DNA of 63,994 nt, counting the filler, from Folioceros fuciformis (Eukaryota): the NCBI GenBank assembly GCA_049999805.1. It is 4 parts of 3 records of this genome, joined end to end, with 100 filler letters (N's around TTAATTAATTAA, not from the genome) between each part and the next. Parts side by side here need not be neighbours in the genome. Positions count along the whole stretch, not along the records: positions 54,513 to 61,815 come from JBNGIO010006226.1; 3 more parts are not named here. One strand, written 5' to 3'. The translations under genes and the position numbers were made by a program. The notes under the pieces were generated by a model. That model worked only from the letters and a program-made list of their open reading frames with translations. It was not told the DNA's origin and made no database searches. Positions within the stretch are counted from its first letter, which is position 1; every line of letters begins with the position of its first letter. Positions 1-63,994 of the stretch are shown here, one piece after another.

Positions 1-112
1 ACACGCGGGGGCGTCGGGTCCGTCTTCTTGTACCGCACTCGACCTTCAGACGGACTCTTCGCATACTCTGTTCGTGCCAGTGTGAAGGTTTGGTGGTGGT
101 GGTGCCCCAAGC

Positions 113-1855
113 ATGGCTGCTGTCGCGGCGCTGGGAGCGCAGTACGCCGGATGCTGCAGTACAGCAGCTGCGCCTCCACCGCAGCTGCACCTCCGGAGCG
201 CGCACCTGCAATCCGTTGCCCCGGCATCGTCCAAGCTCAGCGCCTGGCCGCAGCTGAAGTCGGGGCTGCTGGCAGCAGCCAGCCCGCTTCTGACGAGGAG
301 GCATGCTGGAGCTGGAACCCTAGGTCTCGATGAGGGCAGCATTAGCGGGAGCGGGAGCAGGAAGCGGAAGTTCGTGTCGGTGAGGGCCTCGTCGTCCTCT
401 GCCGCCGTGCCGGTTCCAGCTCCTAAGGCCTCCGAGCCATGGCAGGGGGCGGCGCTCAAGCCGCTGGCTGCGTCCATCATCACCGGCGTGCTGCTGTGGA
501 TCATCCCGCCTCCGGCCGGGGTGGCCAAGAACGCTTGGCAGTTGCTGGCCATCTTCCTGGCCACCATCGTGGGAATCATCACGCAGCCGCTGCCTCTGGG
601 GGCGGTAGCGCTCATGGGCCTGGGGGCCACCGTGCTCACTAAGACGCTCACATTCGGAGCCGCCTTCAGCGCCTTCGGAGATCCTATCCCCTGGCTCATC
701 GCTCTCGCTTTCTTCTTCGCGCGTGGCTTCATCAAGACGGGGTTGGGGAACCGGGTGGCGTACCAGTTTGTGTCGCTCTTCGGGAAGACCAGCTTGGGTT
801 TGGGGTACAGCCTGGTGTTCAGCGAGGCGCTGCTGGCGCCCGCCATCCCCTCCGTGTCTGCTAGGGCTGGCGGGATCTTCCTCCCGCTCGTCAAGTCGCT
901 CTGCATTGCATGCGGGAGCAAGGTGGGAGATGGCACGGAGAGGAAGCTCGGGGCTTGGCTCATGCTCACGTGCTTCCAGACTTCTGTTATATCGTCCGCT
1001 ATGTTCCTCACGGGTATGGCTGCCAATCCCCTCACTGTCAATTTGACGGAGTCAGCCATCGGGCAGACTATCGGGTGGACCGACTGGGCAGTGGCTGCCG
1101 TTGTACCGGGAGTGGTGTCTCTGCTTCTGGTGCCTCTGCTGCTGTATATCCTCTACCCTCCCACTATCAAGAGCAGTCCTGATGCACCCAGGCTTGCTCG
1201 GGAGAATCTGGCTAAGATGGGTCCCATGTCCAAGAACGAGATTATTATGGCGGGAACATTGTTGGGCACAGTAGGCCTGTGGGTGTTTGGAGGAGTGATC
1301 GGCGTGGATGCTGTCACGGCTGCTATATTGGGGCTGTCTGTGTTGCTTTCAACAGGTGTTGTCACATGGAAGGAGTGTCTCGGGGAGTCTGTAGCCTGGG
1401 ATACCCTCACCTGGTTCGCTGCTCTCATTGCCATGGCTGGTTATCTCAACAAGTACGGCCTCATCTCCTGGTTTTCCCAGTCCGTGGTAAAGATTGTTGG
1501 TGGCTTGGGCTTGCAATGGCAGGCTTCGTTCGGCATCCTCGTCCTGCTCTACTTCTACTCCCACTACTTCTTTGCCAGCGGGGCTGCTCACATTGGAGCC
1601 ATGTTCACGGCCTTTCTGTCTGTGGCCACGGCCCTCGGGACGCCTCCTCTCTTTGCGGCTTTGGTTTTGGCCTTCCTGTCCAACATTATGGGTGGGCTCA
1701 CACACTACGGTATCGGCTCTGCACCTGTCTTCTACGGAGCTAACTATGTTCCCCTCTCTACTTGGTGGGGTTACGGCTTCGTCATTAGCGTCTTCAACAT
1801 CATCGTTTGGCTTGGAGTTGGAGGGATCTGGTGGAAGATGTTGGGGTTGTGGTGA
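113..1855 (+). CDS. DiT1: Plastid 2-oxoglutarate/malate translocator (dicarboxylate transporter 1, DASS family), intronless
   Basis: 580-aa ORF with an Ala/Ser-rich transit-peptide-like N-terminus, then WQGAALKPL..., PSVSARAGGIFLP, AWDTLTWF, HYFFASGAAHIGAMF and THYGIGSAPVFYG motifs typical of DiT1. Confidence 0.95.
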   Translation: MAAVAALGAQYAGCCSTAAAPPPQLHLRSAHLQSVAPASSKLSAWPQLKSGLLAAASPLLTRRHAGAGTLGLDEGSISGSGSRKRKFVSVRASSSSAAVPVPAPKASEPWQGAALKPLAASIITGVLLWIIPPPAGVAKNAWQLLAIFLATIVGIITQPLPLGAVALMGLGATVLTKTLTFGAAFSAFGDPIPWLIALAFFFARGFIKTGLGNRVAYQFVSLFGKTSLGLGYSLVFSEALLAPAIPSVSARAGGIFLPLVKSLCIACGSKVGDGTERKLGAWLMLTCFQTSVISSAMFLTGMAANPLTVNLTESAIGQTIGWTDWAVAAVVPGVVSLLLVPLLLYILYPPTIKSSPDAPRLARENLAKMGPMSKNEIIMAGTLLGTVGLWVFGGVIGVDAVTAAILGLSVLLSTGVVTWKECLGESVAWDTLTWFAALIAMAGYLNKYGLISWFSQSVVKIVGGLGLQWQASFGILVLLYFYSHYFFASGAAHIGAMFTAFLSVATALGTPPLFAALVLAFLSNIMGGLTHYGIGSAPVFYGANYVPLSTWWGYGFVISVFNIIVWLGVGGIWWKMLGLW

Positions 1856-2711
1856 GGTGAGGAGAGCAAACATTTTTCATGAGGTGGGAGATGAGACTCC
1901 ACCAACAAACACTGGGGTCCCCGCAAGGAGCGACAACAAAAACGATCACAACAGATTGCTCAAAAGTCTCACCTGCCAGGTTTAGGAGAGAGATTGGGTT
2001 TGCATTCATCATCGCATTGAACAGCATTCTTTGCTCGCTGCCGGATTCCAGAGTTTTTTTCTCTTCATTGGGAGGAGGTGGTGGAAGCTATTAATTTAGA
2101 GTTGCATTCAAACGGTCTTATGTCCTTCGAGAGTCATGGATCTACCAGCATTTTGCTTTCAGCTGGGCTAGCGACCCGCACGAGTACTGTATTTGCACTG
2201 ACTGAAGTGCCTCCTTCTCCGAGAACATCTGGGGCGGGGTCTGGGTCATGACTCTTCTGTAGGTCGTGTTTTTTCTGCTCAGGCCGCAGGAGGCTCGTAA
2301 GATCTGAACACGCTGCACGATTTTGAAATCTGGCCCCTTTTGGCGTAACCAGGCATGAAATAACAAAGCTATTCAGTGTTGATGGTAGTCCTTGCCGACT
2401 TTCACGGTATAGTTGTGTAGCAGGACGTAATAAAGCTGCGAGTTCAACCTACGTCTTACGTCGAGCGAGGTGTGTCTTACACTCGACGAGACCGTCGCGC
2501 TGGGCCAAAAAGTTGATGGTTGGAAGACTCGCAAAAAGCTTATACTATCACAATTAGGTAGGAAATTCTGAATTCAAACATATTTTAGGTGAGGGATTTT
2601 ATCTAGGTCAGGTGGAGGTAATTAACGGCCGTGCTACACGTGGCAGAAAACGCTCTGATATGAACAAGGTAAGGGGACAGAATACCCATCTGTAGGCAAA
2701 AGATAACATCT

Positions 2712-2784
2712 CGCCGCCCGGGGGGCTCGAACCCCCGACCACAAGGTTAAGAGCCTTGCGCTCTACCGACTGAGCTAGGGCGGC
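2712..2784 (-). tRNA. tRNA-Lys (anticodon CTT)
   Basis: Reverse complement GCCGCCC-TA-GCTC AGTCGGTA GAGC-G-CAAGG CT CTT AA CCTTG-TGGTC-GGGGG TTCGAGC CCCCC-GGGCGGC-G folds as a full 73-nt cloverleaf. There is a TATA-like AT tract upstream and a TTTT Pol III terminator at 2701-2698. Confidence 0.96.
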
Positions 2785-2949
2785 AGATGCTAATTGTATC
2801 TTGAAATTTTATCTATAAAAAATTAAAAAACTAAGATCATGCGGGGTGATGCCGTCCACGCTCACAGCCTGGCATTTCAGTACCTGTTTGAGTCCAATGC
2901 AACCTGGGCCGAAACAAGTTCTGAAAGCACGGCGGCCAAGCTTTAGGCA

Positions 2950-3310
2950 TCGGCCCTTGGCCGTCAGCGTGGAGGACTGGTAGTACTCGAGATCGATGGA
3001 GCCGAGACGGCCGTGAAAAGTCTGCGTGGACACATGAGTGGCTTCCATGGGCACGAATCCTCCTCTTCCGCGTTCACATTCTGGTTCAGCAGGATGTTGG
3101 CGGACTTCACATTCCGGTGAACCATGGCCGGGTTGGCAGCGGGATGCTTGTACACCAGCGCCTCGGCCGTCTGGACGTCAATATCCAGGCGCTGCGTCCA
3201 GCGTAGTCATGATGAGCCTCGCTCTCCATAGAGATGCACCTACAGCGTGCCGTTGGACCCATACTCGGGCACCAGCAGAGCGATCTTGTTCTCCAGGCAA
3301 GAGCCCGGGA
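2950..3310 (-). pseudogene. Decayed receptor-like Ser/Thr kinase fragment
   Basis: Minus-strand pieces in different frames: GSCLENKIALLVPEYGSNGTL*VHLYGE, VHRNVKSANILL and ATHVSTQTFHGRLGSIDLEYYQSSTLTAK. These correspond to RLK subdomains IV-IX and carry a stop and frameshifts. Confidence 0.8.
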
Positions 3311-4240
3311 GGCGCATGCGCAACAAGTGCCGATGCTTCATCTGTGACTGCCAGGATCTTCTTTGCGTTCAGACACTGGGGTTAGTCGCGCAAAGACCCG
3401 TCTCGTAAGCTTCTCTTGACGGTGGCACTCTGGTGGATTGCATCTAGTTTAGCATGATCAAGACGCCATGCTCACAAACATATTTGGTGTTAATTTTCAG
3501 AAGGTGTACACAACGTGTGTCTCCGGGAGATGGGTCGGTAGGAGGGGTACCGGTTGAGGCACGTTGCCAGCTTTGCAGGAACATGGATGGACGAAATCCT
3601 CGGACAAGCTACTGCTGCAGCTCGATAGTGCATGGATCAGCTTTGTTTTCATCCCAACTGCCCAAGTTTGCCCCTGCTCCATCGCTCACAATCTGTCTCT
3701 TGAAAAAAAGCAGTCTCTGACCATTTTAAGTCAAGCCTTCCACAGCTTGGAGCAGGAGTGTTACAAACATTACGACGGCGGAGCGATGCAGCAGGTATGA
3801 AGACGTGAGCATCTTTCTGCCACAACTTCATGTCTTCATTCTAATTGAGCCACGAACCTCGGCCGTGGTCCCATCTTTCGCTCGGATTCACAAAGTTCAT
3901 CGGACTGCATTCTGGGGATTGCTTCCAGCTTCCGAGTCACCAAAACTCGGGCCCCAAAAATTGGTTCACCAGCTAACGTCTACATGGCTCCCAGACTATG
4001 AACTGTGCAGAACACGGATTAGCTCCTTCGAATATCGTCAGCTTTTAATACCACAAGACCCCTTGGGCCACAGACTTGTAGTAGACACACTTTGTGCTAT
4101 GTGCCATGTGCGACTGTGCACAAAGAATAATAGTAGATACAGGAGATTAATTACATTTCCGTCGGACTAGATTACTTGCCTGACACGTCCTCTGCTGTAC
4201 ATACATTCCTTGTCCTCTATCTCGCTTACAGCTTACAAAG

Positions 4241-7083
4241 TCACATCAAATTGAGTGTACGAGTTAGAAACTCGGAGGCGACAACCAGGCCAGCCACTCC
4301 GATAAAGAAGGTCAGAGTCACCCTTCCACCAGGAACCAAAGGTCGGACGACAGCAGGAAAACTGATATCGTAACCTGGGTACCGTTGCGACCATGCCATG
4401 GCTGCCGGTATTATTCCGAACAACGTCATCACTGCAGAACAAGGACTGGCCTGATCACAAGACAAAAACGAGCACAGGTAGTGCGGATCACCAGGCAGAC
4501 TGGACCTACCTCCATAGGTGCCTGCGACATCAAGAGCTGTGAAAAAAATGTCACGAGATGTGAATGCCAGCACCAATGGTGGTAACACAGTTAACAAGTA
4601 TGAGAGAGGTTCCTTCCCCCTGCCGACAGGACGCTTCAGCACTGCAGACCCACAGCAGCAAGCAAACGTCAGTGAAAAAGTCTTTTTGACTGAATTCCAG
4701 GGATACAATTGAAACTGCGGATTCAACATCGCTACTCACAGTCACAAAGGAAGTCTGATAACCCTAGAGTAAAACCGATGTAAGAGGTGGCCACGGCCAG
4801 CAGTGAGAAAACCTCCACGACTGGCTGGAAACAGCACGACGTACAATACTCAATGTACAGCTGAGCGTAACAACATGATGATTGATAGAGAGCTGAAAGC
4901 ACGTGAAAAACACTTACCCCTACAATCCCACTCATTTCACGAAGCCTGGCTAATGGATCTATGTGGCTGATATCTCCTGTTAGGCTGCCTAAAATGACTG
5001 CATCCCAGATAAGGAACATGACCAGTGGAATAGAGGTACCTAGAACTATCGCGCTCCTGCAGAGCAGTCAGAGAGTCAGAAGCTTTGATCACTGGCACCA
5101 TCACAGACCTAGTTAGTCGCTGACACCAGCCTCAATAGGGAAAAACCACAACTTTGCCCACCTTACTCTAGGAAGACTCCCTTCCAAGTTAGTGCAGACT
5201 ACAGGTACAACGTTCTGCAAGGTAAAAACTAACGTGTTAGCACTGAGCCCACGTATCCACCATCTATTGAGTTCATTGTGTCTTACTTGATAGACAAAGG
5301 ATAACGCAATGATCGGCACACTGTGAGGAACAGCCTCGAAGTTGGCTCGCAGCAAACGTGTGAAGTCAATGCCTCCACTGGCAACAGCCTGTTGAACCAG
5401 ATTTGCCAACGGTCAGTTTGTTTGACAAGAAGCTGCGCCGAGCGTCTTTGAACACCGTCACCAAGGGGAGGGGCAACACAATCCTGAAAGACAAGTCTAA
5501 AAGACACATGGCACTCACCACTAGTATACCAAAACTGGCAAGGATACCGACAACTAGAGCTCCATTGATCACCCCAATCACACGTTCGCTGGTGGAACCC
5601 AAGTCAGAGATGACTGACGATTGCTCGGACACAAAGTTATACAAATCTCACGTGCTCACCTTCCAAAATAACACAGGCAGCCCAGAGCTCCAGAAAAAAT
5701 GACTCCGCTGAGCCACCTTCAAACATGCATACGCACAACAGTCAGTCGACATAGTTACATTTCGCATAAGGGTATGGTTTCAGGCAACGGTAAGAATCGA
5801 AAGCCTGCAAATGTCACGTAACACACAATGGAGAGCCTATGGTAGTAGAGATGATGTCAGCTGAGCGCGCCACATACGCCACCAGCAAGGCATAATGGAT
5901 GAGGAGATATGCAGCACTGCCAAATAATCAACGTCCAGTAAATACTCCGTTCAAAGCTTCTTGCTTGAACCTGCCATAAACAACCTGCTCATGACAAAAA
6001 ATCCAGAGCCAAAGCGCAAAGCTCCATGCGGATGCCCATGATGCCATATCCCAGACACTTGGAGGTTCCACAAGGTTGGATCCCTCGAAGCAAGATTCGA
6101 TTTCTACCTGACAAACCTAACTCCATTAACTCCCAGAGTACGATTTGCCATGGTGACCTGCAAACAGAGGAAGAAGTGAGCATCGGCAGAAGAGTAGCGT
6201 CTCGTTAAGGGATTTTAAGCTTCCCAGCGCTTATAGTTCAGAATGCTTGCATACGCAAACCGTAAGAGCACGGAGAGAATCATCCAGATGTACGAGCACA
6301 TACCATGGAGACCCCTTCAGATCCTAACTCAAGAAGAGTATTAACATTGACCTCCGCAATGAGGAGTCCCGATCCGACCTGTAGCAAGCCAAGCGACGGA
6401 GGTGACCCAGATGTGAGCAATTGTTGTGTGTAGTACTGAGGAAGGCAACAAACTTCTAAGGAATATTTACCATGTACATCCAACACAGTGCACAAGTGGC
6501 AGCAGATGCCAAGAATCCTGCTTCTTCAGTCACAGCCGGAATGGCAAGTATGCCTGCTCCAACCTGCAGGAGCTCCAACTCATCAGCGGTGGTGCAGTGC
6601 TGGCATGACAGAAACCTAAATCCTAGGAACCAACACAACTAGAGAGGTATGCGCAGAGCAGATACCGTGGTGCCGGCTACCAGTAGAACGGAAGACGTAA
6701 GGTTCCCTGCAGCACAGACAACGAATTCCTTGAGCTGCAGCCAGAATGCAAATAATTGGATGACAGTTAATGGCGAGGATAGCCGTACCAGGCTGGTGCT
6801 CCATCGTGGCCTTATTCACGGCGGAGAAGAGTCGCTGTTCCACCTCCTTCTCCGCCATTTGGACGACGGGAGCCGACGTTTCCGAGGAATCAGGACCAGC
6901 AGAGTTGCGGGAGGCGCGCATGACACGCTTGCTGGTTGCGTGCAGCGAGATGGAGCTAGGGTAGCGGAGGCAGGCATCCCGAGCATATAAAGTCGATGGG
7001 AGGGGCAAACGCAACGGCATCGAGAAATTCATCCGAGACCAGCAGGTGCAGCAGGCCAGCGAGGAGGGCGCCATTCCGATCAT
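4241..7083 (-). CDS. Tyrosine/aromatic amino acid permease (Trp_Tyr_perm family), multi-exon, probably plastid-targeted
   Basis: Exon peptides VGAGILAIPAVTEEAGF, SGLLIAEVNVNT, VPIIALSFVYQ/NVVPVVCTNLEG, LAVATSYIGF and ALDVAGTYG...LFGIIPAAMAWSQRY, with GT-AG boundaries. Start ATG is at 7083 or 7074. Confidence 0.88.
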
Positions 7084-7333
7084 TCAGCGGCCCTCGGCGC
7101 TGAATTGGGGCAGTATCGTGCAGTCCGGGCCAGTCCGCACGCCGTGAAACATAGTCAGTTAAACCTGTACATACCTGGCAAAGATGTTTGTGGGGGGCCC
7201 CACTGCTTAGAGCAAGGTCGGACGTCGGTCGGCCTGGCTGTGTTAGCTGGCTCCGGAGAGTCGCGATTCTGTAGGCCTGGCCGCTTGGCGCGCGCTTCCC
7301 CGCCAGCCTGCCTCCCTCGGTCTGTGCCCTGCT

Positions 7334-8809
7334 ATGGTCTCCTCGGCCGAACTGCATTGCGCAATGCGGGTGGTACAAGATGCAGGGGACTGTCCCCTGG
7401 AGCAGGGAGCTGGGCTTGAGGTGGAGAAGGAGCAGCAGAAGCATGAGCAGCTGCAGCTGCAGCAGCAGCAGCTGAGGAGCATCACCAGCGCGGAACTCGC
7501 CGAGCATTCCACCTCGCAGGATTTGTGGGTTTCGATACAGGGTAAGGTGTACGACGTGACGGAGTGGGTGGCGAAGCACCCCGGCGGCGACTACCCTCTG
7601 CTCACGTTGGCAGGCCAGGATGTGACCGACGCATTCCTGGCTTTCCATCCCGGGACGGCTTGGAGCTACTTGCCTCAGTTTCTGGTGGGCACGCTGGTGG
7701 ATTACCGGGTGTCTCCGATCGCAGCCGAGCATCGGATGCTGGTAGGAAAGCTGAAGAGCTCCCCGCTTTTCAAAAATCCGTTACACGTCTACCGTCGGTA
7801 TGCGGCGGTCATGCTCTGCATGTTTGTGTTGGGGGTGCTGGGAGTAGTGTATTCCACCAGTGTGTGGGTGCACCTGGGCAGTGCAGTTTTGCTCGGCCTG
7901 GTGTGGCATCAGAGTGGGTTTATAGGGCATGATGCTGGGCATTGTGGAATGGTGGGGCACCCTGTGGTGGACAAGGCTGTGGGGCTTCTTGTGGGGAACA
8001 TCTTGACAGGGATCAGTATGGCATGGTGGACGCGCAACCATAATGCGCACCACTTCGCGTGCAACAGCATCGAGTATGATCCGGATTTGCAGTACATGCC
8101 CATCTTCACCCTCACTCCCAAGCTCTTCAACTCCCTCTTCTCCTACTTCTATGACAGAAGGATGATGTTTGACGGTGCCACTCGCTTGCTTGTTCGGTAC
8201 CAGCATTGGGCATTTTACCCTGTCATGGCGGTGGCACGTGTCAACCTGCACGCACAGACCTTCTTGCTCCTCCTGTCCAAGAGAAGGATCCCCAACAGGC
8301 TGCTGGAGCTTGTTTGCGTGGGGATCTTCTGGCTCTGGTTTCTCTCCCTTCTGTGCTGCCTGCCGTCCAGGGCTGAGCGCCTTGCTTTCGTTCTGGTCAG
8401 CTATGCTACCACAGGCCTTCAACACGTGCAGTTCTGTGTCAACCACTTTTCGTGCCCAATCTACCAGGCCCGTCCTGACAGCGCAACTTGGTTTGAAGCT
8501 CAGGTCAAAGGTACCCTGAACCTCATCACTCCTCCGTGGATGGACTGGTTCTATGGTGGCTTGCAGTTCCAGATAGAGCATCACCTATTCCCGAAGTTCC
8601 CTCGTCACAATCTTCGCCAGATCCACGGCATTATTAAGCCCCTTTGCGACAAGTATGGGTTGCCCTACAAGTCTGTGACATGGTGGGAGGCAAACAAGAT
8701 GATCATTAGGACTTTAAAGGCTGCAGCTATTGAGGCATCGGATCTTCAGAAGCCGTCTCCAGCTCTGTCCAAAACCCCTTTGTGGGAAGCACTCAATGCA
8801 CATGGTTAA
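7334..8809 (+). CDS. SLD: Cytochrome b5-fused front-end desaturase, delta-8 sphingolipid desaturase type, intronless
   Basis: HPGG cytb5 motif, His boxes HDAGH, HNAHH and QIEHH, and a C-terminal LWEALNAHG typical of plant SLD. Confidence 0.88.
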   Translation: MVSSAELHCAMRVVQDAGDCPLEQGAGLEVEKEQQKHEQLQLQQQQLRSITSAELAEHSTSQDLWVSIQGKVYDVTEWVAKHPGGDYPLLTLAGQDVTDAFLAFHPGTAWSYLPQFLVGTLVDYRVSPIAAEHRMLVGKLKSSPLFKNPLHVYRRYAAVMLCMFVLGVLGVVYSTSVWVHLGSAVLLGLVWHQSGFIGHDAGHCGMVGHPVVDKAVGLLVGNILTGISMAWWTRNHNAHHFACNSIEYDPDLQYMPIFTLTPKLFNSLFSYFYDRRMMFDGATRLLVRYQHWAFYPVMAVARVNLHAQTFLLLLSKRRIPNRLLELVCVGIFWLWFLSLLCCLPSRAERLAFVLVSYATTGLQHVQFCVNHFSCPIYQARPDSATWFEAQVKGTLNLITPPWMDWFYGGLQFQIEHHLFPKFPRHNLRQIHGIIKPLCDKYGLPYKSVTWWEANKMIIRTLKAAAIEASDLQKPSPALSKTPLWEALNAHG

Positions 8810-9169
8810 CTGCTGTAAGGTCCTGTCACATTTGCTGCGGCCCCGTTTCTGGTTTGGAAGTGAAGGATAGAATGCTGAACCAACCTGCCACATCCGCATC
8901 AATTCCTTTCTCTTCCAGCTGTCTGAGAGAGGATCCTTTCGTAGGCAGCCCTTCGTTATCAGGACAAATTGTTGTGCCCTCCTGGTTCCTTTCAGTAGTG
9001 AGCAGCAAGGTCTGAGGGCAGTAGATAGGTGGAAGAGATGGATCCAACAGTGTTTGGACTGTGTACTCTAGATTACTTTTTTCCAACTGGCTTCGCTTTG
9101 TACGATCTCAAAGCCATGGAAGGCCCGAAGACCGCACCACATCAAGGTCTTGCACCAATCAATGACGGC

Positions 9170-9520
9170 AGCAAGGAAGGGAACGGCTGATTCATGGCCA
9201 TAAGTACTGCAGAAACGCATCGTCAGACTCTCGAACCTAGCGGGAGCGAAAGAAGCTCAAAAGTATAAGCCCTACGTCCATTTTGTGTGCGCATCACAAA
9301 ACGAGTCACGCAAGGGATCAGGCACCTGGATAGCCTCTTTTGAAGCCTCGTAAGTTAGAAACGAGGATGCCTCGAGTGGGGATGCTTGCCAACTTCAGCC
9401 GCTCAGTCCCTCAAAATGCTCTCCATGCCCTCTAAACCTGGGGTTGAGCACTCTACAGGCTATGCAACGTTCAATCTAAGTGCAATCTAGCGGTGCAAGA
9501 GTTAACATCAAATTCTAACT
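9170..9520 (-). pseudogene. Degenerate tandem duplicate of internal TraB exons and introns
   Basis: Colinear with 10200-10555, introns included. Exon LQRAWRAVSWVERLRLA... is V*RAWRAF*GTERLKLA... in the copy. Confidence 0.8.
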
Positions 9521-9817
9521 AAACAAAATATGGGCATATTTATGCCTCGGTGCATGCCGTGAAACATGGGGCTCATTGGACAATCCGTGGAACTTTTTCA
9601 TTAGTGCACTCCCACGGTAGGAGTACCTCAAAGAGATTTGGTGCGTATCTTATTCCTGCAACTGGATGAAACAAATTATCACCAACCACATGAGTAAAAT
9701 TCATGTATGAGAGAGTAAAATTCATGTATGAGAGAGTTAATTTGACAAACACTTCCAGGGAATGGAACAAATTATATCTTCAGATTAGACGTGGCCCTTC
9801 TTCGGAGGCCCAGACCA

Positions 9818-11712
9818 TTAGCTCCTACCACTTGTACAGTATTCATAAGCAAACCATAAGACAGCACCAAGGCTGGTCTCCACTACCAAATTCTTGAAGA
9901 ATTGCGCAACCTTCTCATTACCATCTTTCGTTGCTCGCACACCTACGAGATCCTGAAATCGGAGTTGATCTTGGTTGCATTTCAATGCATATACAACACC
10001 TCGCAGGTGACCCCGCCCCATCACACCAACGACTTTCGAGCATCCATTGACAGCCTTGCTTCGCTTCAATGACCACGCCAGATACTGCCGACAACACAAA
10101 CCATGAGCAACCAGTCTACTATCATCTCTCTTGTGCACTATCACAACTAAGGCAAAAGCACGGAGACAGTACCACATCCCGCTCGTACACCAGTGGTGGC
10201 AACAAGGAAGGGAACTGCTGACTCATGGCCGTAAACATTGCAGAAACTGCGTCATCAGACTTCAAAGCCTAACGAGAACAAAAGGAGTTCAAAAGTATTA
10301 GCTCGAATGTTCATAAGTTGTTGACATCGCAAGAAGAATACGACAATCGTATCCAGCACCTTGATAGCCTCTTCTAAAACCTCAAATTTCGAAACGAAGA
10401 TCCCCCGAGTAAGCGTGGTTGCCAACCTCAGCCGCTCAACCCATGAAACTGCTCTCCATGCCCTTTGAAGCTAAGGTGAAGCATTCAACAGGCTATGCAA
10501 CATTGAATATCAGTGAAATCGAGCGTTGGAAGAGTTAACTTCACATTCTAAATACTTAAGGGGCGAGTTCTGGTTGTTACAGTAATCTCGATGGGCCTGT
10601 CACCGAGCACAATCTGGGCGCCGATGTCCTCTGCAGCCTTGCGAGCTGCACGAAACTGAACAAAACGGGTAGTAGGTGTCAGGATGTTCCTGGCATCGGA
10701 GTCTTCACGACAAAGGGCTTCGGGAAAATAAGACAATAAAGCCTGACAGGAGCTTTGCCCTTCTTCTCCCTACTTCCTCTCGCTCTCCTTCAGTTCCCTC
10801 TTCATTCCCTCTCCGACAAGGAGTTGACAGCAGGAAATCAGTGAGCTGGGATCCATGTTACCTCGGCCCCAGTAGCTATACCAGCAGAATCCGATATTTT
10901 CTTAGAAGCGGCTCCCAACAGCAACCTGAGAGCCATGGCTGACCTACCTCCTGCAGAATGAGATAAAAATTGAAGGTAAGACCTCAAAATTGAAGCGCCC
11001 TGACTACGTAAGAGTAGGAAAGTGCAGCACTGAGCACAATCTTCCATAAGATGTGACATGAGGTGTGCACCCAGCTGCAGACTCCTTGCCATCGCTGAGC
11101 CAAAGCTTTCTCCACCCAGTCCCAAAAGATTGGAAGGTTTCTGCGTGGATGCACCCTGCACGGTGCTTGCAACCTCGTCCTCGTACATGATACCTGCCCT
11201 GCAGATGGGCAAGGACTAGTGAACCTGAATCGAGCTTTGAAGCATCACCCACGAACTTGAGCACTTGCTTGCCTGCTTCTGCATAGCTCGACAACAACAT
11301 TTTCGGGGCGTACGGCTTGCAAAACTCGATAGACGTCCTGGGCGGAAAGGTTGGACATGTGGGCGGTGCCAACCACAAAAACCACCTCCGGCTCTCTGTA
11401 CCCATCCTGTCTACGCTCAACATAGTCTGGCGACCTCTTCACGGCAATCAGCGTGCCCTCCTCCACCAGGTCCATGAGCTGCGGGTAGCATTCCTGCACC
11501 AAGACCCGAGTTTCCAGCTCCACCTCATCCCGGAACCTGAAGTCCGCGGGCGGAGGCTCCACCTGCACCGCCACTTTCTCAGAATTGCAGCGTGTAGAGA
11601 AGCTGAAGGCTGCCCTGCCGGGAAGCAGCGTGGGACACCAGACTCCTCCTCCCCGAAATCCACCACCACGCCGTAGGGTAGTCGAGGAAGGCAGAAGTGC
11701 CATTCCTGCCAT
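9818..11712 (-). CDS. TraB-domain protein, multi-exon
   Basis: VFVVGTAHMS, RPENVVVELCRSR, FRAARKAAEDIGAQIVLGDRPIEIT and YLAWSLKRSKAVNG..VVGVMGRGHL are TraB family motifs. The start could extend to the ATG at 11784. Confidence 0.88.
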
Positions 11713-12562
11713 CTTCGCAAGGATCGGAGGCTTGTGCTGGAGCAGACAGCAGCTTTCAAATCTCAACTGCGTGTGCCGCACCATCTTCCCTGCTGTTCGA
11801 AATGGTTACTTGGCCAAGTTCACTCCATTCATTAAGGCCCGCCGATGAGATGAACCACAGGCAGAGTTTCTAACATGCAGCCGCAAAGGAGATACGTTTT
11901 GTGTGTCAAGCAATTGAGAGTTGCAAGTGTTGGGGTAATGGACTGGCAGGACCATGAGGCACCTGAATCTTCCCCATTTGGGTTCCCCTATCACAGTCAC
12001 GGCAACAAGAGAAGTTACATGAACTAAGCATGGAGGTGAAGCTTTTTGCAAATGCTGCCTCCGCTTCCGAAGTCATTCGGAAGCTACATACAACAATGCC
12101 CTTTCAGAGGCTCTCATCGAGCCCCAGTTTAGTCAAGGTGAAACACTTGAAGGGTGCCGTTGTTACCTCTAGTCCCAACACTGTCGTGGAGTTTTTTACA
12201 CACCGAATTTGTAAAGCCTCCATTTAGGAATTAGCAATAGGTACACACGTACTGGACGAGCATAGACGGCAACAGTCTGGATTCTTTCGCAGGCAGGTAG
12301 TAGAAATTGGCAACAGATGATTACGTGTACGTACATGGAAACGAATTAGAAGCAAGGAACGAGCTTTGGATCACACGGGCCGGATGCCAAGCTGGTCATC
12401 GCTCTGGCCGCTGCCGGAGGTGAAAGGGTGTGGTGCGTGAAAGATCAGTAGCACCGTTCCCCTACAGACGTCAATTTCAGTGAGTTAGGAGCACCCAAAT
12501 GCAGTGGCAGGACGATTTTAGGGCCTTAAACCCTACCTGAGGTTTTGCGAGGACCAGGAGAG

Positions 12563-15500
12563 ATGGCAAAGCATAGGCGAAGTGAGGATGCCTTGCCTGT
12601 GAACAACCTCAACGACGAGGCCTCGGAGGATTCCGATTATGAGTCCAGCAGCGACGACTCGAGGGAGGACGACGAGAACGGCCTCGTTAGCTCGGACAGC
12701 GATGAGAGGGAGTCGGAAAATGACGAGGGTGCAAGCGCTTCCGACGATGATGAGGGTGCAATCGAGTCAGAGGCCGATGAGGAAGAAGAGGAACAAGGAG
12801 ACGTTCAGGAAATCGCGGAGGCTATTTCTGACTACATGAATGGGGACACTTACGTTGAGGATGATGACGACGGCCGGAGCGATGATGGAGAACGGTCGCT
12901 GGCAGCAGCACCGGAAAGTGACTCATCGGAGGATGAGGTGGGAACGTCTCTTTGCACAGTCATCTGCTGGGAAACACGCACTGGGAGATTGATGTTGTCT
13001 GGCTGTGGAACAGATGCCTTCTCGAAATACTGTTGGCGATGTGCCGCTGGAGTGGTACAAGGATGAGCCTCACATTGGCTACGATCTCAGTGGGAGAAAG
13101 ATAACGAAAAAGGAGAGGAGAGATCAGTTGGACTCATTCCTCGCGCAAGCTGACAATGCCAAAGACTGGTAAGACGAGGAATTCTGAGAGCCTATGCGAG
13201 TATTTGTGGTCTCAATGTATCTGATGGCTAGTAACCGGCGTGGCACTAGCTCTCTAGTTGCGTGTCTCGAATGCACCCAGTCGGTTGCTTTTCTTCAAGG
13301 GAGAACACTTCTAACAAATGGCGGGTGCATTGTTCAGGCGGACAGTCTACGATGAATATAACGATGAAAACGTTATCTTGACGAAAGAAGAAATTGATAT
13401 GATCAGACGACTCCGCGCAGGCAAAATACCACATGCTCATGTGGATCCATATGAGGTGATGCATACTTTCTCGAAGCACAATTTATCTTGTTGACACGAA
13501 GTTTAGCAGACCATGGTGGGTGCTACTGGTCAGCTGCCGCATAATTGTACTGATGCGGGGATTTGGCCCCGTATACAGCCCTATGTGGATTGGTTTGACT
13601 GGGCAGACAAAGGACATCCATTATCAAGTGCTCCAGAACCGAAGCGTCGGTTCATTCCATCTAAGTGGGAAGCTAAGAAGGTACAGCAGGACACCCCTTA
13701 ACATCTCTGGCTGTGGAGGGCCTGATTTATCAAGCAGTGTAGATCTGGGAGAGAATGTGTTCCATTCTCAAACTCAAATGTCCTGCAGGTCGTTAAATTG
13801 GTCAGAGCTTTGCGGAAAGGGTGGATTAAGCTTGACAAACCGAAAGAGAAACCCAAGTACTATTTAATGTGGGGTGATGATATGAAAACCACGAGTAAAA
13901 TGGCAAATGGTCTTGCCCACATTCCAGCTCCAAAGCCCAAGCTTCCTGGTGAGCATGGCACAGTCCTGTGGACGTTCTGTTGTCTGCCAGCCTACCATTT
14001 AGCAGCTCCTAGTCATACTGAACACCATATTTTTCCTCACTACTCACAGGGCATGAAGAGTCTTTTCGTCCGCCAGTAGAATACATACCAACTCAAGAGG
14101 AGATCAATTCCTATGCACTTATGTATGAGGAAGACCGGCCAAAGTTTATTCCCAAGCAGTGAGTGCTCTGTTCTCACCTGCTGAACATCAGTGCTAGATT
14201 CACGAGTTTGATGAGCTAACTTGCCTTGTTAACTCTGCAGTTACGACTCCCTGAGGCAAGTGCCTGCCTATTCGGAATTTATCAAGGAAAGATTCGAGCG
14301 ATGTTTGGACCTCTATCTTTGTCCCAGATCTAAGAAGAACAGGGTTAGTTATCACACCATGCGTATTTCGTACGGTACATTTCTCATTTCTCCTCTTCCA
14401 AACTTCAATTTTTCCAGCTAGCTTATGTGTCACTGTTGGCAGATCAACATTGACCCTGAGTCACTCATTCCAAAGCTTCCTAAAGCTAAAGATCTGCAAC
14501 CTTTTCCGACGACCTGCTATCTTGAATATCGTGGCCATAGTGGTGCTGTAGTTTCCATCACGACTGATCCTTCGGGGGAATGGCTAGCATCAGGTACGGT
14601 TAGTAGCGTCTTTTTCCCCCTTGAAGTTGCTCGTGATGTGGATTTGTGCCTCCTGTCTGTAAGAGCTCAACATGAAGTTTGATGTATTGATTTGTTCTGT
14701 TCTTTCTTAACTGGTTGGTGTGAATTGGCAAATGATGACAACAATAACATGATGGGATTTTTGGTGCTAAACCAGCACGCTCCCTGTGAACGTTTAAAAG
14801 TAGTCTGATGCTTTTTCCACATGGATTTTCAATTTTGTTGCGCGTCTGCATTTTCTTTACTGCGCTCTCGTTCACAATTCACCTGTACTGGTCAGGCTCG
14901 AAGGATGGAACTGTTCGAATATGGGAAGTACAGAGTGGCCGTTGTCAGAGAACATGGACAATGGGCGGTCATGTTCAACATGTTGCGTGGAATCCCAACC
15001 CTCAGCTGTCCATTCTTGCTATTGTGGTGTAAGTTTAGGCATTTCTATTGAGGGTGCAAAGGAGGTAGAAGACTGTAACTTAAACAATCAGCTATCTGTG
15101 TTCAGGAATATGGAGGTTCATTTGGTAGATACAGGACTGGGTGAAGAGGAGGCACAGTCTGCAGTTGATGCCCATCTTAAATGGAAGCCACGAACTTCCG
15201 GGCCAGGTTTGAAATGTCTTGAGATTTTCACAGTGTGTGGATTCTTCAGTCTGCTGTGGCCCTAAAGTACAGTTGTGGTGCTGCTTTGCAGATGATGCAG
15301 TTCTTGCAGCTTGGTCACAAGATGAGAAGCATCAAGGTTTGGTTTTGACCCATCAAAAGGTAATAGACTCTGCGACCTGTGATTGAGCGCTGATAAGGGT
15401 GTCCTGGTCCTCTGGTAAGCACTCACATTAGTCCGTTGGACTTGCAGATTGTGTCCTTCGTTTCTTGGCATCGCAACGGTGACTATTTCTCGACAGTTGC

Positions 15501-16465
15501 CCCAGATGATATCCTTCAGCTGTGTTGAATTTAGCTGCTGCGTTGATGTATGTTTGCCTGCACTGTTTTAGTTGTAACCCCTTAACTTGAACCAGCACGT
15601 AATACCCGGGCTGTGCTCATACATCAGCTATCTAAACAGAGCACTCACAATCCAATCAGGAAGCATAAAGGGCAAGTTGTTCGGGTTCTTTTCCATCCTT
15701 CTCGACCGTTACTATTTATAGCAACCAAAATGCGGGTATCCGTCTACAATCTTAAGACGCTCCAGCTTACTAAGAAGCTTATTACTGGAGTTCAAGAGAT
15801 ATCTTCAATGGATGTCCACCCGGGTGGTAAGAGACGAAAATGTGGAATTTTTGCGTGGATGCCAATTTTGATCTGGGGGAAAACATTTTAACACCCATCT
15901 CTGCAGGCGACAATCTGCTGCTGGGGAGCAAGGAGGCCAGGTTGCTCTGGTTTGATATGGATCTGTCAACTAAGCCCTACAAAACGCTCAAGTATGACCC
16001 TGTTGTGCGGCGGTGTCGGACTGTTCTGAAGCTAATTTGCGCATCAATGATGGTGACCGAGGGGAACTGTATCTTTGCAGGAATCATGAGGAAGATATCA
16101 GAGAGGTGGCCTACCATAAGGTCTATCCGCTATTTGCTTCCTGCTCAGACGATGGAACAGCTCATGTCTTTCATGGAATGGTGTACTCTGATCTGCTGCA
16201 AAACCCCTTGATAGTGCCACTGAAGATTTTGCACAGTCATGAAACTGGGAGCGCGAAAGGTACGTTGTTTCTGTTTCTCCCAGGGAGCATTTGCCGTTCT
16301 CTTGACAATGCTCCAGGGGTTGCGACCTCTGGGTTGCTATCTCGTTCATGAAACTGAGCCACGTTGCTGTTGCGTGCAGGCGCCATGGACTGCCATTTTC
16401 ACCCAAAGCAACCCTGGTTGTTCACAGCTGGGGCCGACTCCACGGTTAAACTCTTTTGTAATTGA
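12563..16465 (+). CDS. BOP1: Ribosome biogenesis protein BOP1/ERB1 (BOP1NT + WD40), multi-exon
   Basis: Acidic N-terminus, [63 protein letters not shown] and [10 protein letters not shown]. Stop TGA at 16463-16465. Confidence 0.95.
15509..15598 (+). other. U12-type AT-AC intron in BOP1
   Basis: 5' site ATATCCTT, branch point CCTTAAC near 15580-15586 and 3' AC. Splicing restores [22 protein letters not shown]. Confidence 0.9.
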
Positions 16466-17606
16466 AGTTTCGAATTCTTGAGAATGCAACGCATTGTACG
16501 TGTTGCCGGCATTAGTTTGCTTTCTAGGTTGAGAGCTGTATTTTAAGTTTGAAGTGATTACCTTTTCCAAATGGTGACCAGTGTGGCAGCATATTTGCTT
16601 GTATCTTGTCTCCATGGATAAAGGTTGCTGTTGAAAGCGACAAGTTCTAGGCCCGCCGCCGAGATTTTGTTTCCCGCTGGCAAGATGATACATACATGCT
16701 GATAGGTTTTTAGGTTACAGTGACTTAATACCGGTGCTAGGCGATCAGTATGACAGTACATAGCATAACCTGTGACAGGAGACCAATGAGGCGCATGAAC
16801 TCGGGGAGCATGTGGTGCTTTGATGTCCTGAGTCACAGTCGTCAGCCGAGTAAAACGAGAGCACCAATGTGAGAGTGACACACTATCAATGTCTGTTCGC
16901 AGCACACATCTGTATGACAGACGCCGTTCAGGTAACGAAGAAAATGGCAGAAGTAGTTACATTAATGACGGGAACAATTACCAGACATCAAGTAATCAGT
17001 TTGAAGAGCGCGAAGAGTTTGAAATTAGACAATACAGCCCCTGGAGCTGCGGTCTGAGGCCCCTGAGGCGAAAGGGCCATGAGTGACAACAGGGATCCTG
17101 CCGACAGAAGCTCGACAATAATCCAGAGCAAGTTTTGCTCATAGGAAAAAGACCAGAGGGATGCATCCATCCTAGACACTTTAAGACAGTACAATCGAGG
17201 TGACTGCAAAGTGTTGCTGGTCGAGCCAACACAATAGAAGCTTAAGCAGGCCACAGACTGGCAGCGGGCGGGCATTCCAGGTCATGGTGGCACCTATTGT
17301 TAAAAGCAAACAGACAAAACTCTAAGACCTCCTCTTCCTTCTAACTGTTACAGCTGGACAACACCAAAACGTGTACGTGACTCGAGCTTGCTGCATCCAC
17401 AAATAGACGGTACTATACAGTAGCAACAGGTGCCGTCCGCACAGGCCCGTTGGTCTGTACTTGCCAGATCAGAAGCACAAACACCCTGAACCCTGGAATT
17501 AGGAATGATACCTAGTCGTAATGAAACCCTTCTCCCAGACGAAGCTCCCCTACCTAACAACTCTACTACAACAGGGTCAATGTTGAGCTCTCCCAGCACG
17601 AAGCGA

Positions 17607-18641
17607 CTAGCGACCATTATCTGGGAGGTCACAAAGTACAATGGACGCAAGGGATGCACGCTCAAGCCCCATTGGCTGGGCAGCCAGGACAGCTGCAAGA
17701 CGCTTCTTCTGTGCAGCCGCAGCGTCCGGACTGCTCGACCTCGATCTGCCTGCAGGCATCCCAAAAGTTGGCAGCGTTCTGTCCACCCGACTACCAGTGC
17801 TCATAACCTCTTTCTCCAGGTGCGTGCAATAGCCCTCAAAAATGTTCATGGTCACTTGCAGTCGGAAATCTAGGCGAAACAGAAACTCCAGCTCCAGTCG
17901 GTTCAGCTCTGTCGTACTTACTCCTCCAACCCTCGCAAAAAAGGCGTTATTGAAGTGCCTGCAACCAGGGCCGCGGTGTAGAAGTATGAGCACACTACAC
18001 CCGATGTCCTTTGCAAAAAATGGTGCAACACAAAGAAGAGACCCCGGGGTGATGATTGGGCGCCAAACCTCCACAGTGTGCAAGAGTCAATGACGCGAGA
18101 GCGCAAGAGCGAGACTATGCAGAGCGCAAGAGCAGAGGAAAGCACGAAAGTCAGGAGAGTGAAAAGAAGAAACGTACACATCATCTAGGATTTTAGTAGC
18201 AACCATAACGCTGGTGACGAGAAGGCGATGCACGTTGAGGGAAGTGATGGGCAATTCCGGCTGCCTGTGTATGAGGCGGTCAATGTAGACATAGCCCACG
18301 ACGAAGCAGGAGGGGCTACAGTTGGTGTACTTGAAGATGCGCTCCAAATACTTGGCTATGCTGATGCTCGGAGCTCGCAAGCCGTGAAAGATAGTGAGCT
18401 TCCGTGAGACGTAGGGGCCCGGGCTCCCGCTTGCAGAGTACTTCTCATTCCTGGCCACCAGTCTCTCCAAGACCGAGGACAAGACCGACAAAACCTTGGG
18501 GATCTCTCGGTCATTCGCTTCCGAGGGGACATCGTTGCCCTCGGAATGGGCATCGTCGTCCACATCGTGGTCCGAAGAGCTCAGTCCGTTGGGGGCTTGC
18601 ACCTTCCCCATACCCTTTGCATCACTGTAGCTGGATTGCAT
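17607..18641 (-). CDS. CYCU: Cyclin U/P (PHO80-like), two exons
   Basis: FHGLRAPSISIAKYLERIFKYTNCSPSCFVVGYVYIDRL, NVHRLLVTSVMVATK and NNAFFARVGGVSTTELNRLELEFLFRLDF. Intron at roughly 17960-18178. Confidence 0.93.
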
Positions 18642-19799
18642 GAATGAGGCCCGTTGTGAGCAGGCATGCAGGTTGGGGGCCGAGGAGGCCTGCTCACTGG
18701 AAGGCCATAAGCAGCCTCCTAAACAGAGTCTCCCTCCCTCCCTCCCTCCCTCCCCTTTCCTTCTTGGTCGGGCAGCAGCGGCAGCAGCAGCAGCAGCAGC
18801 CCTAAGCCGAGGGAGCCAAGTGAGAGGCGAGCTGCCACCTCTATCCCCGCCCCAGCACGCAGATCAGGCCAGTAGAGAAGCAAGCCCCGGCGGTGAAGGC
18901 AGATAAAAACGCGATGCCGCAGCGCCGCTACACATGCCTGGAATTCGCCGTCATCCCCGAGGCGCGGCGGAATCTGAAGCCGTCCGGTGGTGCCGCTCCT
19001 GCCACAACCGGGACGACACCCCGCGAGGTCAGCAGGAACGATGACGCATTCCACCTGCCCCGGAAGGCGGGCGGGCAGAAGGTGGCACTGGTTCCCGCTG
19101 CCACCGATCACGATTCATTCCTGAGCAGCGCTGCCGGGCCGGTGTCGGCGAGTGCGAGTGCGAGTGCAAGAGAGGGCGTAGGTGGTGGGCGCTGCGCCGG
19201 GCAGGGGGGAGGAACAGGAGGAGCAAGCATTCGCGGTGGAACCGAGGGCAGGGAGCACTGCGTCATACGCGGGCGAAGCGGAAGGGGCAGGGCGACGCTA
19301 GGTGCCACAGCTGCACAGCAGCCACCGCAACTGGCCAGAAGACTGTGCGCTGGGGGAGGGCAGGCGGGGTGGAAGGGAGGTCCCGGGAGCAGAGCGACGA
19401 GAAGGGGGGCTGGCGGGGACGGGGAGAGGGGAGAGAGCGAGAGAGAGAGGAAGGTAGAGAGAGATGGAAGTGGACGCTCTGGTGACTGGTAGTAGCACGC
19501 CATTGTGGGATAAAATGGGTTTGGTTTACTCAGCTTTGATTTGTGGATGCCATGCAAGAGCCGGTCGAAATTGCAGAAACACTGGAATCTTTTAAAAGCC
19601 AAACTGAGAGCCAAAGAAGGAAATGAGGAGGATGCCTCAGGTGTTAGGTTTTGTGGAGGGGAAGAACATAGCAGAGGAGAACAGAGCAGAGCAGAGCTGG
19701 GACGCAACCAAAACAGCATATAGATGTACAGTGCATGCTATACCTAGGTTAAACCTAGAGCACATGAGCAGACGTCCATCCGGCATGCGCTTACGTCGA

Positions 19800-19965
19800 G
19801 GGCCGGGTCGGGTTGGGTTGGGTCGGGTCGGGTCNNNNNNNNNNNNNNNNNNNNNNNNNNNNNNNNNNNNNNNNNNNNNNNNNNNNNNNNNNNNNNNNNN
19901 NNNNNNNNNNNNNNNNNNNNNNNNNNNNNNNNNNTCGGGTCAGGTCAGGTCAGGTCAGGTCAGGT
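19800..19965. repeat. GGGTC/GGTCA pentamer microsatellites flanking a 100-N gap
   Basis: Visible pentamer runs on both sides of the gap. Confidence 0.85.
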
Positions 19966-20789
19966 CCGTTCGGTTGGGCTGTGAGCTGGGCTTGGGTTGG
20001 CTGGGATCGGCATTCGGCAGGACATGGCAGGGCAGGGCCCGGGCCTGAGCCTGAGAGCCGGCAAAGTCCAATCATTCGTGCACATAGCGCCTGCTACGAC
20101 CACTAAAGATAAATCCGTTTGGCTTCATGGAGAGAAATGGCAGATGCACATGCTGGCACATGTGACCTACATACTGTATGGAGAGGATGAGATATCCGGT
20201 GGCGTAAGCATGGCATGAGATGGCATCGCATGGCATGGCGGCGCATGGCGTATCGCCGCCCACGTCGATGCCTCCACAATTTCCGCCTTTTCTCACTCCG
20301 CTCCTGCGCTGCGCTCAACTCCTTTCCATACCACACTGTACGTACGTATGTATGGTATGCTGTGGTACATATGTATGTATGTGGATAAGAGCAGCTGGTG
20401 CCTGGTACACGAGTTGGGCTGGCCTGGCCTGGCCTGGCCTGGCCTGCACACACAAGGAAGAAAATGGTAGACACGTATGAGACGGGAGGTGGGATGCGTG
20501 TACTGTACGTCCTGCGTACACAGGGAGGTACTTAAACCACACTGGTCACATCCGGCTCCCCGCGCTGAGCTGCCCTGTCCTGCCCTTACCTGACCTGCTC
20601 TTGTTATTATTATTATTCTTATTCTTTATCATGCACAGGTACATCGTATTGTATTATGTACATGATACACAGACACCAAAGACGGTACACGGACAACAAG
20701 GGACAGGGCGCCCAGGAGAAGTCCTGCCCAGCCCAGCCCAGCATTCTCTTCCAGAAGTCAGTCTCAGAGGGACGGAGGCGGGTCGAGGA

Positions 20790-20905
20790 GAGCCAGAGCT
20801 AGACCATGCGAGCGAGAGCCAGAGCCAGACCGCATAGCGAGCGAGAGCCAGAGCCAGACCATGCGAGCGAGAGCCAGAGCCAGAGCCAGAGCAAGAGCAA
20901 GAGCA
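20790..20905. repeat. GAGCCA-based compound repeat with a duplicated AGACCATGCGAGCGAGAGCC unit
   Basis: Directly visible tandem units. Confidence 0.8.
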
Positions 20906-21615
20906 TCAGGAAGCGGGAAGGTGCAGACAGCGCGCTTCACAGCCACAGGACCTCGGAGGCCACGGGCCCCAAGTCTGTGTCAGCCGGCATTCATGAGGAC
21001 TAGCCCTCTCCATCGCCCTCCCTCCTCACTCGCGCCACCACGCCTTTCCCGCTAATAATCCGTCTTGTCAGAACCTTCACCTTGCTGTCCTGTGGGCCTC
21101 CACTCGCCCACCGCACCATTCGGATTCGGGATTGCGGATTCCGCATTCGGAATTTCGCAGCCACAGCATGTACGCGGAAACCACAGCCTCATACCTAGCT
21201 ACCCTACATACACTCTACACTATACAACTAGTATCTCTACATGTTTGTCATTCTACTCACACGCAGTGCTTCTCTGTCTGGTTACAACCTGTCAACCGCA
21301 CTCCACTGCACTACACGACTCTCCTTGCTTGTGCAAAGCGGGATTCCGCTCAAAACACTCCACACACTCGCAATCGGACAGCTTACTCACAATCACCTTT
21401 TCTGCGTCCCACATGCTTCCAACCTTGCCAAAGCCAGCCATCAATTGCGATGAGCTCAAAATCCACCACACCTTCAGTCGGCGGACACAACAACTATCTT
21501 ACCATCCTTTCGCCCCTTCATAATTTTATTCCTCTACGGCCAACTCACACAGGCCCTTTTCCTACAAATGCTAACCCCTAAAACACCTCTACCTGTACAC
21601 ATATGTACAGCTATG

Positions 21616-21757
21616 TCCACCTACGTCCTTCTACTTTTCCACCTACGTCCCCTCTACCTCCGCCTACGTCCGCCTACGTCCTTCTACTTTTCCACCTACG
21701 TCCCCTCTACCTCCGCCTACGTCCGCCTACGTCCACCTACGTCCGCCTACGTCCGCC
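21616..21757. repeat. CCTACGTCCG-based minisatellite with a higher-order duplication
   Basis: Repeated cc(a/g)cctacgt units. The block cttctacttttccacctacgtcccctctacctccgcctacgt occurs twice. Confidence 0.85.
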
Positions 21758-22492
21758 CAAGGAACACTCACCATCAATCAGTGTATCATCGTCACCAATT
21801 CCTACTGGCCCTGGCCTTCGTTATCGCGTCCCCACGCCCTACTCGTAGCTTGGAAACGTATCTCGCCTCAAATCACCCGTCCTCCTTCCTGCTACCTCTG
21901 CCACCTGCCCCCGGCCCCCAGCCCTCCACACTCCACCTTATTCTTCATCACAAGAATCGACCCTACTTCTACGCCTTTCTACATTCACAACCTCTGTCAG
22001 CCGGCATGCCATGCACACATTACACAGCCCTATCTCCCTTCCCACAGACATGCACTCACTCACTCCGCTCCAGCTCCACTTGCCGCCACCAAATTTACCA
22101 ACCTCAACTACCTTCAGCAGGAACTAAGGCAACCCTGAAATAGAGGCGCCTTTATTACAAAATATGCTTCCATACACCACCCGTATCTCACTCCCACAAT
22201 CGCCCACCCACATAATGCAACTGCGTCTGCTAACACAAACACCACACCATGCAACAACTTTACACTGGATAACCTACAACATGTACATCACACACGCACA
22301 TCGCACTAGCTCAATGCAATGTGAACCAAGCAGCCTCACGTTGCAAGGATGGGGAAAGAAATTATTTTTCCACCTTCAACAGACACTCGTCACCCCACAA
22401 ATAATAGCTTTTTTCAATCACATGTAGTATCACATTTTTTTGCACAGGAGCTCCACATCACTTCCATCACCAAACTGGAAACGTTCCCACCA

Positions 22493-25400
22493 TCAGTCTG
22501 CCCAAACCAACTCAAATGTTAGCCACCCACGTATCAAAGAATAACACAACACACACCCACGCAATACTCCTACTGTCATCATAGCCATACCTTCCTCACA
22601 GAAAGGGAACATGGTCCCTTCCCAAACATCATCGCCTGCCTCGCCATCGTTCTCCTCGCTTTTACTCTGTGCATCTATGCTTTCACCATCCTCTACAGTC
22701 GCACTATTTTCTGCACATCCGCTGCCTGCCAAACCTTCCCCCTCAACCCCACTCATATCGTGTCTCGAGTTGTTCGCACAAAAGCTGTTACCCACCTCCT
22801 CACCCAGATCGCCTAAGGACTGCATCCGCACTACCGGCAGAACAATCCCTTCCATATCCTTCCAACAGTCTGGCCCCTGTTCACCTGGCAACGTATCTAA
22901 TCTTTCACTTCTGCCATAAGTATCATCGAATACTTGGCTCACTATTCCTTTCGCCTCCTTACATCCTTCCTCTCCCTCTACACGACCTACACAAAGTCCA
23001 CTTTTATCATCACCTCCCTCAATCGCTTCCAACACAACATCCCTATGGACATCTCCTAACACCAGCTTCTTCGTATAATCGCCCTCCATGGACACCCTCA
23101 AACCTGACAGGTTGTAAACACCACAGCCACCAATCTCCTGTCGCCCAAACCTTGGAATATCCATGGGTGGGGAACCACTAGCTGCTGCTGTATCTCCACG
23201 GGTATGAACTGGTGGTGATGAGAAGCTCTGCTCAAAATAGTTCCCATTGCCACTTGGAATTGACCCTGGCACAAGCAATTCCATGGTGTCCAACGAAGCA
23301 GGTCGTTCATGCCGTACGTCTCCAAAGTACGGAGGAGATGAATCCCGTGATGACGGAGTCCCTACCGCTGACGTGTCGGGGGAATCTGCAACAAATTTCA
23401 CGACGGTGTTAGGCAAGCCCTGCCCTACCAGTTCCACACCCACATGTTTGGCACACACCATCCTGACAGTTCAGAGGACTCCCAACAACCCAAGCCCGCA
23501 GCGCTATAAGACCCGATGGCTGCCATAATAGCAGAATATGGTTTGCACCTCCCAAAGAGTTGTCTACAGTCAAGCACCGAGAGAAATTCACTCCCGTTCA
23601 CTTCGACGACTTGGATAAACAATCTCTAGTTCAATGATCAATACCACGAGCATGGGGAATACAGCTTGCTGGGATATGAAGCTCCCTGGGTTGACAAGTT
23701 TATCAAGCGGTCTGAAGCAGGTGTTGGTGGCTTTGAAAGTGAACCTTGATAAGCTTGATGGAATCCATTCAACCCACCGCTGCCTCCAAATGGACCTCCT
23801 TCAGAGCCAAAACTGCTCCCACTGCTCGTCCTCTGTATTTCAGGGCCACTTGAGTGAAATGCACCCCTTGCATCTTGTACCCCTCGTTCCTCAAGTAATT
23901 GCATTTGCAAAGCAGAAACTCCAGGCAAGTTGTTCAAACTCATCTCCCTAGCAGGTGCAATTCAACTGCTTAGATCTTCATCTGAACACAACTTGAGCCA
24001 GCGTTTCCAACAATCAAATCACGCACGTACCTCTGTCCCTGAATCTTTGTGAAATTCGACAGTCTTTCCATCACTGGGACCAAGTCCTTCCTTCGAACTT
24101 CAATCACCTTCGTAGGAAGGGTCTCAATCTCTAGGTCATCGTCAGCTATTTCACAAATCTCATCACCCGTCTGTTTCCCACCTGCCGACATGACATGGAA
24201 ATGCACCTGCACATGGGGAGGTCTCATGTCTGTGACACTTATCTTACTCAGATGTAGGGCAATGAGCAAGTGTAAAGGCAATAGACTTATACCTTCGAAC
24301 TTGGCCACAGACGCAGTATCCTACCATGGTGCATCTGTACTTCTGCATTGGACATGAACCGCCGTTGCATCTCTTCTGTCGTATCATCTTCCTTCCCAGA
24401 AATCTTGGACAAACCATTTTCATAATCTAGGTCAGGCCCAGCCAAACTATCAATGTTCTCCTCTCGGTCCCCCCAGTTAGGCCTTCGACAAACGTCCCAT
24501 CTTTGTAAAGTGTCTACGTTAAGCCTTAATCCCTGTTGTTGACAGGCACTATTGCTTGCACCAGTGGCACCAGCCATGCTACCATTGTTATAACCCGCAT
24601 CCAGAGCTGACACTGGATGTAACACATATCTAAGGAGGTGTCCGGAAGGTGCAAGAACCCAAAGCTGCTCCTTAAGACTGCCAGCTGATATTTCTGCCTC
24701 CTGCATCTGGCTGCCACCATCATGTAAAACAGCTGCCACAGCCCCTGAAACTACACTGCTTCTACCTGCAGCTGCAGCTGCAGCACCGGAAACAGTTCCA
24801 CGCCACCCGCTAGGTCCATTTTTTATCCTGCTAACAACCGAAAGAGTTACTGCAGGTGGCGGGGGAAGGACAGGCTGTTGCGTTGCCCTTACCGGCCCAC
24901 TGCTGGACCACCATGGCAACGGTGGTGAAGGTGCAAACGTTGATCCAGCAGGACCATCTACAGGATATGTGCCATGTGTATGTATGCCCACCATCCCGCC
25001 AAATGGGGAAATTGCAAAGACATGAGTAGTTGCTCGGGACGAGCTCACAACTACCCAGTGACCATCTCTACTGATACAGATGTCCTGAATAACCTGTAAA
25101 AGAGAGAATCAAAATAAGCCATCTCCATATTATGGCTGCCAATTGTCAATGACCAACAAACCTCCCACCACTGCCAGTAGCACTGGCCCCTCTTAGATGA
25201 TCACCCAACTCTAAAACAAAAGAAACAAGAGGCAGCCAATTACCGCAGCTGTCATCCCACGGGACAGTTTGTAGAGATGGACATGAGTTGCGCCAGCATC
25301 AAAGCTTCCTGAGTTAGATCCACTTCCCGCAGAGGAGGGAATCAAGCGGAAGACATTTAAATTGTGCCCATAGATAGAGGCCGTGACAAGAAGGGTGCCA

Positions 25401-27613
25401 CTAGGATCAAATGCAAGTGCGGACAAAGGACTCGTGTGAGCCCTGAAGTGAGTCACGAATTTCCTGCTCACAAAATCACGCACAATCACCTGCCACCAAA
25501 GATGCCAGTCTGAGAACGAGAGGAAAACATGACTGACAACATGGGAGGCACAATCAATCACATCCTCATGAACGAAACTGTACCCCATATCAAGCACCAA
25601 AAAAAAAGTGTAACCAGATCACATAACATGCCTACCATCTTCACTTCATTTTGAGATAAAGGATTAAGGGAAAACTTGACTTACAATTCCCGCATGCTCA
25701 GGCTCCGGCACTTGACCTCCAGCATGGCCATTGACACCATTCTTCCAACTTGGACTGCTAGAACCAGAATTAGTGGCTCCATCTGGAAGCAAGTCAGAGC
25801 AATACCGAGACAAGGTCTTGTATCCCCTATCACTGAGTGTCACGATCCCAGCAGCAATGTGCTTACTGGACTCTTTGGCATAATGTGCAACCAAGCTACC
25901 ACCAGCAGGTGAAGTGGATGGGCTCACACCAGGAGAGGATGTGAGATGCTGAGGTGAAACTCTTCCCGTGGTGGCCATAAGAGGTTGATTAGCCGCATAT
26001 GCCAGCCATCTCGGGCCCACAGCCATTGCACCATGAGAAGTATATGCAGACCCCCCTCCCACATGAGGTGTGGGATATGTCAACACACTGAAAATATTCT
26101 GAAGAGTCACTGCATCGAAGCAGTAAATCTGCAGTCACCGAACAAGACAAATGTAAGAGACGATTGGTGAACGAACATATCAAACAGGTTCACCAACAGC
26201 ATCAGGCTCTCACCTGGGCTTGAAGAGCAACAGCAACCACTCGTGAGCTGCAACGGACAGCACAAATACTGCTTCTGAATCGTAACACATGGACATATGC
26301 ATGTGTCCGCAGGGAATAGAAGCGAACAACAGTGGGAAACATAGGGCCATTCCCCCCTCCTGCTGGTGGACTTCCCACACCCCCTCCATACCCTCCAGGA
26401 AACCCTCCTGGAACAGCGGTGACACTGTTAGAGGTATCCCCCGTGACGACCAATAACAAGGGACGTGCGGCTTTCAGGCCCCCCTCGCCAACCTCTTGAA
26501 CATAGGGCTGTAGGCGTAGGAATGCAACCAGGCCATCTCGCCGAGACAGTAGCTCCCGAACATTGTTTGCCTCTTCCACATCCCATACTTGGAAGCCATT
26601 CACATAGGTAAGGAGCAATACCCGCCGAGACCGTGAGGGCCCCGTTTCCAGTGAATCAAAACCTGCCCAATGAACCTGCCAGCACATGGAACGAGCACGA
26701 GAAAAGAGTATCATTTTGGTGACAATTCTCGACATTGGTTTAGTGTGTAGGGTGTTGAAAAGAAGTTCACAAGTCGATGGTTCTTGACAACCACAGCCTA
26801 GTTCCCTCCAGAAAAACAAGCAAGATCATGTTCGACACTTAGGGTTTCCTCTCCCTCCCACACCCAACCCCCAGAAAAAAAACACGGTACACGACAATCC
26901 TCATGAATTGTAGGGAGCCTCAGACAGCAGTGCAGCGAAAATCAGACAGTTGCACATCCCTACATCGTCCTTCTACCATGAACAATCTCAACTGTCCTGT
27001 CCTGGAGCATTACCCTGCTTCGGCCTCTATGCACAGAGAGTTGCGAGCAGGTGGAGAGGAATGCCACCCAACATAAGGCGACAAGACACGACGACCCTGA
27101 ACCAATCTAGGGAACATTTCATTGCCATCATGAGCAGAAGCATGTGCTCAAAATCTGCAAGCGTGAGACCCAAAGTCGGAGATTTGAAACTAGGGAATTC
27201 AAGTCCAGCTGCGGCAACCTGCAGTCCAATCATGTTAAGTGCAGAGAGAAGAAGGCATGGCGGACACTAAATTNNNNNNNNNNNNNNNNNNNNNNNNNNN
27301 NNNNNNNNNNNNNNNNNNNNNNNNNNNNNNNNNNNNNNNNNNNNNNNNNNNNNNNNNNNNNNNNNNNNNNNNNTGCGCAGTACAGTACCTGCTCTCGCTG
27401 CCTCTCATCTTCCGCGGAAGACACAGTAGACGCAACAGTTGCTCCCGCGGATCGCACGGTAGAGGCGATGGTGCTGGCGTTGGCTGAGACGCTGCGCCAG
27501 TAGGTCGAAATTGTCCGGAGTGATGAAGGGAAGATGCTCCCACGGCCTGTGCCTGTGGCTGCGGCTGTGCCCCCTCTGGGACTGCCAGCATGCAAAGCAG
27601 CATCGTTCCTCAT
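22493..27613 (-). CDS. ATG18: Autophagy-related protein 18, F/G/H subgroup (WD40 + BCAS3 domain), multi-exon
   Basis: QVHWAGFD, NGFQVWDVE, GAMAVGPRWLAYA, HFRAHTSPLSALAFDPSGTLLVTAS, SSRATTHVFAISPFGG and SNAEVQMH. C-terminal MFPFCEEG. The exact last exon and stop are uncertain, and intron 1 contains an N gap. Confidence 0.9.
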
Positions 27614-30600
27614 CCCACTGACTCTGCCTTGTCAAGTTGGTGCTTACGCATGCCCAGGCTGTTTGTATGAGCCCTACAAACAGGGCCACCGATTCACAGC
27701 GGGAATCTGCAAAGTTTTGGTTTCCCGGGCAGCGACCATGAAAACGCCTTGCGCCTTCATGGCGTTTGGGGAAGGAGGATGAGCCTCATATGAGCCAGCA
27801 CACGCAACGACATCTCGCTGTGAATTCCGCCTCAAAAACGTCGCGTCGCAGCGGGGGGCCAGGCCGTACACCAAACTTGCACTTATACGGCTCTTCTCTA
27901 GCACTTCGTGTCTTCACGCTCGTTCATGAGTTTTGACTTGAAAATGCCTTTTAAAGCCCTCCATAGACTTCCTCGCCAAGTCATTCTCACCTTGCCCCAT
28001 TACTACCACCCTTTCTTTGCCTCCTCCCTCCTCCTCCTAGTCATCATCATCGTCATCATGCTGCTCCCCTACATGCATAGCATACAATCTCCTTTATGCC
28101 GCCTCTTTCATCATCTCATGACTACGCTACATATTTTGCATGTAAATCTCCATACCTTCTCACCCTCAATCTTTGACTTAACAACCTCCTAACTGTACTT
28201 ACCTACTTTTCTATTCTTGTTTTTTCATTTTCACATACCCACCTAACTAACCTTAACCTACCCTACTCTATTCTATCCTAACCTAATCTAACCTAATATG
28301 TCCTAATCTATTATAGTACTAAGAGTAAAAATCCTTTTTATTCTTAGTAATTATGAGTATGAAAAGTTTTTTACTTTCATACCATATCTTGAACTGGATT
28401 TACTTTATCTCTAAAATGAACAAAGTTGTCAATTCAAGATATGTCCTCAAGATATCATAACATGGCAAAATGTCAAGATTCTTTCTTATTGGAAGAGTCC
28501 CTTGGTTTGAAAGACCAGACCCTTCACTTCATAACACAAAGTCTTAGGATAACACATTGAAAGGAAGTCAAGACATCACATCCATATTCAGCTTAAAGAG
28601 CCAAAAATATTTTAGAGGTAGGAGGATGATGAAGGAAAGGGTTGGGATTAAGAATGTTAAGAAGATGAAGATTACTAGAAAAAAATATAACCAAGAGTTC
28701 AGAACACAACCCAACCCAACATGAACTCCACACTTAAACCTGTTGTTATTTCAGACTACTACTGTGTACACACCTATGTTGTCTTTTATCTTACGCCGGC
28801 ATAAAGGTTTAGAAATATTCCGTAAGTATCTTACATACGCGTGGAAGGAGCACCGAACAAACCCTCGAGACTTGAGACTCACTCAAACTCTCTGGCAATT
28901 GCTTTGTTTTGGAAAGCACGTCTCTAGCTTTGCTGATGTGCCGGTGCCGGAGGTGAGCCGGACTTTTGGAGGAGTGCCGTCGGCTTAACTGCAGCTGAGC
29001 CGGGGCAACTTATCTTCTGAGTCCGAATGAAATGCGCGTGTTCTACAGCTATCACTGGCGGATTCTTCAGCCAATTCTGGACGAAAATGGCACACGTTAC
29101 AAGAGGAAGGTGTTGCGTAGACGAATTGCTCCACGGATGTGCCTGCGAGGAAATTGAATAGCTGAAGCGTTTCGGAGTTCTTGATCGTCGGCTCCGAGAA
29201 TTCGCCACTGGCGCAGTCCTGCAACCCGTGAAACAGACGTTTGTTTCGCGTGTTCGTGTCTGAAACTGAAACCCTCGGAATTGGATGGCGTGGAGAAAGA
29301 GTTCTGGCTTGATCGCCAGTCGCGAAGGTGCATGCATCTCTTTGAGCTCGACTTGCCACGTCTCCGTGGATGCGTCCCGCAGGTGGTGGCTCGACCTTCA
29401 ACCCTAACCGCTGAGACGTGAATTGTGCAAGTGTTGAATCCTTTCAGGCAGTATCCCATGCCTTGCGTATTTCTTGCACTAGATAGCCATGGCTTATCCG
29501 CCTTGCAGGTGTGGAGAGTAGACTACCGGATGGCAAACGTCTGGAAGGCAGAAGAAGAGCAGCTGCTATTACGCTGCATTGCTATCTCTTTATTGCCTGA
29601 ATCGGACAGTCAGACTCCTCTTGTGCCCTTGTACCCTTGACTCCTCTTGTGCAGAGTACTGAGGTCTGCTGCACCGTGACCCGGGCTGGAAGGCAGCAGC
29701 CGTGCTGCTCATTCCTGGGCCTCGCCGGAGCTATGATGAGGCGTCGGCCGGTTCTGACGGATTTGCTGGACCTCTCATAGCCCCGTTTGTTAGCCACAAG
29801 TTCACCTTCTTGGATATGAAGCTTTCTGCCACGACGTGGGAGGAGAGTCTGAGTGTCTAACGCATAGGGCTCGTTCACGTGATGAGTTTATGTTTCATCA
29901 TCATGTGTGATAGTATTTTCTCTCCTAGGTGCTCTGGACCTTTTTAGCTGGACCTTTTGGCTGTAGCCATCGTTTCTCAGCTGGTTTTGCTGCAGAGAAA
30001 GAAGAATGTGGCTGATGTTGCGAGGAACTATGTAGTATTCCTTGGGTAAGTTGAGGCTTTGCTGAATGAATCTTGCCCCAAGTCTGCCAAGGGAACTGTT
30101 AGAGGCAAGGGGCAGTTTGGGATGCTCCTGCCGGTCTCAATTACGAGGCCAATTCGTCAGTTTGTGTTGAACTGTACATCATGCAGCTGATATCGGCTAC
30201 TTTAGGATAATAAGCTGGAATAACCTGGCAGTCACAGAGCCAATGACTTGCAGAGGATGAGTTAGAAATCGTGCGCTTCACTTTTCCTGTGCTGTTTTGG
30301 TTCACGAGACAGCCAAGCCTATGCCTGGGCCAGCCAGCTTGGTTCTTCTTTTGCTTTAGGTGTCTCTTGGTGTGCAGCCTAGATATCTGGCATTGTGCAG
30401 AGGCATTCTTCGCACCGTTTTTGTTTTGTTTTCTCCTTTTGCATCAAGAGGTGAGCAAATGCTCCTGCTTCACCATCATGTTGTGCAATTCCTCACAAGT
30501 GTTATCCACTTGTAGATATTTCTGTTTTGGATCTGGGAATGGGCTTTCGTGGGAAGACTACTTGCCTGTGGCCGGAATATCCTCGTAGGCTAGTATCACA

Positions 30601-31318
30601 AGCGTTTACCATGTGCGATGGTGCGGTTGCATGATTTGTCACCAAGCCTTAGTTAGAAGTTTCTGGTGTTGCTGGTTTCTTGCTGTTGTGCGTCAGTTGG
30701 TTTTCAAGACAGACAAGAGAATGTGTTGTAGGCGTACTCATTTCACCAAAATGATGTTGTGTCGATTGGATTGAGGCGTTTCGGGCGGTTGGAGAAGCAA
30801 TGAGCGGCCACAACTGCGAGCATACATGCTGTCCGTCCTGACTGGATGGTCTTAGTAAAAGGTGCCGTGACCGTTAAGGTGCTTGTCAGGACGGCAGGGT
30901 CACATACATACATATTGGGCAAGCTGTTGGTGAGCACGGTGACAAGGTGGAATGAGAATGCGCCAAGCAGGAAGTAGCACGTTCTGCCGGGCCCGGCACT
31001 TGCCCGGTGTCAATCGAGCCCGTGCTTCCTCTGCATTCCAGAAACAGAAGGTACGTAGACAAGCGTGGATTGATCAAAGGGCAGGGCAGGGCCCGGCTCC
31101 GGGACATGGAAGGATGAGAATGAGTGGACTATCGGAAGGCGAGGTGGTGATACGAGGGCTTTGAGATTTCCGTACAAGTTTGGAAAGGGTTGATCTAGAT
31201 TTGGGGTGAGCTGGTTAATGGCCGGACTTGCCGTGCGGAAGGTTGACTGGTGCGACAAATTGGCAACGCGGCGAATGTTGAGAGGTCGAAGCAGAGGGCC
31301 GTGGTCGGTGTGGACCCC

Positions 31319-31418
31319 NNNNNNNNNNNNNNNNNNNNNNNNNNNNNNNNNNNNNNNNNNNNTTAATTAATTAANNNNNNNNNNNNNNNNNNNNNNNNNN
31401 NNNNNNNNNNNNNNNNNN
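31319..31418. other. Artificial contig-join spacer (N-TTAATTAATTAA-N)
   Basis: Six-frame-stop 12-mer at 31363-31374 embedded in Ns. Confidence 0.9.
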
Positions 31419-31949
31419 AGGCAGTGAGTAAGTTCAAGTTTGAGAAATGCAGGGGACTACTTGGACTCAAGCAAACTCAAGTGCGCTAAGTGGGAGTGTT
31501 AAGCATGATTAATGTTGAGATTAATTAAATCTAATCCAGTTTATTGAGTTTGTACTAATTAGTGGTAAGAGTGATTAAGGTTATGATTAATATATATATA
31601 CCTTATTAGACTTTGTTATGTTAGGCAAAAAGGTATTGTAGGGTTTGGGGTCATTTATCTCATATTGGGCACGAAATGAGAGTGCCACCCATAGGTCCAT
31701 AAAAGAAGGGATGAACCCACCTAGTATTCGTAGTCTAACTCCCTCTTCACTTGTATTGTGTTGTTTTTGTAATTCTTCTTTTATTTGAGTTTAAGAGCCT
31801 TGTTCTAGTGCTCTTATTTTTGGGATTCTGCATCTTACTTCAACTAACTTGTTTTAACCTCTTTTGAGCATGGCGGGGGTGACATCTCAACAATAGTTTA
31901 ATCCTAGCAAGATGCCAACTTATGAGCTTGTGCCTATGAGGTGTTATAC

Positions 31950-33865
31950 GAAGTTACAAAATTCGACCAGGAGGCAGGTAATGAAAGCATTAAATAGAGT
32001 GCTAACATATCTTCCTTAATGGCTTCCTATGTTGTTCCTTCCAACTTAGAAACAAGATGTCTGAAAGTAGCATTGTGCTTTTCTACTGAGTCATCATCTT
32101 GCATCTTGCAGAGTTAAAGGTTTTTAAGGGCTGCCATTTGACTGGTTGAATTTCCACCAGAGTAAAGCTCACAAAGTCTAGACCAGATATTTAATGCAGA
32201 TACGGCTCCTGAAGTGTGCCTCAACATTTTAGAGGTTAGGCCACATCGTACCATGTACATGGCTGCGTCATTTCTAACTGTCCATGCCTTGACAGTTGCT
32301 GCATCATCTGTATCTAACTCATCATCTCTGGTTGTTACATCCCAGAGTCCTTTGTTCTAAAGAGCACCCTGCATCCTCATCACCCAGATATCGTAATTCT
32401 CCCCTCTGAACTTGTCCTTTTCCTTAAACATGTCACTGCCTATGCTATAGGACAGTTTGGGTATGGTATCTTTATCACCCATGTTTGTAGGATTTAACAG
32501 ACACTAATGTGTGAAGTTGTAACCTGTGCTATGCAGGTTAATCACAACAAAGTGTCTAGGAACAGATGTTAGGAGATGAATGATACATGGTTCATGAAGA
32601 CATGAGCAATCACATAACATAAGCAGGGTTAGAAACTCTGTGCTGCGCTACTGTCAATTTGTTTTCTAATTTTAAATGCCTCATCTTCCACTTATTGTAT
32701 GCGTAGGTGGAGCATAATGGGCAACAATTGGGTGCATCAAATCTGTGACTTTTTTTTGTCTTATCTGTATGCCTACGTACAACTCCAGAATGAGGGGATT
32801 TAGCAAGCAAATGTGGTTTCGACAAAGTCAACAGTTTGAAATTCAAGTGAGAGATTTGTTCTTTTATACCTTGAATACCCACAGTAGAATCAATAAGGCG
32901 TCGAGTGACGCTGCTATGATTTCTTTCTATGCGGTTTTGGTATGATTCAAGCCTATGTGGTTTGATGTAGCATATGTTGTGAGAAGTCCCCTATGGTTAG
33001 GGTTACTAATAGAAGCTCGCTGCAATCGCACCGCTTGTGGAATCAACTGTATGGGAGAATAAGGAGCAAAAGTCAAATGTCTCTGACCAGGGTAGAGAGT
33101 CTCCAATATTGTATAGAAGGCCTCCTGTAGGTTTTTGCAGAGATCAAGCAAATCTTGGTTGCGCAACATCCACGTCACGGTGTGCTGATGGATGCGCTCC
33201 ATAAGATTATGCCTGTTTTGATTTCGATTTTGCTACCTCCTGTTGTTGTTTGCACACTCAACGAGAACGTGCCAGACATTGTTTCCACGGTAGCCATTTG
33301 TGGCTGAATTTGTAGAAGCTTGTAAAATGCACATTATATGAATTTCTGTAAGCTATTTTCAATAAATTTCAATATGCAAGATCTAGCAGTTGTTCTAGTG
33401 TACCTCTGCCAAAATTGCCTAAGGCAATCTGACTAGAGATGCACTGGAACAAGATCCGGGTTTAGCACATCTCCTTATAAAATATAAAGAAAATTTCTAC
33501 AAGAATTTTAATATGTTCTTTTCTTTTCTAAAAAAGAAACCTAATTTCCTTTTGAAAGAAAGCAAAAGAGACATGATTGTGCATGAAATTAAATGCACAA
33601 TCTAATGTACACTCATTTTAATGTAACCTACATTGCTCTGATACCATAAGAAATTACATGTAGATGTAGATTTATTATAAGAATAACATTGTATATATTC
33701 AAGAAGAGAGTAAGTAAAATATTGAAACTAAACTCAACTTAACTATTCATGAATGGGTGTGACTATTCATAACAGTCGTAACCCTAGTGAAGAGGTAAGA
33801 CATTTTAAACTATACACACACTATGAAACTTGAGATAATATAACCCTAATCTCACTATGCCAACA
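31950..33865 (-). mobile_element. Decayed Ty1/copia LTR retrotransposon remnant
   Basis: tRNA-iMet PBS TGGTATCAGAGC at 33646-33635. Copia gag MGDKD...KFRGENYDIWVMRMQGAL*NKGLWDV from 32482 with an internal stop. LWVFKV* RT-like fragment near 32870. Possible LTR at 33647-33865 starting TGTTGG. Confidence 0.7.
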
Positions 33866-34276
33866 TCAATACTCCTTCATGGAGAAGGATGGTGACAGGA
33901 GCAACCCAAATTGAGATTTGCAAGGACTAGCCTCAACCATGGCCAGACCCAAACGGATCTGCTCAACCAGGCTACCGTGGTGCTCACATGGCTTAGCATG
34001 TGAAGACCACACAGTGTGGTTGTCCAATGATGAAGAACCAAGGAGAAGCCCTAGGAGAGAGGAGAGAGTGGTGGACAGTGGAAGTGAAGTGGAGGTATTA
34101 TGGGAAGTTCTCCTGGATCAGCGATGGGGCAGAAGGGCCATGGGGGTTCCAAGAGAGCGAAGGCCGAGACGGCCACAGTGGAGACGGGCACGGTAGTCTA
34201 GGAAATACTAGGTCATATTTTTATTATTGGATAATTAACTCATGAATTTTGAAACAAGTAGTGTTGACCGTAGAAG

Positions 34277-35229
34277 TGTGTCAGGAACCTTTAATTTTTT
34301 TTAAGACAATGAAAGGCTGCGGCAGTAATGGTGCTCCGAGGCCAGATGTATAAGGGGCAAGGCTACTTTCCTCTCCACAGACAAGAAAGAAGATCATGAA
34401 GATCCTTGGGGTGGTCGAGAGCTGTGTGACCTAGCTCCGCGACTGGTGTGGCTAGTGGAAGGGGTGTTCTGCACCCGTGAGGAAGAGGAATTTCTGCATA
34501 AGGTCAGGGTAGGAAGGCGAGTTTTGCGAAACCCTTGGAAAGCCAAGAGGGAGCGCGAGTTTTGCAAAACTCTTGTGAGCCGTCCGGTTGTGATTTTTCT
34601 CTTCCTTGCTCTGCTATCTAACCAGGCCATGTTTAATCTCAGTGAGGAATCTGTGTGGCTCAAGGAGGAGCTTGTGTGGCTCAAGGAGGAGTCTATGTGG
34701 CTCAAGGAGGAGGATTGAGTGGAGATTTGGTGTGTGAGAAGTATGGTTGAAATTGAGAAGTGCTGAGGAAGATTGTTGATAGGTTGAGTGAAGGAATCAT
34801 TGAGAATCAGTGATGCAGTGCAGCACGGGGGTGTGGTTGGCCCTAATCTACATCTACTGGTATGATCTGGTTGTAGAATAATGTGAATGTGGCTTGGGGT
34901 GCATAAGAATTTGCTTGCACATGTCATAGCTCCTTCACAAGTGTGGCCAGAAACCCCACCTCATCTAGGCGCCGCGACCCCCGCATGCGCCAAATGGGTG
35001 GGTCCCACCATGATGGCAGACTCCCCTATCGCGGTGGTTGAATCCACGACCGCGGTGGTAGAAGACACGACCGCGGTGGTGGAAGACACGACCGCGGTGG
35101 TAGAGTTAGGAACGTGGTGGTAGAGTTTAGGAACAACGGTGGTAAACTTAGGTATGGCGGTGGAGTACGTCTGGGTAGGAACTGACTTTAGAGAGTCTAG
35201 AAGTCGTAGATTTAGAACAACTTGACACA
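34277..35229. mobile_element. Probable TE-derived segment with TGTGTCA/TGACACA termini and internal 21-nt tandem repeats
   Basis: 7-bp terminal inverted repeat. Repeats tgtgtggctcaaggaggag x3 (34652-34711) and gaccgcggtggt x3-4 (35030-35105). No TSD found. Confidence 0.35.
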
Positions 35230-35464
35230 AACCATTCCCTTGGGATCAAATCCTAGGACTACAACGACAGAGAGGGTGAATGTGGACCTCATTGTGTCCC
35301 TAGACACATAATTTGACTCCACACTCACCAAACTATTATCCACAAGATTTGCATCTACATTTCGCCTTACTCTTTAAGCTACCAAAGAAATATCTAGTTG
35401 CATTCCTCCTCATAGCTCAACCAAGACAAATAAATGCACCTGTATCCTAACACTTGCTCCCGGA

Positions 35465-35767
35465 CCAACATTTATAAAGTAGCACCACAACCATTAAGAT
35501 CACCAAAACCCATAAGCTTAATCAACAAATCCATTACCCAAGGAGAATATTTCACACAGACAAATGTCACACTCATCTCATGAGGTAGTGCCCATCTTAC
35601 TCATGTAGAGCAAGTAAGACCAACATTTACATATTAGCACCACAACCATTATTGAAAACCATAAGCTTAATCAACAATTTCATTACCTAAGGAGAATATT
35701 TCACATAGAAGATGTCACACTCATCTTCTGAGGTAGTGCCCATCTTACTCATACAAAGCGAGTAAGA
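35465..35767. repeat. About 150-bp diverged tandem duplication
   Basis: ccaacattta...tagcaccacaaccatta...gaggtagtgcccatcttactcat...agtaaga occurs twice. Confidence 0.85.
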
Positions 35768-36010
35768 TTCGTTTGATAGTGACAACTTTAAGATTCTTTT
35801 GATAGTGACAAGTTTCTTCACATCGATTTCATCTTGCATCACATCATTGTAATCCTTATTATGGCAATCAAAACACGTGAAAACCTTCTTGTGATACATG
35901 ATTCAAATGTTTAGTTCACTTTTAGTTTTGGAGGCAATTCATGTTATTAGATTCTACTCAGTACTAGCTAGCCAATCATAGCTTTTCTAAGCGAACTATT
36001 GAAAGAAGGC

Positions 36011-36223
36011 TTAATTACCCTCTTTCAAGCCTTTTATAGAAAGTTACAATTTGTTCCTAATACCTACGCCAACGTCTTCAATCCTTCTTAACTGTACACA
36101 AATTTAACTTCCAAAGTTAATTACCCTCTTTCAAGCTTTTTATAGCAAATTACAATTTGTTCCTAACTACTTACGCCAACGTCTTCAATCCTTCTTAACT
36201 GTACACAAATTTAACTTCTAAAG
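36011..36223. repeat. About 106-bp near-identical tandem duplication
   Basis: ttaattaccctctttcaagc...gtacacaaatttaacttc occurs twice. Confidence 0.9.
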
Positions 36224-37609
36224 TATTTGTTCACAACAAAGCCATTTCTCCCTGGCAACTTTTGATCCCTTCATCAAATACTCAAATTCAGCAAATCACT
36301 CTTAATCTTAATGTATGCTTGTCCTCCTCCATGAGTCAACTTAAAAAAGCTTTATCTACATCACAAGTTCAACTGGACACAAATTCTTATGGATTTCCTA
36401 AGTCATACACCTCACAAAGAAGTGCAAAGGATGCTTTACAATTATTATGGATGCAACTGGTGAAGGGAGAACCACTCTTTGTGAGCATGTTGTAGTGGCC
36501 ATGGGGATGCTTGTGAGGAACTTGGAGGGAAAGGAGGCTGTTGGAGTGACCCTTGCTTTGTCCTCCACACCCCATCTTGCTTTGCAACATGGTGGTAGTA
36601 GATCACTAAAAAAAAGAAGTGCCCTTTCTTCAAGAAGCAATCAAGGAAAAGGAGGCCTCCAGGATGGGCTACAGTTAAATAATGTAGCAATGATGTGCAA
36701 TGATCACAGCAAGCAAGAAGCAAAACAGCTTCATTTCCTAGAACTTAGGTAGGAAAAAGTTGTAGCATTAGATATCATTAAACTAGGACGTTCCTTGCAC
36801 CCAGTTCATTTCATTATTATTATCTTCTTCGTGATGAGAACCAAGACCCAAAACACGCTCACTTCGTGAGATTCTTCGCACACAGGTTGATTGCGGGTTG
36901 AGAAGCCGCCCCTTGATCGCGGGTTGAGAAGCCGGGGGCGGCCGTGGAGGACGGGGCGGTGGTTCTTGTACGACAGATTGTATGCATACACTCCGTACAA
37001 GTGCGTGTATGGATATGATGGAACGCTCAAAACCGTAAATGCGTATGTATATGTAATCCAGACTTTCTGTATGGCTACGAGGCAGGTGCGGGAATGGGGT
37101 ATGGAAATGCAAGTCGCGGCGACAGGGAAATCGGAGAGATGGTACCTCTTTTCTGGTTATGGCACATGGAGGCGACATAGAGAGAGACTGCCGCACGGCC
37201 GTGGCCCAGACATCGAGGCCGTCCTCTTCATTACTCGTTTGTGAAGAACACGGGACGGCCACTACTCCATCTCCGACACTGAGAATTATCATTGGGTATC
37301 TATTATTATAGAGTAGAGTGACGTGGTAGATAGTTGTGTGCCTGGCACGCGCAGGCGTGTGGCAGCACACTCGAGGAATTAAAAAAAACTAATGGATGCC
37401 AGCAAAGCAAGTTGTGTTTCAGTGAAGAGCTCCGCTGTCGTGCGATTGAGTTGGGAATCGGGGAAGTTGGGCTTCGCCATCAAGTCTTCCCATAAAGTTT
37501 GTGTATCCAGCCTCAATTGCCTTGCCTCGCCTTGCCCTGCCCTGCCGTTGCATTTCCTGGCTGGGCCGGCTCATGCCATCTCACCGTGTCTGTCAAGTGC
37601 AGTAGCAGG

Positions 37610-38287
37610 ATGTTGGCCCGGACCGCTGCCCACTTGGGTACTGCTTTTGGCCGTCAGGGTCAGCAGCTGCTGCCCTTGGTGCAACGCGGCTACCATGAGA
37701 AGGTGGTGGACCACTACAATAACCCGCGCAACGTGGGCTCCTTCGACAAAAACGATCCCTCCGTGGGAACGGGTCTGGTTGGTGCTCCGGCCTGTGGGGA
37801 TGTCATGAAGCTGCAGATCAAAGTGGACGAGGAAACCGGCCAGATCGTCGACTCATGCTTCAAGACCTTTGGCTGCGGTTCGGCCATCGCGTCTTCCTCC
37901 GTTGGTACTCTTTCCTTGCCTTCCCTACTCGGAAATTTCTTTGCGTGTCTCTGTACCCTTGGCTTCATTACTCTCCTCTGTGTCGCAGCGACGGAGTGGG
38001 TCAAGGGGCGAGGCACAGACGATGTGATTGATATCAAAAATAGGTTGGTGCCACTCCACGCACTCGATATGACAAGGCTCCATGTGACGAACGGGCCACA
38101 CCTCACAGGGTTTTCTCGTTGTTGGACTTGCAGTGACATAGCCAAGCACCTGTCCCTCCCGCCAGTGAAGTTGCATTGCAGCATGCTGGCTGAGGACGCG
38201 ATCAAAGCTGCAGTGCAGGATTATCAAAGCAAGAGAGCCAAGCGTGAAGATGAAGTCAGTGAGGCTGCAGCAGCCCAGCGGCCCTAA
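37610..38287 (+). CDS. ISU1: Mitochondrial Fe-S cluster scaffold IscU/ISU1, three exons
   Basis: YHEKVVDHYNNPRNVGS, GAPACGDVMKLQI, FKTFGCGSAIASSS and LPPVKLHCSMLAEDAI. Introns at 37905-37988 and 38044-38133. Confidence 0.96.
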   Translation: MLARTAAHLGTAFGRQGQQLLPLVQRGYHEKVVDHYNNPRNVGSFDKNDPSVGTGLVGAPACGDVMKLQIKVDEETGQIVDSCFKTFGCGSAIASSSVGTLSLPSLLGNFFACLCTLGFITLLCVAATEWVKGRGTDDVIDIKNRLVPLHALDMTRLHVTNGPHLTGFSRCWTCSDIAKHLSLPPVKLHCSMLAEDAIKAAVQDYQSKRAKREDEVSEAAAAQRP

Positions 38288-38864
38288 CTCATGTCCCGTC
38301 ATCAAGATGAGAGTGTAGTGTGCTCGCCTGTACTCAAGGGAGATTGATTTGGAGGTGGCAGGCATTACCCGTTCGGGGCCTTGGATTCCAAATGATGAGC
38401 CCTTTCTCCACGTAGCAGATTAGTCATGTACAAATTTTGGGTGTAGTGATACTGCTGGGAGCTACTCGGTACACAACGTTCGTAGTTGCTCCATGTAAGT
38501 GCTGCTGGTACATCGAACGTTTGAAAGGAACGGTTGAGGGTTTTCAGGGTTCGCTATACACGTCCGTACAAAGGAGGACTGTGAACAATCTTGAGCTTCC
38601 ATACTTCGCTAACATAAACGAAGAATGACTGTGGACAACGTTACTGTGGGCTTGAAAGCTAGATGGCAAGTGCAAAGCTGATTCCAGTGTACTGTCATTA
38701 CGCGAAACCAAAATGTGGTCCGCAAAACCGGAATAGAACCACATCAATAAGTAACCTTGTGGCCGTCTCGTTGGACACATAATTTGACGATGACAGTGCA
38801 ACAGGAAGGCACCTGGAAGAGGACACTATATACAAGAAGGGTAAAGCGTGCAAGGAGATAGGAG

Positions 38865-40889
38865 TTAGTCGCAGGCAGACAGTGGGTTAGTTGCTTGGAT
38901 TAGCCAAGCCAAATCGTCGCCTGAGAGGTGGGGAGACAGGGCCTTGCGACAGTCGAAGTGATACTTGTCAATCCAGCCGATCTCTTCTGGAGTGAGCAGG
39001 GAAACATCCATCAACTTCTGTTGGTAGGGTACCCATGTAATATGCTCAAATTCCAGGTAGCCTTTCTCCCCGAAGTTGTGTTTCACCTCTGCTTCTTTTA
39101 TGATCAAAACATTCTCTATCCTTATCCCGAAGTTGCCATCCTCGTAATAGCCAGGCTCGTCGGTGACTGTCATGTTGGCTTGCAACGAAACGTTCCGGGC
39201 CTGCGGCCTGAAGCTGATCAGGTGGGGTCCCTCGTGCACATTGAGGTAAGAACCCACACCATGCCCTGTGCCATGGCGGTAGTCGAGCCCATCCTTCCAG
39301 AGAGGGAGTCTTGCGAGGATATCTAAGGCATGACCAGTGGTGCCATTGGGGAAGACAGCCGTGTCCAAGCCTATGTGTGCCTTGAGGACCCGTGTGTAGC
39401 AAGCCTTCTCATGGGCCGACGGCTTCCCGAAATGCATGGTGCGCGTGATGTCGGTGGTGCCATCCAGGTACTGCCCACCCGAGTCGCACAGATACATAGA
39501 GTCAGGCTGCATCTCCGCGCAAGAGTCCGGCACAGCAGAATAGTGGATTACAGCCGCATTGGCCCCCACGGCGGAAATGGTGTCGAAGCTGAGGCCCTTG
39601 AAAAGCTCCCGCTTGGAGCGAAATTCCTCCAACTTGTCGCTCACACTAATCTCGGTCATCTTCTCCTTATCCGAGCGCTTGCGCTTCAGAGAGCCCTTGC
39701 CATCGTTGCCCTCGGAGAAGTAGCCCGCTGCCCCATACACCTCCTGCATCTGCCGGTCCAGCCACGCGGTGTGACACACGACGGCTGCCCCGTCCCGGAT
39801 GTGTGAATTACGCATGCCCTGCAGCTCCACGGGATGCTTTAGCGCCTTGGCCAGGGCCAAAGGGGACTGCTGCAGCAGCACCCTGTCCTGCGGCAACCTG
39901 GTGTAGAGCGCGTAGCTGCAAGAGGCAGGGTCAAGCCACACCAACTTGGGAGCATCGCTTGAGCCGTGGTCGTCCTCCTCCTCCACCTCTTCCTCCGATC
40001 CTTCCGCGGAGGGCTCGGGCTCAGGATCGGCAGCTGCAGCGCAGACCCTGCCCAGCTCCTCCACATCCGGCAGCATCCGGTCGTAGTCCCGGATCTCCAC
40101 TCCGTTCTCCCGCAAGTAATGCTCCACCACCTCGTCGATCTTGCGCCGGTCCACGTAGTAAAAGGCAGAATGCGCGGTGACGATAGCGAAGGCGTGCACC
40201 ACGGGGTTGTAGAGCACGTCAGAGCCCCGCAGATTATAGAGCCAGGCCACCTCGTCCAGTGTGGTGACGAGGATGGCGTACGCCCTCTCCTTGGCCAGAG
40301 CCTGGCGCAGGTCGTGCAGCTTGTCCCTGGCGAGCCTGCCGGCGAAAGCCACGGCGTGTGTATGGACGGGAGCCAGCGCGGGCCTCGGCCGCGTCTTCCA
40401 CACCTGATCCACAAGATTATGCTGCAGAGGCACCAGCTTTAGGCCGCTCCGCGCGAAGGCGTGCTCCCAGCGCTTGGCGGAATCCACCGAAACGCACCAG
40501 GGGTCCACCCCGACGGCGGCCCCGCGCGACAGGTGATCCGCCAGCCAAGTCTCCAGCGGTGGCTCCTCCCCGCCTCGCATCAACTGCCATGCGCTGCTCA
40601 GCTGCTGCTGTGCTTGCAGGAAGTAGCGGCCATCGGTCCACAGCAGCGCCTTGCTACCCGTGATCACGGCCACACCAGCGCTGCCGCTGAAGCCGCTCAC
40701 GTACTCCCGCCGCTTGTCTGAGTCCGCCACGTACTCGCTTTGGTGCGCGTCCTCCGACGGCACCACCAGCGCCTCCAGCGCCGGTGTGTGGGCCTGCATC
40801 AGCGGCCGCAGCAGCCCCACTGCCTCTACCTCTACCTCTCCGTTTCCCTCTGCCTCGTCCCGCTCTTCCTTCCCCTCCGACTCCTCCAT
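38865..40889 (-). CDS. APP1: Aminopeptidase P1 (Xaa-Pro aminopeptidase, M24B), intronless
   Basis: VPSEDAHQSEY, LWTDGRYFLQA, DSGGQYLDGTTDITRT, HGTGHGVGSYLNVHEGP and EPGYYEDGNFGIRIEN. First ATG is at 40889; the ORF track uses an upstream GTG. Confidence 0.94.
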   Translation of the reverse strand: MEESEGKEERDEAEGNGEVEVEAVGLLRPLMQAHTPALEALVVPSEDAHQSEYVADSDKRREYVSGFSGSAGVAVITGSKALLWTDGRYFLQAQQQLSSAWQLMRGGEEPPLETWLADHLSRGAAVGVDPWCVSVDSAKRWEHAFARSGLKLVPLQHNLVDQVWKTRPRPALAPVHTHAVAFAGRLARDKLHDLRQALAKERAYAILVTTLDEVAWLYNLRGSDVLYNPVVHAFAIVTAHSAFYYVDRRKIDEVVEHYLRENGVEIRDYDRMLPDVEELGRVCAAAADPEPEPSAEGSEEEVEEEDDHGSSDAPKLVWLDPASCSYALYTRLPQDRVLLQQSPLALAKALKHPVELQGMRNSHIRDGAAVVCHTAWLDRQMQEVYGAAGYFSEGNDGKGSLKRKRSDKEKMTEISVSDKLEEFRSKRELFKGLSFDTISAVGANAAVIHYSAVPDSCAEMQPDSMYLCDSGGQYLDGTTDITRTMHFGKPSAHEKACYTRVLKAHIGLDTAVFPNGTTGHALDILARLPLWKDGLDYRHGTGHGVGSYLNVHEGPHLISFRPQARNVSLQANMTVTDEPGYYEDGNFGIRIENVLIIKEAEVKHNFGEKGYLEFEHITWVPYQQKLMDVSLLTPEEIGWIDKYHFDCRKALSPHLSGDDLAWLIQATNPLSACD

Positions 40890-41266
40890 GATGCGCAGCC
40901 GCTGCGCCAACTCTGCTTCCACCTCCTCCGCCACTTTGCCAGGCCTCGCACTTCAAACGAAAAAGGCAATTCTTGCCACAACCTCCTAGCACCCGAGCGA
41001 TAGACGAGGCCGAGGGCTCGCAGCGCCGCAACTCTCCACAAGAGGGCCCATCCAAGGCTAGACTACGTCTACAGACAGGAATATACGTCTAGGAAAAAGA
41101 GGGTAGATAGGTCCTCAAATTTTTAGTAAAAAGTTCCGTGGAGATAAACAGGTACGTTTTCCACAGCCAGTGAACGAATCCGCGTCATGAGCAAGCATTC
41201 AAGGACACTACTACCCATGAACCCATACCGATGACCTGAATACATAGACTATACGTTCCGTGAAAA

Positions 41267-43831
41267 CTAGATCGACAATTTCTCCTTCTTGACGGCGTCC
41301 CACCGCCAGATGCATCCATCTTCGCAGCAACATAGAATCGTGCTGCGCCACAGGACAACGTAGAGGCAACACATTGGCTTAGTAGCTGCTGCTGCTACCC
41401 GCTTGTGCATGTGGATTATGATCAAGCAGAGGCTCTCACCTGCCGTCAAACGAGGTGGCTGTCTGCCGGATGGGTGATTTACATTGTGCATGCGATAACC
41501 TGGGCAGAGATCCAAGCGCCAGAAAAGAAAGCTTCAAGCACCAGACATATGAGGAGGTGCTGTACTTGCAAATGACCAAATTGCTGTCCAGCTTACATTG
41601 CGACCAATCTGGGAGGACAAGATTGTGGCTCATAAACATACACTTTCCCCTCTCTATTGCCTGCACAATCACAGAGCGTCGTTGAGGTTGAAATGTTGCA
41701 CAATGGAGGTACTGCCAACACTGCTGCCAAACCCAACTTACCAATGGTTAAAATGTTGAAGTGAAAGTCAAACGAGAACTTGATAAACCAGATATCACAT
41801 TGTGGAACTGGGTACCTCTGAAGAACGTCAACAGAGCCCTGCAAACATTTCGTTCACCTCATTATTGATGCTGATCTGCTATTTAGGGGGACAAGACGAT
41901 CCACTCACAGACTTACTTCCGTTGTGCTCCCTTGTTCTTTCAGCAAGGGCTCCCACAACAGGATCTCATTATCCACACTCTGCATGACCACCGTGAGGTA
42001 AGGAGTGCACATTGGATGCTTAGTTTAGTGCATCTTATTGAAAAAACCACTGTTACCTTCGAAAGTATAAAATCACCTAGCCAGCGAGTACAATCCACAT
42101 AGTTTGTGTGCACAAGTGCATTGAAAACCTGAAGCACATCCGTCAGATAATCGAGTCTTCGTTTACATAAATGGTCATTGACTTGACTCTTGTTCCATTT
42201 CAACTTCAAGCACTCGTACCCAGGCCTACTTACAGGAAACTGAACATATTTGGTCGGAAACTTGGAAGGGGAATCCGTCCAAGACAAAGACATCTCCACA
42301 TATTTCCAAAAGTCTGCACAGGCAGAAACACATCACCATCGACTACAAAAAAGGCCTACACTTTACTAAGCCTACAGAGGTGTTTAAACGCGATGCAAAC
42401 GTAATTCTTCCCACTATACACAAATTGAAACACTTCCCCCAACATTCAAAAGCTCATTGGTGCCACTTGCAATTACCTTTTAAGTCCCATATTTTGATAG
42501 TGTTGTCCATTCCACAGCTTGCTACTTTTGTAAGATCTGCAGGATGGAAGTCCTGAACCACAGCAAATGAAAGTCAGGACCACCTCCAGTACAAACGTAC
42601 TACCAATTACAACCATCCGAGACACCAATAGGGATACAAACAATAGGGCCACAATGGGCCTAAACAAAAATAATCACCTAACATATCCACATATACTTGC
42701 GGCACAGCCCGGCTCATATAAATGGCAGGGGGGCCTTCAACACGTACCACACTAAGGACTTCGTTTCTGTGTCCTCCAGCTCCGGCGAAGACCAAGACAC
42801 ACACTCCAGTAGAAACGTTCCAAAGCCGAATGGACTCATCCTAAAGCGCATCCACAATGCCACAAATCAAACGAAAATAGTGAGAAAGGACCATAGAAAA
42901 ACAAACAGAAAGATTATTACCTTACTAGCAGACGCAACTAGACAAGGCTTCAATGACTGTGTCCGTAACTCATTCACAGAGTCTCCATGCCCAATGAAGC
43001 TCTGTCAGTGGATTACATCCTAATCAAGAGTCAAAACCTTTGGAAAACCGTACTTGTTATTGGTGGGAAACAACCATACAACACCACAAGTACCATGTGA
43101 AGCTTCTCCTTTCCACAATCAATAATGCGTATGACTCCATTGATTCCGCTAGCTGCAACCATCGGTGAGCCTCCATCACTGTAGCACCAGCTGACTGTGT
43201 AAAATGACTCCTCTTTCTGCGCATGTTAAGAAAAGGAAATAAATACATGCGGAATGGCTGTCATCTACAAAGGTAAGGGGCAGCAGCCAAGCTCAAGGAT
43301 AAACAAAGCAGTTTGGCACCGTTTTTGACAAGCAGGGGAAATTTTCAGATGGATACATCTTCGTCAACATACGCTTGCAGAACAGCTAGGGCTCCTCCCT
43401 CCAAGCAGCAGTATACTGTTATCTGCCAGCCACCACTTACACAATGAAACACGCAAAATTCTGACTTTCGACTGGAAGCTGTCACATGTGTGAAGCCAAG
43501 ATAGGTTGCAGTCTCTTGCGAGGCACAGAGGATAGATACCAACCCTGTTACCCCCCGCTGAAGCGAAGCAGCACTGATGGCGGGAGTCGAGGGAATTGAA
43601 ACATATAGCATACAGAGGACGCTTGCCCTCCTGCAATCGGTTAGTGACTTGGTACTCTGTTGTGATATGCTCCTCGAACGCTGATGGCTGTTCATTAGTG
43701 TCCGGAGCTAGACCTTCCTCAACTCTGATCGTGCTTTCTCTGCGCAACGAGGGATGACCGTTGGACCCAGGGATCACTGCCTCCTCGTGAGTAGTCCCCG
43801 GCCTTCTCGGGGCGACGACGGTCTGCTCCAT
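41267..43831 (-). CDS. FIE: Polycomb PRC2 WD40 subunit FIE/EED, multi-exon
   Basis: YQVTNRLQEGKRPLYA, ESFYTVSW, GHGDSVNE, FAGAGGHRNEVLSV, ASCGMDNTIKIW, VHTNYVDC, CDIWFIKF and CEDGCIWRWD. Confidence 0.95.
43217..43356 (-). other. Candidate U12-type GT-AG intron in FIE
   Basis: 5' GTATCCAT, branch-like TTCTTAAC about 8 nt before the AG, and no polypyrimidine tract between them. Joins YVDED/KEESFY. Confidence 0.65.
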
Positions 43832-44062
43832 AGCTTATTCTTGCTGGGCTGTCATCAGTTTTGATCACAGGTCACGTTCCACAAAGACGACTAAGGGATC
43901 CTTTCTTGGATGTAGATTCAGGGTCCACGGTGCACCTATAAGCTTGTACACCGTGCTCAAGACCGTAGCCCTAAAGTGCCACCTGAAATTTGGTTGAACC
44001 CTACTGGAGCTGTCTATGAGAAACTTGAGGCGCTTGCGCGAGTAGTGACGGCGCTTGCACTT

Positions 44063-45211
44063 ATGTCAATGTTGAGAGAGGGCTGCCTCTGTGTACTCCC
44101 CGGTGCCACCCGCAAGGGTAGTAGCAGTGTGCTAGAGCATAGGGTTGTGTGGTTCATCACCGACGCGACAGGCTCTTCCCGTCTCACCTGGCAAGCGACG
44201 AAGTCAATATTTGGTTACGGGCGGTGTACTCATATTAGCAAGGCCAGGGTCTCCGTCTCCCAAGGTAGAAGCAATACAGACAATCTGCAGATCATAGAAT
44301 CCAATGCCGTTTCAAATGAGGATGGGAGTGCCTCTAAAGAAGGACAGGGTGATGCTTGGATTGTGGAAGAAGTCATCACGCCTTATAATCAGATAACTGT
44401 GATTGAGATGGATGCTGATGCTGAGCATGAGCTAGCAGGGGCGTGGGTTTTGAAGTTGGATGACCAAGATCTTGCCCATAGCGTCTACTGGAACGATGGA
44501 AGGCGGTTGACAGGATCTTACTATGATGAGGTTGCACTTCTTCCCCCGTTACTTCCTGAAGGGCCCATAGGAATCTACGGTTTGGGAGCTGGTACAGATG
44601 CGCGCATTCTACTGCAACTGTGGCCGCAATTGCATCTGGAAGGGTGGGAAATTGACTCTGAAGTGGTGAAAATGGGTCGTCTGTACTTTGGGCTCTCGCA
44701 ACTAGAGTTGCAGGAAGGTGATGGCGGAAAAGCTGCAGGTAGGAAAAAGAGGACAGGGACGCAACGTTCCGTGGTGCAATCTTCGGCGGACGAGATATAC
44801 AGTGGGTACCTAGTTGTTCATATTGGGGATGCGTTCAAGAAGTCGGCGAGAGTTGACGGAGGCTTTGCGGGCCTGTTTGTTGATCTTTACAGCAAGGGGC
44901 GCATATGTGAAGCACTTACTCGTGAAGCCACATGGGCAAGGTTTAGGAAACGACTTCGGGAGGGAGGTCGTATACTGGTAAACTGTGGCGGGCCCCCGAT
45001 AGACGGGGACAGTGCTGCATGGAAGGAGCAGATGTTCGCCACGGCAACGGCCATGGCTGGTGCGTTTGATGGGGACATTTGCATCAAGGAAGTGGAGGAT
45101 GAGTCTCGGAATGTGATGTTGATGTCCGGAAGTTTGCCAGACCCATTGTGGTGGAGTGCGCAGTTACCAGACACTATCGAACGAGGTGTTTCGGGCTGGA
45201 GACCTTGGTGA
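44063..45211 (+). CDS. Class I SAM-dependent methyltransferase superfamily protein (spermidine-synthase-like), intronless
   Basis: LTGSYYDE, GPIGIYGLGAGT (motif I), LEGWEID, FAGLFVDLY and GGRILVNCGG. Confidence 0.85.
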   Translation: MSMLREGCLCVLPGATRKGSSSVLEHRVVWFITDATGSSRLTWQATKSIFGYGRCTHISKARVSVSQGRSNTDNLQIIESNAVSNEDGSASKEGQGDAWIVEEVITPYNQITVIEMDADAEHELAGAWVLKLDDQDLAHSVYWNDGRRLTGSYYDEVALLPPLLPEGPIGIYGLGAGTDARILLQLWPQLHLEGWEIDSEVVKMGRLYFGLSQLELQEGDGGKAAGRKKRTGTQRSVVQSSADEIYSGYLVVHIGDAFKKSARVDGGFAGLFVDLYSKGRICEALTREATWARFRKRLREGGRILVNCGGPPIDGDSAAWKEQMFATATAMAGAFDGDICIKEVEDESRNVMLMSGSLPDPLWWSAQLPDTIERGVSGWRPW

Positions 45212-45457
45212 ACGTTTTTGAGATACTGGAGTCTCAGGAATGCTGGGACTGGACGGTTGTGCACCGCACGAAGCAACTAATGCCTTCACTATGTCAGCTG
45301 GGTCGTGAAGAAAGGGTGAAGCTATGGAATGACATCACATGTACAAGAACAACAAGCGACTGACACAACCCATAGTCAGTTGCACGGTCGATTAGATGGG
45401 TATATGCCCCAGTTCCTCTCACACGGAAGAAACAGCAAGTATTTAGAAGGGGGAGGT

Positions 45458-46524
45458 CTAAAAGACACCCGGTCCACCTCGCATGTTTCTCAAGTTTGTG
45501 TGCGGGGCGCGCTTGTAAATGTGGTCCTCGCAGACACTGGGCTTGAGGGTTAGACAATCCAGGAAAAGACCGCCTTTCCAGTATGAAGAGTCGACTTCTG
45601 TGACGACGAAGTCTAAATTGAAGTGCTTGACCTGGAAGCGTGCACCGATAATCCTGATTTGACCAACTTCAAACTCGAACCACTCCTGGTACCCGCTCTT
45701 TTGAGGCTGCGCTAAATCAAGCTCTCTGCAAAGGTGCTGGCCGTCACTTGTAATGGCAGAGAACCGCAAGGGCTGCTTCCAGGAGAGGAAGTGCGCACGG
45801 CCACCCATGGGATTGGAGACTTTCAGTCGCCAGACCAGCGAAAACACTCCTGGAGGCAAGGAGCAACTCCATTTTCCTCGAATCTCAAGCCAATTAGTCG
45901 CAAGCAGATGTGCGACCTGAAACAGAAAGGCGCACGCAGCTGTCACCAAACAAGGCTCAGCTTCACGAAATAGTGAACAACAAGATGCAGTCAGGCTGTG
46001 AGGAGGAGGGGGGAGGGGGAGGAGAGATCTCCTACCTTGGGAAAGTAGGAGGTAGACGACTCCTCCCATCTCCAGAAGCGCTCGTCATGCCTCCAAGCCA
46101 CATCCATTTCTGCCACAGACAGCATCAAGCAGACGCTCCCCGAGAGAGGCAGAAGCAAGTACCTGAGCAGTCCGGCGCCCAGATACACGCCGCGAGCCAG
46201 CCACTCCACAACATCCCTCTTATTCTCAGGAAAAGAGGCACAGCTGTTGCTTTTGCACAGCAGAGCCTTTGCGCAAACTTCTGCATAGTTGGACGGCAGA
46301 AGATTCTCCCAGGTGATGTCAGACCTGGCCGCAGCCGCGAAGGAGTGACACACGGATGCCAACCTAGAGGCGTCGGCGGGCGTGGTGCAAGACAGAACGA
46401 GCGCAAGGCAATCTGGTGGGAGGCACGACAGATTCTGCTTCAGGTCCTGGCCCTCCCTCTGTTCCTCGTCCTGTGCCGCCGCTGCCATGGCTCGCCGCTG
46501 ACAGGCGGCCGCATCATCTGCCAT
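45458..46524 (-). CDS. F-box phloem protein 2-like protein, two exons
   Basis: F-box LSCLPPDCLALVLSCTTPADASRLASVC, followed by PP2 domain CLMLS...AWRHDERFWRW, WLEIRGK, WFEFEVG and WKGGLFLD. Confidence 0.88.
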
Positions 46525-46834
46525 ACTATGATGCTAGAACTCCACCACTGTCGTAAGTAACGAGACAGTCGGCCGAATTACCACGTCGCGCTGCTGGTGG
46601 CACAAAACCCCCGTGCTATGCGCCGCGGCAGAGCATTCTAGGTCCAAAACGCGCCACGTCACCGAGGCGGGGGCTAAGAGTTGATTGAGCTCTATCCCTG
46701 GGACGGGGTTTAGTCAGGACCAGCAAAACGATTCGTGGCGTGAAGCAACACTCTCGGAAACTCCTAATTCGCGTACTGTACTTATTGTTTGCGACGTGAT
46801 CTACACCACTTTTGCATCGCTAGTTTCTGGCATC

Positions 46835-47658
46835 ATGGCGCTGGCTGCCCCTGGCGTCGTCTTCAATGTCAGTGGCTGCAATGGACTAGCCGCCAGGCGC
46901 TCCTCTCCCACCGCCACCTTCTCCGGCCGCTTCTCCCTCTTCCACTCATCAATGCGTCAGCGCTCCACGTGGTATGTCACGTGTTCCGCCACACAGGAGA
47001 AGGAGAAGGAGGAGGAGAGGGGGCAAGAGCAGGCCGACCCGTCAGACGTAGAATCTGTGACACGCAAATTCGGCTTAGAGGCTGGCCTATGGAAGGTATG
47101 TTGCCTGCCTTTCTGTTTGTATGTACTCTTTACTCTTCGACATCGTCCATGACTTATCGTCTATGGGATCGGGACACCAGATCTTCACTTCCAAGGAGCA
47201 GGACAAGCCAGGTGAGGAGAACAAAGGTAAAAAGCAAAGTCAAGCCAAGGAGCTGCTTGCACGATACGGAGGTGCTTATCTGGCCACTTCAGTATCCCTC
47301 TCCTTGGTGTCATTCGGCCTCTGTTATGTGCTCGTCAATGCTGGGGTGGATGTAGCATCTCTTCTCTCGCAGGTAACTCATTCTTTATTAGCTGCGGGGC
47401 TTGCGCCAAAGGCGCAGTGGCTTAAGCAAAGCCTCAACCAACTCACTCCGTCTTTCGTCTTTGCAGGTCGGGATCGAAGCAGATGCTACTGGAGAGAAAG
47501 TGGGCACATTTGCCTTGGCATATGCCGCACACAAAGCGGCTTCGCCTATCCGATTTCCTCCCACTGTGGCCCTTACTCCAATTGTTGCCGGATGGTTCGA
47601 CCGGAAATCCAAAGCAGACAATCCAGAAGCCCACGAGTCTTCTGCAGAAAAGCAATAG
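46835..47658 (+). CDS. DUF1279 family protein, probably plastid-targeted, three exons
   Basis: KFGLEAGLWKIF, AKELLARYGGAYLATS and FALAYAAHKAASPIRFPPTVALTP. Confidence 0.88.
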
Positions 47659-47889
47659 GGATAGGTATGTATTTATTCGCACCCTTCGAATGGCATCATT
47701 TTCGTCGCCACACTTCAAGACGGGGAGGCCAGTTCGTTTCTGTCAGATCCAGCCCTGGCCTCCTAGTATGATCTGGGTGAAGTTGACTCACCGTCTCTAC
47801 AGTCACTCTAATCCTCCGTACTTCCTTGCCAGGACTGTGACTTGATTTGTGTTCCATAGTCTTGTCGTTCTGTCTGCCCATTCATGACC

Positions 47890-50800
47890 TCAGCGTGTAC
47901 TGTCTTTTGCTGCAGTCCATGTTTGTGCTCCTCGAAATTTCTTCTTCCCGAGGTAGTTTATGTTCTCCTTCTCTCTCTGTTGTAAAGAAGTTAAAGTTTT
48001 CTGAAACTCGAACGTCCCTGCCACAATGAACCAAATGAGAGCGATCAATGCCAAGGGTTAGCAGTAGCAACGGGCATCAGTAGATGTATACCTGTTTTGC
48101 TCGAATTCTCAAAATTTGGTGCAGAGCTTGTTGACACTTGTTTCCATAAATCTTGAGCCCTCGCCTGTGCTGCTCCTGTTGTTGCACCTTCTGTGGAATT
48201 GGCTTGCTTCGTCTGTCTGGACGTATCCCGGTTGTGTGTCGAAGAGGCGTGTTGGATGCGACCTAACTCTTGCCATCTCTGAGCCAACGAGGAGTAAAGT
48301 GTTTGAGATTTCTTGCACCCCTCCATTACTTCTGCACCGTTGTCCAATGACTCTGCTCCCGGCTGTTGTGATGAACCTGAAAGTCTCCTGTTGAACATGT
48401 GTGTCCTGAAGCCACCTTCGAACAGGGGGTTTTCGATTGGATTGGAAAATTTTCCTGGAGTTAGTGCACCCTTCTGACGCATCAAAATGTCTTCCTCGAG
48501 ACAGGAATTGCAACCACCCAGTTGAAATACAGCCTCGTGCGCAGCAACCCTTTTGCTGAAAGAACTCACAATGTTGTCCACACCCAGTGAATGTCTATAT
48601 GCCGAATCCAGCTGTATGGCTCTGTGGAGGAGCGTGCGCCCGCCGAAGGAAGATCTCGCTGCTGAATCTGGTTGTTCAGGCTGTCCGACAGTGGACTTAC
48701 AGTAGACATCAAGATTGCCAGTGCAGTTCCTCATTGGTGAAAACAGGGGGTTTATGTCGCTCATCTTCATTTGTTCTTGCGCATTTGCTTTTTCGGGAAG
48801 TTGTGAAACAATGCCGCTTGTGTTACGAACGTGAGGAAGCGATAGATCCTTTGATGGACAACGCGCCGGAGGTTGAACTCGTCGCTTCAAAAAGTCAGGG
48901 ATCTCGCGTGGCTGCACGAGTAGGCATGGGTCAGAACTGAATACACCATTGCAAACGCAGTAGGTGAACGCCAGGCAAGCAGCCAAAACCACCTGACTTG
49001 GAGCACCACAGTTTTCCTGGCCATCTTGGGGCGTAAGGAGCTGTGAGCAGGGGCATAAGGAGCTGTGAGCCTTGCCCATGCACAGAGTCTCAGAACTCTT
49101 TTCCCGTAAGTCTGCCCTTCCTTCTCCTTCGCAAGACTGTTGATGGATGGGCGGAGAAGCTTCATCTCGCCCTTTGGTTGCAGGCCCTGACAGAGAAGGT
49201 GATGGTAGCTGGAGCATGCCTGCAAGTCAGAACGAGACGTTAATTTTCGTCAGCCCACCATGTGAGACTTCAACCCAAGCGATAGCCAGCTTAACTGCTG
49301 TCTGCCCTGATTGCCCCGTACACTGCCTCTCTACCTGTCCGTTGTTCTGACTGTCCTGTACTTTTCACTGGGACGCCATAACAAGTCCTTTCTGGTGACC
49401 TTGACTTCGAGTTCTGCAGCATATTCCAGAGCTCGACCTGCACAGGGTACGTCAGTTACCTGATTCTGGCAAGTAGCATGGTGATGCCCATAGTAGTAAC
49501 ATGTTAGGAATAATACTACGGCATGCAACCTGAACACTCTCGATTTCTTCTTTTGTACAACGCCTGAGATCGTCGAACTCCTTGATGAGGACATGGTGAT
49601 GCTGCCTGAGTCGTTCAAGCTCCTGCACACATGAGCAGATGCATGTGGTAACTGATTATCCGACATAACTTCGCTGCAGCCAAATTTGGCGTTGACGACG
49701 TGCCTGGTGAAGGTCTTGGTTGGGCGTAGTTTCTGGAGACCAGCTGTCTCCACCTTTCTGATCTATCTCGACTTGGTCGCCACCTGGCGATGTAACCTAC
49801 AAGAAATACGAGCCGCCGTTTTAACTAATGGAAACGAGAAATCAGTCGTGGCATTGCCGGCAACTTGCACACCAATGTCATGAGGAGAAGTGCACAACCT
49901 GAATGGGGCTGTTGTATGGAGCTGCTTTTTTGATTGATTTTTGAGCTTGATTTCCCACTTCATGAGCTTCAGCTGGACTGGCGTAGCCCTTACAATCTGG
50001 TAGTTCAAGTTCAAGCTTCTGCTGCGGAAGTTCAGGTTTCATCAGTTGGATACGCCTGATGGAGTTGGTTGTCACCAGGGTCCTTGTGGCTCCCCTCATT
50101 CTCTGCCCTTGCACCTCTGACAGCTCACCAGAACTCTTGTAAGCAACCAAGCCTGTTCTGAACACAGGATTGCGGATGAATCCCTTCGTGTTTGTGCTTG
50201 CTGATCGAACTGCTGAAGCAGTGCCATCTTCCAGCTGCATGGAAGCTAGCTTCCGGAAGGATCTGACGACACCCTTGCCCTGCTGCCGGTTAGCGGCTGA
50301 GGGACCAAGCCTTGTGGACCTCTGCTTCGACGCTCCTTTCACTTGTTTGGATAGAGGGCGGCTTGCCATGGATGTTCTCTGAAGGGACTCAAAAAGCTTG
50401 ATCTCGTCCTCAAAGTCGACTGTGGGACTAGTGCAGCATGATGCCCTGATGTGGGCCAAGGAAGGAAATGCCGTTCCTGCTGTGAGATGGATGCTCGCAG
50501 CAGTGAGAAGACCTCACAAGCAACTTCTTAAGGAACCAGAATGTATTCTTGAAATGCCACTTTCTTTTGACGTAACCAAGGTTTGATGAAAGGGAACATC
50601 CTTACCCGTGGGCTTCAGGGAGCCACATGGAGGTGCTTGCCACACTGTTGCTCTCCACTGTGCTGTCTCTGTCTCCTTTCTTGTTGTACGTCGGCTTGCT
50701 TTCTCTCCACGTTGATTTACACCGCTCTCGACGTCACCTATAAGCAGAACTGGACCACTGTCCTTTCTAGACTTGCTAGAACCTTGAGGGGAACAACCTA

Positions 50801-51684
50801 TTTGAACTTGAGAATTCTTGCCCTCAGTTGGGACAACCTCGACCTCAGTGGATGAATCCCCATCACCCGACGTCTCCTGCGCTTGCTCAGATATAGACTC
50901 GTAGTCGTGGGAGGTTTGAGGATCAGAGCCAGGAACACATCCCTCTGTTTCCTCTTCCTCTTGCGAGTCTGTCTGACAGTCTTTCCCGCTATCGGAATGG
51001 ACTGCAGAATAATCATGAGCGCTGCACGGAGAATCCCCCGAGCCGTCGGAATGGGAGTTCGACGAGGGAGAGGAAGTTCCTGCAAACGGGGAACAAGGTT
51101 AGCTAGGAGCAGGATATGCAGGGGCTTTAAATCAAAGATCGGAGACGGACAATGTGATTGCCAAGCAAGCTGTGCACAGCCCACCATGTGCTGACTTGGT
51201 ATCTACAAATTTGGAAGGACCATAATCTCGACTGCTGTGGAGTATCCGCTTAGCTGCCTGCAAATACCATGACCTAAATTAGTCGCACTAGGAAATGAAA
51301 GAAATCTGGGCCTGAGCATGTATGACTTAGAAGGATCACGGAACTCAATGACCGGGTTCATTGGCGAGGAGAAACGCACCAGCTCTGCCGCAGACAGCTT
51401 GTAGACGGATAAGTCATGTATGGAGCTCTGAGGGCAAGCCGGCGTGCACTGGGTTAAGCAGTAAAATCGACCAGGCTAACTGGCAGAAGAGTGGAAAACG
51501 GTGTCACAGTACTTACATCCCACTCGGGCCGTGGCCGGGGCCTAGGCCCGGGCCTGAGTCGTCTCTTTCGCCTGGCCTTGGCAGCAAACAAGTTCGCTTT
51601 GGAGCTGGGGCTTCTGCAGAACACACGACGCTTGATGCTGTAGTTCAAGTAGTTGGGATAATGAGCGATCGTGGGGAACACCAT
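47890..51684 (-). CDS. Large low-complexity multi-exon protein with a SPICE1-like (spindle and centriole-associated protein 1) N-terminal motif
   Basis: GT-AG spliced exons (..51517 / 51427-51380 / 51257..) give RKRRLRPGPRPRPRPEWD-SSIHDLSVYKLSAAEL-AAKRILHSSRD. Long Ser-rich open exons follow. Start and end are approximate. Confidence 0.6.
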
Positions 51685-52306
51685 TTGTGGATCTAGAGCC
51701 GGCCGATTTCCCAGCAACAGCGAGCGAAGGCAGATCGATGTGCAGCGGAGCTCAATGTGCTGGGCTGGATGGAATGCAACGGAATTGCAATTGCAGCTAC
51801 AATGGGTGCCGTGCCAAGCGCAGCTCGGGAGACGCGGAAGCCATGGACCCCAAGAAAAGGGGGCCTCGGCTTCTTCCCGATCTTGGGACATTGCCATGCT
51901 GGCACCGGGCTTGGCCAGTGCCAGCGTAGGCCGAGTGTCACCACTACACTCGCTGCTTTCCCATCGATACCCGATGGCCATTAAGGCAAATACGGTCAGA
52001 CCCGTGTGGACACGCAACTCGATGTACCCTACCTTCATAATATAGCAACATCAGTTCGTGTTCCCGTCGCGATCCCGAGTTCGATCCCAGTTCACATACT
52101 GTACTTCGAAAATTCTCAACTGGTTCAAGACTTGCTGTTGCCTAACGTTTCCGTGCTTCAAAGACTTCTCGGCTTCAAACGACCGCTCTTGCTAACTGTA
52201 CTCCGGCCTTCAGGTCTGAGCTGCTGTCGCTTTGTCAGCCTCTCCGTTGTGCATTAGCTTGTCCGATGCTTCACTGCTAGCTCCAGCTGAGCAGGCGCGT
52301 GGCAGT

Positions 52307-54412
52307 ATGGACGTGACTCTTGAGAATTTCGAGGAAATGCTGCCGAGGGTGGAGAAGGCAATCGAGCATTGTGTCTTCTTCTCCATGGACGCCGAAATGA
52401 CGGGCATCCAAGCCGTAGATCCGGGGTTAGTTGTAATGTATTCACGCTGCCGAGGATGCGAATGCGATTCTCCTTACTTGTTCGCGGTTCGTTCGAGGAC
52501 CTTATTGGCGCCGCTTCCTACGCCGTACATTCCTCAGGCGAGAAGATGTGCTTGATGACCCTGAACAGCGATACGCTAGAGTCAAACAGTCCGCCCAGAG
52601 CTTCCTCATCATGCAGGTACTGTACTGCGTGACGTTGCTGCTCGCTACTCGCTGAGGCGTGTATGTCGAGCATGCCTGTCGAGCTGGTTGTGCGGTCACT
52701 AGGGTACCTGCCACTCGCTCTCCCTAGACTGGGACTAGGACTAAGACTAGCACTTGCAACTCTTCTTCGGTGTAATATAAGTTGACGCGTGGCAGCTTGG
52801 CCTGTCAATGTTTGAGCTGGATGAAGATGGTTGTTACACGGCCCAGACTTTCAATTTCTATGTTTTCCCTCACAGCTATTGTAATTGGGACTCTCGCTTC
52901 ACTAGCCAGGTAAGTTTTTTCGCAAATACTGGTGTTTCTAGGAATTCAATTCGTACCACGTAACATTTTCGTACTGTTTGCTTATCTTGCAGGCATCATC
53001 CTTGGAGTTCTTGAAGAATCATAACTTTGACTTCAACAAGTTCATATATTCAGGTAAGCTGAGCCTGTTCCCTCCTATGACAAGGTTTCTCCCTTTTCGT
53101 TGTCTGTGCAAGCCAGTGTAGAGAATGTGGCCTTTCCGGCCCAGGCACTCTTCATGTTGACAGGTGAAATCGCTGCAACAGCATCGAGTCTGGATGGACC
53201 TGCTCTTAGCAGGCCCTCTAGACTCTGAGGATCACACTTTTAGTGATGTAGGAAGTTTGAGAAACGCAGTGGCCCAGCCACGATTCTTTCTTCATTCTTT
53301 TTTATTCCTTAGCGCTATTATATGTGTCACCTTCATGTTTTGTCAAGCAGGGATCCCTTATCTCTCTTTCACGCAGCAACAACAGTTCCACAGAGACAAG
53401 CAGAAAGCTGAGGACAAAAGGCAACAGCCTATTGTTCTGACTGATGAGTCAGACCTTACCTTTCTTCAGCAGCAAATGGCTCGTGTTCAACGCTGGCTTC
53501 AGGTTCCGCAACAAGCTCAGTCCTGCTGTCTGCCCCCTGATGCGGAGGAGGACCATGGACAGTTGTCTTGTCCAGTTGACCATACCTGTGAGGTGCTTGT
53601 GCTCGACCCATGTAACAGCTATCTACGAGCGGTTATGTATCAGGAACTGGAGAAACGGTATGGCAAAAAGTATTTCTACGCTGAAGTGCCACAGGTTCGT
53701 AAACATAGTCCTGCGTGTCTGTTATCTTTGAACAATGCTACCCGCTGTTGGTCGTCCACGACGTTTTGCTAAGCTGGTACACCTCTTCCTTTATACAGTC
53801 CAAATTGAGAACACGGTTATCAAGTCTGAGACTCACAAAGGGATCAGCTAACAGTATAGCTGCTCATGAAGCGGAGATGGCTGCGGAGAAGCAGCGGCTA
53901 TATTTCCGTGCCGTTGGCTTTGGACATGTTGTGAAACTGCTGCTTTCCTGCAAAAAGCCTGTTGTGGGACACAACGTGTTCATAGACGTGTGCTACTTCT
54001 ATCAGCATTTCATTGCACATCTTCCTCCAACGTTTGTGGAATTTGGACAGAAGGTGGTTCTTCTCTCTGACGCCTCAATTGTTTCGTCGAAATTCTTTTT
54101 TAGTCCACTCTTACCTCTGTTTGTGATGGGTCTTGAAACAGATCATCTCTCTGTTCCCTTGTGGGGTATATGATACAAAGTATCTTGCACGGACGGTCCC
54201 AAATGTCTTCCCGCCGGCACGAGGAACTTCGCTGGAAGAGGTTTATACTGCGTTGTCTAACTTTCAGTGTCCGGGAAGTGGTGATAATGAGGTGGTCAAA
54301 GGCAACTCTACAGCTCTGTCAAACATTTCTCCAGCAACAAGTGCTGGTAACGGAGAAGTCACAACAAAACTAAACTCTCCCGGCGCAACCAACATCAAGG
54401 AGCAGGATGGTC
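52307..54412 (+). CDS. PARN: Poly(A)-specific ribonuclease PARN-like (CAF1/DEDD family, R3H-like insert), 3' end cut off by the contig end
   Basis: MDVTLENFEE..., FFSMDAEMTGI, FNFYVFP, SSLEFLKNHNFDFNKFIYSGIPYLS, KKPVVGHN and YDTKYLA. Confidence 0.88.
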
Positions 54413-54512
54413 NNNNNNNNNNNNNNNNNNNNNNNNNNNNNNNNNNNNNNNNNNNNTTAATTAATTAANNNNNNNNNNNNNNNNNNNNNNNNNNNNNNNN
54501 NNNNNNNNNNNN
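54413..54512. other. Artificial contig-join spacer
   Basis: TTAATTAATTAA at 54457-54468 within Ns. Confidence 0.9.
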
Positions 54513-57265
54513 GTGATTCGTGCGAGCTCAGCAGCCAACGAAACGCCTTCACCGTTGCCTCTGCCTGCTGTCGAAAATGTCTTGCATTCCCATCCCGCGA
54601 TCAGCATATCCACTGGGCTTGACAAGGCTTGTAGCTGCCGCTTCCCAACCAGGTTCACGTCTGTGGGCAGCCTGCTCTGACAGCCTCGAACTGCTTCCTC
54701 GCTCAGTAGTGTTGGATACTGTTTGCAGAACCTGAGGATTCGACCCCTAGCAACAACTCGAATCTTCTCATCCTTCTCCACGCAGGTATATTGCCGTATC
54801 TTGACGCCACACTGCAACACCGCTTCCAGGCCACTGTTGATTCCCGAGCAGAGCTCCAACAAATGGATGCCTTGAGCGCCCACCTTCCATCGTACTAGAG
54901 CATCGTCGATGCGTCGATCTCCCGACTTGGCAGGCCCCATACCTGGGATCGACCTCTCAGGACATGTGTCTGTGAGATTCCACGGTCGATCCTCCTTCCT
55001 TCGCTGGTTCTCTCGAACCCTCGCTTGATCCAAATATTCTGAGCGCACCACCTTAAGCACACCCTTCTGCTCTCTTGGCTTTGGCATCTCCAGAGAGGAT
55101 AACTCCTGCGTTTCCTCCCACATCTCATGTCGATGTTCACTCTGAGCACTGTGGGCAATCATGGTGCTGCCTGTCATCCTCGTCCTGCTCTTGCCACCAC
55201 TCCTATTCATCCTTAGAGGAATTCGTGCAACATGCGTGAAATCTCCTCTCCACCAGAATGGTCTGTAGAAAGCTTCAGCGTGCAAGGGATCAACCCCCAT
55301 GGCAGGACGGTGAGTTCCGTCCGACCCCAGCAAGACATCATATGTCTTCGCACTGGTGACCAAACATCTCACTTCAACGATGCTGGCATCCTTCGTGCCA
55401 GGCTTCAATTCAATCTTCACGGGCCTCCTCGTCATTCCCAGTACCTGTTCCTTGGTACCTGCAGAGGTGGTGATGTTCACGTCGCTCGGAACGAGCTTGT
55501 GTCCGTACAGGTTTAGTGCCTCCTGCACCCGTGCTCCCAGCAGTACCGGATCCGCTCCTGTGTCTACAAGTACGTTTACTGGAGCATAGCCATCAAAGGT
55601 CACGTGCCGTCCCGTGTTATCAATCATGGCAACACCTCCTCCACCTCGCGCCTCTGGCATCAGATGCTCGCCACACAAACTGGCCATACTAGGGAGAGAT
55701 CCTGCGGATTCAAGCTCCTTTCTCAGCCATTCTCGCATGATGTTTTTGAAGTTGTTGCCTTTCACTCCCAGATCCACAAGACTTACTGCAGGCACCTCCA
55801 TGGCCTTGTCCAGCAACGCCTCAACGTCTCTACCTGATCTTGACACCTTCTGTGTCGTGGAGTTTCCCTCGACCTGCCGGAAACTCTCCGGCATCTTGGT
55901 CGATTCCCGTTCCGGCACTCCCTTCGCAGTGACGCCTTCACCAAAGTTAGCAACAGCCTTTTTCTTTTTCTTGCGCACCGCCATCATGCCAAATGCCTCA
56001 TCATCATCAGAGTCAGAGAACAAAATCCTCTGCTCTATTCTGCTGGCCATGTTGGCCATCTCCTTCTTGAGCTCCTCCACTTGCCCAAGGAGAGCCTTAC
56101 GACTCGGGCCCTTGCCCTTCTCGTTCTCAGCTGATGCAAGCTTGGGCTTCAGCTCTGGATAAGCTTCCCAACACGCTGCCTCCATGTGACCCCATCTGCC
56201 ACAAGACTTACAGGCTTCCTTGCCCTTCGGACCACCTGGCTTGTAGTCGCATTCGAACGCCTTGTGCGCTCCACAGCATCTGCCACACTTCACAGCTGCT
56301 TGACCTGCATTGTTAGCTGGCCTCTCCTTCGGCGCATGTGGCTGCTTGCCATGTCCTGAGGATTGTGCTTGCTCCCGGTACTGGTACCTTGGAACAAACC
56401 TGGAATTCCCGTGTCCTCCAGACCCGTGCTGCGAGGAGCCCTTCACGACTCCGTGATTTTCCAAGTAAGCCTGGCTTACTGCATCTCCTTTGAGCACCTT
56501 CTCAGCAATTTGGTAGGCGTCTATCAACTGATACCTTTCTCCCATCGCTCCATGCAGCGAGTCCATTACCTTCCTTCTTTGTCTGGCAGGCAATGCTGCC
56601 ATGAAGATCTCGGCAGCCTCCCTCATCGTCTTCACTCCCGTGTCTTCCACCAGAACCTTCAGTCTGAGGTAAGATGCACGCAATGTCTCGTTAGGCCTGA
56701 AAGAAAACCTCGACAGTTCCTGGATCTTTTCCAGCGAAGCTGTAGGAAACATGGTGGTTAACTTGGCGAACATCAAGTCCACCAGATGCTCGAGCTTGTC
56801 CTCGTCAGTAGGGGGTGCAGTCGAACCAGCCCTCTTGGCCGCCTCGTGCACTGCTTCTCTTCTCTCGGCCACCTTCAGGATCCCAGCCTTCTCATCTCTG
56901 TAATACATTAGAGCCTCACCCGCAAGGTAGGATGACATCTTCATGAACGCCATCCTCTGAGTGAACTCGTCCTTGTATTTCATCTTGTTTTCCGCCATTG
57001 CCCAACGAAACTTCTCCTCGAAATCTGCAAGAGACATGCTTCCATGTTTTCCTGTGAAGACATCGTTCTTACTTGGTGTGAACTCAAGCTCCATTCTTGC
57101 AGACTCTCTGCTCCAATCGCCAAACTGTCTCCTTGTGACTGGCGCGTTGTCTCTGTATTGTTCCGGTGTCCTCTTGAATGGCGAGTAGTAGCCGTCGTGC
57201 ACTTCTCCGACTGAAGACGGCGCAGGTGTCCTTTCGTCAGTCCACCCTGATCTCAAGAACACCAT
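54513..57265 (-). CDS. Retroelement polyprotein, N-terminal part: gag, two CCHC knuckles, aspartic protease, start of the DNMT domain (truncated by gap)
   Basis: YLAGEALMYY gag-like segment, CGRCCGAHKAFEC and CKSCGRWGHMEAAC, VLVDTGA...DVLLG, and LLELCSG...AGWEC. Confidence 0.88.
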
Positions 57266-57489
57266 CAATGGTTACTTCTCCTATGCCTGACCACTGCACG
57301 GATGTTGTCAAAGGGCAAATTGTTTCCACCGTTAGCCCAATCAGCTAGCCAGAAAAGTACATCCACTGCCTCTATCCACAAACGACTCCAGACGTATGCA
57401 GGCTCTTCTCCCGACAGCTCTGCTAACTCAGCAATCGTGAGACTACCACACCTAAGCCGTGTATAATCAATGGCAGAATTCTTGTCCAT
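57265..57489 (-). CDS. 74-aa upstream ORF whose stop overlaps the polyprotein start (TGATG)
   Basis: ATG at 57489 and TGA at 57267-57265 sharing its A with the ATG at 57265-57263. Confidence 0.5.
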   Translation of the reverse strand: MDKNSAIDYTRLRCGSLTIAELAELSGEEPAYVWSRLWIEAVDVLFWLADWANGGNNLPFDNIRAVVRHRRSNH

Positions 57490-57654
57490 CAGAAAAACAT
57501 CAGCCTATCTCTTAGTGCTGCCTCTGCAACACCCAACCTTCTTGGATCGCAGCTGTCTCTTGGGTTGGATGGTGGACGATTTCCGCCTCTTCATCCAATC
57601 TCCAGCGCGCCACATTCTCCTCCAGTACCGTATCTTAGTCCCCAACAAGCGGAT

Positions 57655-58496
57655 TGTTGATGTGGTGAAATCAAGCTGGAAAATTCTCCCAACCTGGCAA
57701 TGCAACGAACCACAAGAACCTCTAGGAGACAAAGACACAGCAGGGACGAAGTATGGCTGTCTATTGGAACAAGACAAACATCAACAATCCGAGAATCCAT
57801 GGCTGGGTGCCTACATATATAGGCAAAAACCCCCAGGAGTTCTCGATGAAGTGTCCACCCGTATCGATGGTGGGCACTTTATAATCCTACTTTCCTTGAT
57901 TTATGATTTTTATGTATTTTCTAATATCTTCTAATATAAATCTGCTATCTATATATGTGGCATAGCACCGCGCCTTTCATGCACAACCATGCATATAGGT
58001 TGCATGCGCCATGACACATCACCTGCCACATGTCCACATACATCACATGTCATCCTTCATCTCCATATGCATGCATACATGGCACACATGCATATATGGC
58101 ATACATGTCATGTGCAGGCCATCCATGGGCCATGTACATGACATCATCAAGCACTTCAGCATCAGGGCTTATGCCCGAGATGCTCCAGTCAGTATCTAGT
58201 CATTTCAGCATTCAGGGCTTATGCCCAGGATGCTCTAGTCAGTATCCAGTCATAGAGTCTTAGGTGCTCTGTTTCCCATACAGCAACAGCTGTCGCGCAG
58301 CAGCCGCATAGCTGCATGCCTACCTAGCCTGTCTACCAAGCTAGGTCACTAAGCTTCCGCCTGCCTACGATCTCCTTGGCCTTCGGCCTAGGAGCAACAA
58401 TCCTAGCCTTAATTTGTCCTTGGCCTATGGCCAAGAGCAAGGCTACAAAAAGAGACTAGGTTTGCCTAAGAGAGGCAGACCCGGGACCCGTCAACA
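57655..58496 (-). repeat. Long terminal repeat (about 840 bp) of the DNMT-carrying element
   Basis: Starts TGTTGA immediately after the purine-rich AGGGGGGC (PPT, 58504-58497). TATATAT at 57821. Ends at ...CCACA (57661) or ...TCAACA (57655). Confidence 0.75.
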
Positions 58497-58582
58497 GCCC
58501 CCCTGGGAAACTTGGAGGCCTAGCCACCTGGTTTCCCACAAAATTGTTTAGACCAACTTGGCCTAGGAAAACAAACAACTAC

Positions 58583-61500
58583 TTACCAACGTCCCCACCA
58601 GCGAGAACGTAGCTTGTCCAACACTGACGGTGGTTCTGACCGAGGAGGAGGAATGGCGTCATCTTCTAGATCCTCATCATCTGATGGGTCTTCTTGTGCC
58701 TCCTGTGTAATCGTAATCTCACTGGGCAGCTTGAATCCAGAGAGACTGTCAACTGCTGTTTCAGCTTCCAACGTGTGTGAATTTAAGACAACCTCAGTAT
58801 CACCTTCTGTAAGAGCCACGTTCACACTTAGCACATTACAGTGCTCACATAGCCATTCTTCTTCTGGAACACTGTCCAGTGCCGGTTTGAGGCAAAACAG
58901 ATGGTAACCACGGTTACACCTGTCACATAGCAACATGAATTCGTCGTCAGTTGTGTGTCCACACTCCTCACAGGGCAAATCTGCTGGTGGCGTCCAGGTC
59001 TGAGGCACAGTTCGTGTATCCAGATCAGGCAAATGGCATGGAGCCAAGTGCTTCATGTGTTCCTTGCACCTTCTGCCATCTCTTCCTTCAAGTTCAACCA
59101 CACCTTGCTCACCAACCTGGACAACTCGCAGGATAAGCCTTCCTGTGCTGACATCTAACGTGCTTGCAGGCCTGCGCTGCAAGTACACGTAATCTCCAGA
59201 TGCAAACTTGCGGCCTTTGGGCTTCCACGAGCCCTCCCGCGTATAAGCATACCTCAGCTGGTCCCGATGCTGGGCCACAGCCAAATTATCCATAGCCATG
59301 GGAAGAATTCTTTGAAATACTTCTGCTCTGGCTTGAACCTGTGCCAAGCACACATTTGCATCTTTGCTCCAGTCAACAGGGATGGAGTAGGTGTCCTTCA
59401 CCACATTCGGCAACACTGCGTTGCGTCCGAATAACAAAAAGTATGGACTGAAACTTCCAAGAGCTGCCATGCTGAATCTCTCCCGCAGCAGCTCGTCTTC
59501 CTCTGCCTTAGGAACCTCTTTATCCTGCAGTAGTTGGAGGAAAGGCCTTCGCTTCCCTTCGGCTTCTGCAAGTTGGAACGCCAAGCCTGTGCTTACCAGC
59601 CACCTTAGACTGTACAAGTCAAATGCCTGTCCGAGCATCCTGCACCTTGCAGATTCTGTGATGCCCATGGTCTGAGTGTCCTTCTTGGCAAAGCCCATCG
59701 CTTGCTCGCGTTCCTCAACATTGAGCTCTCCAAGCTCATTCCCTTTCAAATCCAGAATCACACCATCTCCTCCTGGTCTGAAGGCATAAGATTGCGGTGT
59801 GCTCACCAGAGTTGGCCATGCCCTTCTGGATTCCCCTACTCGATTCACAGGGTAAAATGGCAACTTGTCCATCCTCTTCACCTGTTGTGAGCACCTTCCC
59901 AACTCTAGGATATCATCCACAACCTTCCGCTTCGGAGTTGTCAAATTCCTGTGATGTCTGAGCACCTCCAGTCCAGCCACATTTGTCCAGTAACTGCGAA
60001 GCCTGTGTGCATATGAGCCACACTGCACCGCGTCCATGATCAGCTCATTGCCGAACCACGCCCGAATCTCTTCATACAGGGCCCTAACAGCTGGACGTTT
60101 GTCCATGGCTGCACACACATTCTCCAGAATGTACCAACATCGTGGATTCGCAATCTGGACTTCTCGCGTGATTCGTGCGAGCTCAGCAGCCAACGAAACG
60201 CCTTCACCGTTGCCTCTGCCTGCTGTCGAAAATGTCTTGCATTCCCATCCCGCGATCAGCATATCCACTGGGCTTGACAAGGCTTGTAGCTGCCGCTTCC
60301 CAACCAGGTTCACGTCTGTGGGCAGCCTGCTCTGACAGCCTCGAACTGCTTCCTCGCTCAGTAGTGTTGGATACTGTTTGCAGAACCTGAGGATTCGACC
60401 CCTAGCAACAACTCGAATCTTCTCATCCTTCTCCACGCAGGTATATTGCCGTATCTTGACGCCACACTGCAACACCGCTTCCAGGCCACTGTTGATTCCC
60501 GAGCAGAGCTCCAACAAATGGATGCCTTGAGCGCCCACCTTCCATCGTACTAGAGCATCGTCGATGCGTCGATCTCCCGACTTGGCAGGCCCCATACCTG
60601 GGATCGACCTCTCAGGACATGTGTCTGTGAGATTCCACGGTCGATCCTCCTTCCTTCGCTGGTTCTCTCGAACCCTCGCTTGATCCAAATATTCTGAGCG
60701 CACCACCTTAAGCACACCCTTCTGCTCTCTTGGCTTTGGCATCTCCAGAGAGGATAACTCCTGCGTTTCCTCCCACATCTCATGTCGATGTTCACTCTGA
60801 GCACTGTGGGCAATCATGGTGCTGCCTGTCATCCTCGTCCTGCTCTTGCCACCACTCCTATTCATCCTTAGAGGAATTCGTGCAACATGCGTGAAATCTC
60901 CTCTCCACCAGAATGGTCTGTAGAAAGCTTCAGCGTGCAAGGGATCAACCCCCATGGCAGGACGGTGAGTTCCGTCCGACCCCAGCAAGACATCATATGT
61001 CTTCGCACTGGTGACCAAACATCTCACTTCAACGATGCTGGCATCCTTCGTGCCAGGCTTCAATTCAATCTTCACGGGCCTCCTCGTCATTCCCAGTACC
61101 TGTTCCTTGGTACCTGCAGAGGTGGTGATGTTCACGTCGCTCGGAACGAGCTTGTGTCCGTACAGGTTTAGTGCCTCCTGCACCCGTGCTCCCAGCAGTA
61201 CCGGATCCGCTCCTGTGTCTACAAGTACGTTTACTGGAGCATAGCCATCAAAGGTCACGTGCCGTCCCGTGTTATCAATCATGGCAACACCTCCTCCACC
61301 TCGCGCCTCTGGCATCAGATGCTCGCCACACAAACTGGCCATACTAGGGAGAGATCCTGCGGATTCAAGCTCCTTTCTCAGCCATTCTCGCATGATGTTT
61401 TTGAAGTTGTTGCCTTTCACTCCCAGATCCACAAGACTTACTGCAGGCACCTCCATGGCCTTGTCCAGCAACGCCTCAACGTCTCTACCTGATCTTGACA

Positions 61501-61815
61501 CCTTCTGTGTCGTGGAGTTTCCCTCGACCTGCCGGAAACTCTCCGGCATCTTGGTCGATTCCCGTTCCGGCACTCCCTTCGCAGTGACGCCTTCACCAAA
61601 GTTAGCAACAGCCTTTTTCTTTTTCTTGCGCACCGCCATCATGCCAAATGCCTCATCATCATCAGAGTCAGAGAACAAAATCCTCTGCTCTATTCTGCTG
61701 GCCATGTTGGCCATCTCCTTCTTGAGCTCCTCCACTTGCCCAAGGAGAGCCTTACGACTCGGGCCCTTGCCCTTCTCGTTCTCAGCTGATGCAAGCTTGG
61801 GCTTCAGCTCTGGAT
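58583..61815 (-). CDS. Retroelement polyprotein, C-terminal part: protease, DNMT3-like C5 methyltransferase, integrase C-terminal remnant, PHD finger
   Basis: DTGA (61219), LELCSG, AGWECK, ILENV, AHRLRSYWTN, EREQAMGF and MLGQAFD. FSPYFLLFGR...AQHRDQ...FASGDYVYL. CEECG...LLCDRCNRGYHLFCL...WLCEHC. Confidence 0.92.
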
Positions 61816-61915
61816 NNNNNNNNNNNNNNNNNNNNNNNNNNNNNNNNNNNNNNNNNNNNTTAATTAATTAANNNNNNNNNNNNNNNNNNNNNNNNNNNNN
61901 NNNNNNNNNNNNNNN
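61816..61915. other. Artificial contig-join spacer
   Basis: TTAATTAATTAA at 61860-61871 within Ns. Confidence 0.9.
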
Positions 61916-63430
61916 AAGGTGGTTCCGCTCCTCCCTGGATCCGAGAAGGAAAGGGGAGAGCTCATGGAAGACCTCACTTCCATGGGCTGCGCGGATTTTC
62001 TCCTTAAACCCTGGGGGTTTAAGGAAGAATTAGTCGTTAGGGAGTTGGTCGGAGGCCGCTCCAACATATTCAACGGCTCAATCCGTGCCGACCCAGCGAG
62101 GTGGACGGATAAGCTCTGGAGGGAAGTCTATGGCTTCCGCTCCGGAGGGCTGGGAATGGCCAGCCGCAAGGATGACTGGATCCGCGGAAAGTTCCGCGGA
62201 CCAGTCAATCCGAAAGATGGTTACGCAATTGAGGATTGCGTGACCAACCGGAACCGTAGGTTGCTGGAGTTTTTACTCCCGATCCTACATCCGGAAAAGC
62301 CCACGAGGGTTACCATAACCCTCGCGAATACGATTTTCGGTGCCCAGAAAGGGGACCGGAAGGTAGACTGGGGCCGGATCATGCATGATCTGGTCTCCCA
62401 GTTAGTGGGCAGGGTCGGAAAGAGCAGGGCAACTCCTTTGAGCCCCTACCTCTTCCACCTCTACAAGCACGCAGAACTCCTGACCGGACCAGAGGAAAAG
62501 GTCTGGAAGCATCAGGAGATGCTGCTCAAGTACGGGGAGTCTACGTCTGATGACGAGACTCAACCCGAGTCCGGATCGGAACCGGACTCGGATGAGGATG
62601 ACTGTGCAGTCACCTCCCCGCCACCAAAGAAGCAAAAAGCGAAGTCTCCTCCACAGGACAAGGGCAAAGCAAAAGCCCAGGATCCGGAGACTTCGTCCCG
62701 GCCTATTCCCAAACCCGGAGCTCAGCCAAAGAGTTTCGTCGGTTTCGGGGATCCGATCACGCCATTGCTGGATGCAGTGACAAACCTCCGATTAGACTTG
62801 GAAAGTAAGAACCTAGTCTTAATCGAGGTAGCCAATGTGATCGGAGTGAGGCCGGACCGGAACTTAGCTGCCAAAGTAGCGGAGTGCATCGCGGATCCGA
62901 GTGAAGCTGAACGGCATCAGGCGGAACTCCACGCGCTACGAGGGGAGCTGGAGAAGACCAAGGCCGATCTTCTCCGAGCAAGGGAGGACACTGTCGCGAT
63001 CCGGATGATCGCCCGGGACGTTTCCATGGTAGCCACCCAGGTTAAGGAAACTCTCGGTGCACCGGGAGCGGCAGTGGCCAAGGCCGAATTGTACAATACG
63101 AAGGCCCTGGAGGATCGGAAACTTTCCGGCTCCAGGATGCTGGCGATCCTCTCCGACTACTCGGAGCGAATAGAGGGCGCCATGCAAAAAGGGCGGGAGG
63201 CTGCGGACCGGATCGTCAACAGCATGGAGCGCATAGTGCGGGCAAGGGAGTCCCAAGAGCCTCATCTGTCGGATGTCTCCCTTCCTACCCTTTTCCTGGA
63301 CGAAACCGGAACCGGAGGATTTATGTTCTCCACTCCGGAGTCCAAGAAGGCGGCCGAAGTCCCCGCATCCGGAAGCAGGAGTCCAAAGAAGAAGACTCCA
63401 CCCAGCCGGACAGCGAGGCGGTTAGATTAA
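61916..63430 (+). CDS. 5'-truncated protein of at least 503 aa, probably a retrotransposon accessory ORF (globular domain + acidic/basic linker + coiled coil)
   Basis: Intronless open frame. NPKDGYAIEDC...LHPEKPTRVT...VDWG domain, PPPKKQK NLS-like motif and a coiled-coil C-terminal half. TCCGG/CCGGA-rich flanks. Confidence 0.55.
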   Translation, partial: KVVPLLPGSEKERGELMEDLTSMGCADFLLKPWGFKEELVVRELVGGRSNIFNGSIRADPARWTDKLWREVYGFRSGGLGMASRKDDWIRGKFRGPVNPKDGYAIEDCVTNRNRRLLEFLLPILHPEKPTRVTITLANTIFGAQKGDRKVDWGRIMHDLVSQLVGRVGKSRATPLSPYLFHLYKHAELLTGPEEKVWKHQEMLLKYGESTSDDETQPESGSEPDSDEDDCAVTSPPPKKQKAKSPPQDKGKAKAQDPETSSRPIPKPGAQPKSFVGFGDPITPLLDAVTNLRLDLESKNLVLIEVANVIGVRPDRNLAAKVAECIADPSEAERHQAELHALRGELEKTKADLLRAREDTVAIRMIARDVSMVATQVKETLGAPGAAVAKAELYNTKALEDRKLSGSRMLAILSDYSERIEGAMQKGREAADRIVNSMERIVRARESQEPHLSDVSLPTLFLDETGTGGFMFSTPESKKAAEVPASGSRSPKKKTPPSRTARRLD

Positions 63431-63994
63431 TTCTGTAAATAGTTAGTTAAGTTAGAAAGTTTTAGCCGGATCTGTACAGTTAGAAAGATCCCGGTTTAGA
63501 TAGGATCCGGATTAGTAGCCGGATAAGCTCGGCGGGTGCCGGGAAATCAGCAAGATTTCCCGTGCACTTTCCGTCTTTGTAGCTGTAAATTTTTGAATAT
63601 AAGCTGGCCTCTACGGAGAGCCAGGAGAGTCTTCTTTTGCAAACACTTGAAGTTGTCCGTTTGCCGTCTGAGTTCTGTGTCTCCCCCATGTTTGGCAGAG
63701 TCAAGTACTTAGAGGTTAAGACTAGCATTCCGGTTTGCATTTGATTTCTCCCTTGTGTATTTTGTTCTGTTTTCCGAGTGCATGAGAGCAGGTCCTTGAA
63801 ACGTTAGGAGTGGATTCAGATTCCTCAACAAGTCCTCAGTCCGAAAGCCCGGATAAGAAAGCCGTTGTTAGGACTAGTCGTGTAAGGAGGGATTCCTACA
63901 CGGTGCTAGAACTCCCGGGTGGGAAGTCCGGTCGAGTCTCCGATCTCCAGTGAGGTCTTATCAGTCTTAGAACTAAACGGGTGGATTGAAAGGA

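Follow-up and report, generated by a model that had tools for sequence, protein, structure and literature searches.

A minus-strand element in a 63,994-nucleotide stretch of Folioceros fuciformis DNA (filler included; referred to here as the window, along which all positions are counted) is plausibly an LTR retrotransposon that primes its own reverse transcription in the manner of Tf1, and from the sequence we lean slightly toward this reading. The element contains a perfect 14-bp inverted repeat. One arm lies 30 nt past a TATA-like box within the LTR and would form the first nucleotides of the transcript, and the other occupies the place directly behind the LTR end, where a tRNA-primed element would have its primer binding site (PBS). 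In the following, we describe the repeat and the LTR ends against which its position was judged, the coding content and relatives of the element, the predicted folding of its RNA, and the other explanations that can be given for the repeat.

A perfect inverted repeat and the ends of the LTR

On the plus strand, the two 14-mers CGGATTGTTGATGT (57650-57663) and ACATCAACAATCCG (57778-57791) are exact reverse complements of each other (14/14). A first-pass annotation of the window had reported this perfect inverted repeat, and both its coordinates and its complementarity were verified. When the whole 64-kb window was scanned for perfect inverted repeats (loop length 3-300 nt), this locus was the only one both at 14 bp and at 13 bp, and at 12 bp it was joined by one other (308/412). 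Of 200 windows simulated with a first-order Markov model, 14 (7%) contained one or more 14-bp repeats of this kind. Window-wide, the repeat is only mildly unusual, and given that 7% of simulated windows contain such a repeat, it is the position of the arms that counts, not the repeat alone.

Judging this position requires the LTR ends, which were approached with Logan contigs of four public runs (X1, X2, X3 and X4). The element is found in 54513-61815, a 7303-bp contig between two N gaps (54413-54512 and 61816-61915), each with a central TTAATTAATTAA linker. The contig ends, 54513-56160 and 60168-61815, are 1648-bp direct repeats with 100% identity, and the contig does not resolve one insertion but depicts a multi-copy element in wrap-around form, in the order internal 3' part, one terminal repeat, internal 5' part. 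In run X1, internal contigs had a depth of 355-456, as compared to 847.8 in the contig of the repeat block (57779-58127); in X2, the corresponding values were 493-657 and 1234 (block contig 57837-58127). With a block depth of about twice the internal one, there should be about two block copies per internal region, as is the case for LTRs. Because adjacent contigs overlap by 30 letters (e.g. 59027-59056 and 56653-56682), a contig representing a single context should end 30 letters into shared sequence. The internal-depth contigs on the 3' side (X1 rec5 and X2 rec13) both begin at 58468, so the shared block should start at 58497 at most, and the leader-side internal-depth contig X1 rec3 ends at 57693, so the block should end at 57664 at least. 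The contig ends thereby bound the block within 58497..57664. The 3' LTR bound comes from X1 rec3, the contigs of X4, X2 and X3 ending earlier (57683, 57628 and 57635, respectively), and contig simplification could blur the LTR ends. Among many copies, some flanks will by chance agree with the internal context over 1-3 letters, so that the true ends are expected slightly inside these bounds.

The layout that fits these data best consists of a polypurine tract (PPT)-like AGGGGGG (58498-58504, minus strand), a single C, the TG (58496) and CA (57666) of the LTR, the two letters CC, and the 14-mer (57663-57650). The LTR inferred in this way, from contig depth and contig ends together with the TG and CA read in the sequence, spans 831 bp (TGTTGACGGG...GCTTGATTTCA, 57666-58496, minus strand), and one collapsed copy stands for both LTRs in the wrap-around contig. 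A two-LTR copy with target-site duplication was not seen; the one collapsed LTR, at about twice the internal depth, fits with the PPT and TG..CA. In retroviruses, the PPT lies 1-2 letters ahead of TG, and CA lies 2 letters ahead of the PBS. The element exhibits the same spacing, with AGGGGGG-C-TG at one end and CA-CC-arm at the other. Whereas the retroviral PBS is complementary to a tRNA, the sequence at the PBS place here is complementary to the element's own predicted 5' end. The LTR end at 57661 given by the first-pass annotation does not agree with the contig ends, which put the last shared letter at 57664 at least, and the 11-mer PBS deduced from it likewise finds no support, as the whole 14-mer lies outside the LTR at the canonical PBS place. 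Of the Tf1-like, tRNA-independent priming proposed by that annotation, these two details are unsupported, whereas the placement of the arms, the PPT and the apparent lack of an adjacent tRNA-like PBS fit it.

Other LTR ends were considered. A start at TGTGG (58540), which would form an imperfect terminal inverted repeat with ...CCACA (57661), was rejected, as internal-depth contigs reach 58468 in both X1 and X2. An end at TCAACA (57655), forming a perfect 6-bp terminal repeat with TGTTGA (58496), was tentatively set aside because X1 rec3 continues to 57693; the end of X4 rec24 (57683) would fit this LTR end. Within U3, the repeat scan detected two 42-nt direct repeats that are 50 nt apart (58162-58253, minus strand) and coincide with loose contig ends at 58196, 58232 and 58248; their copy number differs among genomic copies. 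U3 (57960-58260) also holds a CATG/ATGT-rich low-complexity stretch, and an Rfam scan of 57200-58650 returned only a sub-threshold mir-297 match in low-complexity U3 (26 bits vs a cut-off of 90). Runs X3 and X4 carry an 8-nt insertion behind 58285.

With the LTR ends in place, the arms could be subjected to a placement test. When the LTR was shuffled, a 14-nt complement to any word beginning 0-5 nt past the LTR end was obtained in 0/20000 cases, and an 11-nt complement, for the same start range, in 53/20000. In the element, the sequence that begins 2 nt past the LTR end finds its 14-nt complement at LTR position 706 of 831 (= 57791), and for all other offsets past the LTR end, complement matches elsewhere do not exceed 7 nt. 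The 5' arm (57778-57791, minus strand, reading CGGATTGTTGATGT) would represent the first 14 nt of the transcript, that is the start of R, and is the proposed self-primer. The PBS-position arm (57650-57663, ACATCAACAATCCG on the minus strand), located 2 nt (CC) past the CA of the LTR, is contained in the internal-depth contigs X1 rec3 and X4 rec24, and the latter shows it to be identical in a second organism (organism B). Among the differences listed at 10% of depth or more in the four runs, none falls into either arm, the cover of the 5' arm in X4 not being displayed. One X1 contig represents an LTR variant in which the match breaks off at 57732 and 57793-like sequence follows, such that ~57733-57792 (~60 nt) are missing. 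The missing stretch opens at the predicted transcript start and takes in the 5' arm, an observation that counts against self-priming.

The predicted transcript start rests on the TATA-like box TATATAT (57815-57821, minus strand). The motif TATAWAW has 18 matches on both strands of the window, and TATATAT is the only minus-strand match within the LTR. The arm starts at 57791, 30 nt past the first T of the box (57821), which is the spacing noted in the first-pass annotation. Slightly upstream of TATATAT are a TATAAAG (57883-57877, minus strand) and other AT-rich motifs; as an alternative box, TATAAAG could place the transcript start ~60 nt further upstream. None of the listed runs is on record as RNA; run X3, which we guess to be RNA, is without cover at 57641-58164, its contigs ending at 57635 and 58269, and is uninformative on the transcript start.

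Regarding a conventional primer, no TGG is present within 20 nt past the LTR end. The nearest one is at 57644, in line with the earlier statement that no TGG directly follows the LTR. The only tRNA gene in the window, tRNA-Lys(CTT) at 2711-2785, does not fit the sequence at the PBS place. Read against the canonical tRNA numbering, neither TGGCGCGC... nor the 14-mer looks like an anticodon arm or the 3' end of a tRNA. The first-pass annotation had named an LTR end beside TGGCGCGC (57612-57605) as one arrangement that would speak against self-priming, and we considered this motif as a PBS. It is located ~50 nt from the LTR end, inside sequence of internal depth, and therefore cannot be an adjacent PBS.

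Proposed priming and coding content

From these features, we infer how transcription start, cleavage and priming may proceed. Transcription would start ~30 nt past TATATAT, at or near 57791, yielding an RNA that opens with CGGAUUGUUGAUGU. The 5' end of this RNA would fold back over 114 nt of R/U5 and pair with ACAUCAACAAUCCG (57663-57650), a site 2 nt past the terminal CA of the LTR, where tRNA-primed elements have their PBS. RNase H, provided in trans by full-length family members, would then cut the RNA duplex; since the copy in the window is without RT and RNase H, the enzymes for this mechanism would have to come in trans. The freed 5' piece of 11-14 nt could prime minus-strand strong-stop DNA synthesis through U5 and R, and plus-strand synthesis would begin at the AGGGGGG tract beside the LTR start.

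The element is encoded on the minus strand, with one frame running from an ATG at 57265 through the terminal direct repeat to a stop at 58583. According to ORF reading and Pfam, the 5' part of the main ORF (54513-57265, minus strand) comprises gag with two CCHC-like zinc knuckles, an aspartic protease (PR) and the start of a methyltransferase (DNMT) before it enters the N gap. The 3' part (58583-61813, minus strand), for which alignments were used in addition, comprises the gag C-terminus, PR, a DNMT-like domain, a C-terminal piece of the integrase, a PHD finger and the stop. A leader ORF of 74 codons (MDKNSAIDY..., 57265-57489, minus strand) precedes the main ORF, and its TGA overlaps the ATG of the latter (57265-57263) by one base (TGATG), which could reflect a split gag or a termination-reinitiation arrangement. 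Pfam identified PR, a weak C5-DNA-methylase match (19.5 bits vs a cut-off of 22) and the PHD finger (PF00628, E 1.3e-10) in the window copy, and detected no RT, RNase H or integrase core in it. The copy does not follow the polyprotein order PR-RT-RH-DNMT-IN, containing gag-PR-DNMT-PHD only, and is, judged by its domains, a non-autonomous derivative of an RT-RH-DNMT-IN-PHD family.

Contig continuations and the alignment with the related protein P0003 indicate that the window copy has a deletion junction at 59462-59468 (minus strand; 7-nt overlap), where relatives have the integrase core. At this site, contigs of X1, X2 and X3 continue in both directions into sequence that differs from the window, and those of X4 do so only behind 59468; for X1 and X2, the continuing contigs displayed are of main depth. 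The junction corresponds to residue 782-784 of P0002 and falls exactly at the integrase core of P0003. A manual translation of the 30 loose letters that follow 59468 (minus strand) carries the frame on without a stop and ends in ...GYRVSVQ, which resembles ...AYNCSTQ of P0003 just ahead of a shared FSPY/FAPF motif. The majority form in the runs thus has extra sequence at 59462-59468, which is probably the integrase core. At the end of the ORF, an X3 contig skips 182 nt (58586-58767, ends CC..TT, 7 nt shared), which has the look of a variant with a deletion and not of an intron.

Over the DNMT, and again over the integrase C-terminus and PHD finger, P0003 aligns at 34-35%, with an integrase zinc finger and core between the two aligned segments and RT-RH ahead of them. 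An exhaustive protein search returned 366 cluster representatives at E <=1e-30 (P0126-P0275 among the proteins), many of which are polyproteins of 1600-3400 aa with the order RT-RH-DNMT-IN-PHD, and the combination of DNMT with an integrase C-terminus and PHD finger is common in public data. In the long representatives that were scanned, RT, RNase H, integrase and PHD finger were present in 4/4, and a DNA_methylase Pfam match in 3/4. The domains of P0003 and of these long relatives define the family as a Ty3/gypsy type that carries both a PHD finger and a methyltransferase. No chromodomain match was obtained at the C-terminus of the window copy, P0003 or the four long relatives, the PHD finger being located there instead. 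Searches for related loci with the protein alignment A1 gave 592 pattern matches in metagenome_contigs and 46 in viral_contigs, with 0 confirmed in either set, and the 26-base LTR-end pattern had 0 matches in metagenome_contigs.

The window also contains host genes with long uninterrupted ORFs, encoding a Na/sulfate symporter (86-1855), a cytochrome-b5 fused desaturase (7247-8809) and an aminopeptidase P (38865-40952). For the aminopeptidase P ORF, bryophyte and lycophyte proteins are among the best named matches (63-68% identity), with a maximum of 68% to the listed plant proteins. These matches indicate a host of the green-plant lineage.

Predicted RNA folding and competing explanations

Taken by themselves, the two arms have a duplex energy of -20.6 kcal/mol. 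The predicted fold of 57791-57640 has an MFE of -44.2 kcal/mol and is closed by the 14-bp stem with a mean pair probability of 0.98; compared to shuffled sequences, its z is -1.88, and 8/200 shuffles fold as well. In 12/16 RNA constructs, namely those extended to 57600 or beyond, R/U5 takes the leader as its partner, which leaves the arms with a pairing probability of 0.00. For 57791-57600, the free fold reaches an MFE of -63.5 kcal/mol, as compared to -51.1 with the 14-bp duplex forced, and has a z of -2.02, with 7/200 shuffles folding as well. The competing structure joins R/U5 (57763-57709) to the leader (57666-57603) by an imperfect long-range pairing, predicted to consist of helices of 11, 6, 6 and 6 bp (57603-57763, minus strand). 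Its main helices leave the arms unused, and could coexist with the paired arms only as a pseudoknot, which the folding program cannot model. According to these predictions, the self-primer duplex is not favored on thermodynamic grounds alone. Both competing folds include a predicted 10-bp hairpin with 3 G-U pairs in U5, 8 nt ahead of the PBS arm (57672-57696, minus strand), which we take to be possibly analogous to the retroviral U5-IR stem-loop. A U5 hairpin and a U5-leader pairing are thus predicted here just as retroviruses have U5-IR and U5-leader stems.

In retroviruses, U5-leader stems present the primer site, and the 14-bp repeat could likewise be a stem that closes R/U5 and presents a non-canonical PBS to a host RNA, be it a tRNA, a tRNA half or a small RNA. 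The second long-range U5-leader pairing predicted above would suit such an arrangement, and plant copia elements are known to use half-tRNA primers that do not start with TGG (PMC6317226). We nevertheless consider priming by a host RNA unlikely, as the PBS position, 2 nt past CA, is filled by the arm itself, no TGG is found within 20 nt, and the tRNA-Lys of the window does not match. Moreover, going by the tRNA numbering, TGGCGCGC and the 14-mer do not look like a tRNA 3' end or anticodon arm. The repeat may also be functional for reasons other than priming. A stem as stable as -20.6 kcal/mol could act as a leader hairpin in packaging, dimerisation, translational control of the leader ORF or transcript stability, given that retroelement leaders are rich in structured signals and that this leader has a 74-codon ORF. 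Such a role would leave unexplained why the arms are positioned as they are, one beginning exactly where a PBS is expected and its partner 30 nt past the TATA box, and the element would still need a primer site, of which none is seen, so that we regard a purely structural role as improbable, too.

Far less credible is a DIRS-like replication, in which split direct repeats (A-coding-B-A-B), as in KnitGypsy-Dnmt3, would employ the inverted repeat for junction templating, not for priming. The Dnmt3-carrying Gypsy element of Klebsormidium is drawn with DIRS-type repeats in its description (Fig. 4c legend, PMC5890265), the wrap-around contig is compatible with both layouts, and loose ends with heterogeneous continuations are seen at 58291 and 58164. 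However, the relatives have a DDE (rve) integrase and no tyrosine recombinase, Pfam found no recombinase domain in the window copy, and the order PPT-TG...CA-PBS is an LTR layout. Furthermore, no A-to-B joint is among the listed contig joints, though such a joint might escape listing. We attach equally little weight to the notion that the repeat arose by chance or constitutes the inverted ends of a nested 142-bp MITE. A 14-bp repeat somewhere in the window did turn up in 7% of the simulations, but the placement test yielded 0/20000. As to the MITE, the depth at 57707 (1014 in X1, 1181 in X2) equals the LTR level and reveals no excess copies, the arms are without flanking target-site duplication, and the ends of the X1 deletion variant (57732/57793) differ from the ends of the arms. 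With neither excess depth nor a target-site duplication, the MITE reading was discarded.

Relation to known self-priming elements

The proposed self-priming by the RNA 5' end can be compared with systems described in the literature. In Tf1, the RNA's first 11 bases anneal to the PBS, with RNase H cleavage falling between bases 11 and 12 (PMC7175516); Tj1 has been proposed to self-prime as Tf1 does (PMC4600332). Tf1 and Tf2 of Schizosaccharomyces pombe and Tj1 of S. japonicus likewise have a complement of the predicted RNA 5' end adjacent to the LTR; a tRNA PBS is absent in them, as it seems to be here, and a U5 hairpin is predicted beside their PBS, as it is here (PMC7175516, PMC4600332). The duplex comprises 11 bp in Tf1, as against the 14 bp predicted here. 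Whereas elements of the Tf1/sushi-Tcn1 clade usually have a chromodomain at the C-terminus, the family described here carries a PHD finger and a DNMT, and the window copy lacks RT, RNase H and integrase core.

The mechanism is already known, and a sequence-based prediction such as ours is of a sort that is routinely made: in a plant survey, prediction assigned self-priming to 12% of LTR elements (PMC6317226), mainly of the Tcn1 clade (mosses, club-mosses/lycophytes) and the TAR copia lineage (PMC6317226, Neumann et al. 2019). This survey predicts self-priming for none of the other plant chromovirus clades and places Chlamyvir alone in algae (PMC6317226). An earlier survey reported Tcn1-like elements in no alga (PMC2864245). 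Elements of the Tcn1 clade and TAR resemble the present one in that their hosts are green plants and the prediction derives from LTR-PBS complementarity (PMC6317226), and differ from it in that the family here carries a DNMT and a PHD finger. A further counterpart is KnitGypsy-Dnmt3 of Klebsormidium nitens, a Gypsy-type element with a cytosine methyltransferase in its polyprotein (PMC5890265, de Mendoza et al. 2018). Compared by description only, it shares with our element the Gypsy type, the DNMT in the polyprotein and a streptophyte host, whereas it is drawn with DIRS-like repeats (PMC5890265) and the window copy is a deletion derivative. The term 'primer binding' does not occur in the text of PMC5890265, and our literature search found no paper describing self-priming in algae or the primer binding sites of Klebsormidium.

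Beyond the single element, it is conceivable, if rather doubtful, that a large and as yet little-described DNMT- and PHD-containing Ty3/gypsy family of streptophyte algae uses the initial 14 nt of its RNA as primer. Self-priming serves as a clade marker for Tf1/sushi-Tcn1 elements and is used in arguments on horizontal transfer. If the reading for the family were true, Tf1-type self-priming would extend beyond the Tf1/sushi-Tcn1 chromoviruses, and to algae, and the high-copy gag-PR-DNMT-PHD deletion derivatives could be copied in trans without a host tRNA. Self-priming releases a retroelement from its dependence on host tRNA primers, and a well-supported case in a streptophyte DNMT-Gypsy family would imply either a wider origin or spread of the mechanism or a relationship of the family with the Tf1/sushi-Tcn1 clade. 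The two arms would then offer a simple handle on the mobility of methyltransferase-bearing retrotransposons.

Follow-up and report, generated by a model that had tools for sequence, protein, structure and literature searches.

We find that the element contig of the window (the whole stretch of 63,994 nucleotides, filler included, given as Folioceros fuciformis, GCA_049999805.1) is likely a cyclic assembly in collapsed form, built from a Ty3/gypsy-type retrotransposon copy with an internal deletion. Within its polyprotein lies a domain that, judged by sequence comparison and a predicted fold, is a DNMT3-type C5 methyltransferase (MTase). The stretch is a chain of separate contigs, and the element contig, which carries no host gene, is bounded by artificial spacers, N44-TTAATTAATTAA-N44, at 54413-54512 and 61816-61915. 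Its two ends coincide, 54513-56160 being 100% identical to 60168-61815 over 1648 bp; what had been read as two partial copies are therefore the overlapping ends of one contig rather than independent copies. On the minus strand, the frame 61813-58586 is open over 1076 codons and a second frame, 57271-54515, supplies gag and two zinc knuckles. Joined, they make 1447 codons, 1388 of them from a Met that lines up with the beginning of the relative P0003. The protein of about 1445 aa in the original prediction is thus sound as arithmetic but is not a complete polyprotein, for it lacks RT, RNase H and the integrase core.

The order of gag, two knuckles, a DTG protease and then the methyltransferase in one frame, as previously described, is seen in the minus-strand frames (Table 1). 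The gag region aligns with the N-terminus of P0003 (27% over 389 aa, E 1.5e-25); it has no Pfam match in the polyprotein, and its nearest Atlas clusters bear zf-CCHC, Retrotrans_gag or Ty3_capsid at 0.92-0.94, a match that we take as no more than a lead. From gag to MTase the frame is intact and homologous to P0003 and P0019 over more than 700 aa. The link between protease and MTase, on which the original prediction depended, is unbroken across 54700-55384 in record 9 of the public run X3, and the protease sequence is repeated at 55319-55603 as part of the contig-end overlap. The integrase C-terminal region aligns after the rve domain of P0004, P0008, P0012 and others (34-39% identity, E 1e-32 to 1e-43), and the best solved match of the PHD finger is the ATXR5 PHD domain 5vab_A (E 7.1e-14). 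RVT, RNase H, rve and H2C2 have no Pfam match in the window protein. The Pfam search that had been proposed thus bears out the protease and the PHD finger, gives DNA_methylase a weak match below the cut-off, and yields no gag profile.

Table 1. Features of the element contig, in positions of the whole stretch
Feature	Position	Strand	Remarks
Contig, 7303 bp	54513-61815	.	cyclic or collapsed assembly, 5655-bp unit
Gag region through two zinc knuckles	56147-57094	-	probable start Met 57094; aligns with P0003 N-terminus
Zinc knuckle 1	56249-56287	-	spacing C-X2-C-X3-H-X4-C
Zinc knuckle 2	56171-56212	-	canonical spacing
Non-coding segment, 1488 nt	57095-58582	-	terminal-repeat material and leader, between stop codon and gag start
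50-bp tandem repeat	58155-58253		within non-coding segment
Polyprotein stop codon	58583-58585	-	
PHD finger	58838-58972	-	C-terminal end of polyprotein; Pfam PHD E 1.3e-10
Integrase C-terminal region	58994-59461	-	part after DDE core in relatives; by alignment to relatives
Deletion or misjoin junction, 7-nt overlap	59462-59468	-	post-MTase linker joined straight to integrase C-terminal region
DNMT3-type C5 cytosine methyltransferase domain (by sequence and model), 320 aa	59576-60532	-	motifs I-X, canonical order
Motif X	59618-59635	-	LGQAFD
Motif IX	59690-59713	-	EREQAMGF
Motif VIII	59981-60010	-	AHRLRSYWTN
Motif VI	60116-60130	-	ILENV
Motif IV	60227-60253	-	AGWECKTFS
Motif II	60425-60439	-	CVEKD
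Motif I	60485-60517	-	LLELCSGINSG
Aspartic protease	60974-61258	-	Pfam Asp_protease_2 E 2.9e-6, 28.3 bits (cut-off 24.3); LVDTGAD 61205-61225

The C5-MTase motifs reported earlier are all located, follow one another from I to X in canonical order, and align with those of DNMT3A. The Pfam DNA_methylase profile (PF00145) scores only 19.5 bits on the window protein (E 7.3e-4), under the cut-off of 22; relatives 32-39% identical to it clear that cut-off (P0004 at 43 bits, P0007 at 45.7, P0361 at 48.2), and 14 proteins match the MTase domain at E 3e-50 to 1e-20. Despite the weak Pfam score the motifs are not a chance occurrence, because the domain matches these proteins and many clusters, and a profile of seven sequences (A1) matches DNMT3A. 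All 22 phmmer matches in PDB are DNMT3A/B/C or DRM. Ranked among solved structures only, profile A1 places DNMT3A (3.7e-20), DNMT3C (6.8e-19) and DNMT3B (2.6e-18) ahead of DRM (1.7e-11 and 8e-9), M.HhaI (2.6e-7), DNMT2 (3e-4) and DNMT1 (0.81). Its positions 59-250 and 315-376 are colinear with residues 13-185 and 225-286 of DNMT3A (2qrv_A), spanning motif I to X. DRM enzymes have a permuted motif order, DNMT3 enzymes an unpermuted one. The AF2 model of the MTase (pLDDT 68.6, pTM 0.75) points the same way: all 35 Foldseek matches listed within ranks 1-50 are DNMT3A/B/C, at E of about 1e-12 to 3e-10 (best 1.4e-12), with target-normalised TM, among the matches listed, of 0.69-0.77 where the chain is a catalytic domain and 0.38-0.50 where it is longer. 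Since phmmer, profile ranking, colinear alignment and Foldseek all agree, the assignment as DNMT3-like and unpermuted holds. N-terminal PWWP and/or ADD readers are a feature of animal DNMT3; neither has a Pfam match in the window protein, whose only reader is the C-terminal PHD finger.

The relatives of this domain form a large family. At E<=1e-3, at least 932 representative clusters, drawn at 50% identity, match the MTase, and no search match is closer than 47% identity, or 40% for near full-domain matches. P0361 (2327 aa) has the order CCHC-PR-MTase-RT-RH-H2C2-rve, P0019 has gag-PR-MTase running on into the first part of RT, and a protein of Closterium sp. NIES-68 (GJP34393.1) has CCHC-PR-MTase. 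In 62 of 80 metagenome loci the MTase comes immediately after the protease or immediately ahead of RT, and 20 hold the whole series PR-MT-RT-RH-INT-INTC-PHD. In the MTase tree the window sequence groups with all 16 rows labelled PR-MTase-RT, and a branch with 99% support separates these from all 93 rows of the order RT-RH-MTase-INT. P0005, which by eye reads protease, MTase and then the start of RT, is nevertheless placed with the opposite MTase clade, so that the tie between domain order and clade is imperfect. In full-length members of the family a single reading frame specifies, in sequence, Gag, protease, DNMT3-type MTase, RT, RNase H, integrase and PHD finger. Direct repeats of 297-341 bp flank 4 of the 15 relatives examined. 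Among viral contigs, 19 pattern matches were obtained, none of them a relative.

How, then, did the window copy come to lack its central enzymes? Contigs of the public runs X1, X3 and X5 leave the window sequence at 59462 and 59468, on both sides and with the same continuations, and no listed contig of these runs bridges the junction 59462-59468, so that among them the deleted form is confined to the present assembly; record 15 of X3 runs 777 further letters past the junction point. After the MTase the continuation stays in frame (...FSMAA-VDTELSTKSV) and fits the 'F-x-F/S-...-L-G' RT lead-in of P0019 and P0361, and the continuation ahead of the integrase C-terminus (IVLGYRVSV-), likewise in frame, fits the core end in P0027, P0040 and P0361. 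A search for near-identical protein fragments crossing past the junction found none, its 3 matches being 40-41% identical. Loss of the stretch between two occurrences of one 7-nt word would have taken out RT, RNase H and the zinc-binding and catalytic parts of the integrase, the reading frame being kept by chance. We favour this reading of the window copy as an in-frame deletion derivative; a misjoin is less likely. What is left, Gag-PR-MTase-(integrase C-terminus)-PHD, measures 1388 aa when counted from the likely Met, and the copy would be unable to copy or insert itself, moving only by means of the enzymes of full-length relatives. Two separate in-frame deletions were also considered and were dropped for a single one once relatives showed the order PR-MTase-RT. 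The loose ends imply that RT, RNase H and the integrase core are present in the abundant form, and that, among the listed contigs, the window junction is not that form.

The element belongs to a multi-copy family: 181 X1 contigs align to it, 76 at >=99% identity, 45 at 95-99% and 60 at 90-95%. At least two runs agree against the window at 20 listed sites, 14 of which are C-to-T type changes in the window, 12 of these in CG (4) or CHG (8) context. The 27 listed coding differences divide into 16 nonsynonymous and 11 synonymous, which in so small a sample is at most weak evidence of constraint. Copies are decaying, since contigs of X3 carry a 2-nt insertion in gag and a 182-nt deletion. The window copy is probably a truncated, decaying member of the family, and was probably methylated by its host.

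That only full-length elements exist, with both the MTase-integrase join and the cyclic overlap produced by the assembler or by chimeric reads, seems to us unlikely. Such an artefact would account for the finding that all listed X1, X3 and X5 contigs reaching 59462 or 59468 go elsewhere, at an X1 depth of 358-425 that is similar to the rest of the element, and the contig is, by its identical ends, visibly collapsed already. Assemblers, however, do not join on 7 nt, and without supporting reads so short an overlap is too little for an overlap or a k-mer assembler alike; some reads therefore probably carry the junction. Contigs drop rare variants, so that the lack of a bridging contig does not prove absence, and the 182-nt deletion in X3 is a second, comparable microhomology event with 7 shared letters. 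An RT-less element that is actively kept, or a host gene derived by domestication, could also be envisaged: selection would then act on Gag-PR-MTase-PHD itself, either as a non-autonomous hitch-hiker providing methylation and targeting or as a factor for silencing in the host. The frame, intact over 1447 codons across the deletion, and the homologous stretch from gag to MTase would suit such a form, yet a frame is kept by chance one time in three, and the roughly 20 listed sites in 5.6 kb that separate this copy from the sequence shared by the runs make it too young for an intact frame to signal selection. Moreover, the order PR-MT-INTC-PHD occurs in 0 of 166 relative proteins and 0 of 80 metagenome loci, the sole MT-INTC-PHD locus (L067) is out of frame, and the junction belongs to a form that is not abundant; we consider selection on the RT-less form very improbable.

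A further question is whether the MTase works at all. In the window, motif IV reads GWECK, with the Cys kept and Glu at the usual Pro position; to our knowledge, that Pro is present in nearly all C5-MTases. The change is common in the family: among 161 relatives, motif IV has Glu-Cys in 81, Pro-Cys in 44 and another form in 11, with no motif found in 25, whereas the residue after the Cys is Gln in 122 of the 136 relatives with the motif and Lys in the window alone. Because of the Glu for Pro and the Lys after the Cys, activity is uncertain. The domain could have lost catalysis or been put to another use, as a pseudo-enzyme or as a DNA or chromatin binder with a structural or targeting role; this would be compatible with the deletion reading and fits both the altered motif IV and the sub-threshold PF00145 score. 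Against it, the window domain retains, in alignment with DNMT3A, the motif I glycines, the catalytic Cys, the Glu of ENV in motif VI and R-x-R in motif VIII, and the R-x-R-x-[YFLW]-W-x-N form of motif VIII is present in 143 of the 161 relatives. In the Klebsormidium elements, too, key residues are described as conserved, with Ka/Ks below 0.2 (PMC5890265). On balance we think a dead or repurposed domain somewhat unlikely.

The only host gene tested, an aminopeptidase ORF, has 63-69% identity with bryophytes, lycophytes, ferns and seed plants without distinction, no match being closer. This comparison places the host among streptophytes, near the base of land plants, and the land-plant lineage originally proposed goes further than the data: against any land plant the identity of the ORF reaches 69% and no more. 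Three long intronless ORFs had suggested a diatom or some other protist poor in introns; this was set aside, as the best 120 listed matches are land plants wherever an organism is named. Could the element contig instead belong to a contaminating or associated organism, such as a green alga, rather than to the streptophyte of the other contigs? It has no host gene of its own, the stretch is made of separate contigs, the link to the host runs through run labels, and the named relatives (Hariotina, Closterium) are algal. But runs of the same organism label from four studies contain the element (shares 0.85, 0.63, 0.20 and 0.05), its depth in X1 is high and even, its G+C of 0.52 and CpG observed/expected of 0.59 are near the 0.49-0.52 and 0.68-0.69 of the host contigs, and Closterium is itself a streptophyte. 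A foreign origin is accordingly highly improbable. The gap in CpG depletion between element and host contigs is in itself too small to interpret.

In full-length elements, by analogy, the protease would free the MTase, which may then methylate new cDNA or the insertion site; similar roles have been proposed for other retrotransposon DNMTs (PMC5890265). The PHD finger, closest to the H3-tail reader of ATXR5, would tether the integrase to a particular chromatin state, in the manner of the chromodomains of chromoviruses.

Elements of this kind have a precedent. The earlier citation of retrotransposon-borne DNMTs is correct, since Gypsy-Dnmt3 elements were published in 2018 from the streptophyte alga Klebsormidium nitens (de Mendoza et al., PMC5890265). 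As described there, KnitGypsy-Dnmt3 resembles the window family in having an unrearranged, Dnmt3-related MTase inside a Gypsy-type LTR polyprotein of a streptophyte host, and in being intronless and multi-copy. The DIRS-like 'A-coding-B-A-B' repeats of KnitGypsy-Dnmt3 (PMC5890265) recur in 3 of the 4 repeat-flanked relatives of the window element (L040, L051 and L069), in L010 only as 25 nt. Unlike KnitGypsy-Dnmt3, the window element probably has a host other than Klebsormidium, as no host-gene match exceeds 69%, and, going by the published description, it is set apart by its lack of RT, RNase H and integrase core. The main text of that paper gives no domain order for KnitGypsy, and the term PHD does not occur in it (PMC5890265). 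SymbioDIRS-Dnmt3 and SymbioLINE-Dnmt of Symbiodinium are likewise retrotransposon-borne DNMTs, the former with a Dnmt3-type domain in one ORF with RT, but they are described as a DIRS element (tyrosine recombinase) and a LINE, in another kingdom-level host lineage (PMC5890265). EpiLTRs of Cymbomonas and Euglena are, like the window element, Ty3/gypsy-like and combine a cytosine MTase with a chromatin reader; their DNMT is reported as sister to DNMT4 and lies at the 3' end of pol, and these elements also carry an adenine MTase and a chromodomain (bioRxiv 10.64898/2026.05.21.726589), whereas in the window element the DNMT3-type domain follows the protease and the reader is a PHD finger. Chromoviruses, too, have a histone reader fused to the integrase C-terminus, presumably so that chromatin directs their insertion; theirs is a chromodomain, of type I in Chlamyvir elements, as far as the published account goes (PMC3350952), and that of the window family is an ATXR5-like PHD finger. 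Cellular DNMT3A/3B/3C (2qrv, 6u8p, 8tci and others), the best profile and fold matches of the window MTase, share with it the order of motifs I-X, the R-x-R-x-F/Y-W-x-N motif VIII and a small target-recognition region; in contrast to them, the window MTase has no PWWP or ADD, has Glu-Cys for Pro-Cys, sits in a retroelement polyprotein and is about 18-21% identical. Our literature search on gypsy elements with a DNMT3 domain, whether in land plants, hornworts or zygnematophytes or combined with a PHD finger, found only PMC5890265 and bioRxiv 10.64898/2026.05.21.726589. What is added to the known kind is the placing of the MTase between protease and RT, the Glu in the catalytic loop of most relatives, the ATXR5-like PHD finger after the integrase, and the size of the family.

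Retrotransposons that bear the enzyme which usually silences them present a striking case of epigenetic conflict between parasite and host. Published hosts of DNMT-bearing retrotransposons are few, namely Symbiodinium and Klebsormidium (PMC5890265) and lately Cymbomonas and Euglena (bioRxiv 10.64898/2026.05.21.726589), as far as these sources describe. At least 932 clusters, members in Closterium and Hariotina, and dozens of intact metagenome copies suggest that the DNMT3-bearing gypsy lineage is far commoner across the green lineage than a single published alga would imply. The two domain orders, the usual Pro-to-Glu change and the pairing with a PHD finger offer testable material on enzyme activity and methylation targets. 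One may combine all of this into a single picture, namely a land-plant-grade host, such as one from a group that lacks annotated proteomes, with the first embryophyte Gypsy-DNMT3 family, within a green-lineage family that is very large (at least 932 clusters) and hardly described so far and that has a working Glu-Cys enzyme, two insertion positions in pol and an ATXR5-like PHD finger on the integrase, the RT-less form being a propagating non-autonomous partner and not debris; as a whole this picture is decidedly unlikely. The window copy itself, truncated and decaying, is ordinary.

Outside the coding frame, a tRNA-iMet primer-binding site is absent from the contig, with 4 matches elsewhere in the stretch against 5.4 expected, and Rfam finds one tRNA and nothing else over the whole stretch. 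The non-coding segment is present once in the collapsed contig, so that there is no repeat pair by which to set the boundaries of the terminal repeats. Contig break points cluster at 58232-58291, with loose ends at 58232, 58248 and 58291, and the summed X1 depth is 620-2550 over the non-coding segment against 360-600 over the ORF, that is, 1.3 to 5 times higher.

The window holds a real DNMT3-bearing gypsy-type retroelement, represented by a copy that is truncated and lies on a collapsed contig. The element is confined to a single contig, 54513-61815 (7303 bp), whose two ends (54513-56160 and 60168-61815) are 100% identical over 1648 bp, indicating a cyclic or collapsed assembly with a unit of 5655 bp. 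The two partial copies of the original prediction are thus one sequence seen twice, and no further copy of the element was found elsewhere within the window. Artificial spacers divide the window into four or more separate contigs, and features lying across spacers are unlinked. Read cyclically, the minus-strand frame comprises 1447 codons, or 1388 if counted from the Met at 57094, the residue aligned to the N-terminal start of the related protein P0003. The methyltransferase motifs that had been listed were all found where they had been placed.

Coordinates of reading frames and spacers in the window
Feature	Position	Strand	Content
SLC13 transporter ORF	86-1855	+	589 aa
Cytochrome-b5 front-end desaturase ORF	7247-8809	+	520 aa
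Aminopeptidase P ORF	38865-40952	-	695 aa
Artificial spacers	31319-31418, 54413-54512, 61816-61915		44 N, TTAATTAATTAA, 44 N
P0002 frame	57271..54515	-	gag-like region, two zinc knuckles, protease, first third of methyltransferase
P0001 frame	61813..58586	-	1076 codons; protease, whole methyltransferase, integrase C-terminal region, PHD finger, stop codon

The Pfam DNA_methylase model matches the window protein at E 7.3e-4 and 19.5 bits, below its cut-off of 22. Residues 400-745 are matched by 14 proteins (E 3e-50 to 1e-20, 32-39% identity), several of which exceed that threshold, and the representative clusters retrieved in an exhaustive HMMER search number 932 at E<=1e-3, of which 141 reach E<=1e-30, with top identities of 40-47%. 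The domain was placed with PF00145 clusters in a language-model Atlas (0.96). In a single-sequence search of solved structures, 22/22 matches were DNMT3A/B/C or DRM. A profile of seven methyltransferase sequences (A1) ranked DNMT3A (3.7e-20), DNMT3C (6.8e-19) and DNMT3B (2.6e-18) ahead of tobacco DRM (1.7e-11), DRM2 (8e-9), M.HhaI (2.6e-7), DNMT2 (3e-4) and DNMT1 (0.81), and its alignment is colinear from motif I to motif X. With an AlphaFold2 model of the domain (mean pLDDT 68.6, pTM 0.75), DNMT3A/B/C chains occupy all 35 Foldseek rows listed (ranks 1-50; E 1e-12 to 3e-10), with target-normalised TM of 0.69-0.77 for chains of the catalytic domain and 0.38-0.50 for the longer ones. Ranking, colinearity and fold support the predicted DNMT3-like, unpermuted methyltransferase, the named references being solved structures only.

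Motif IV departs from the canonical form: the window reads Gly-Trp-Glu-Cys, with Glu at the usual Pro position. Among 161 relatives (P0003-P0356), Glu-Cys occurs in 81, Pro-Cys in 44 and another residue in 11, the motif being undetected in 25. The residue following the Cys is Lys in the window and Gln in 122 of the 136 relatives with a detected motif; Gly-Trp-Glu-Cys-Gln is the commonest form among the relatives, as against the canonical Pro-Cys-Gln catalytic loop. Long intact polyproteins occur with Glu-Cys and with Pro-Cys alike.

Pfam detects no reverse transcriptase (RT), RNase H (RH), integrase zinc-binding domain or DDE core in the window ORF; at 59462-59468 the methyltransferase side is joined directly to the integrase C-terminal region. 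We aligned Logan contigs of four public sequencing runs to 54700-60300. In three of them (X1, X3 and X5, same organism label, three studies), contigs from both sides depart from the window at 59462 and 59468 with identical continuations; X3 record 15 extends a further 777 letters past the departure point. Past the methyltransferase the continuation reads ...FSMAA and then VDTELSTKSV, matching the short pre-RT motif of related proteins P0019 and P0361; ahead of the integrase C-terminus it reads IVLGYRVSV, matching the integrase core end in P0027, P0040 and P0361. It follows that the form abundant in these runs leads from the methyltransferase into RT, and that the window holds a form lacking RT, RH and the integrase core.

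No contig bridging 59462-59468 was found among the pieces listed from X1, X3 and X5, and the two sides are joined via a common 7-nt word with the frame kept. An assembly misjoin is nonetheless unlikely, and the window copy is probably a real deletion derivative, because an overlap of seven common letters is too short for an assembler join and because X3 holds another 7-nt microhomology deletion: one of its contigs omits 182 nt between 7-nt common words (58585/58768), losing the acidic C-terminal tail of the polyprotein and its stop codon. The link between protease and methyltransferase, singled out for testing in the original prediction, holds, as X3 record 9 spans 54700-55384 and relatives conserve it.

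In relatives the missing domains are in place. P0361 (2327 aa) has the order CCHC-PR-MTase-RT-RH-H2C2-rve (PR, protease; MTase or MT, methyltransferase), P0019 and P0005 have the MTase followed by the start of RT, and a Closterium sp. NIES-68 protein has CCHC-PR-MTase. Of 80 metagenome loci that the MTase profile retrieved, PR directly precedes or RT directly follows the MTase in 62, 14 have RT-RH-MTase-INT (INT, integrase; INTC, its C-terminal region), one has MT-INTC-PHD and three are unassigned; the whole series PR-MT-RT-RH-INT-INTC-PHD is present in 20 of the 80, eight of these also with a gag match. Among 166 related proteins, a first order (PR-MTase or MTase-RT) occurs in 16 and a second (RT/RH-MTase or MTase-INT) in 96. 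In a FastTree phylogeny of 152 MTase domains with at least 250 aa of domain each (16 rows dropped for length), 93/93 second-order rows fall within one 124-row clade (support 99), and 16/16 first-order rows, plus the window, are among the remaining 28. An exception is P0005, first order by eye and unlabelled by script, which sits in the second-order clade. In locus L067 (480-2217), of another lineage, the integrase C-terminus and PHD finger come straight after the MTase, though in a different frame; the integrase core was lost independently here, and the frame was broken. The metagenome contigs also hold dozens of apparently intact gag-PR-MTase-RT-RH-INT-PHD elements (e.g. L010 5861-14791, L040 4626-14791), some of them between direct repeats of about 300 bp in an A-coding-B-A-B layout. 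The Gypsy-DNMT3 family is far larger than publications to date suggest.

Identity is 99% or higher in 76 of 181 aligned X1 contigs, 95-99% in 45 and 90-95% in 60, a spread indicating a diverged multi-copy family. A 2-nt insertion lies in gag in the X3 contigs, and X3 and X4 share an 8-nt insertion behind 58285. The 27 listed coding differences comprise 16 nonsynonymous and 11 synonymous changes. At 20 sites at least two runs agree against the window, which has a C-to-T type change at 14 (CG 4, CHG 8, CHH 2); in this small sample these changes suggest deamination of a host-methylated window copy. The non-coding segment 57095-58582 (1488 nt) is present only once, which leaves the limits of the repeats indefinable; over this segment the summed X1 depth is 1.3 to 5 times ORF depth, and loose contig ends cluster at 58232-58291. 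Flanking direct repeats (297-341 bp, 86-91% identity) occur in 4 of 15 relative loci examined, and in three of these four the 110-150 nt preceding the 3' repeat recur directly after it. The same A-coding-B-A-B layout is given for KnitGypsy-Dnmt3, a Klebsormidium Gypsy element, in a figure legend (PMC5890265, Fig. 4). Either flanking direct repeats or this layout would yield a cyclic assembly graph.

KnitGypsy-Dnmt3 is the closest known case. DNMT3-bearing gypsy-type retroelements are thus already known, "streptophytes (Gypsy-DNMT3)" being named among known cases in a 2026 preprint (10.64898/2026.05.21.726589), and the window element adds a member. The EpiLTRs described in that preprint are DNMT4-related, unlike the DNMT3-type domain here. 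Our literature search found no account of such elements in land plants, hornworts or zygnematophytes, and none that mentions their PHD finger, Glu-Cys motif or two domain orders; the figures and supplements of PMC5890265 (2018), outside the search, may bear on domain order.

What the analysis establishes is the domain content with its order, a DNMT3-type fold and motif set, and a PHD finger (best solved match the ATXR5 PHD domain, E 7.1e-14). In full-length elements, the protease would release the methyltransferase from the polyprotein, and the released enzyme could methylate new cDNA or the insertion site, an idea put forward in the abstract of PMC5890265. The PHD finger, sited at the C-terminal end of the integrase, may, like the chromodomains of chromoviruses, direct insertion to a chromatin state. 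The window copy would supply at most Gag, protease, methyltransferase and PHD tail, its copying and insertion depending on other elements.

The best 120 matches listed for the aminopeptidase P ORF are all from land plants where an organism is named, at 60-68% identity and none higher. Aligned with mosses, liverworts, lycophytes, ferns, gymnosperms and angiosperms it shows 63-69% identity, about the distance of these groups from one another. These protein comparisons place the host among streptophytes, at the base of the land plants or close to it, in a lineage for which the database searched has no closely related annotated proteome. The predicted land-plant host is no more than possible; Klebsormidium is unlikely, assuming its proteome was among those searched. 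The SLC13, desaturase and aminopeptidase P genes are uninterrupted, unusual for a streptophyte with intron-rich land plants as nearest matches; the host may be intron-poor, or the three genes may be retrocopies.

On the contig following the element, a 504-aa open frame (61916-63430, +) is acidic and Lys-rich in its middle and coiled-coil-like in its tail, with no Pfam match at E<=0.01. Short tandem repeats of GGGTC/GGTCA type lie on both sides of a 100-N assembly gap at 19800-19960, and GC skew is strongly negative at 20-24 kb (down to -0.33). Positions 33635-33646 (-), on a neighbouring contig, match the tRNA-iMet primer-binding-site motif exactly over 12 nt, which may be a sign of another LTR element.

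Follow-up and report, generated by a model that had tools for sequence, protein, structure and literature searches.

A probable deletion derivative of a DNMT3-carrying Gypsy retrotransposon, with a methyltransferase and a PHD finger brought close in one frame, in Folioceros fuciformis

A single open reading frame of 1446 amino acids on the minus strand of a repeat contig from F. fuciformis encodes gag, protease, a DNMT3-like methyltransferase, the C-terminal part of an integrase and a PHD finger. The unit that carries it has probably arisen by internal deletion from a Ty3/gypsy-type LTR retrotransposon of the Gypsy-DNMT3 kind and so become non-autonomous, with the fusion of methyltransferase and integrase tail as a by-product of the deletion. 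The full-length form would have the order gag-PR-DNMT3-like-RT-RNaseH-IN-PHD in a single frame, and one deletion of ~860 residues (roughly 2.3-2.6 kb) would have removed the stretch from the pre-RT leader through to the last integrase-core strand, the frame being retained by a one-in-three chance. Because this copy keeps gag, protease and ends but lacks RT and IN, it would move only in trans, with RT and IN provided by full-length copies. Nothing in the data supports selection for the fusion or a function of it.

Contig, reading frame and encoded domains

The contig lies at positions 54513-61815 of the window, by which we mean the whole stretch of 63,994 nucleotides analyzed, filler included. 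It is 7303 bp long, is read on the minus strand and corresponds to 1.29 copies of a 5655-bp unit, its first and last 1648 bp being 100% identical at a period of 5655 bp. N44-TTAATTAATTAA-N44 linkers set it apart from its neighbors, and it therefore has no genomic flanks; no other copy of the unit was found elsewhere in the window. According to the ORF and Pfam analyses, the 5' part of the unit ORF (54513..57268, minus strand) covers gag, protease and the beginning of the DNMT domain. It is truncated at the contig end, and its frame resumes at 60167, in keeping with the 5655-bp period. ORF2, which runs from 61735 to 58583 and encodes 1050 aa, extends the frame of this ORF (57268 to 54513) via the terminal repeat of the contig. 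Two hallmarks of Ty3/gypsy elements are present in the unit: a gag zinc knuckle of the CX2CX4HX4C type (CKSCGRWGHMEAAC), located by pattern scan at aa 353-366 of the unit ORF (56171..56212, minus strand), and a retropepsin-type aspartyl protease at aa 160-254 of ORF2 (60974..61258, minus strand; PF13650, 28.4 bits against a cut-off of 24.3), whose second copy at 55319-55603 is a contig duplicate. The frame closes with an acidic C-terminal tail and the stop codon (58583..58837, minus strand); the tail is unconserved and its model is of low confidence, and a variant in X3, one of four public sequencing runs compared with the contig, omits 182 nt inside it (58586-58767).

A non-coding stretch of 1.3 kb (57269..58582, minus strand), of which the contig holds one copy, extends from the stop to the gag start. 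It contains repeats, namely a tandem duplication of 50 nt (58155-58253) and short repeats rich in CATG, and probably represents the terminal repeat and promoter. The depth of run X1 in bins 57673-58428 is 2-5 times that of the coding part, and the public-run contigs have diverging loose ends at 58291; these features only hint at terminal repeats. Run X3, which is RNA only by guess, gives no cover over 57673-58239.

The DNMT3-like C5 cytosine methyltransferase was assigned by homology, fold and motifs to aa 402-725 of ORF2 (59561..60532, minus strand). Motifs I-like (60476-60514), IV (AGWECKTFS, 60227-60253), VI (ILENV, 60116-60130), VIII (59987-60013), IX-like (59777-59815) and X-like (59618-59635), all recognized by eye on the minus strand, stand in the canonical, non-rearranged order, and both the catalytic Cys of motif IV and the ENV of motif VI are present. 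In the usual Pro-Cys of motif IV, Pro is replaced by Glu, likewise in the relatives P0001, P0004, P0005 and P0167, and the residue after the catalytic Cys is K in the window copy, in contrast to Q in relatives. The Pfam profile DNA_methylase (PF00145) gives 19.5 bits, under its cut-off of 22, as compared with 46.1, 32.5 and 33.0 bits in relatives. The AlphaFold2 model of the domain has pLDDT values mostly above 90, and the top Foldseek matches to it are the catalytic domains of DNMT3A/3B (E 4.5e-17, target-normalized TM 0.80-0.83); DNMT3A is also the best match in a phmmer search of the PDB (E 2.9e-4). Judged from sequence and predicted structure, the domain is a putative DNMT3-type methyltransferase inside a Gypsy polyprotein ORF.

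Downstream of the methyltransferase, the frame continues on the minus strand into the post-core part of a gypsy integrase, as the initial annotation had proposed, with the junction at 59462-59468; the text around it reads ...EEDELLRERFSMAA/LGSFSPYFLLFGR...AQHRDQ...GDYVYL at nt 59503-59180 (the slash marks the join). The integrase C-terminal region (LGSFSPYFLLFGR...AQHRDQLRY...GDYVYL...APCHLP; 58973..59461, minus strand) is 50% identical to residues 2136-2344 of P0167 and was modeled as helices followed by five short strands. A C4HC3 PHD finger, also noted initially, follows at aa 922-966 of ORF2 (58838..58972, minus strand) and was found both by pattern scan and with PF00628 (E 1.3e-10, 41.6 bits against a cut-off of 24). 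The nearest solved PHD fingers are those of ATXR5, MLL3, WSTF, CHD4, BAZ2A, KDM5, UHRF1, BHC80 and AIRE, and we take those of ATXR5, CHD4, BAZ2A, KDM5, BHC80, AIRE and UHRF1 to bind unmodified H3K4 or H3R2. The finger follows the integrase C-terminal domain in the window copy and in its relatives alike and thus occupies the position that had been likened to that of a chromodomain; the Chromo family itself has no Pfam match. Neither RVT, RNase H, rve nor Integrase_H2C2 has a Pfam match in the ORF at E <= 0.1, and Y/FxDD is absent from the six frames of the contig. A loose H..H..C..C pattern matches only in the PHD region (aa 893 on), and the ORF therefore lacks the integrase zinc finger. The Pfam and motif scans thus agree with the earlier observation that no YxDD, RNase H or HHCC/DDE motif is visible in the 5655-bp unit.

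The probable deletion junction and the full-length relatives

At the junction, seven bases, GGCAGCT (59462..59468, minus strand), fit the DNMT side and the integrase-tail side alike. They are preceded by what appears, from an alignment by eye, to be a remnant of the pre-RT leader (EEDELLRERFSM...; 59469..59503, minus strand), the counterpart of which in relatives (...LAAHADCFAYSMHDLG..., ...LLEKQRGNFAFSSKELG...) leads into RT. In BLASTP comparisons with P0167, aa 150-719 match the PR-DNMT part (E 8e-85) and aa 757-966 match residues 2136-2344, that is, the integrase tail and PHD finger (E 2e-58); against this protein the window copy has a single in-frame gap of ~860 residues, with the 7-nt overlap at its ends. 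The in-frame, multi-kb loss of RT, RNase H and integrase core that had been suggested is therefore seen, in the P0167 alignment, as one deletion. The seven shared nucleotides may be a trace of template switching by reverse transcriptase or of microhomology-mediated end joining. Two or more deletions, which would have taken RT-RH from the gap between PR and DNMT and the IN core from behind DNMT, were rejected in view of the relatives with PR-DNMT-RT-RH-IN-PHD order; the two-deletion reading had its source in the earliest relatives aligned, which had the order RT-RH-DNMT-IN. An assignment of "RFSMAALGSF" to the first integrase-core strand, based on MAFFT islands, was also dropped, the first part of this string belonging to the pre-RT leader and "AALGSF" to the core end.

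Relatives that retain RT-RH-IN, for which a search had been suggested, were found among proteins: P0167, P0169, P0071 and P0054 all have the full-length order gag-PR-DNMT-RT-RH-IN-PHD. In relatives, H2C2 and rve are located behind RT-RH. The clade comprises 366 clusters at E < 1e-30. A census of this green-lineage clade showed DNMT and tail PHD together in 131 of 206 relatives, in the order RT-RH-DNMT-IN-PHD (n=120) or DNMT-RT-RH-IN-PHD (n=10), with IN or RT-RH-IN between DNMT and PHD in 130 of the 131. PR stands immediately before DNMT in 16 of the 21 relatives having both, and the same link is found in the organism's own data, where record 13 of run X3 bridges 60346-61039. From the end of DNMT to the start of the tail, 32 aa were counted in the window copy, 117 aa in P0162 and at least 272 aa in the other 130. 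P0162, a gene model from Closterium sp., combines DNMT with the pre-RT leader and the IN tail, and is the only one among the 206 relatives to share the lack of RT and IN between DNMT and tail; it has no PHD finger, and its shape may result from a predicted intron. Searches in three length ranges yielded no near-identical protein from the same organism, the best match being P0160 with 66% identity. In metagenomes, an exact 48-mer adjoining the junction gave 0 matches, and a single-protein search gave no relative.

These comparisons divide what the initial annotation had concluded. The non-autonomous deletion derivative stands, with RT, RH and the zinc finger and core of IN gone, but the convergent rebuilding of a histone-guided methyltransferase does not, given the 131 relatives that carry both domains: DNMT and IN-PHD are ancestral in the full-length polyprotein, and the deletion therefore rebuilt nothing and merely shortened the distance between them.

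The junction in public runs and the rival explanations

In each of the four public runs, a listed contig ends at 59462 or 59468, and in three of the runs the contigs at the junction extend into unlike sequence. The upstream letters of the tail-side contigs of runs X1, X3 and X5 translate in frame as IVLGYRVSVQ, which matches the integrase-core end of P0160 (...IALGYRESCQAALGSYSPYYLLFGR; a relative with 66% identity). On the DNMT side, record 12 of run X3 has 777 further letters past the junction; judging from relatives, RT would follow the DNMT side in the organism's own full-length copies. None of the 31 pieces listed from the four runs, beside which 187 further pieces exist, bridges the junction, which compared with those listed is carried only by the window's own contig. 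In X1 (405.0 vs 404.9) and X3 (9.99 vs 9.96), the bin depth is what the two flanking contigs add up to, which leaves no room for a bridging contig. Since rare variants drop out of contigs, the junction is either rare or absent in the runs. The runs indicate that full-length copies predominate in the organism. With four of four runs breaking at the junction and three of them extending elsewhere, the reservation made at the outset, that the junction could be a misassembly or a single-copy accident, is not cleared.

Over 5.6 kb, the window copy departs from all or most of the runs at ~17 sites. Such private differences suggest that it is a separate copy of slightly greater age and not a mosaic of majority sequence. 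Next to motif I, at aa 415, the window copy has N, as opposed to S in all four runs and in relatives; at aa 834 it has E, as opposed to G in three runs and in relatives. Eleven coding differences, counted for X1 and mostly shared by the other runs, divide into 6 non-synonymous and 5 synonymous ones. Transitions at CpG, the signature of methyl-cytosine decay, account for 4 of 13 checked.

These data bear directly on the idea that the junction is an artefact of assembly or library preparation, that is, a chimeric join in a collapsed, looped repeat contig of an organism that has the full-length element only. The short, flankless repeat contig with its 1648-bp identical ends, the breaks in every run, the continuations elsewhere on both sides in three of them and the depth sums of X1 and X3 all point that way. 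We nevertheless consider it unlikely: assemblers that work by overlaps or k-mers could hardly join sequences on 7 nt, so that junction reads probably existed, the join is in frame and at plausible domain borders, and private differences along the whole contig fit a real, separate copy. The same terminal redundancy of 1648 bp, perfect and flankless with a 5655-bp period, might be read as a sign of extrachromosomal circular cDNA or of a head-to-tail tandem array of the defective element, as opposed to a dispersed insertion, and reverse transcription is known to yield defective circles with microhomology deletions as a by-product. A loop of this kind would, though, result from the assembly of any element that has terminal repeats and a high copy number, and some 17 private differences would be too many for one round of reverse transcription, which makes the circle or array improbable. 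Still less is to be said for the deleted form being an intron-loss copy, made when a spliced subgenomic transcript of that element was reverse-transcribed and inserted. The 7-nt ambiguity allows the missing stretch to be placed as GC...AG (CATG/GCAGCTGTGG......TGTGCAG/GCAGCT), the rare GC-AG intron type, but these borders are non-canonical, no clear pyrimidine tract is seen in 30 letters, and the contigs of X3, again RNA only by guess, take the unspliced path on both sides with a depth that allows no bridge. This origin thus seems very improbable.

A more far-reaching proposal is that the fusion is under selection as a histone-guided de novo methyltransferase, in which a DNMT3-like writer and a PHD reader are joined in a propagating non-autonomous lineage. 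The frame of 1446 codons is open, the methyltransferase motifs are complete and canonically ordered, catalytic Cys and ENV included, the DNMT model is confident, the PHD finger scores above its Pfam cut-off, and P0162 likewise has neither RT nor IN between DNMT and IN tail. An open frame is, however, expected of any young copy, one deletion in three keeps the frame, and DNMT and PHD are already together in the full-length polyprotein. In addition, the junction is missing from the contigs of the four runs, derived changes have occurred at conserved sites (S to N at aa 415, G to E at aa 834 and K for Q after the Cys), non-synonymous differences (6) are not fewer than synonymous ones (5), and P0162 lacks the PHD finger, perhaps as a reflection of its predicted intron. 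A yeast assay of the KnitGypsy-Dnmt3 domain gave no methylation and was judged inconclusive; it is the only activity test of a Gypsy-DNMT3 domain in the covered portions of the paper, and its outcome is thus negative or inconclusive (PMC5890265). With all this taken together, selection for the fusion has only a small probability, and an internal deletion of a full-length Gypsy-DNMT3 element is preferred.

Known systems and biological meaning

Internally deleted, non-autonomous LTR retrotransposons that need a full-length partner are represented by LARD-type and BARE2- or Dasheng-like elements. The window copy resembles them in keeping its ends and part of the coding sequence without RT and IN, and in having full-length kin in the organism; it differs in that an open frame still runs through the deletion, with coding capacity for gag, PR, an enzyme and a reader. 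Neither the contig pieces listed from the four runs nor the rest of the window gave evidence that the deleted form has been amplified. The ADD domain of DNMT3A/3B/3L is a PHD-like reader of unmodified H3K4. These enzymes share with the window copy the DNMT3-type catalytic fold (4u7t is among the fold matches) and, as far as sequence suggests, a zinc-finger candidate histone reader within the same polypeptide, but their GATA-PHD ADD is N-terminal, whereas the window copy has a plain PHD finger at the C-terminus, beyond the integrase C-terminal domain.

The closest known elements are KnitGypsy-Dnmt3, Gypsy LTR retrotransposons with a DNMT3 from the charophyte Klebsormidium nitens, described by de Mendoza et al. 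in 2018 (PMC5890265); a 2026 preprint names them "streptophytes (Gypsy-DNMT3)" (10.64898/2026.05.21.726589). As described in the covered portions of the former paper (PMC5890265), KnitGypsy-Dnmt3 and the window copy both have a non-rearranged DNMT3-type methyltransferase in an intronless Gypsy polyprotein ORF of the green lineage, with the key catalytic motifs kept, and the looped repeats of the window contig would fit the unusual repeat arrangement reported there. Unlike KnitGypsy-Dnmt3 as described there, the window copy has no RT, RNase H or IN core. No protein named as from K. nitens was among the relatives found in our protein searches. The main text on KnitGypsy-Dnmt3, taken apart from its figure and supplements, does not mention a PHD finger (PMC5890265), and no mention of a PHD partner of Gypsy-DNMT3 was found in the portions of PMC5890265 and 10.64898/2026.05.21.726589 covered.

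Chromoviruses belong to the Ty3/gypsy elements, and the C-terminus of their integrase carries a chromodomain (Gao et al. 2008, cited in 10.1101/2021.11.30.470311, which was covered in part). They and the family of the window copy are alike in placing a histone-tail reader after the integrase C-terminal domain, presumably for chromatin-guided integration, but the reader is a chromodomain in one and a PHD finger in the other, and the mark read is probably different. By analogy with that chromodomain, the PHD finger of the full-length element would most likely tether integration to the state of the histone H3 tail. Newly made cDNA or the site of insertion may be methylated by its DNMT3-like domain, in line with what de Mendoza et al. 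proposed in the portions covered for DNMT-bearing retrotransposons generally (PMC5890265). A writer of DNA methylation is joined with a chromatin reader also in the EpiLTRs, chromovirus-like elements from Cymbomonas and Euglena that combine a chromodomain with methyltransferases for adenine and cytosine; in the preprint portions covered (10.64898/2026.05.21.726589), these have a DNMT4-related methyltransferase, DAM and a chromodomain, whereas the window copy has a DNMT3-like methyltransferase and a PHD finger and no DAM.

Most likely, the window copy belongs to a known kind, Gypsy-DNMT3, as a rare derivative formed by deletion. Its own significance is small, since internal deletions are common among LTR retrotransposons and Gypsy elements with a DNMT3 were already described in 2018. 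Of wider meaning is that a large clade regularly couples a DNMT3-like writer to an integrase-C-terminal PHD finger, in two domain orders, and this pairing would offer a natural system for studying how transposons choose and mark chromatin. The deleted copy, whether used by nature or not, is a ready minimal construct of DNMT, IN tail and PHD. That the in-frame form propagates as a non-autonomous lineage, or is a subgenomic product of splicing, and tethers a DNMT3-type writer by way of the integrase C-terminal domain to a PHD reader of unmodified H3, we regard as quite improbable; if true, it would be a transposon-made analogue of DNMT3-ADD, methylating chromatin selected by its histone state.

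The element contig and its single reading frame

The window consists of separate contigs strung together by N44-TTAATTAATTAA-N44 linkers (31319-31418, 54413-54512, and 61816-61915), which contain stops in all six frames, and it also includes two plain 100-N gaps (19835-19934 and 27274-27373); the neighboring genes are therefore not real neighbors of the element. The DNMT-PHD finding is carried by a 7303-bp contig (54513-61815), whose terminal 1648 bp are identical at both ends (0 mismatches) with a period of 5655 bp. The unit is therefore a looped repeat contig without genomic flanks. When the rest of the window was compared, no DNA or protein related to the element was found. The long single ORFs at 86-1855, 7247-8809, 24287-25108, 37496-38287, and 38865-40952 are ordinary host genes for, in that order, a sodium:sulfate symporter, a cytochrome b5-fused fatty-acid desaturase, a BCAS3-like protein, NifU/IscU, and aminopeptidase P. 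The next contig contains a 503-aa ORF (61919-63430, plus strand) with no Pfam family over the cut-off and for which the protein atlas points only weakly (0.83-0.87) to hypothetical proteins of streptophytes and to "plant transposon protein" clusters.

On the minus strand, a single 1446-codon frame spans the unit and encodes, in order, gag with a CX2CX4HX4C knuckle, an aspartyl protease (PR; PF13650, 28.4 bits), a methyltransferase, the junction with the tail that follows the catalytic core of integrase (IN), a C4HC3 PHD finger (aa 922-966, nt 58972-58838; PF00628, E 1.3e-10), and an acidic tail. The junction joins ...EEDELLRERFSMAA directly to LGSFSPYFLLFGR...AQHRDQLRY...GDYVYL...APCHLP. Pfam at E <= 0.1 detected no reverse transcriptase (RT), RNase H (RH), integrase zinc finger, or integrase core in the frame, and Y/FxDD is absent from all six frames. 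The initial annotation, which had reported DNMT, the IN tail, and PHD in the absence of RT, RH, and the IN core, was correct to the base. A possibly coding 74-aa ORF without a known family (57265-57489, minus strand) adjoins the gag frame upstream and stops where that frame starts.

The methyltransferase and the domain orders of its relatives

The METHYLTRANSFERASE domain matches Pfam DNA_methylase at 19.5 bits, under the cut-off of 22, but is nevertheless clearly of the DNMT3 kind. Its best match among solved sequences is DNMT3A (E 2.9e-4), and an AlphaFold2 model built from 28 sequences (mean pLDDT 80.6, mostly >90 across the methyltransferase domain, with the junction region at model residues 331-374 disordered) gave the catalytic domains of DNMT3A, 3B, and 3C as top Foldseek matches (E 4.5e-17, target-normalized TM 0.80-0.83). 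Motifs I, IV (AGWECKTFS), VI (ILENV), VIII, IX, and X occur in canonical order. In motif IV (60227-60253), Glu-Cys is found where Pro-Cys is usual; this Glu before the catalytic Cys, common to the window and the relatives P0001, P0004, P0005, and P0167, is a family trait, and Pro-Cys is kept in P0002, P0003, and P0006.

A full HMMER scan returned 5985 cluster representatives at E <= 1e-3, 366 of them reaching E <= 1e-30, mostly matching in two stretches, the DNMT (query 402-725) and the tail plus PHD (query 755-975), and the named matches were green-lineage algae (Cymbomonas, Tetraselmis, Closterium, and Tetrabaena). Pfam distinguished two domain orders among the long relatives, RT-RH-DNMT-IN-PHD (P0011, P0063, and P0168) and gag-PR-DNMT-RT-RH-IN(-PHD) (P0071, P0054, P0167, and P0169). 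When all 206 fetched proteins were scored with five probes, 131 had both DNMT and tail-PHD: in 120 of these, IN without RT lies between the two, placing DNMT between RNase H and integrase; in 10, RT-RH-IN lies between them, placing DNMT between protease and RT; and one, P0162, has neither RT nor IN there. The two orders suggest two captures or a domain shuffle. PR immediately precedes DNMT in 16 of the 21 relatives having both. Between the end of DNMT and the start of the tail, the window has 32 aa and P0162 has 117 aa; all others have 272 aa or more. P0162, a 581-aa Closterium sp. gene model without PHD in which DNMT and a pre-RT leader lead straight into the IN tail, may represent a deletion copy of independent origin or else an artefact introduced by a predicted intron.

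The probable deletion, its junction, and rival explanations

Window aa 150-719 align to 652-1275 of P0167, a full-length relative (E 8e-85), and aa 757-966 to its 2136-2344 (50% identity, E 2e-58). The window copy has the second order, and its architecture is explained by one deletion equivalent to ~860 residues, which starts in the short leader preceding RT (compared with the leaders of P0167, P0169, and P0071) and ends at the last strand of the integrase core. Seven bases, GGCAGCT (59468-59462), match both junction sides. An earlier idea of two separate deletions was wrong, given the relatives with the order PR-DNMT-RT-RH-IN-PHD. The initial interpretation is partly supported: the proposal of a derivative that kept its frame is supported, and that of a convergently rebuilt writer-reader fusion is not, since both parts already belong to the full-length polyprotein of this clade.

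Logan contigs of four coded public runs from three studies (X1 and X5, DNA, and X3, possibly RNA, of organism A; X4, DNA of organism B) were compared against one unit. A listed contig stops at 59462 or 59468 in all four, and contigs of X1, X3, and X5 continue past the junction on both sides with the same letters, unlike the window. On the upstream side of the tail, their in-frame translation reads IVLGYRVSVQ, an integrase-core end as in the relative P0160 (66% identical), and beyond the DNMT side the frame stays open, with X3 record 12 running 777 letters further. No junction-bridging piece was present among the 31 of 218 pieces listed, and the bin depth matches the sum of the two flanking contigs (405.0 versus 404.9 in X1, 9.99 versus 9.96 in X3), an arithmetic that indicates no bridging contig in either run. 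The runs indicate that full-length copies are the majority form; since rare variants are lost from contigs, the deleted form may be present at low frequency instead of missing. The PR-to-DNMT link is bridged by X3 record 13, and the absence of RT between these domains is native.

We regard the unit as probably a non-autonomous copy of a Gypsy-DNMT3-type element with an internal deletion, which template switching or end joining at the 7-nt microhomology would have produced; the frame would have been kept by chance, and the copy would depend on full-length ones. The junction is uncorroborated beyond the window's own contig, and that it is an assembly artefact is rather unlikely. Compared with X1, the window copy has 17 differences at sites where only the other letter appears in X1; at several of them all four runs agree against the window, and two of the changes affect residues that the relatives conserve (S415N, next to motif I, and G834E). 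These differences are better matched by a real separate copy that has decayed slightly than by a chimera, without proving it. It is quite improbable that the fusion has been selected and is functional, and equally so that the contig represents an extrachromosomal circle or tandem array. Copying of a spliced RNA, which a possible GC-AG reading of the deletion ends would allow, seems the most improbable of all.

Cultures or strains differ in the 3' end of the element: X3 includes a form skipping 182 nt of the acidic C-terminal tail (58586-58767) with a 7-nt overlap and without GT-AG ends, and X3 and X4 share an 8-nt insertion after 58285. In X1, depth over the non-coding stretch 57673-58428 is 2-5 times that of the coding part. 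Just below 58291, at a point where the element-sense sequence ends ...GACA, three contigs part from the window, and a terminal repeat may end there. An unusual, DIRS-like arrangement of repeats is attributed to the published Gypsy-DNMT3 family (PMC5890265).

The PHD finger and the element family

The PHD finger follows the IN tail in frame and, as had been proposed, occupies the place at the IN C-terminus where chromoviruses carry a chromodomain. The solved PHD fingers closest to it are those of ATXR5, MLL3, WSTF, CHD4, BAZ2A, KDM5, UHRF1, BHC80, and AIRE, most of which bind unmodified H3K4 or H3R2. It is a reasonable inference that the PHD finger might tether integration to chromatin with unmodified H3K4/H3R2.

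Gypsy-DNMT3 elements have been described in Klebsormidium nitens (PMC5890265), in a paper whose main text does not use the term "PHD". There, de Mendoza et al. suggested new cDNA as the target that DNMTs of retrotransposons methylate; their assay of the Gypsy-DNMT3 domain in yeast gave no methylation and was called inconclusive (PMC5890265). A 2026 preprint lists "streptophytes (Gypsy-DNMT3)" and also describes other LTR elements that combine a writer with a chromodomain (10.64898/2026.05.21.726589). Across eukaryotes, RT and integrase domains are reported to occur together with PHD and Chromo domains (10.1101/2021.11.30.470311), and in Chlamydomonas transposons PHD fingers are described as a common accessory domain (PMC8557442). 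In the literature searched, no text was found on a Gypsy clade that pairs DNMT3 with an integrase-PHD, or on the two domain orders of such a clade; supplements may cover them. The window copy is an ordinary decay product of a known, under-described kind of element.
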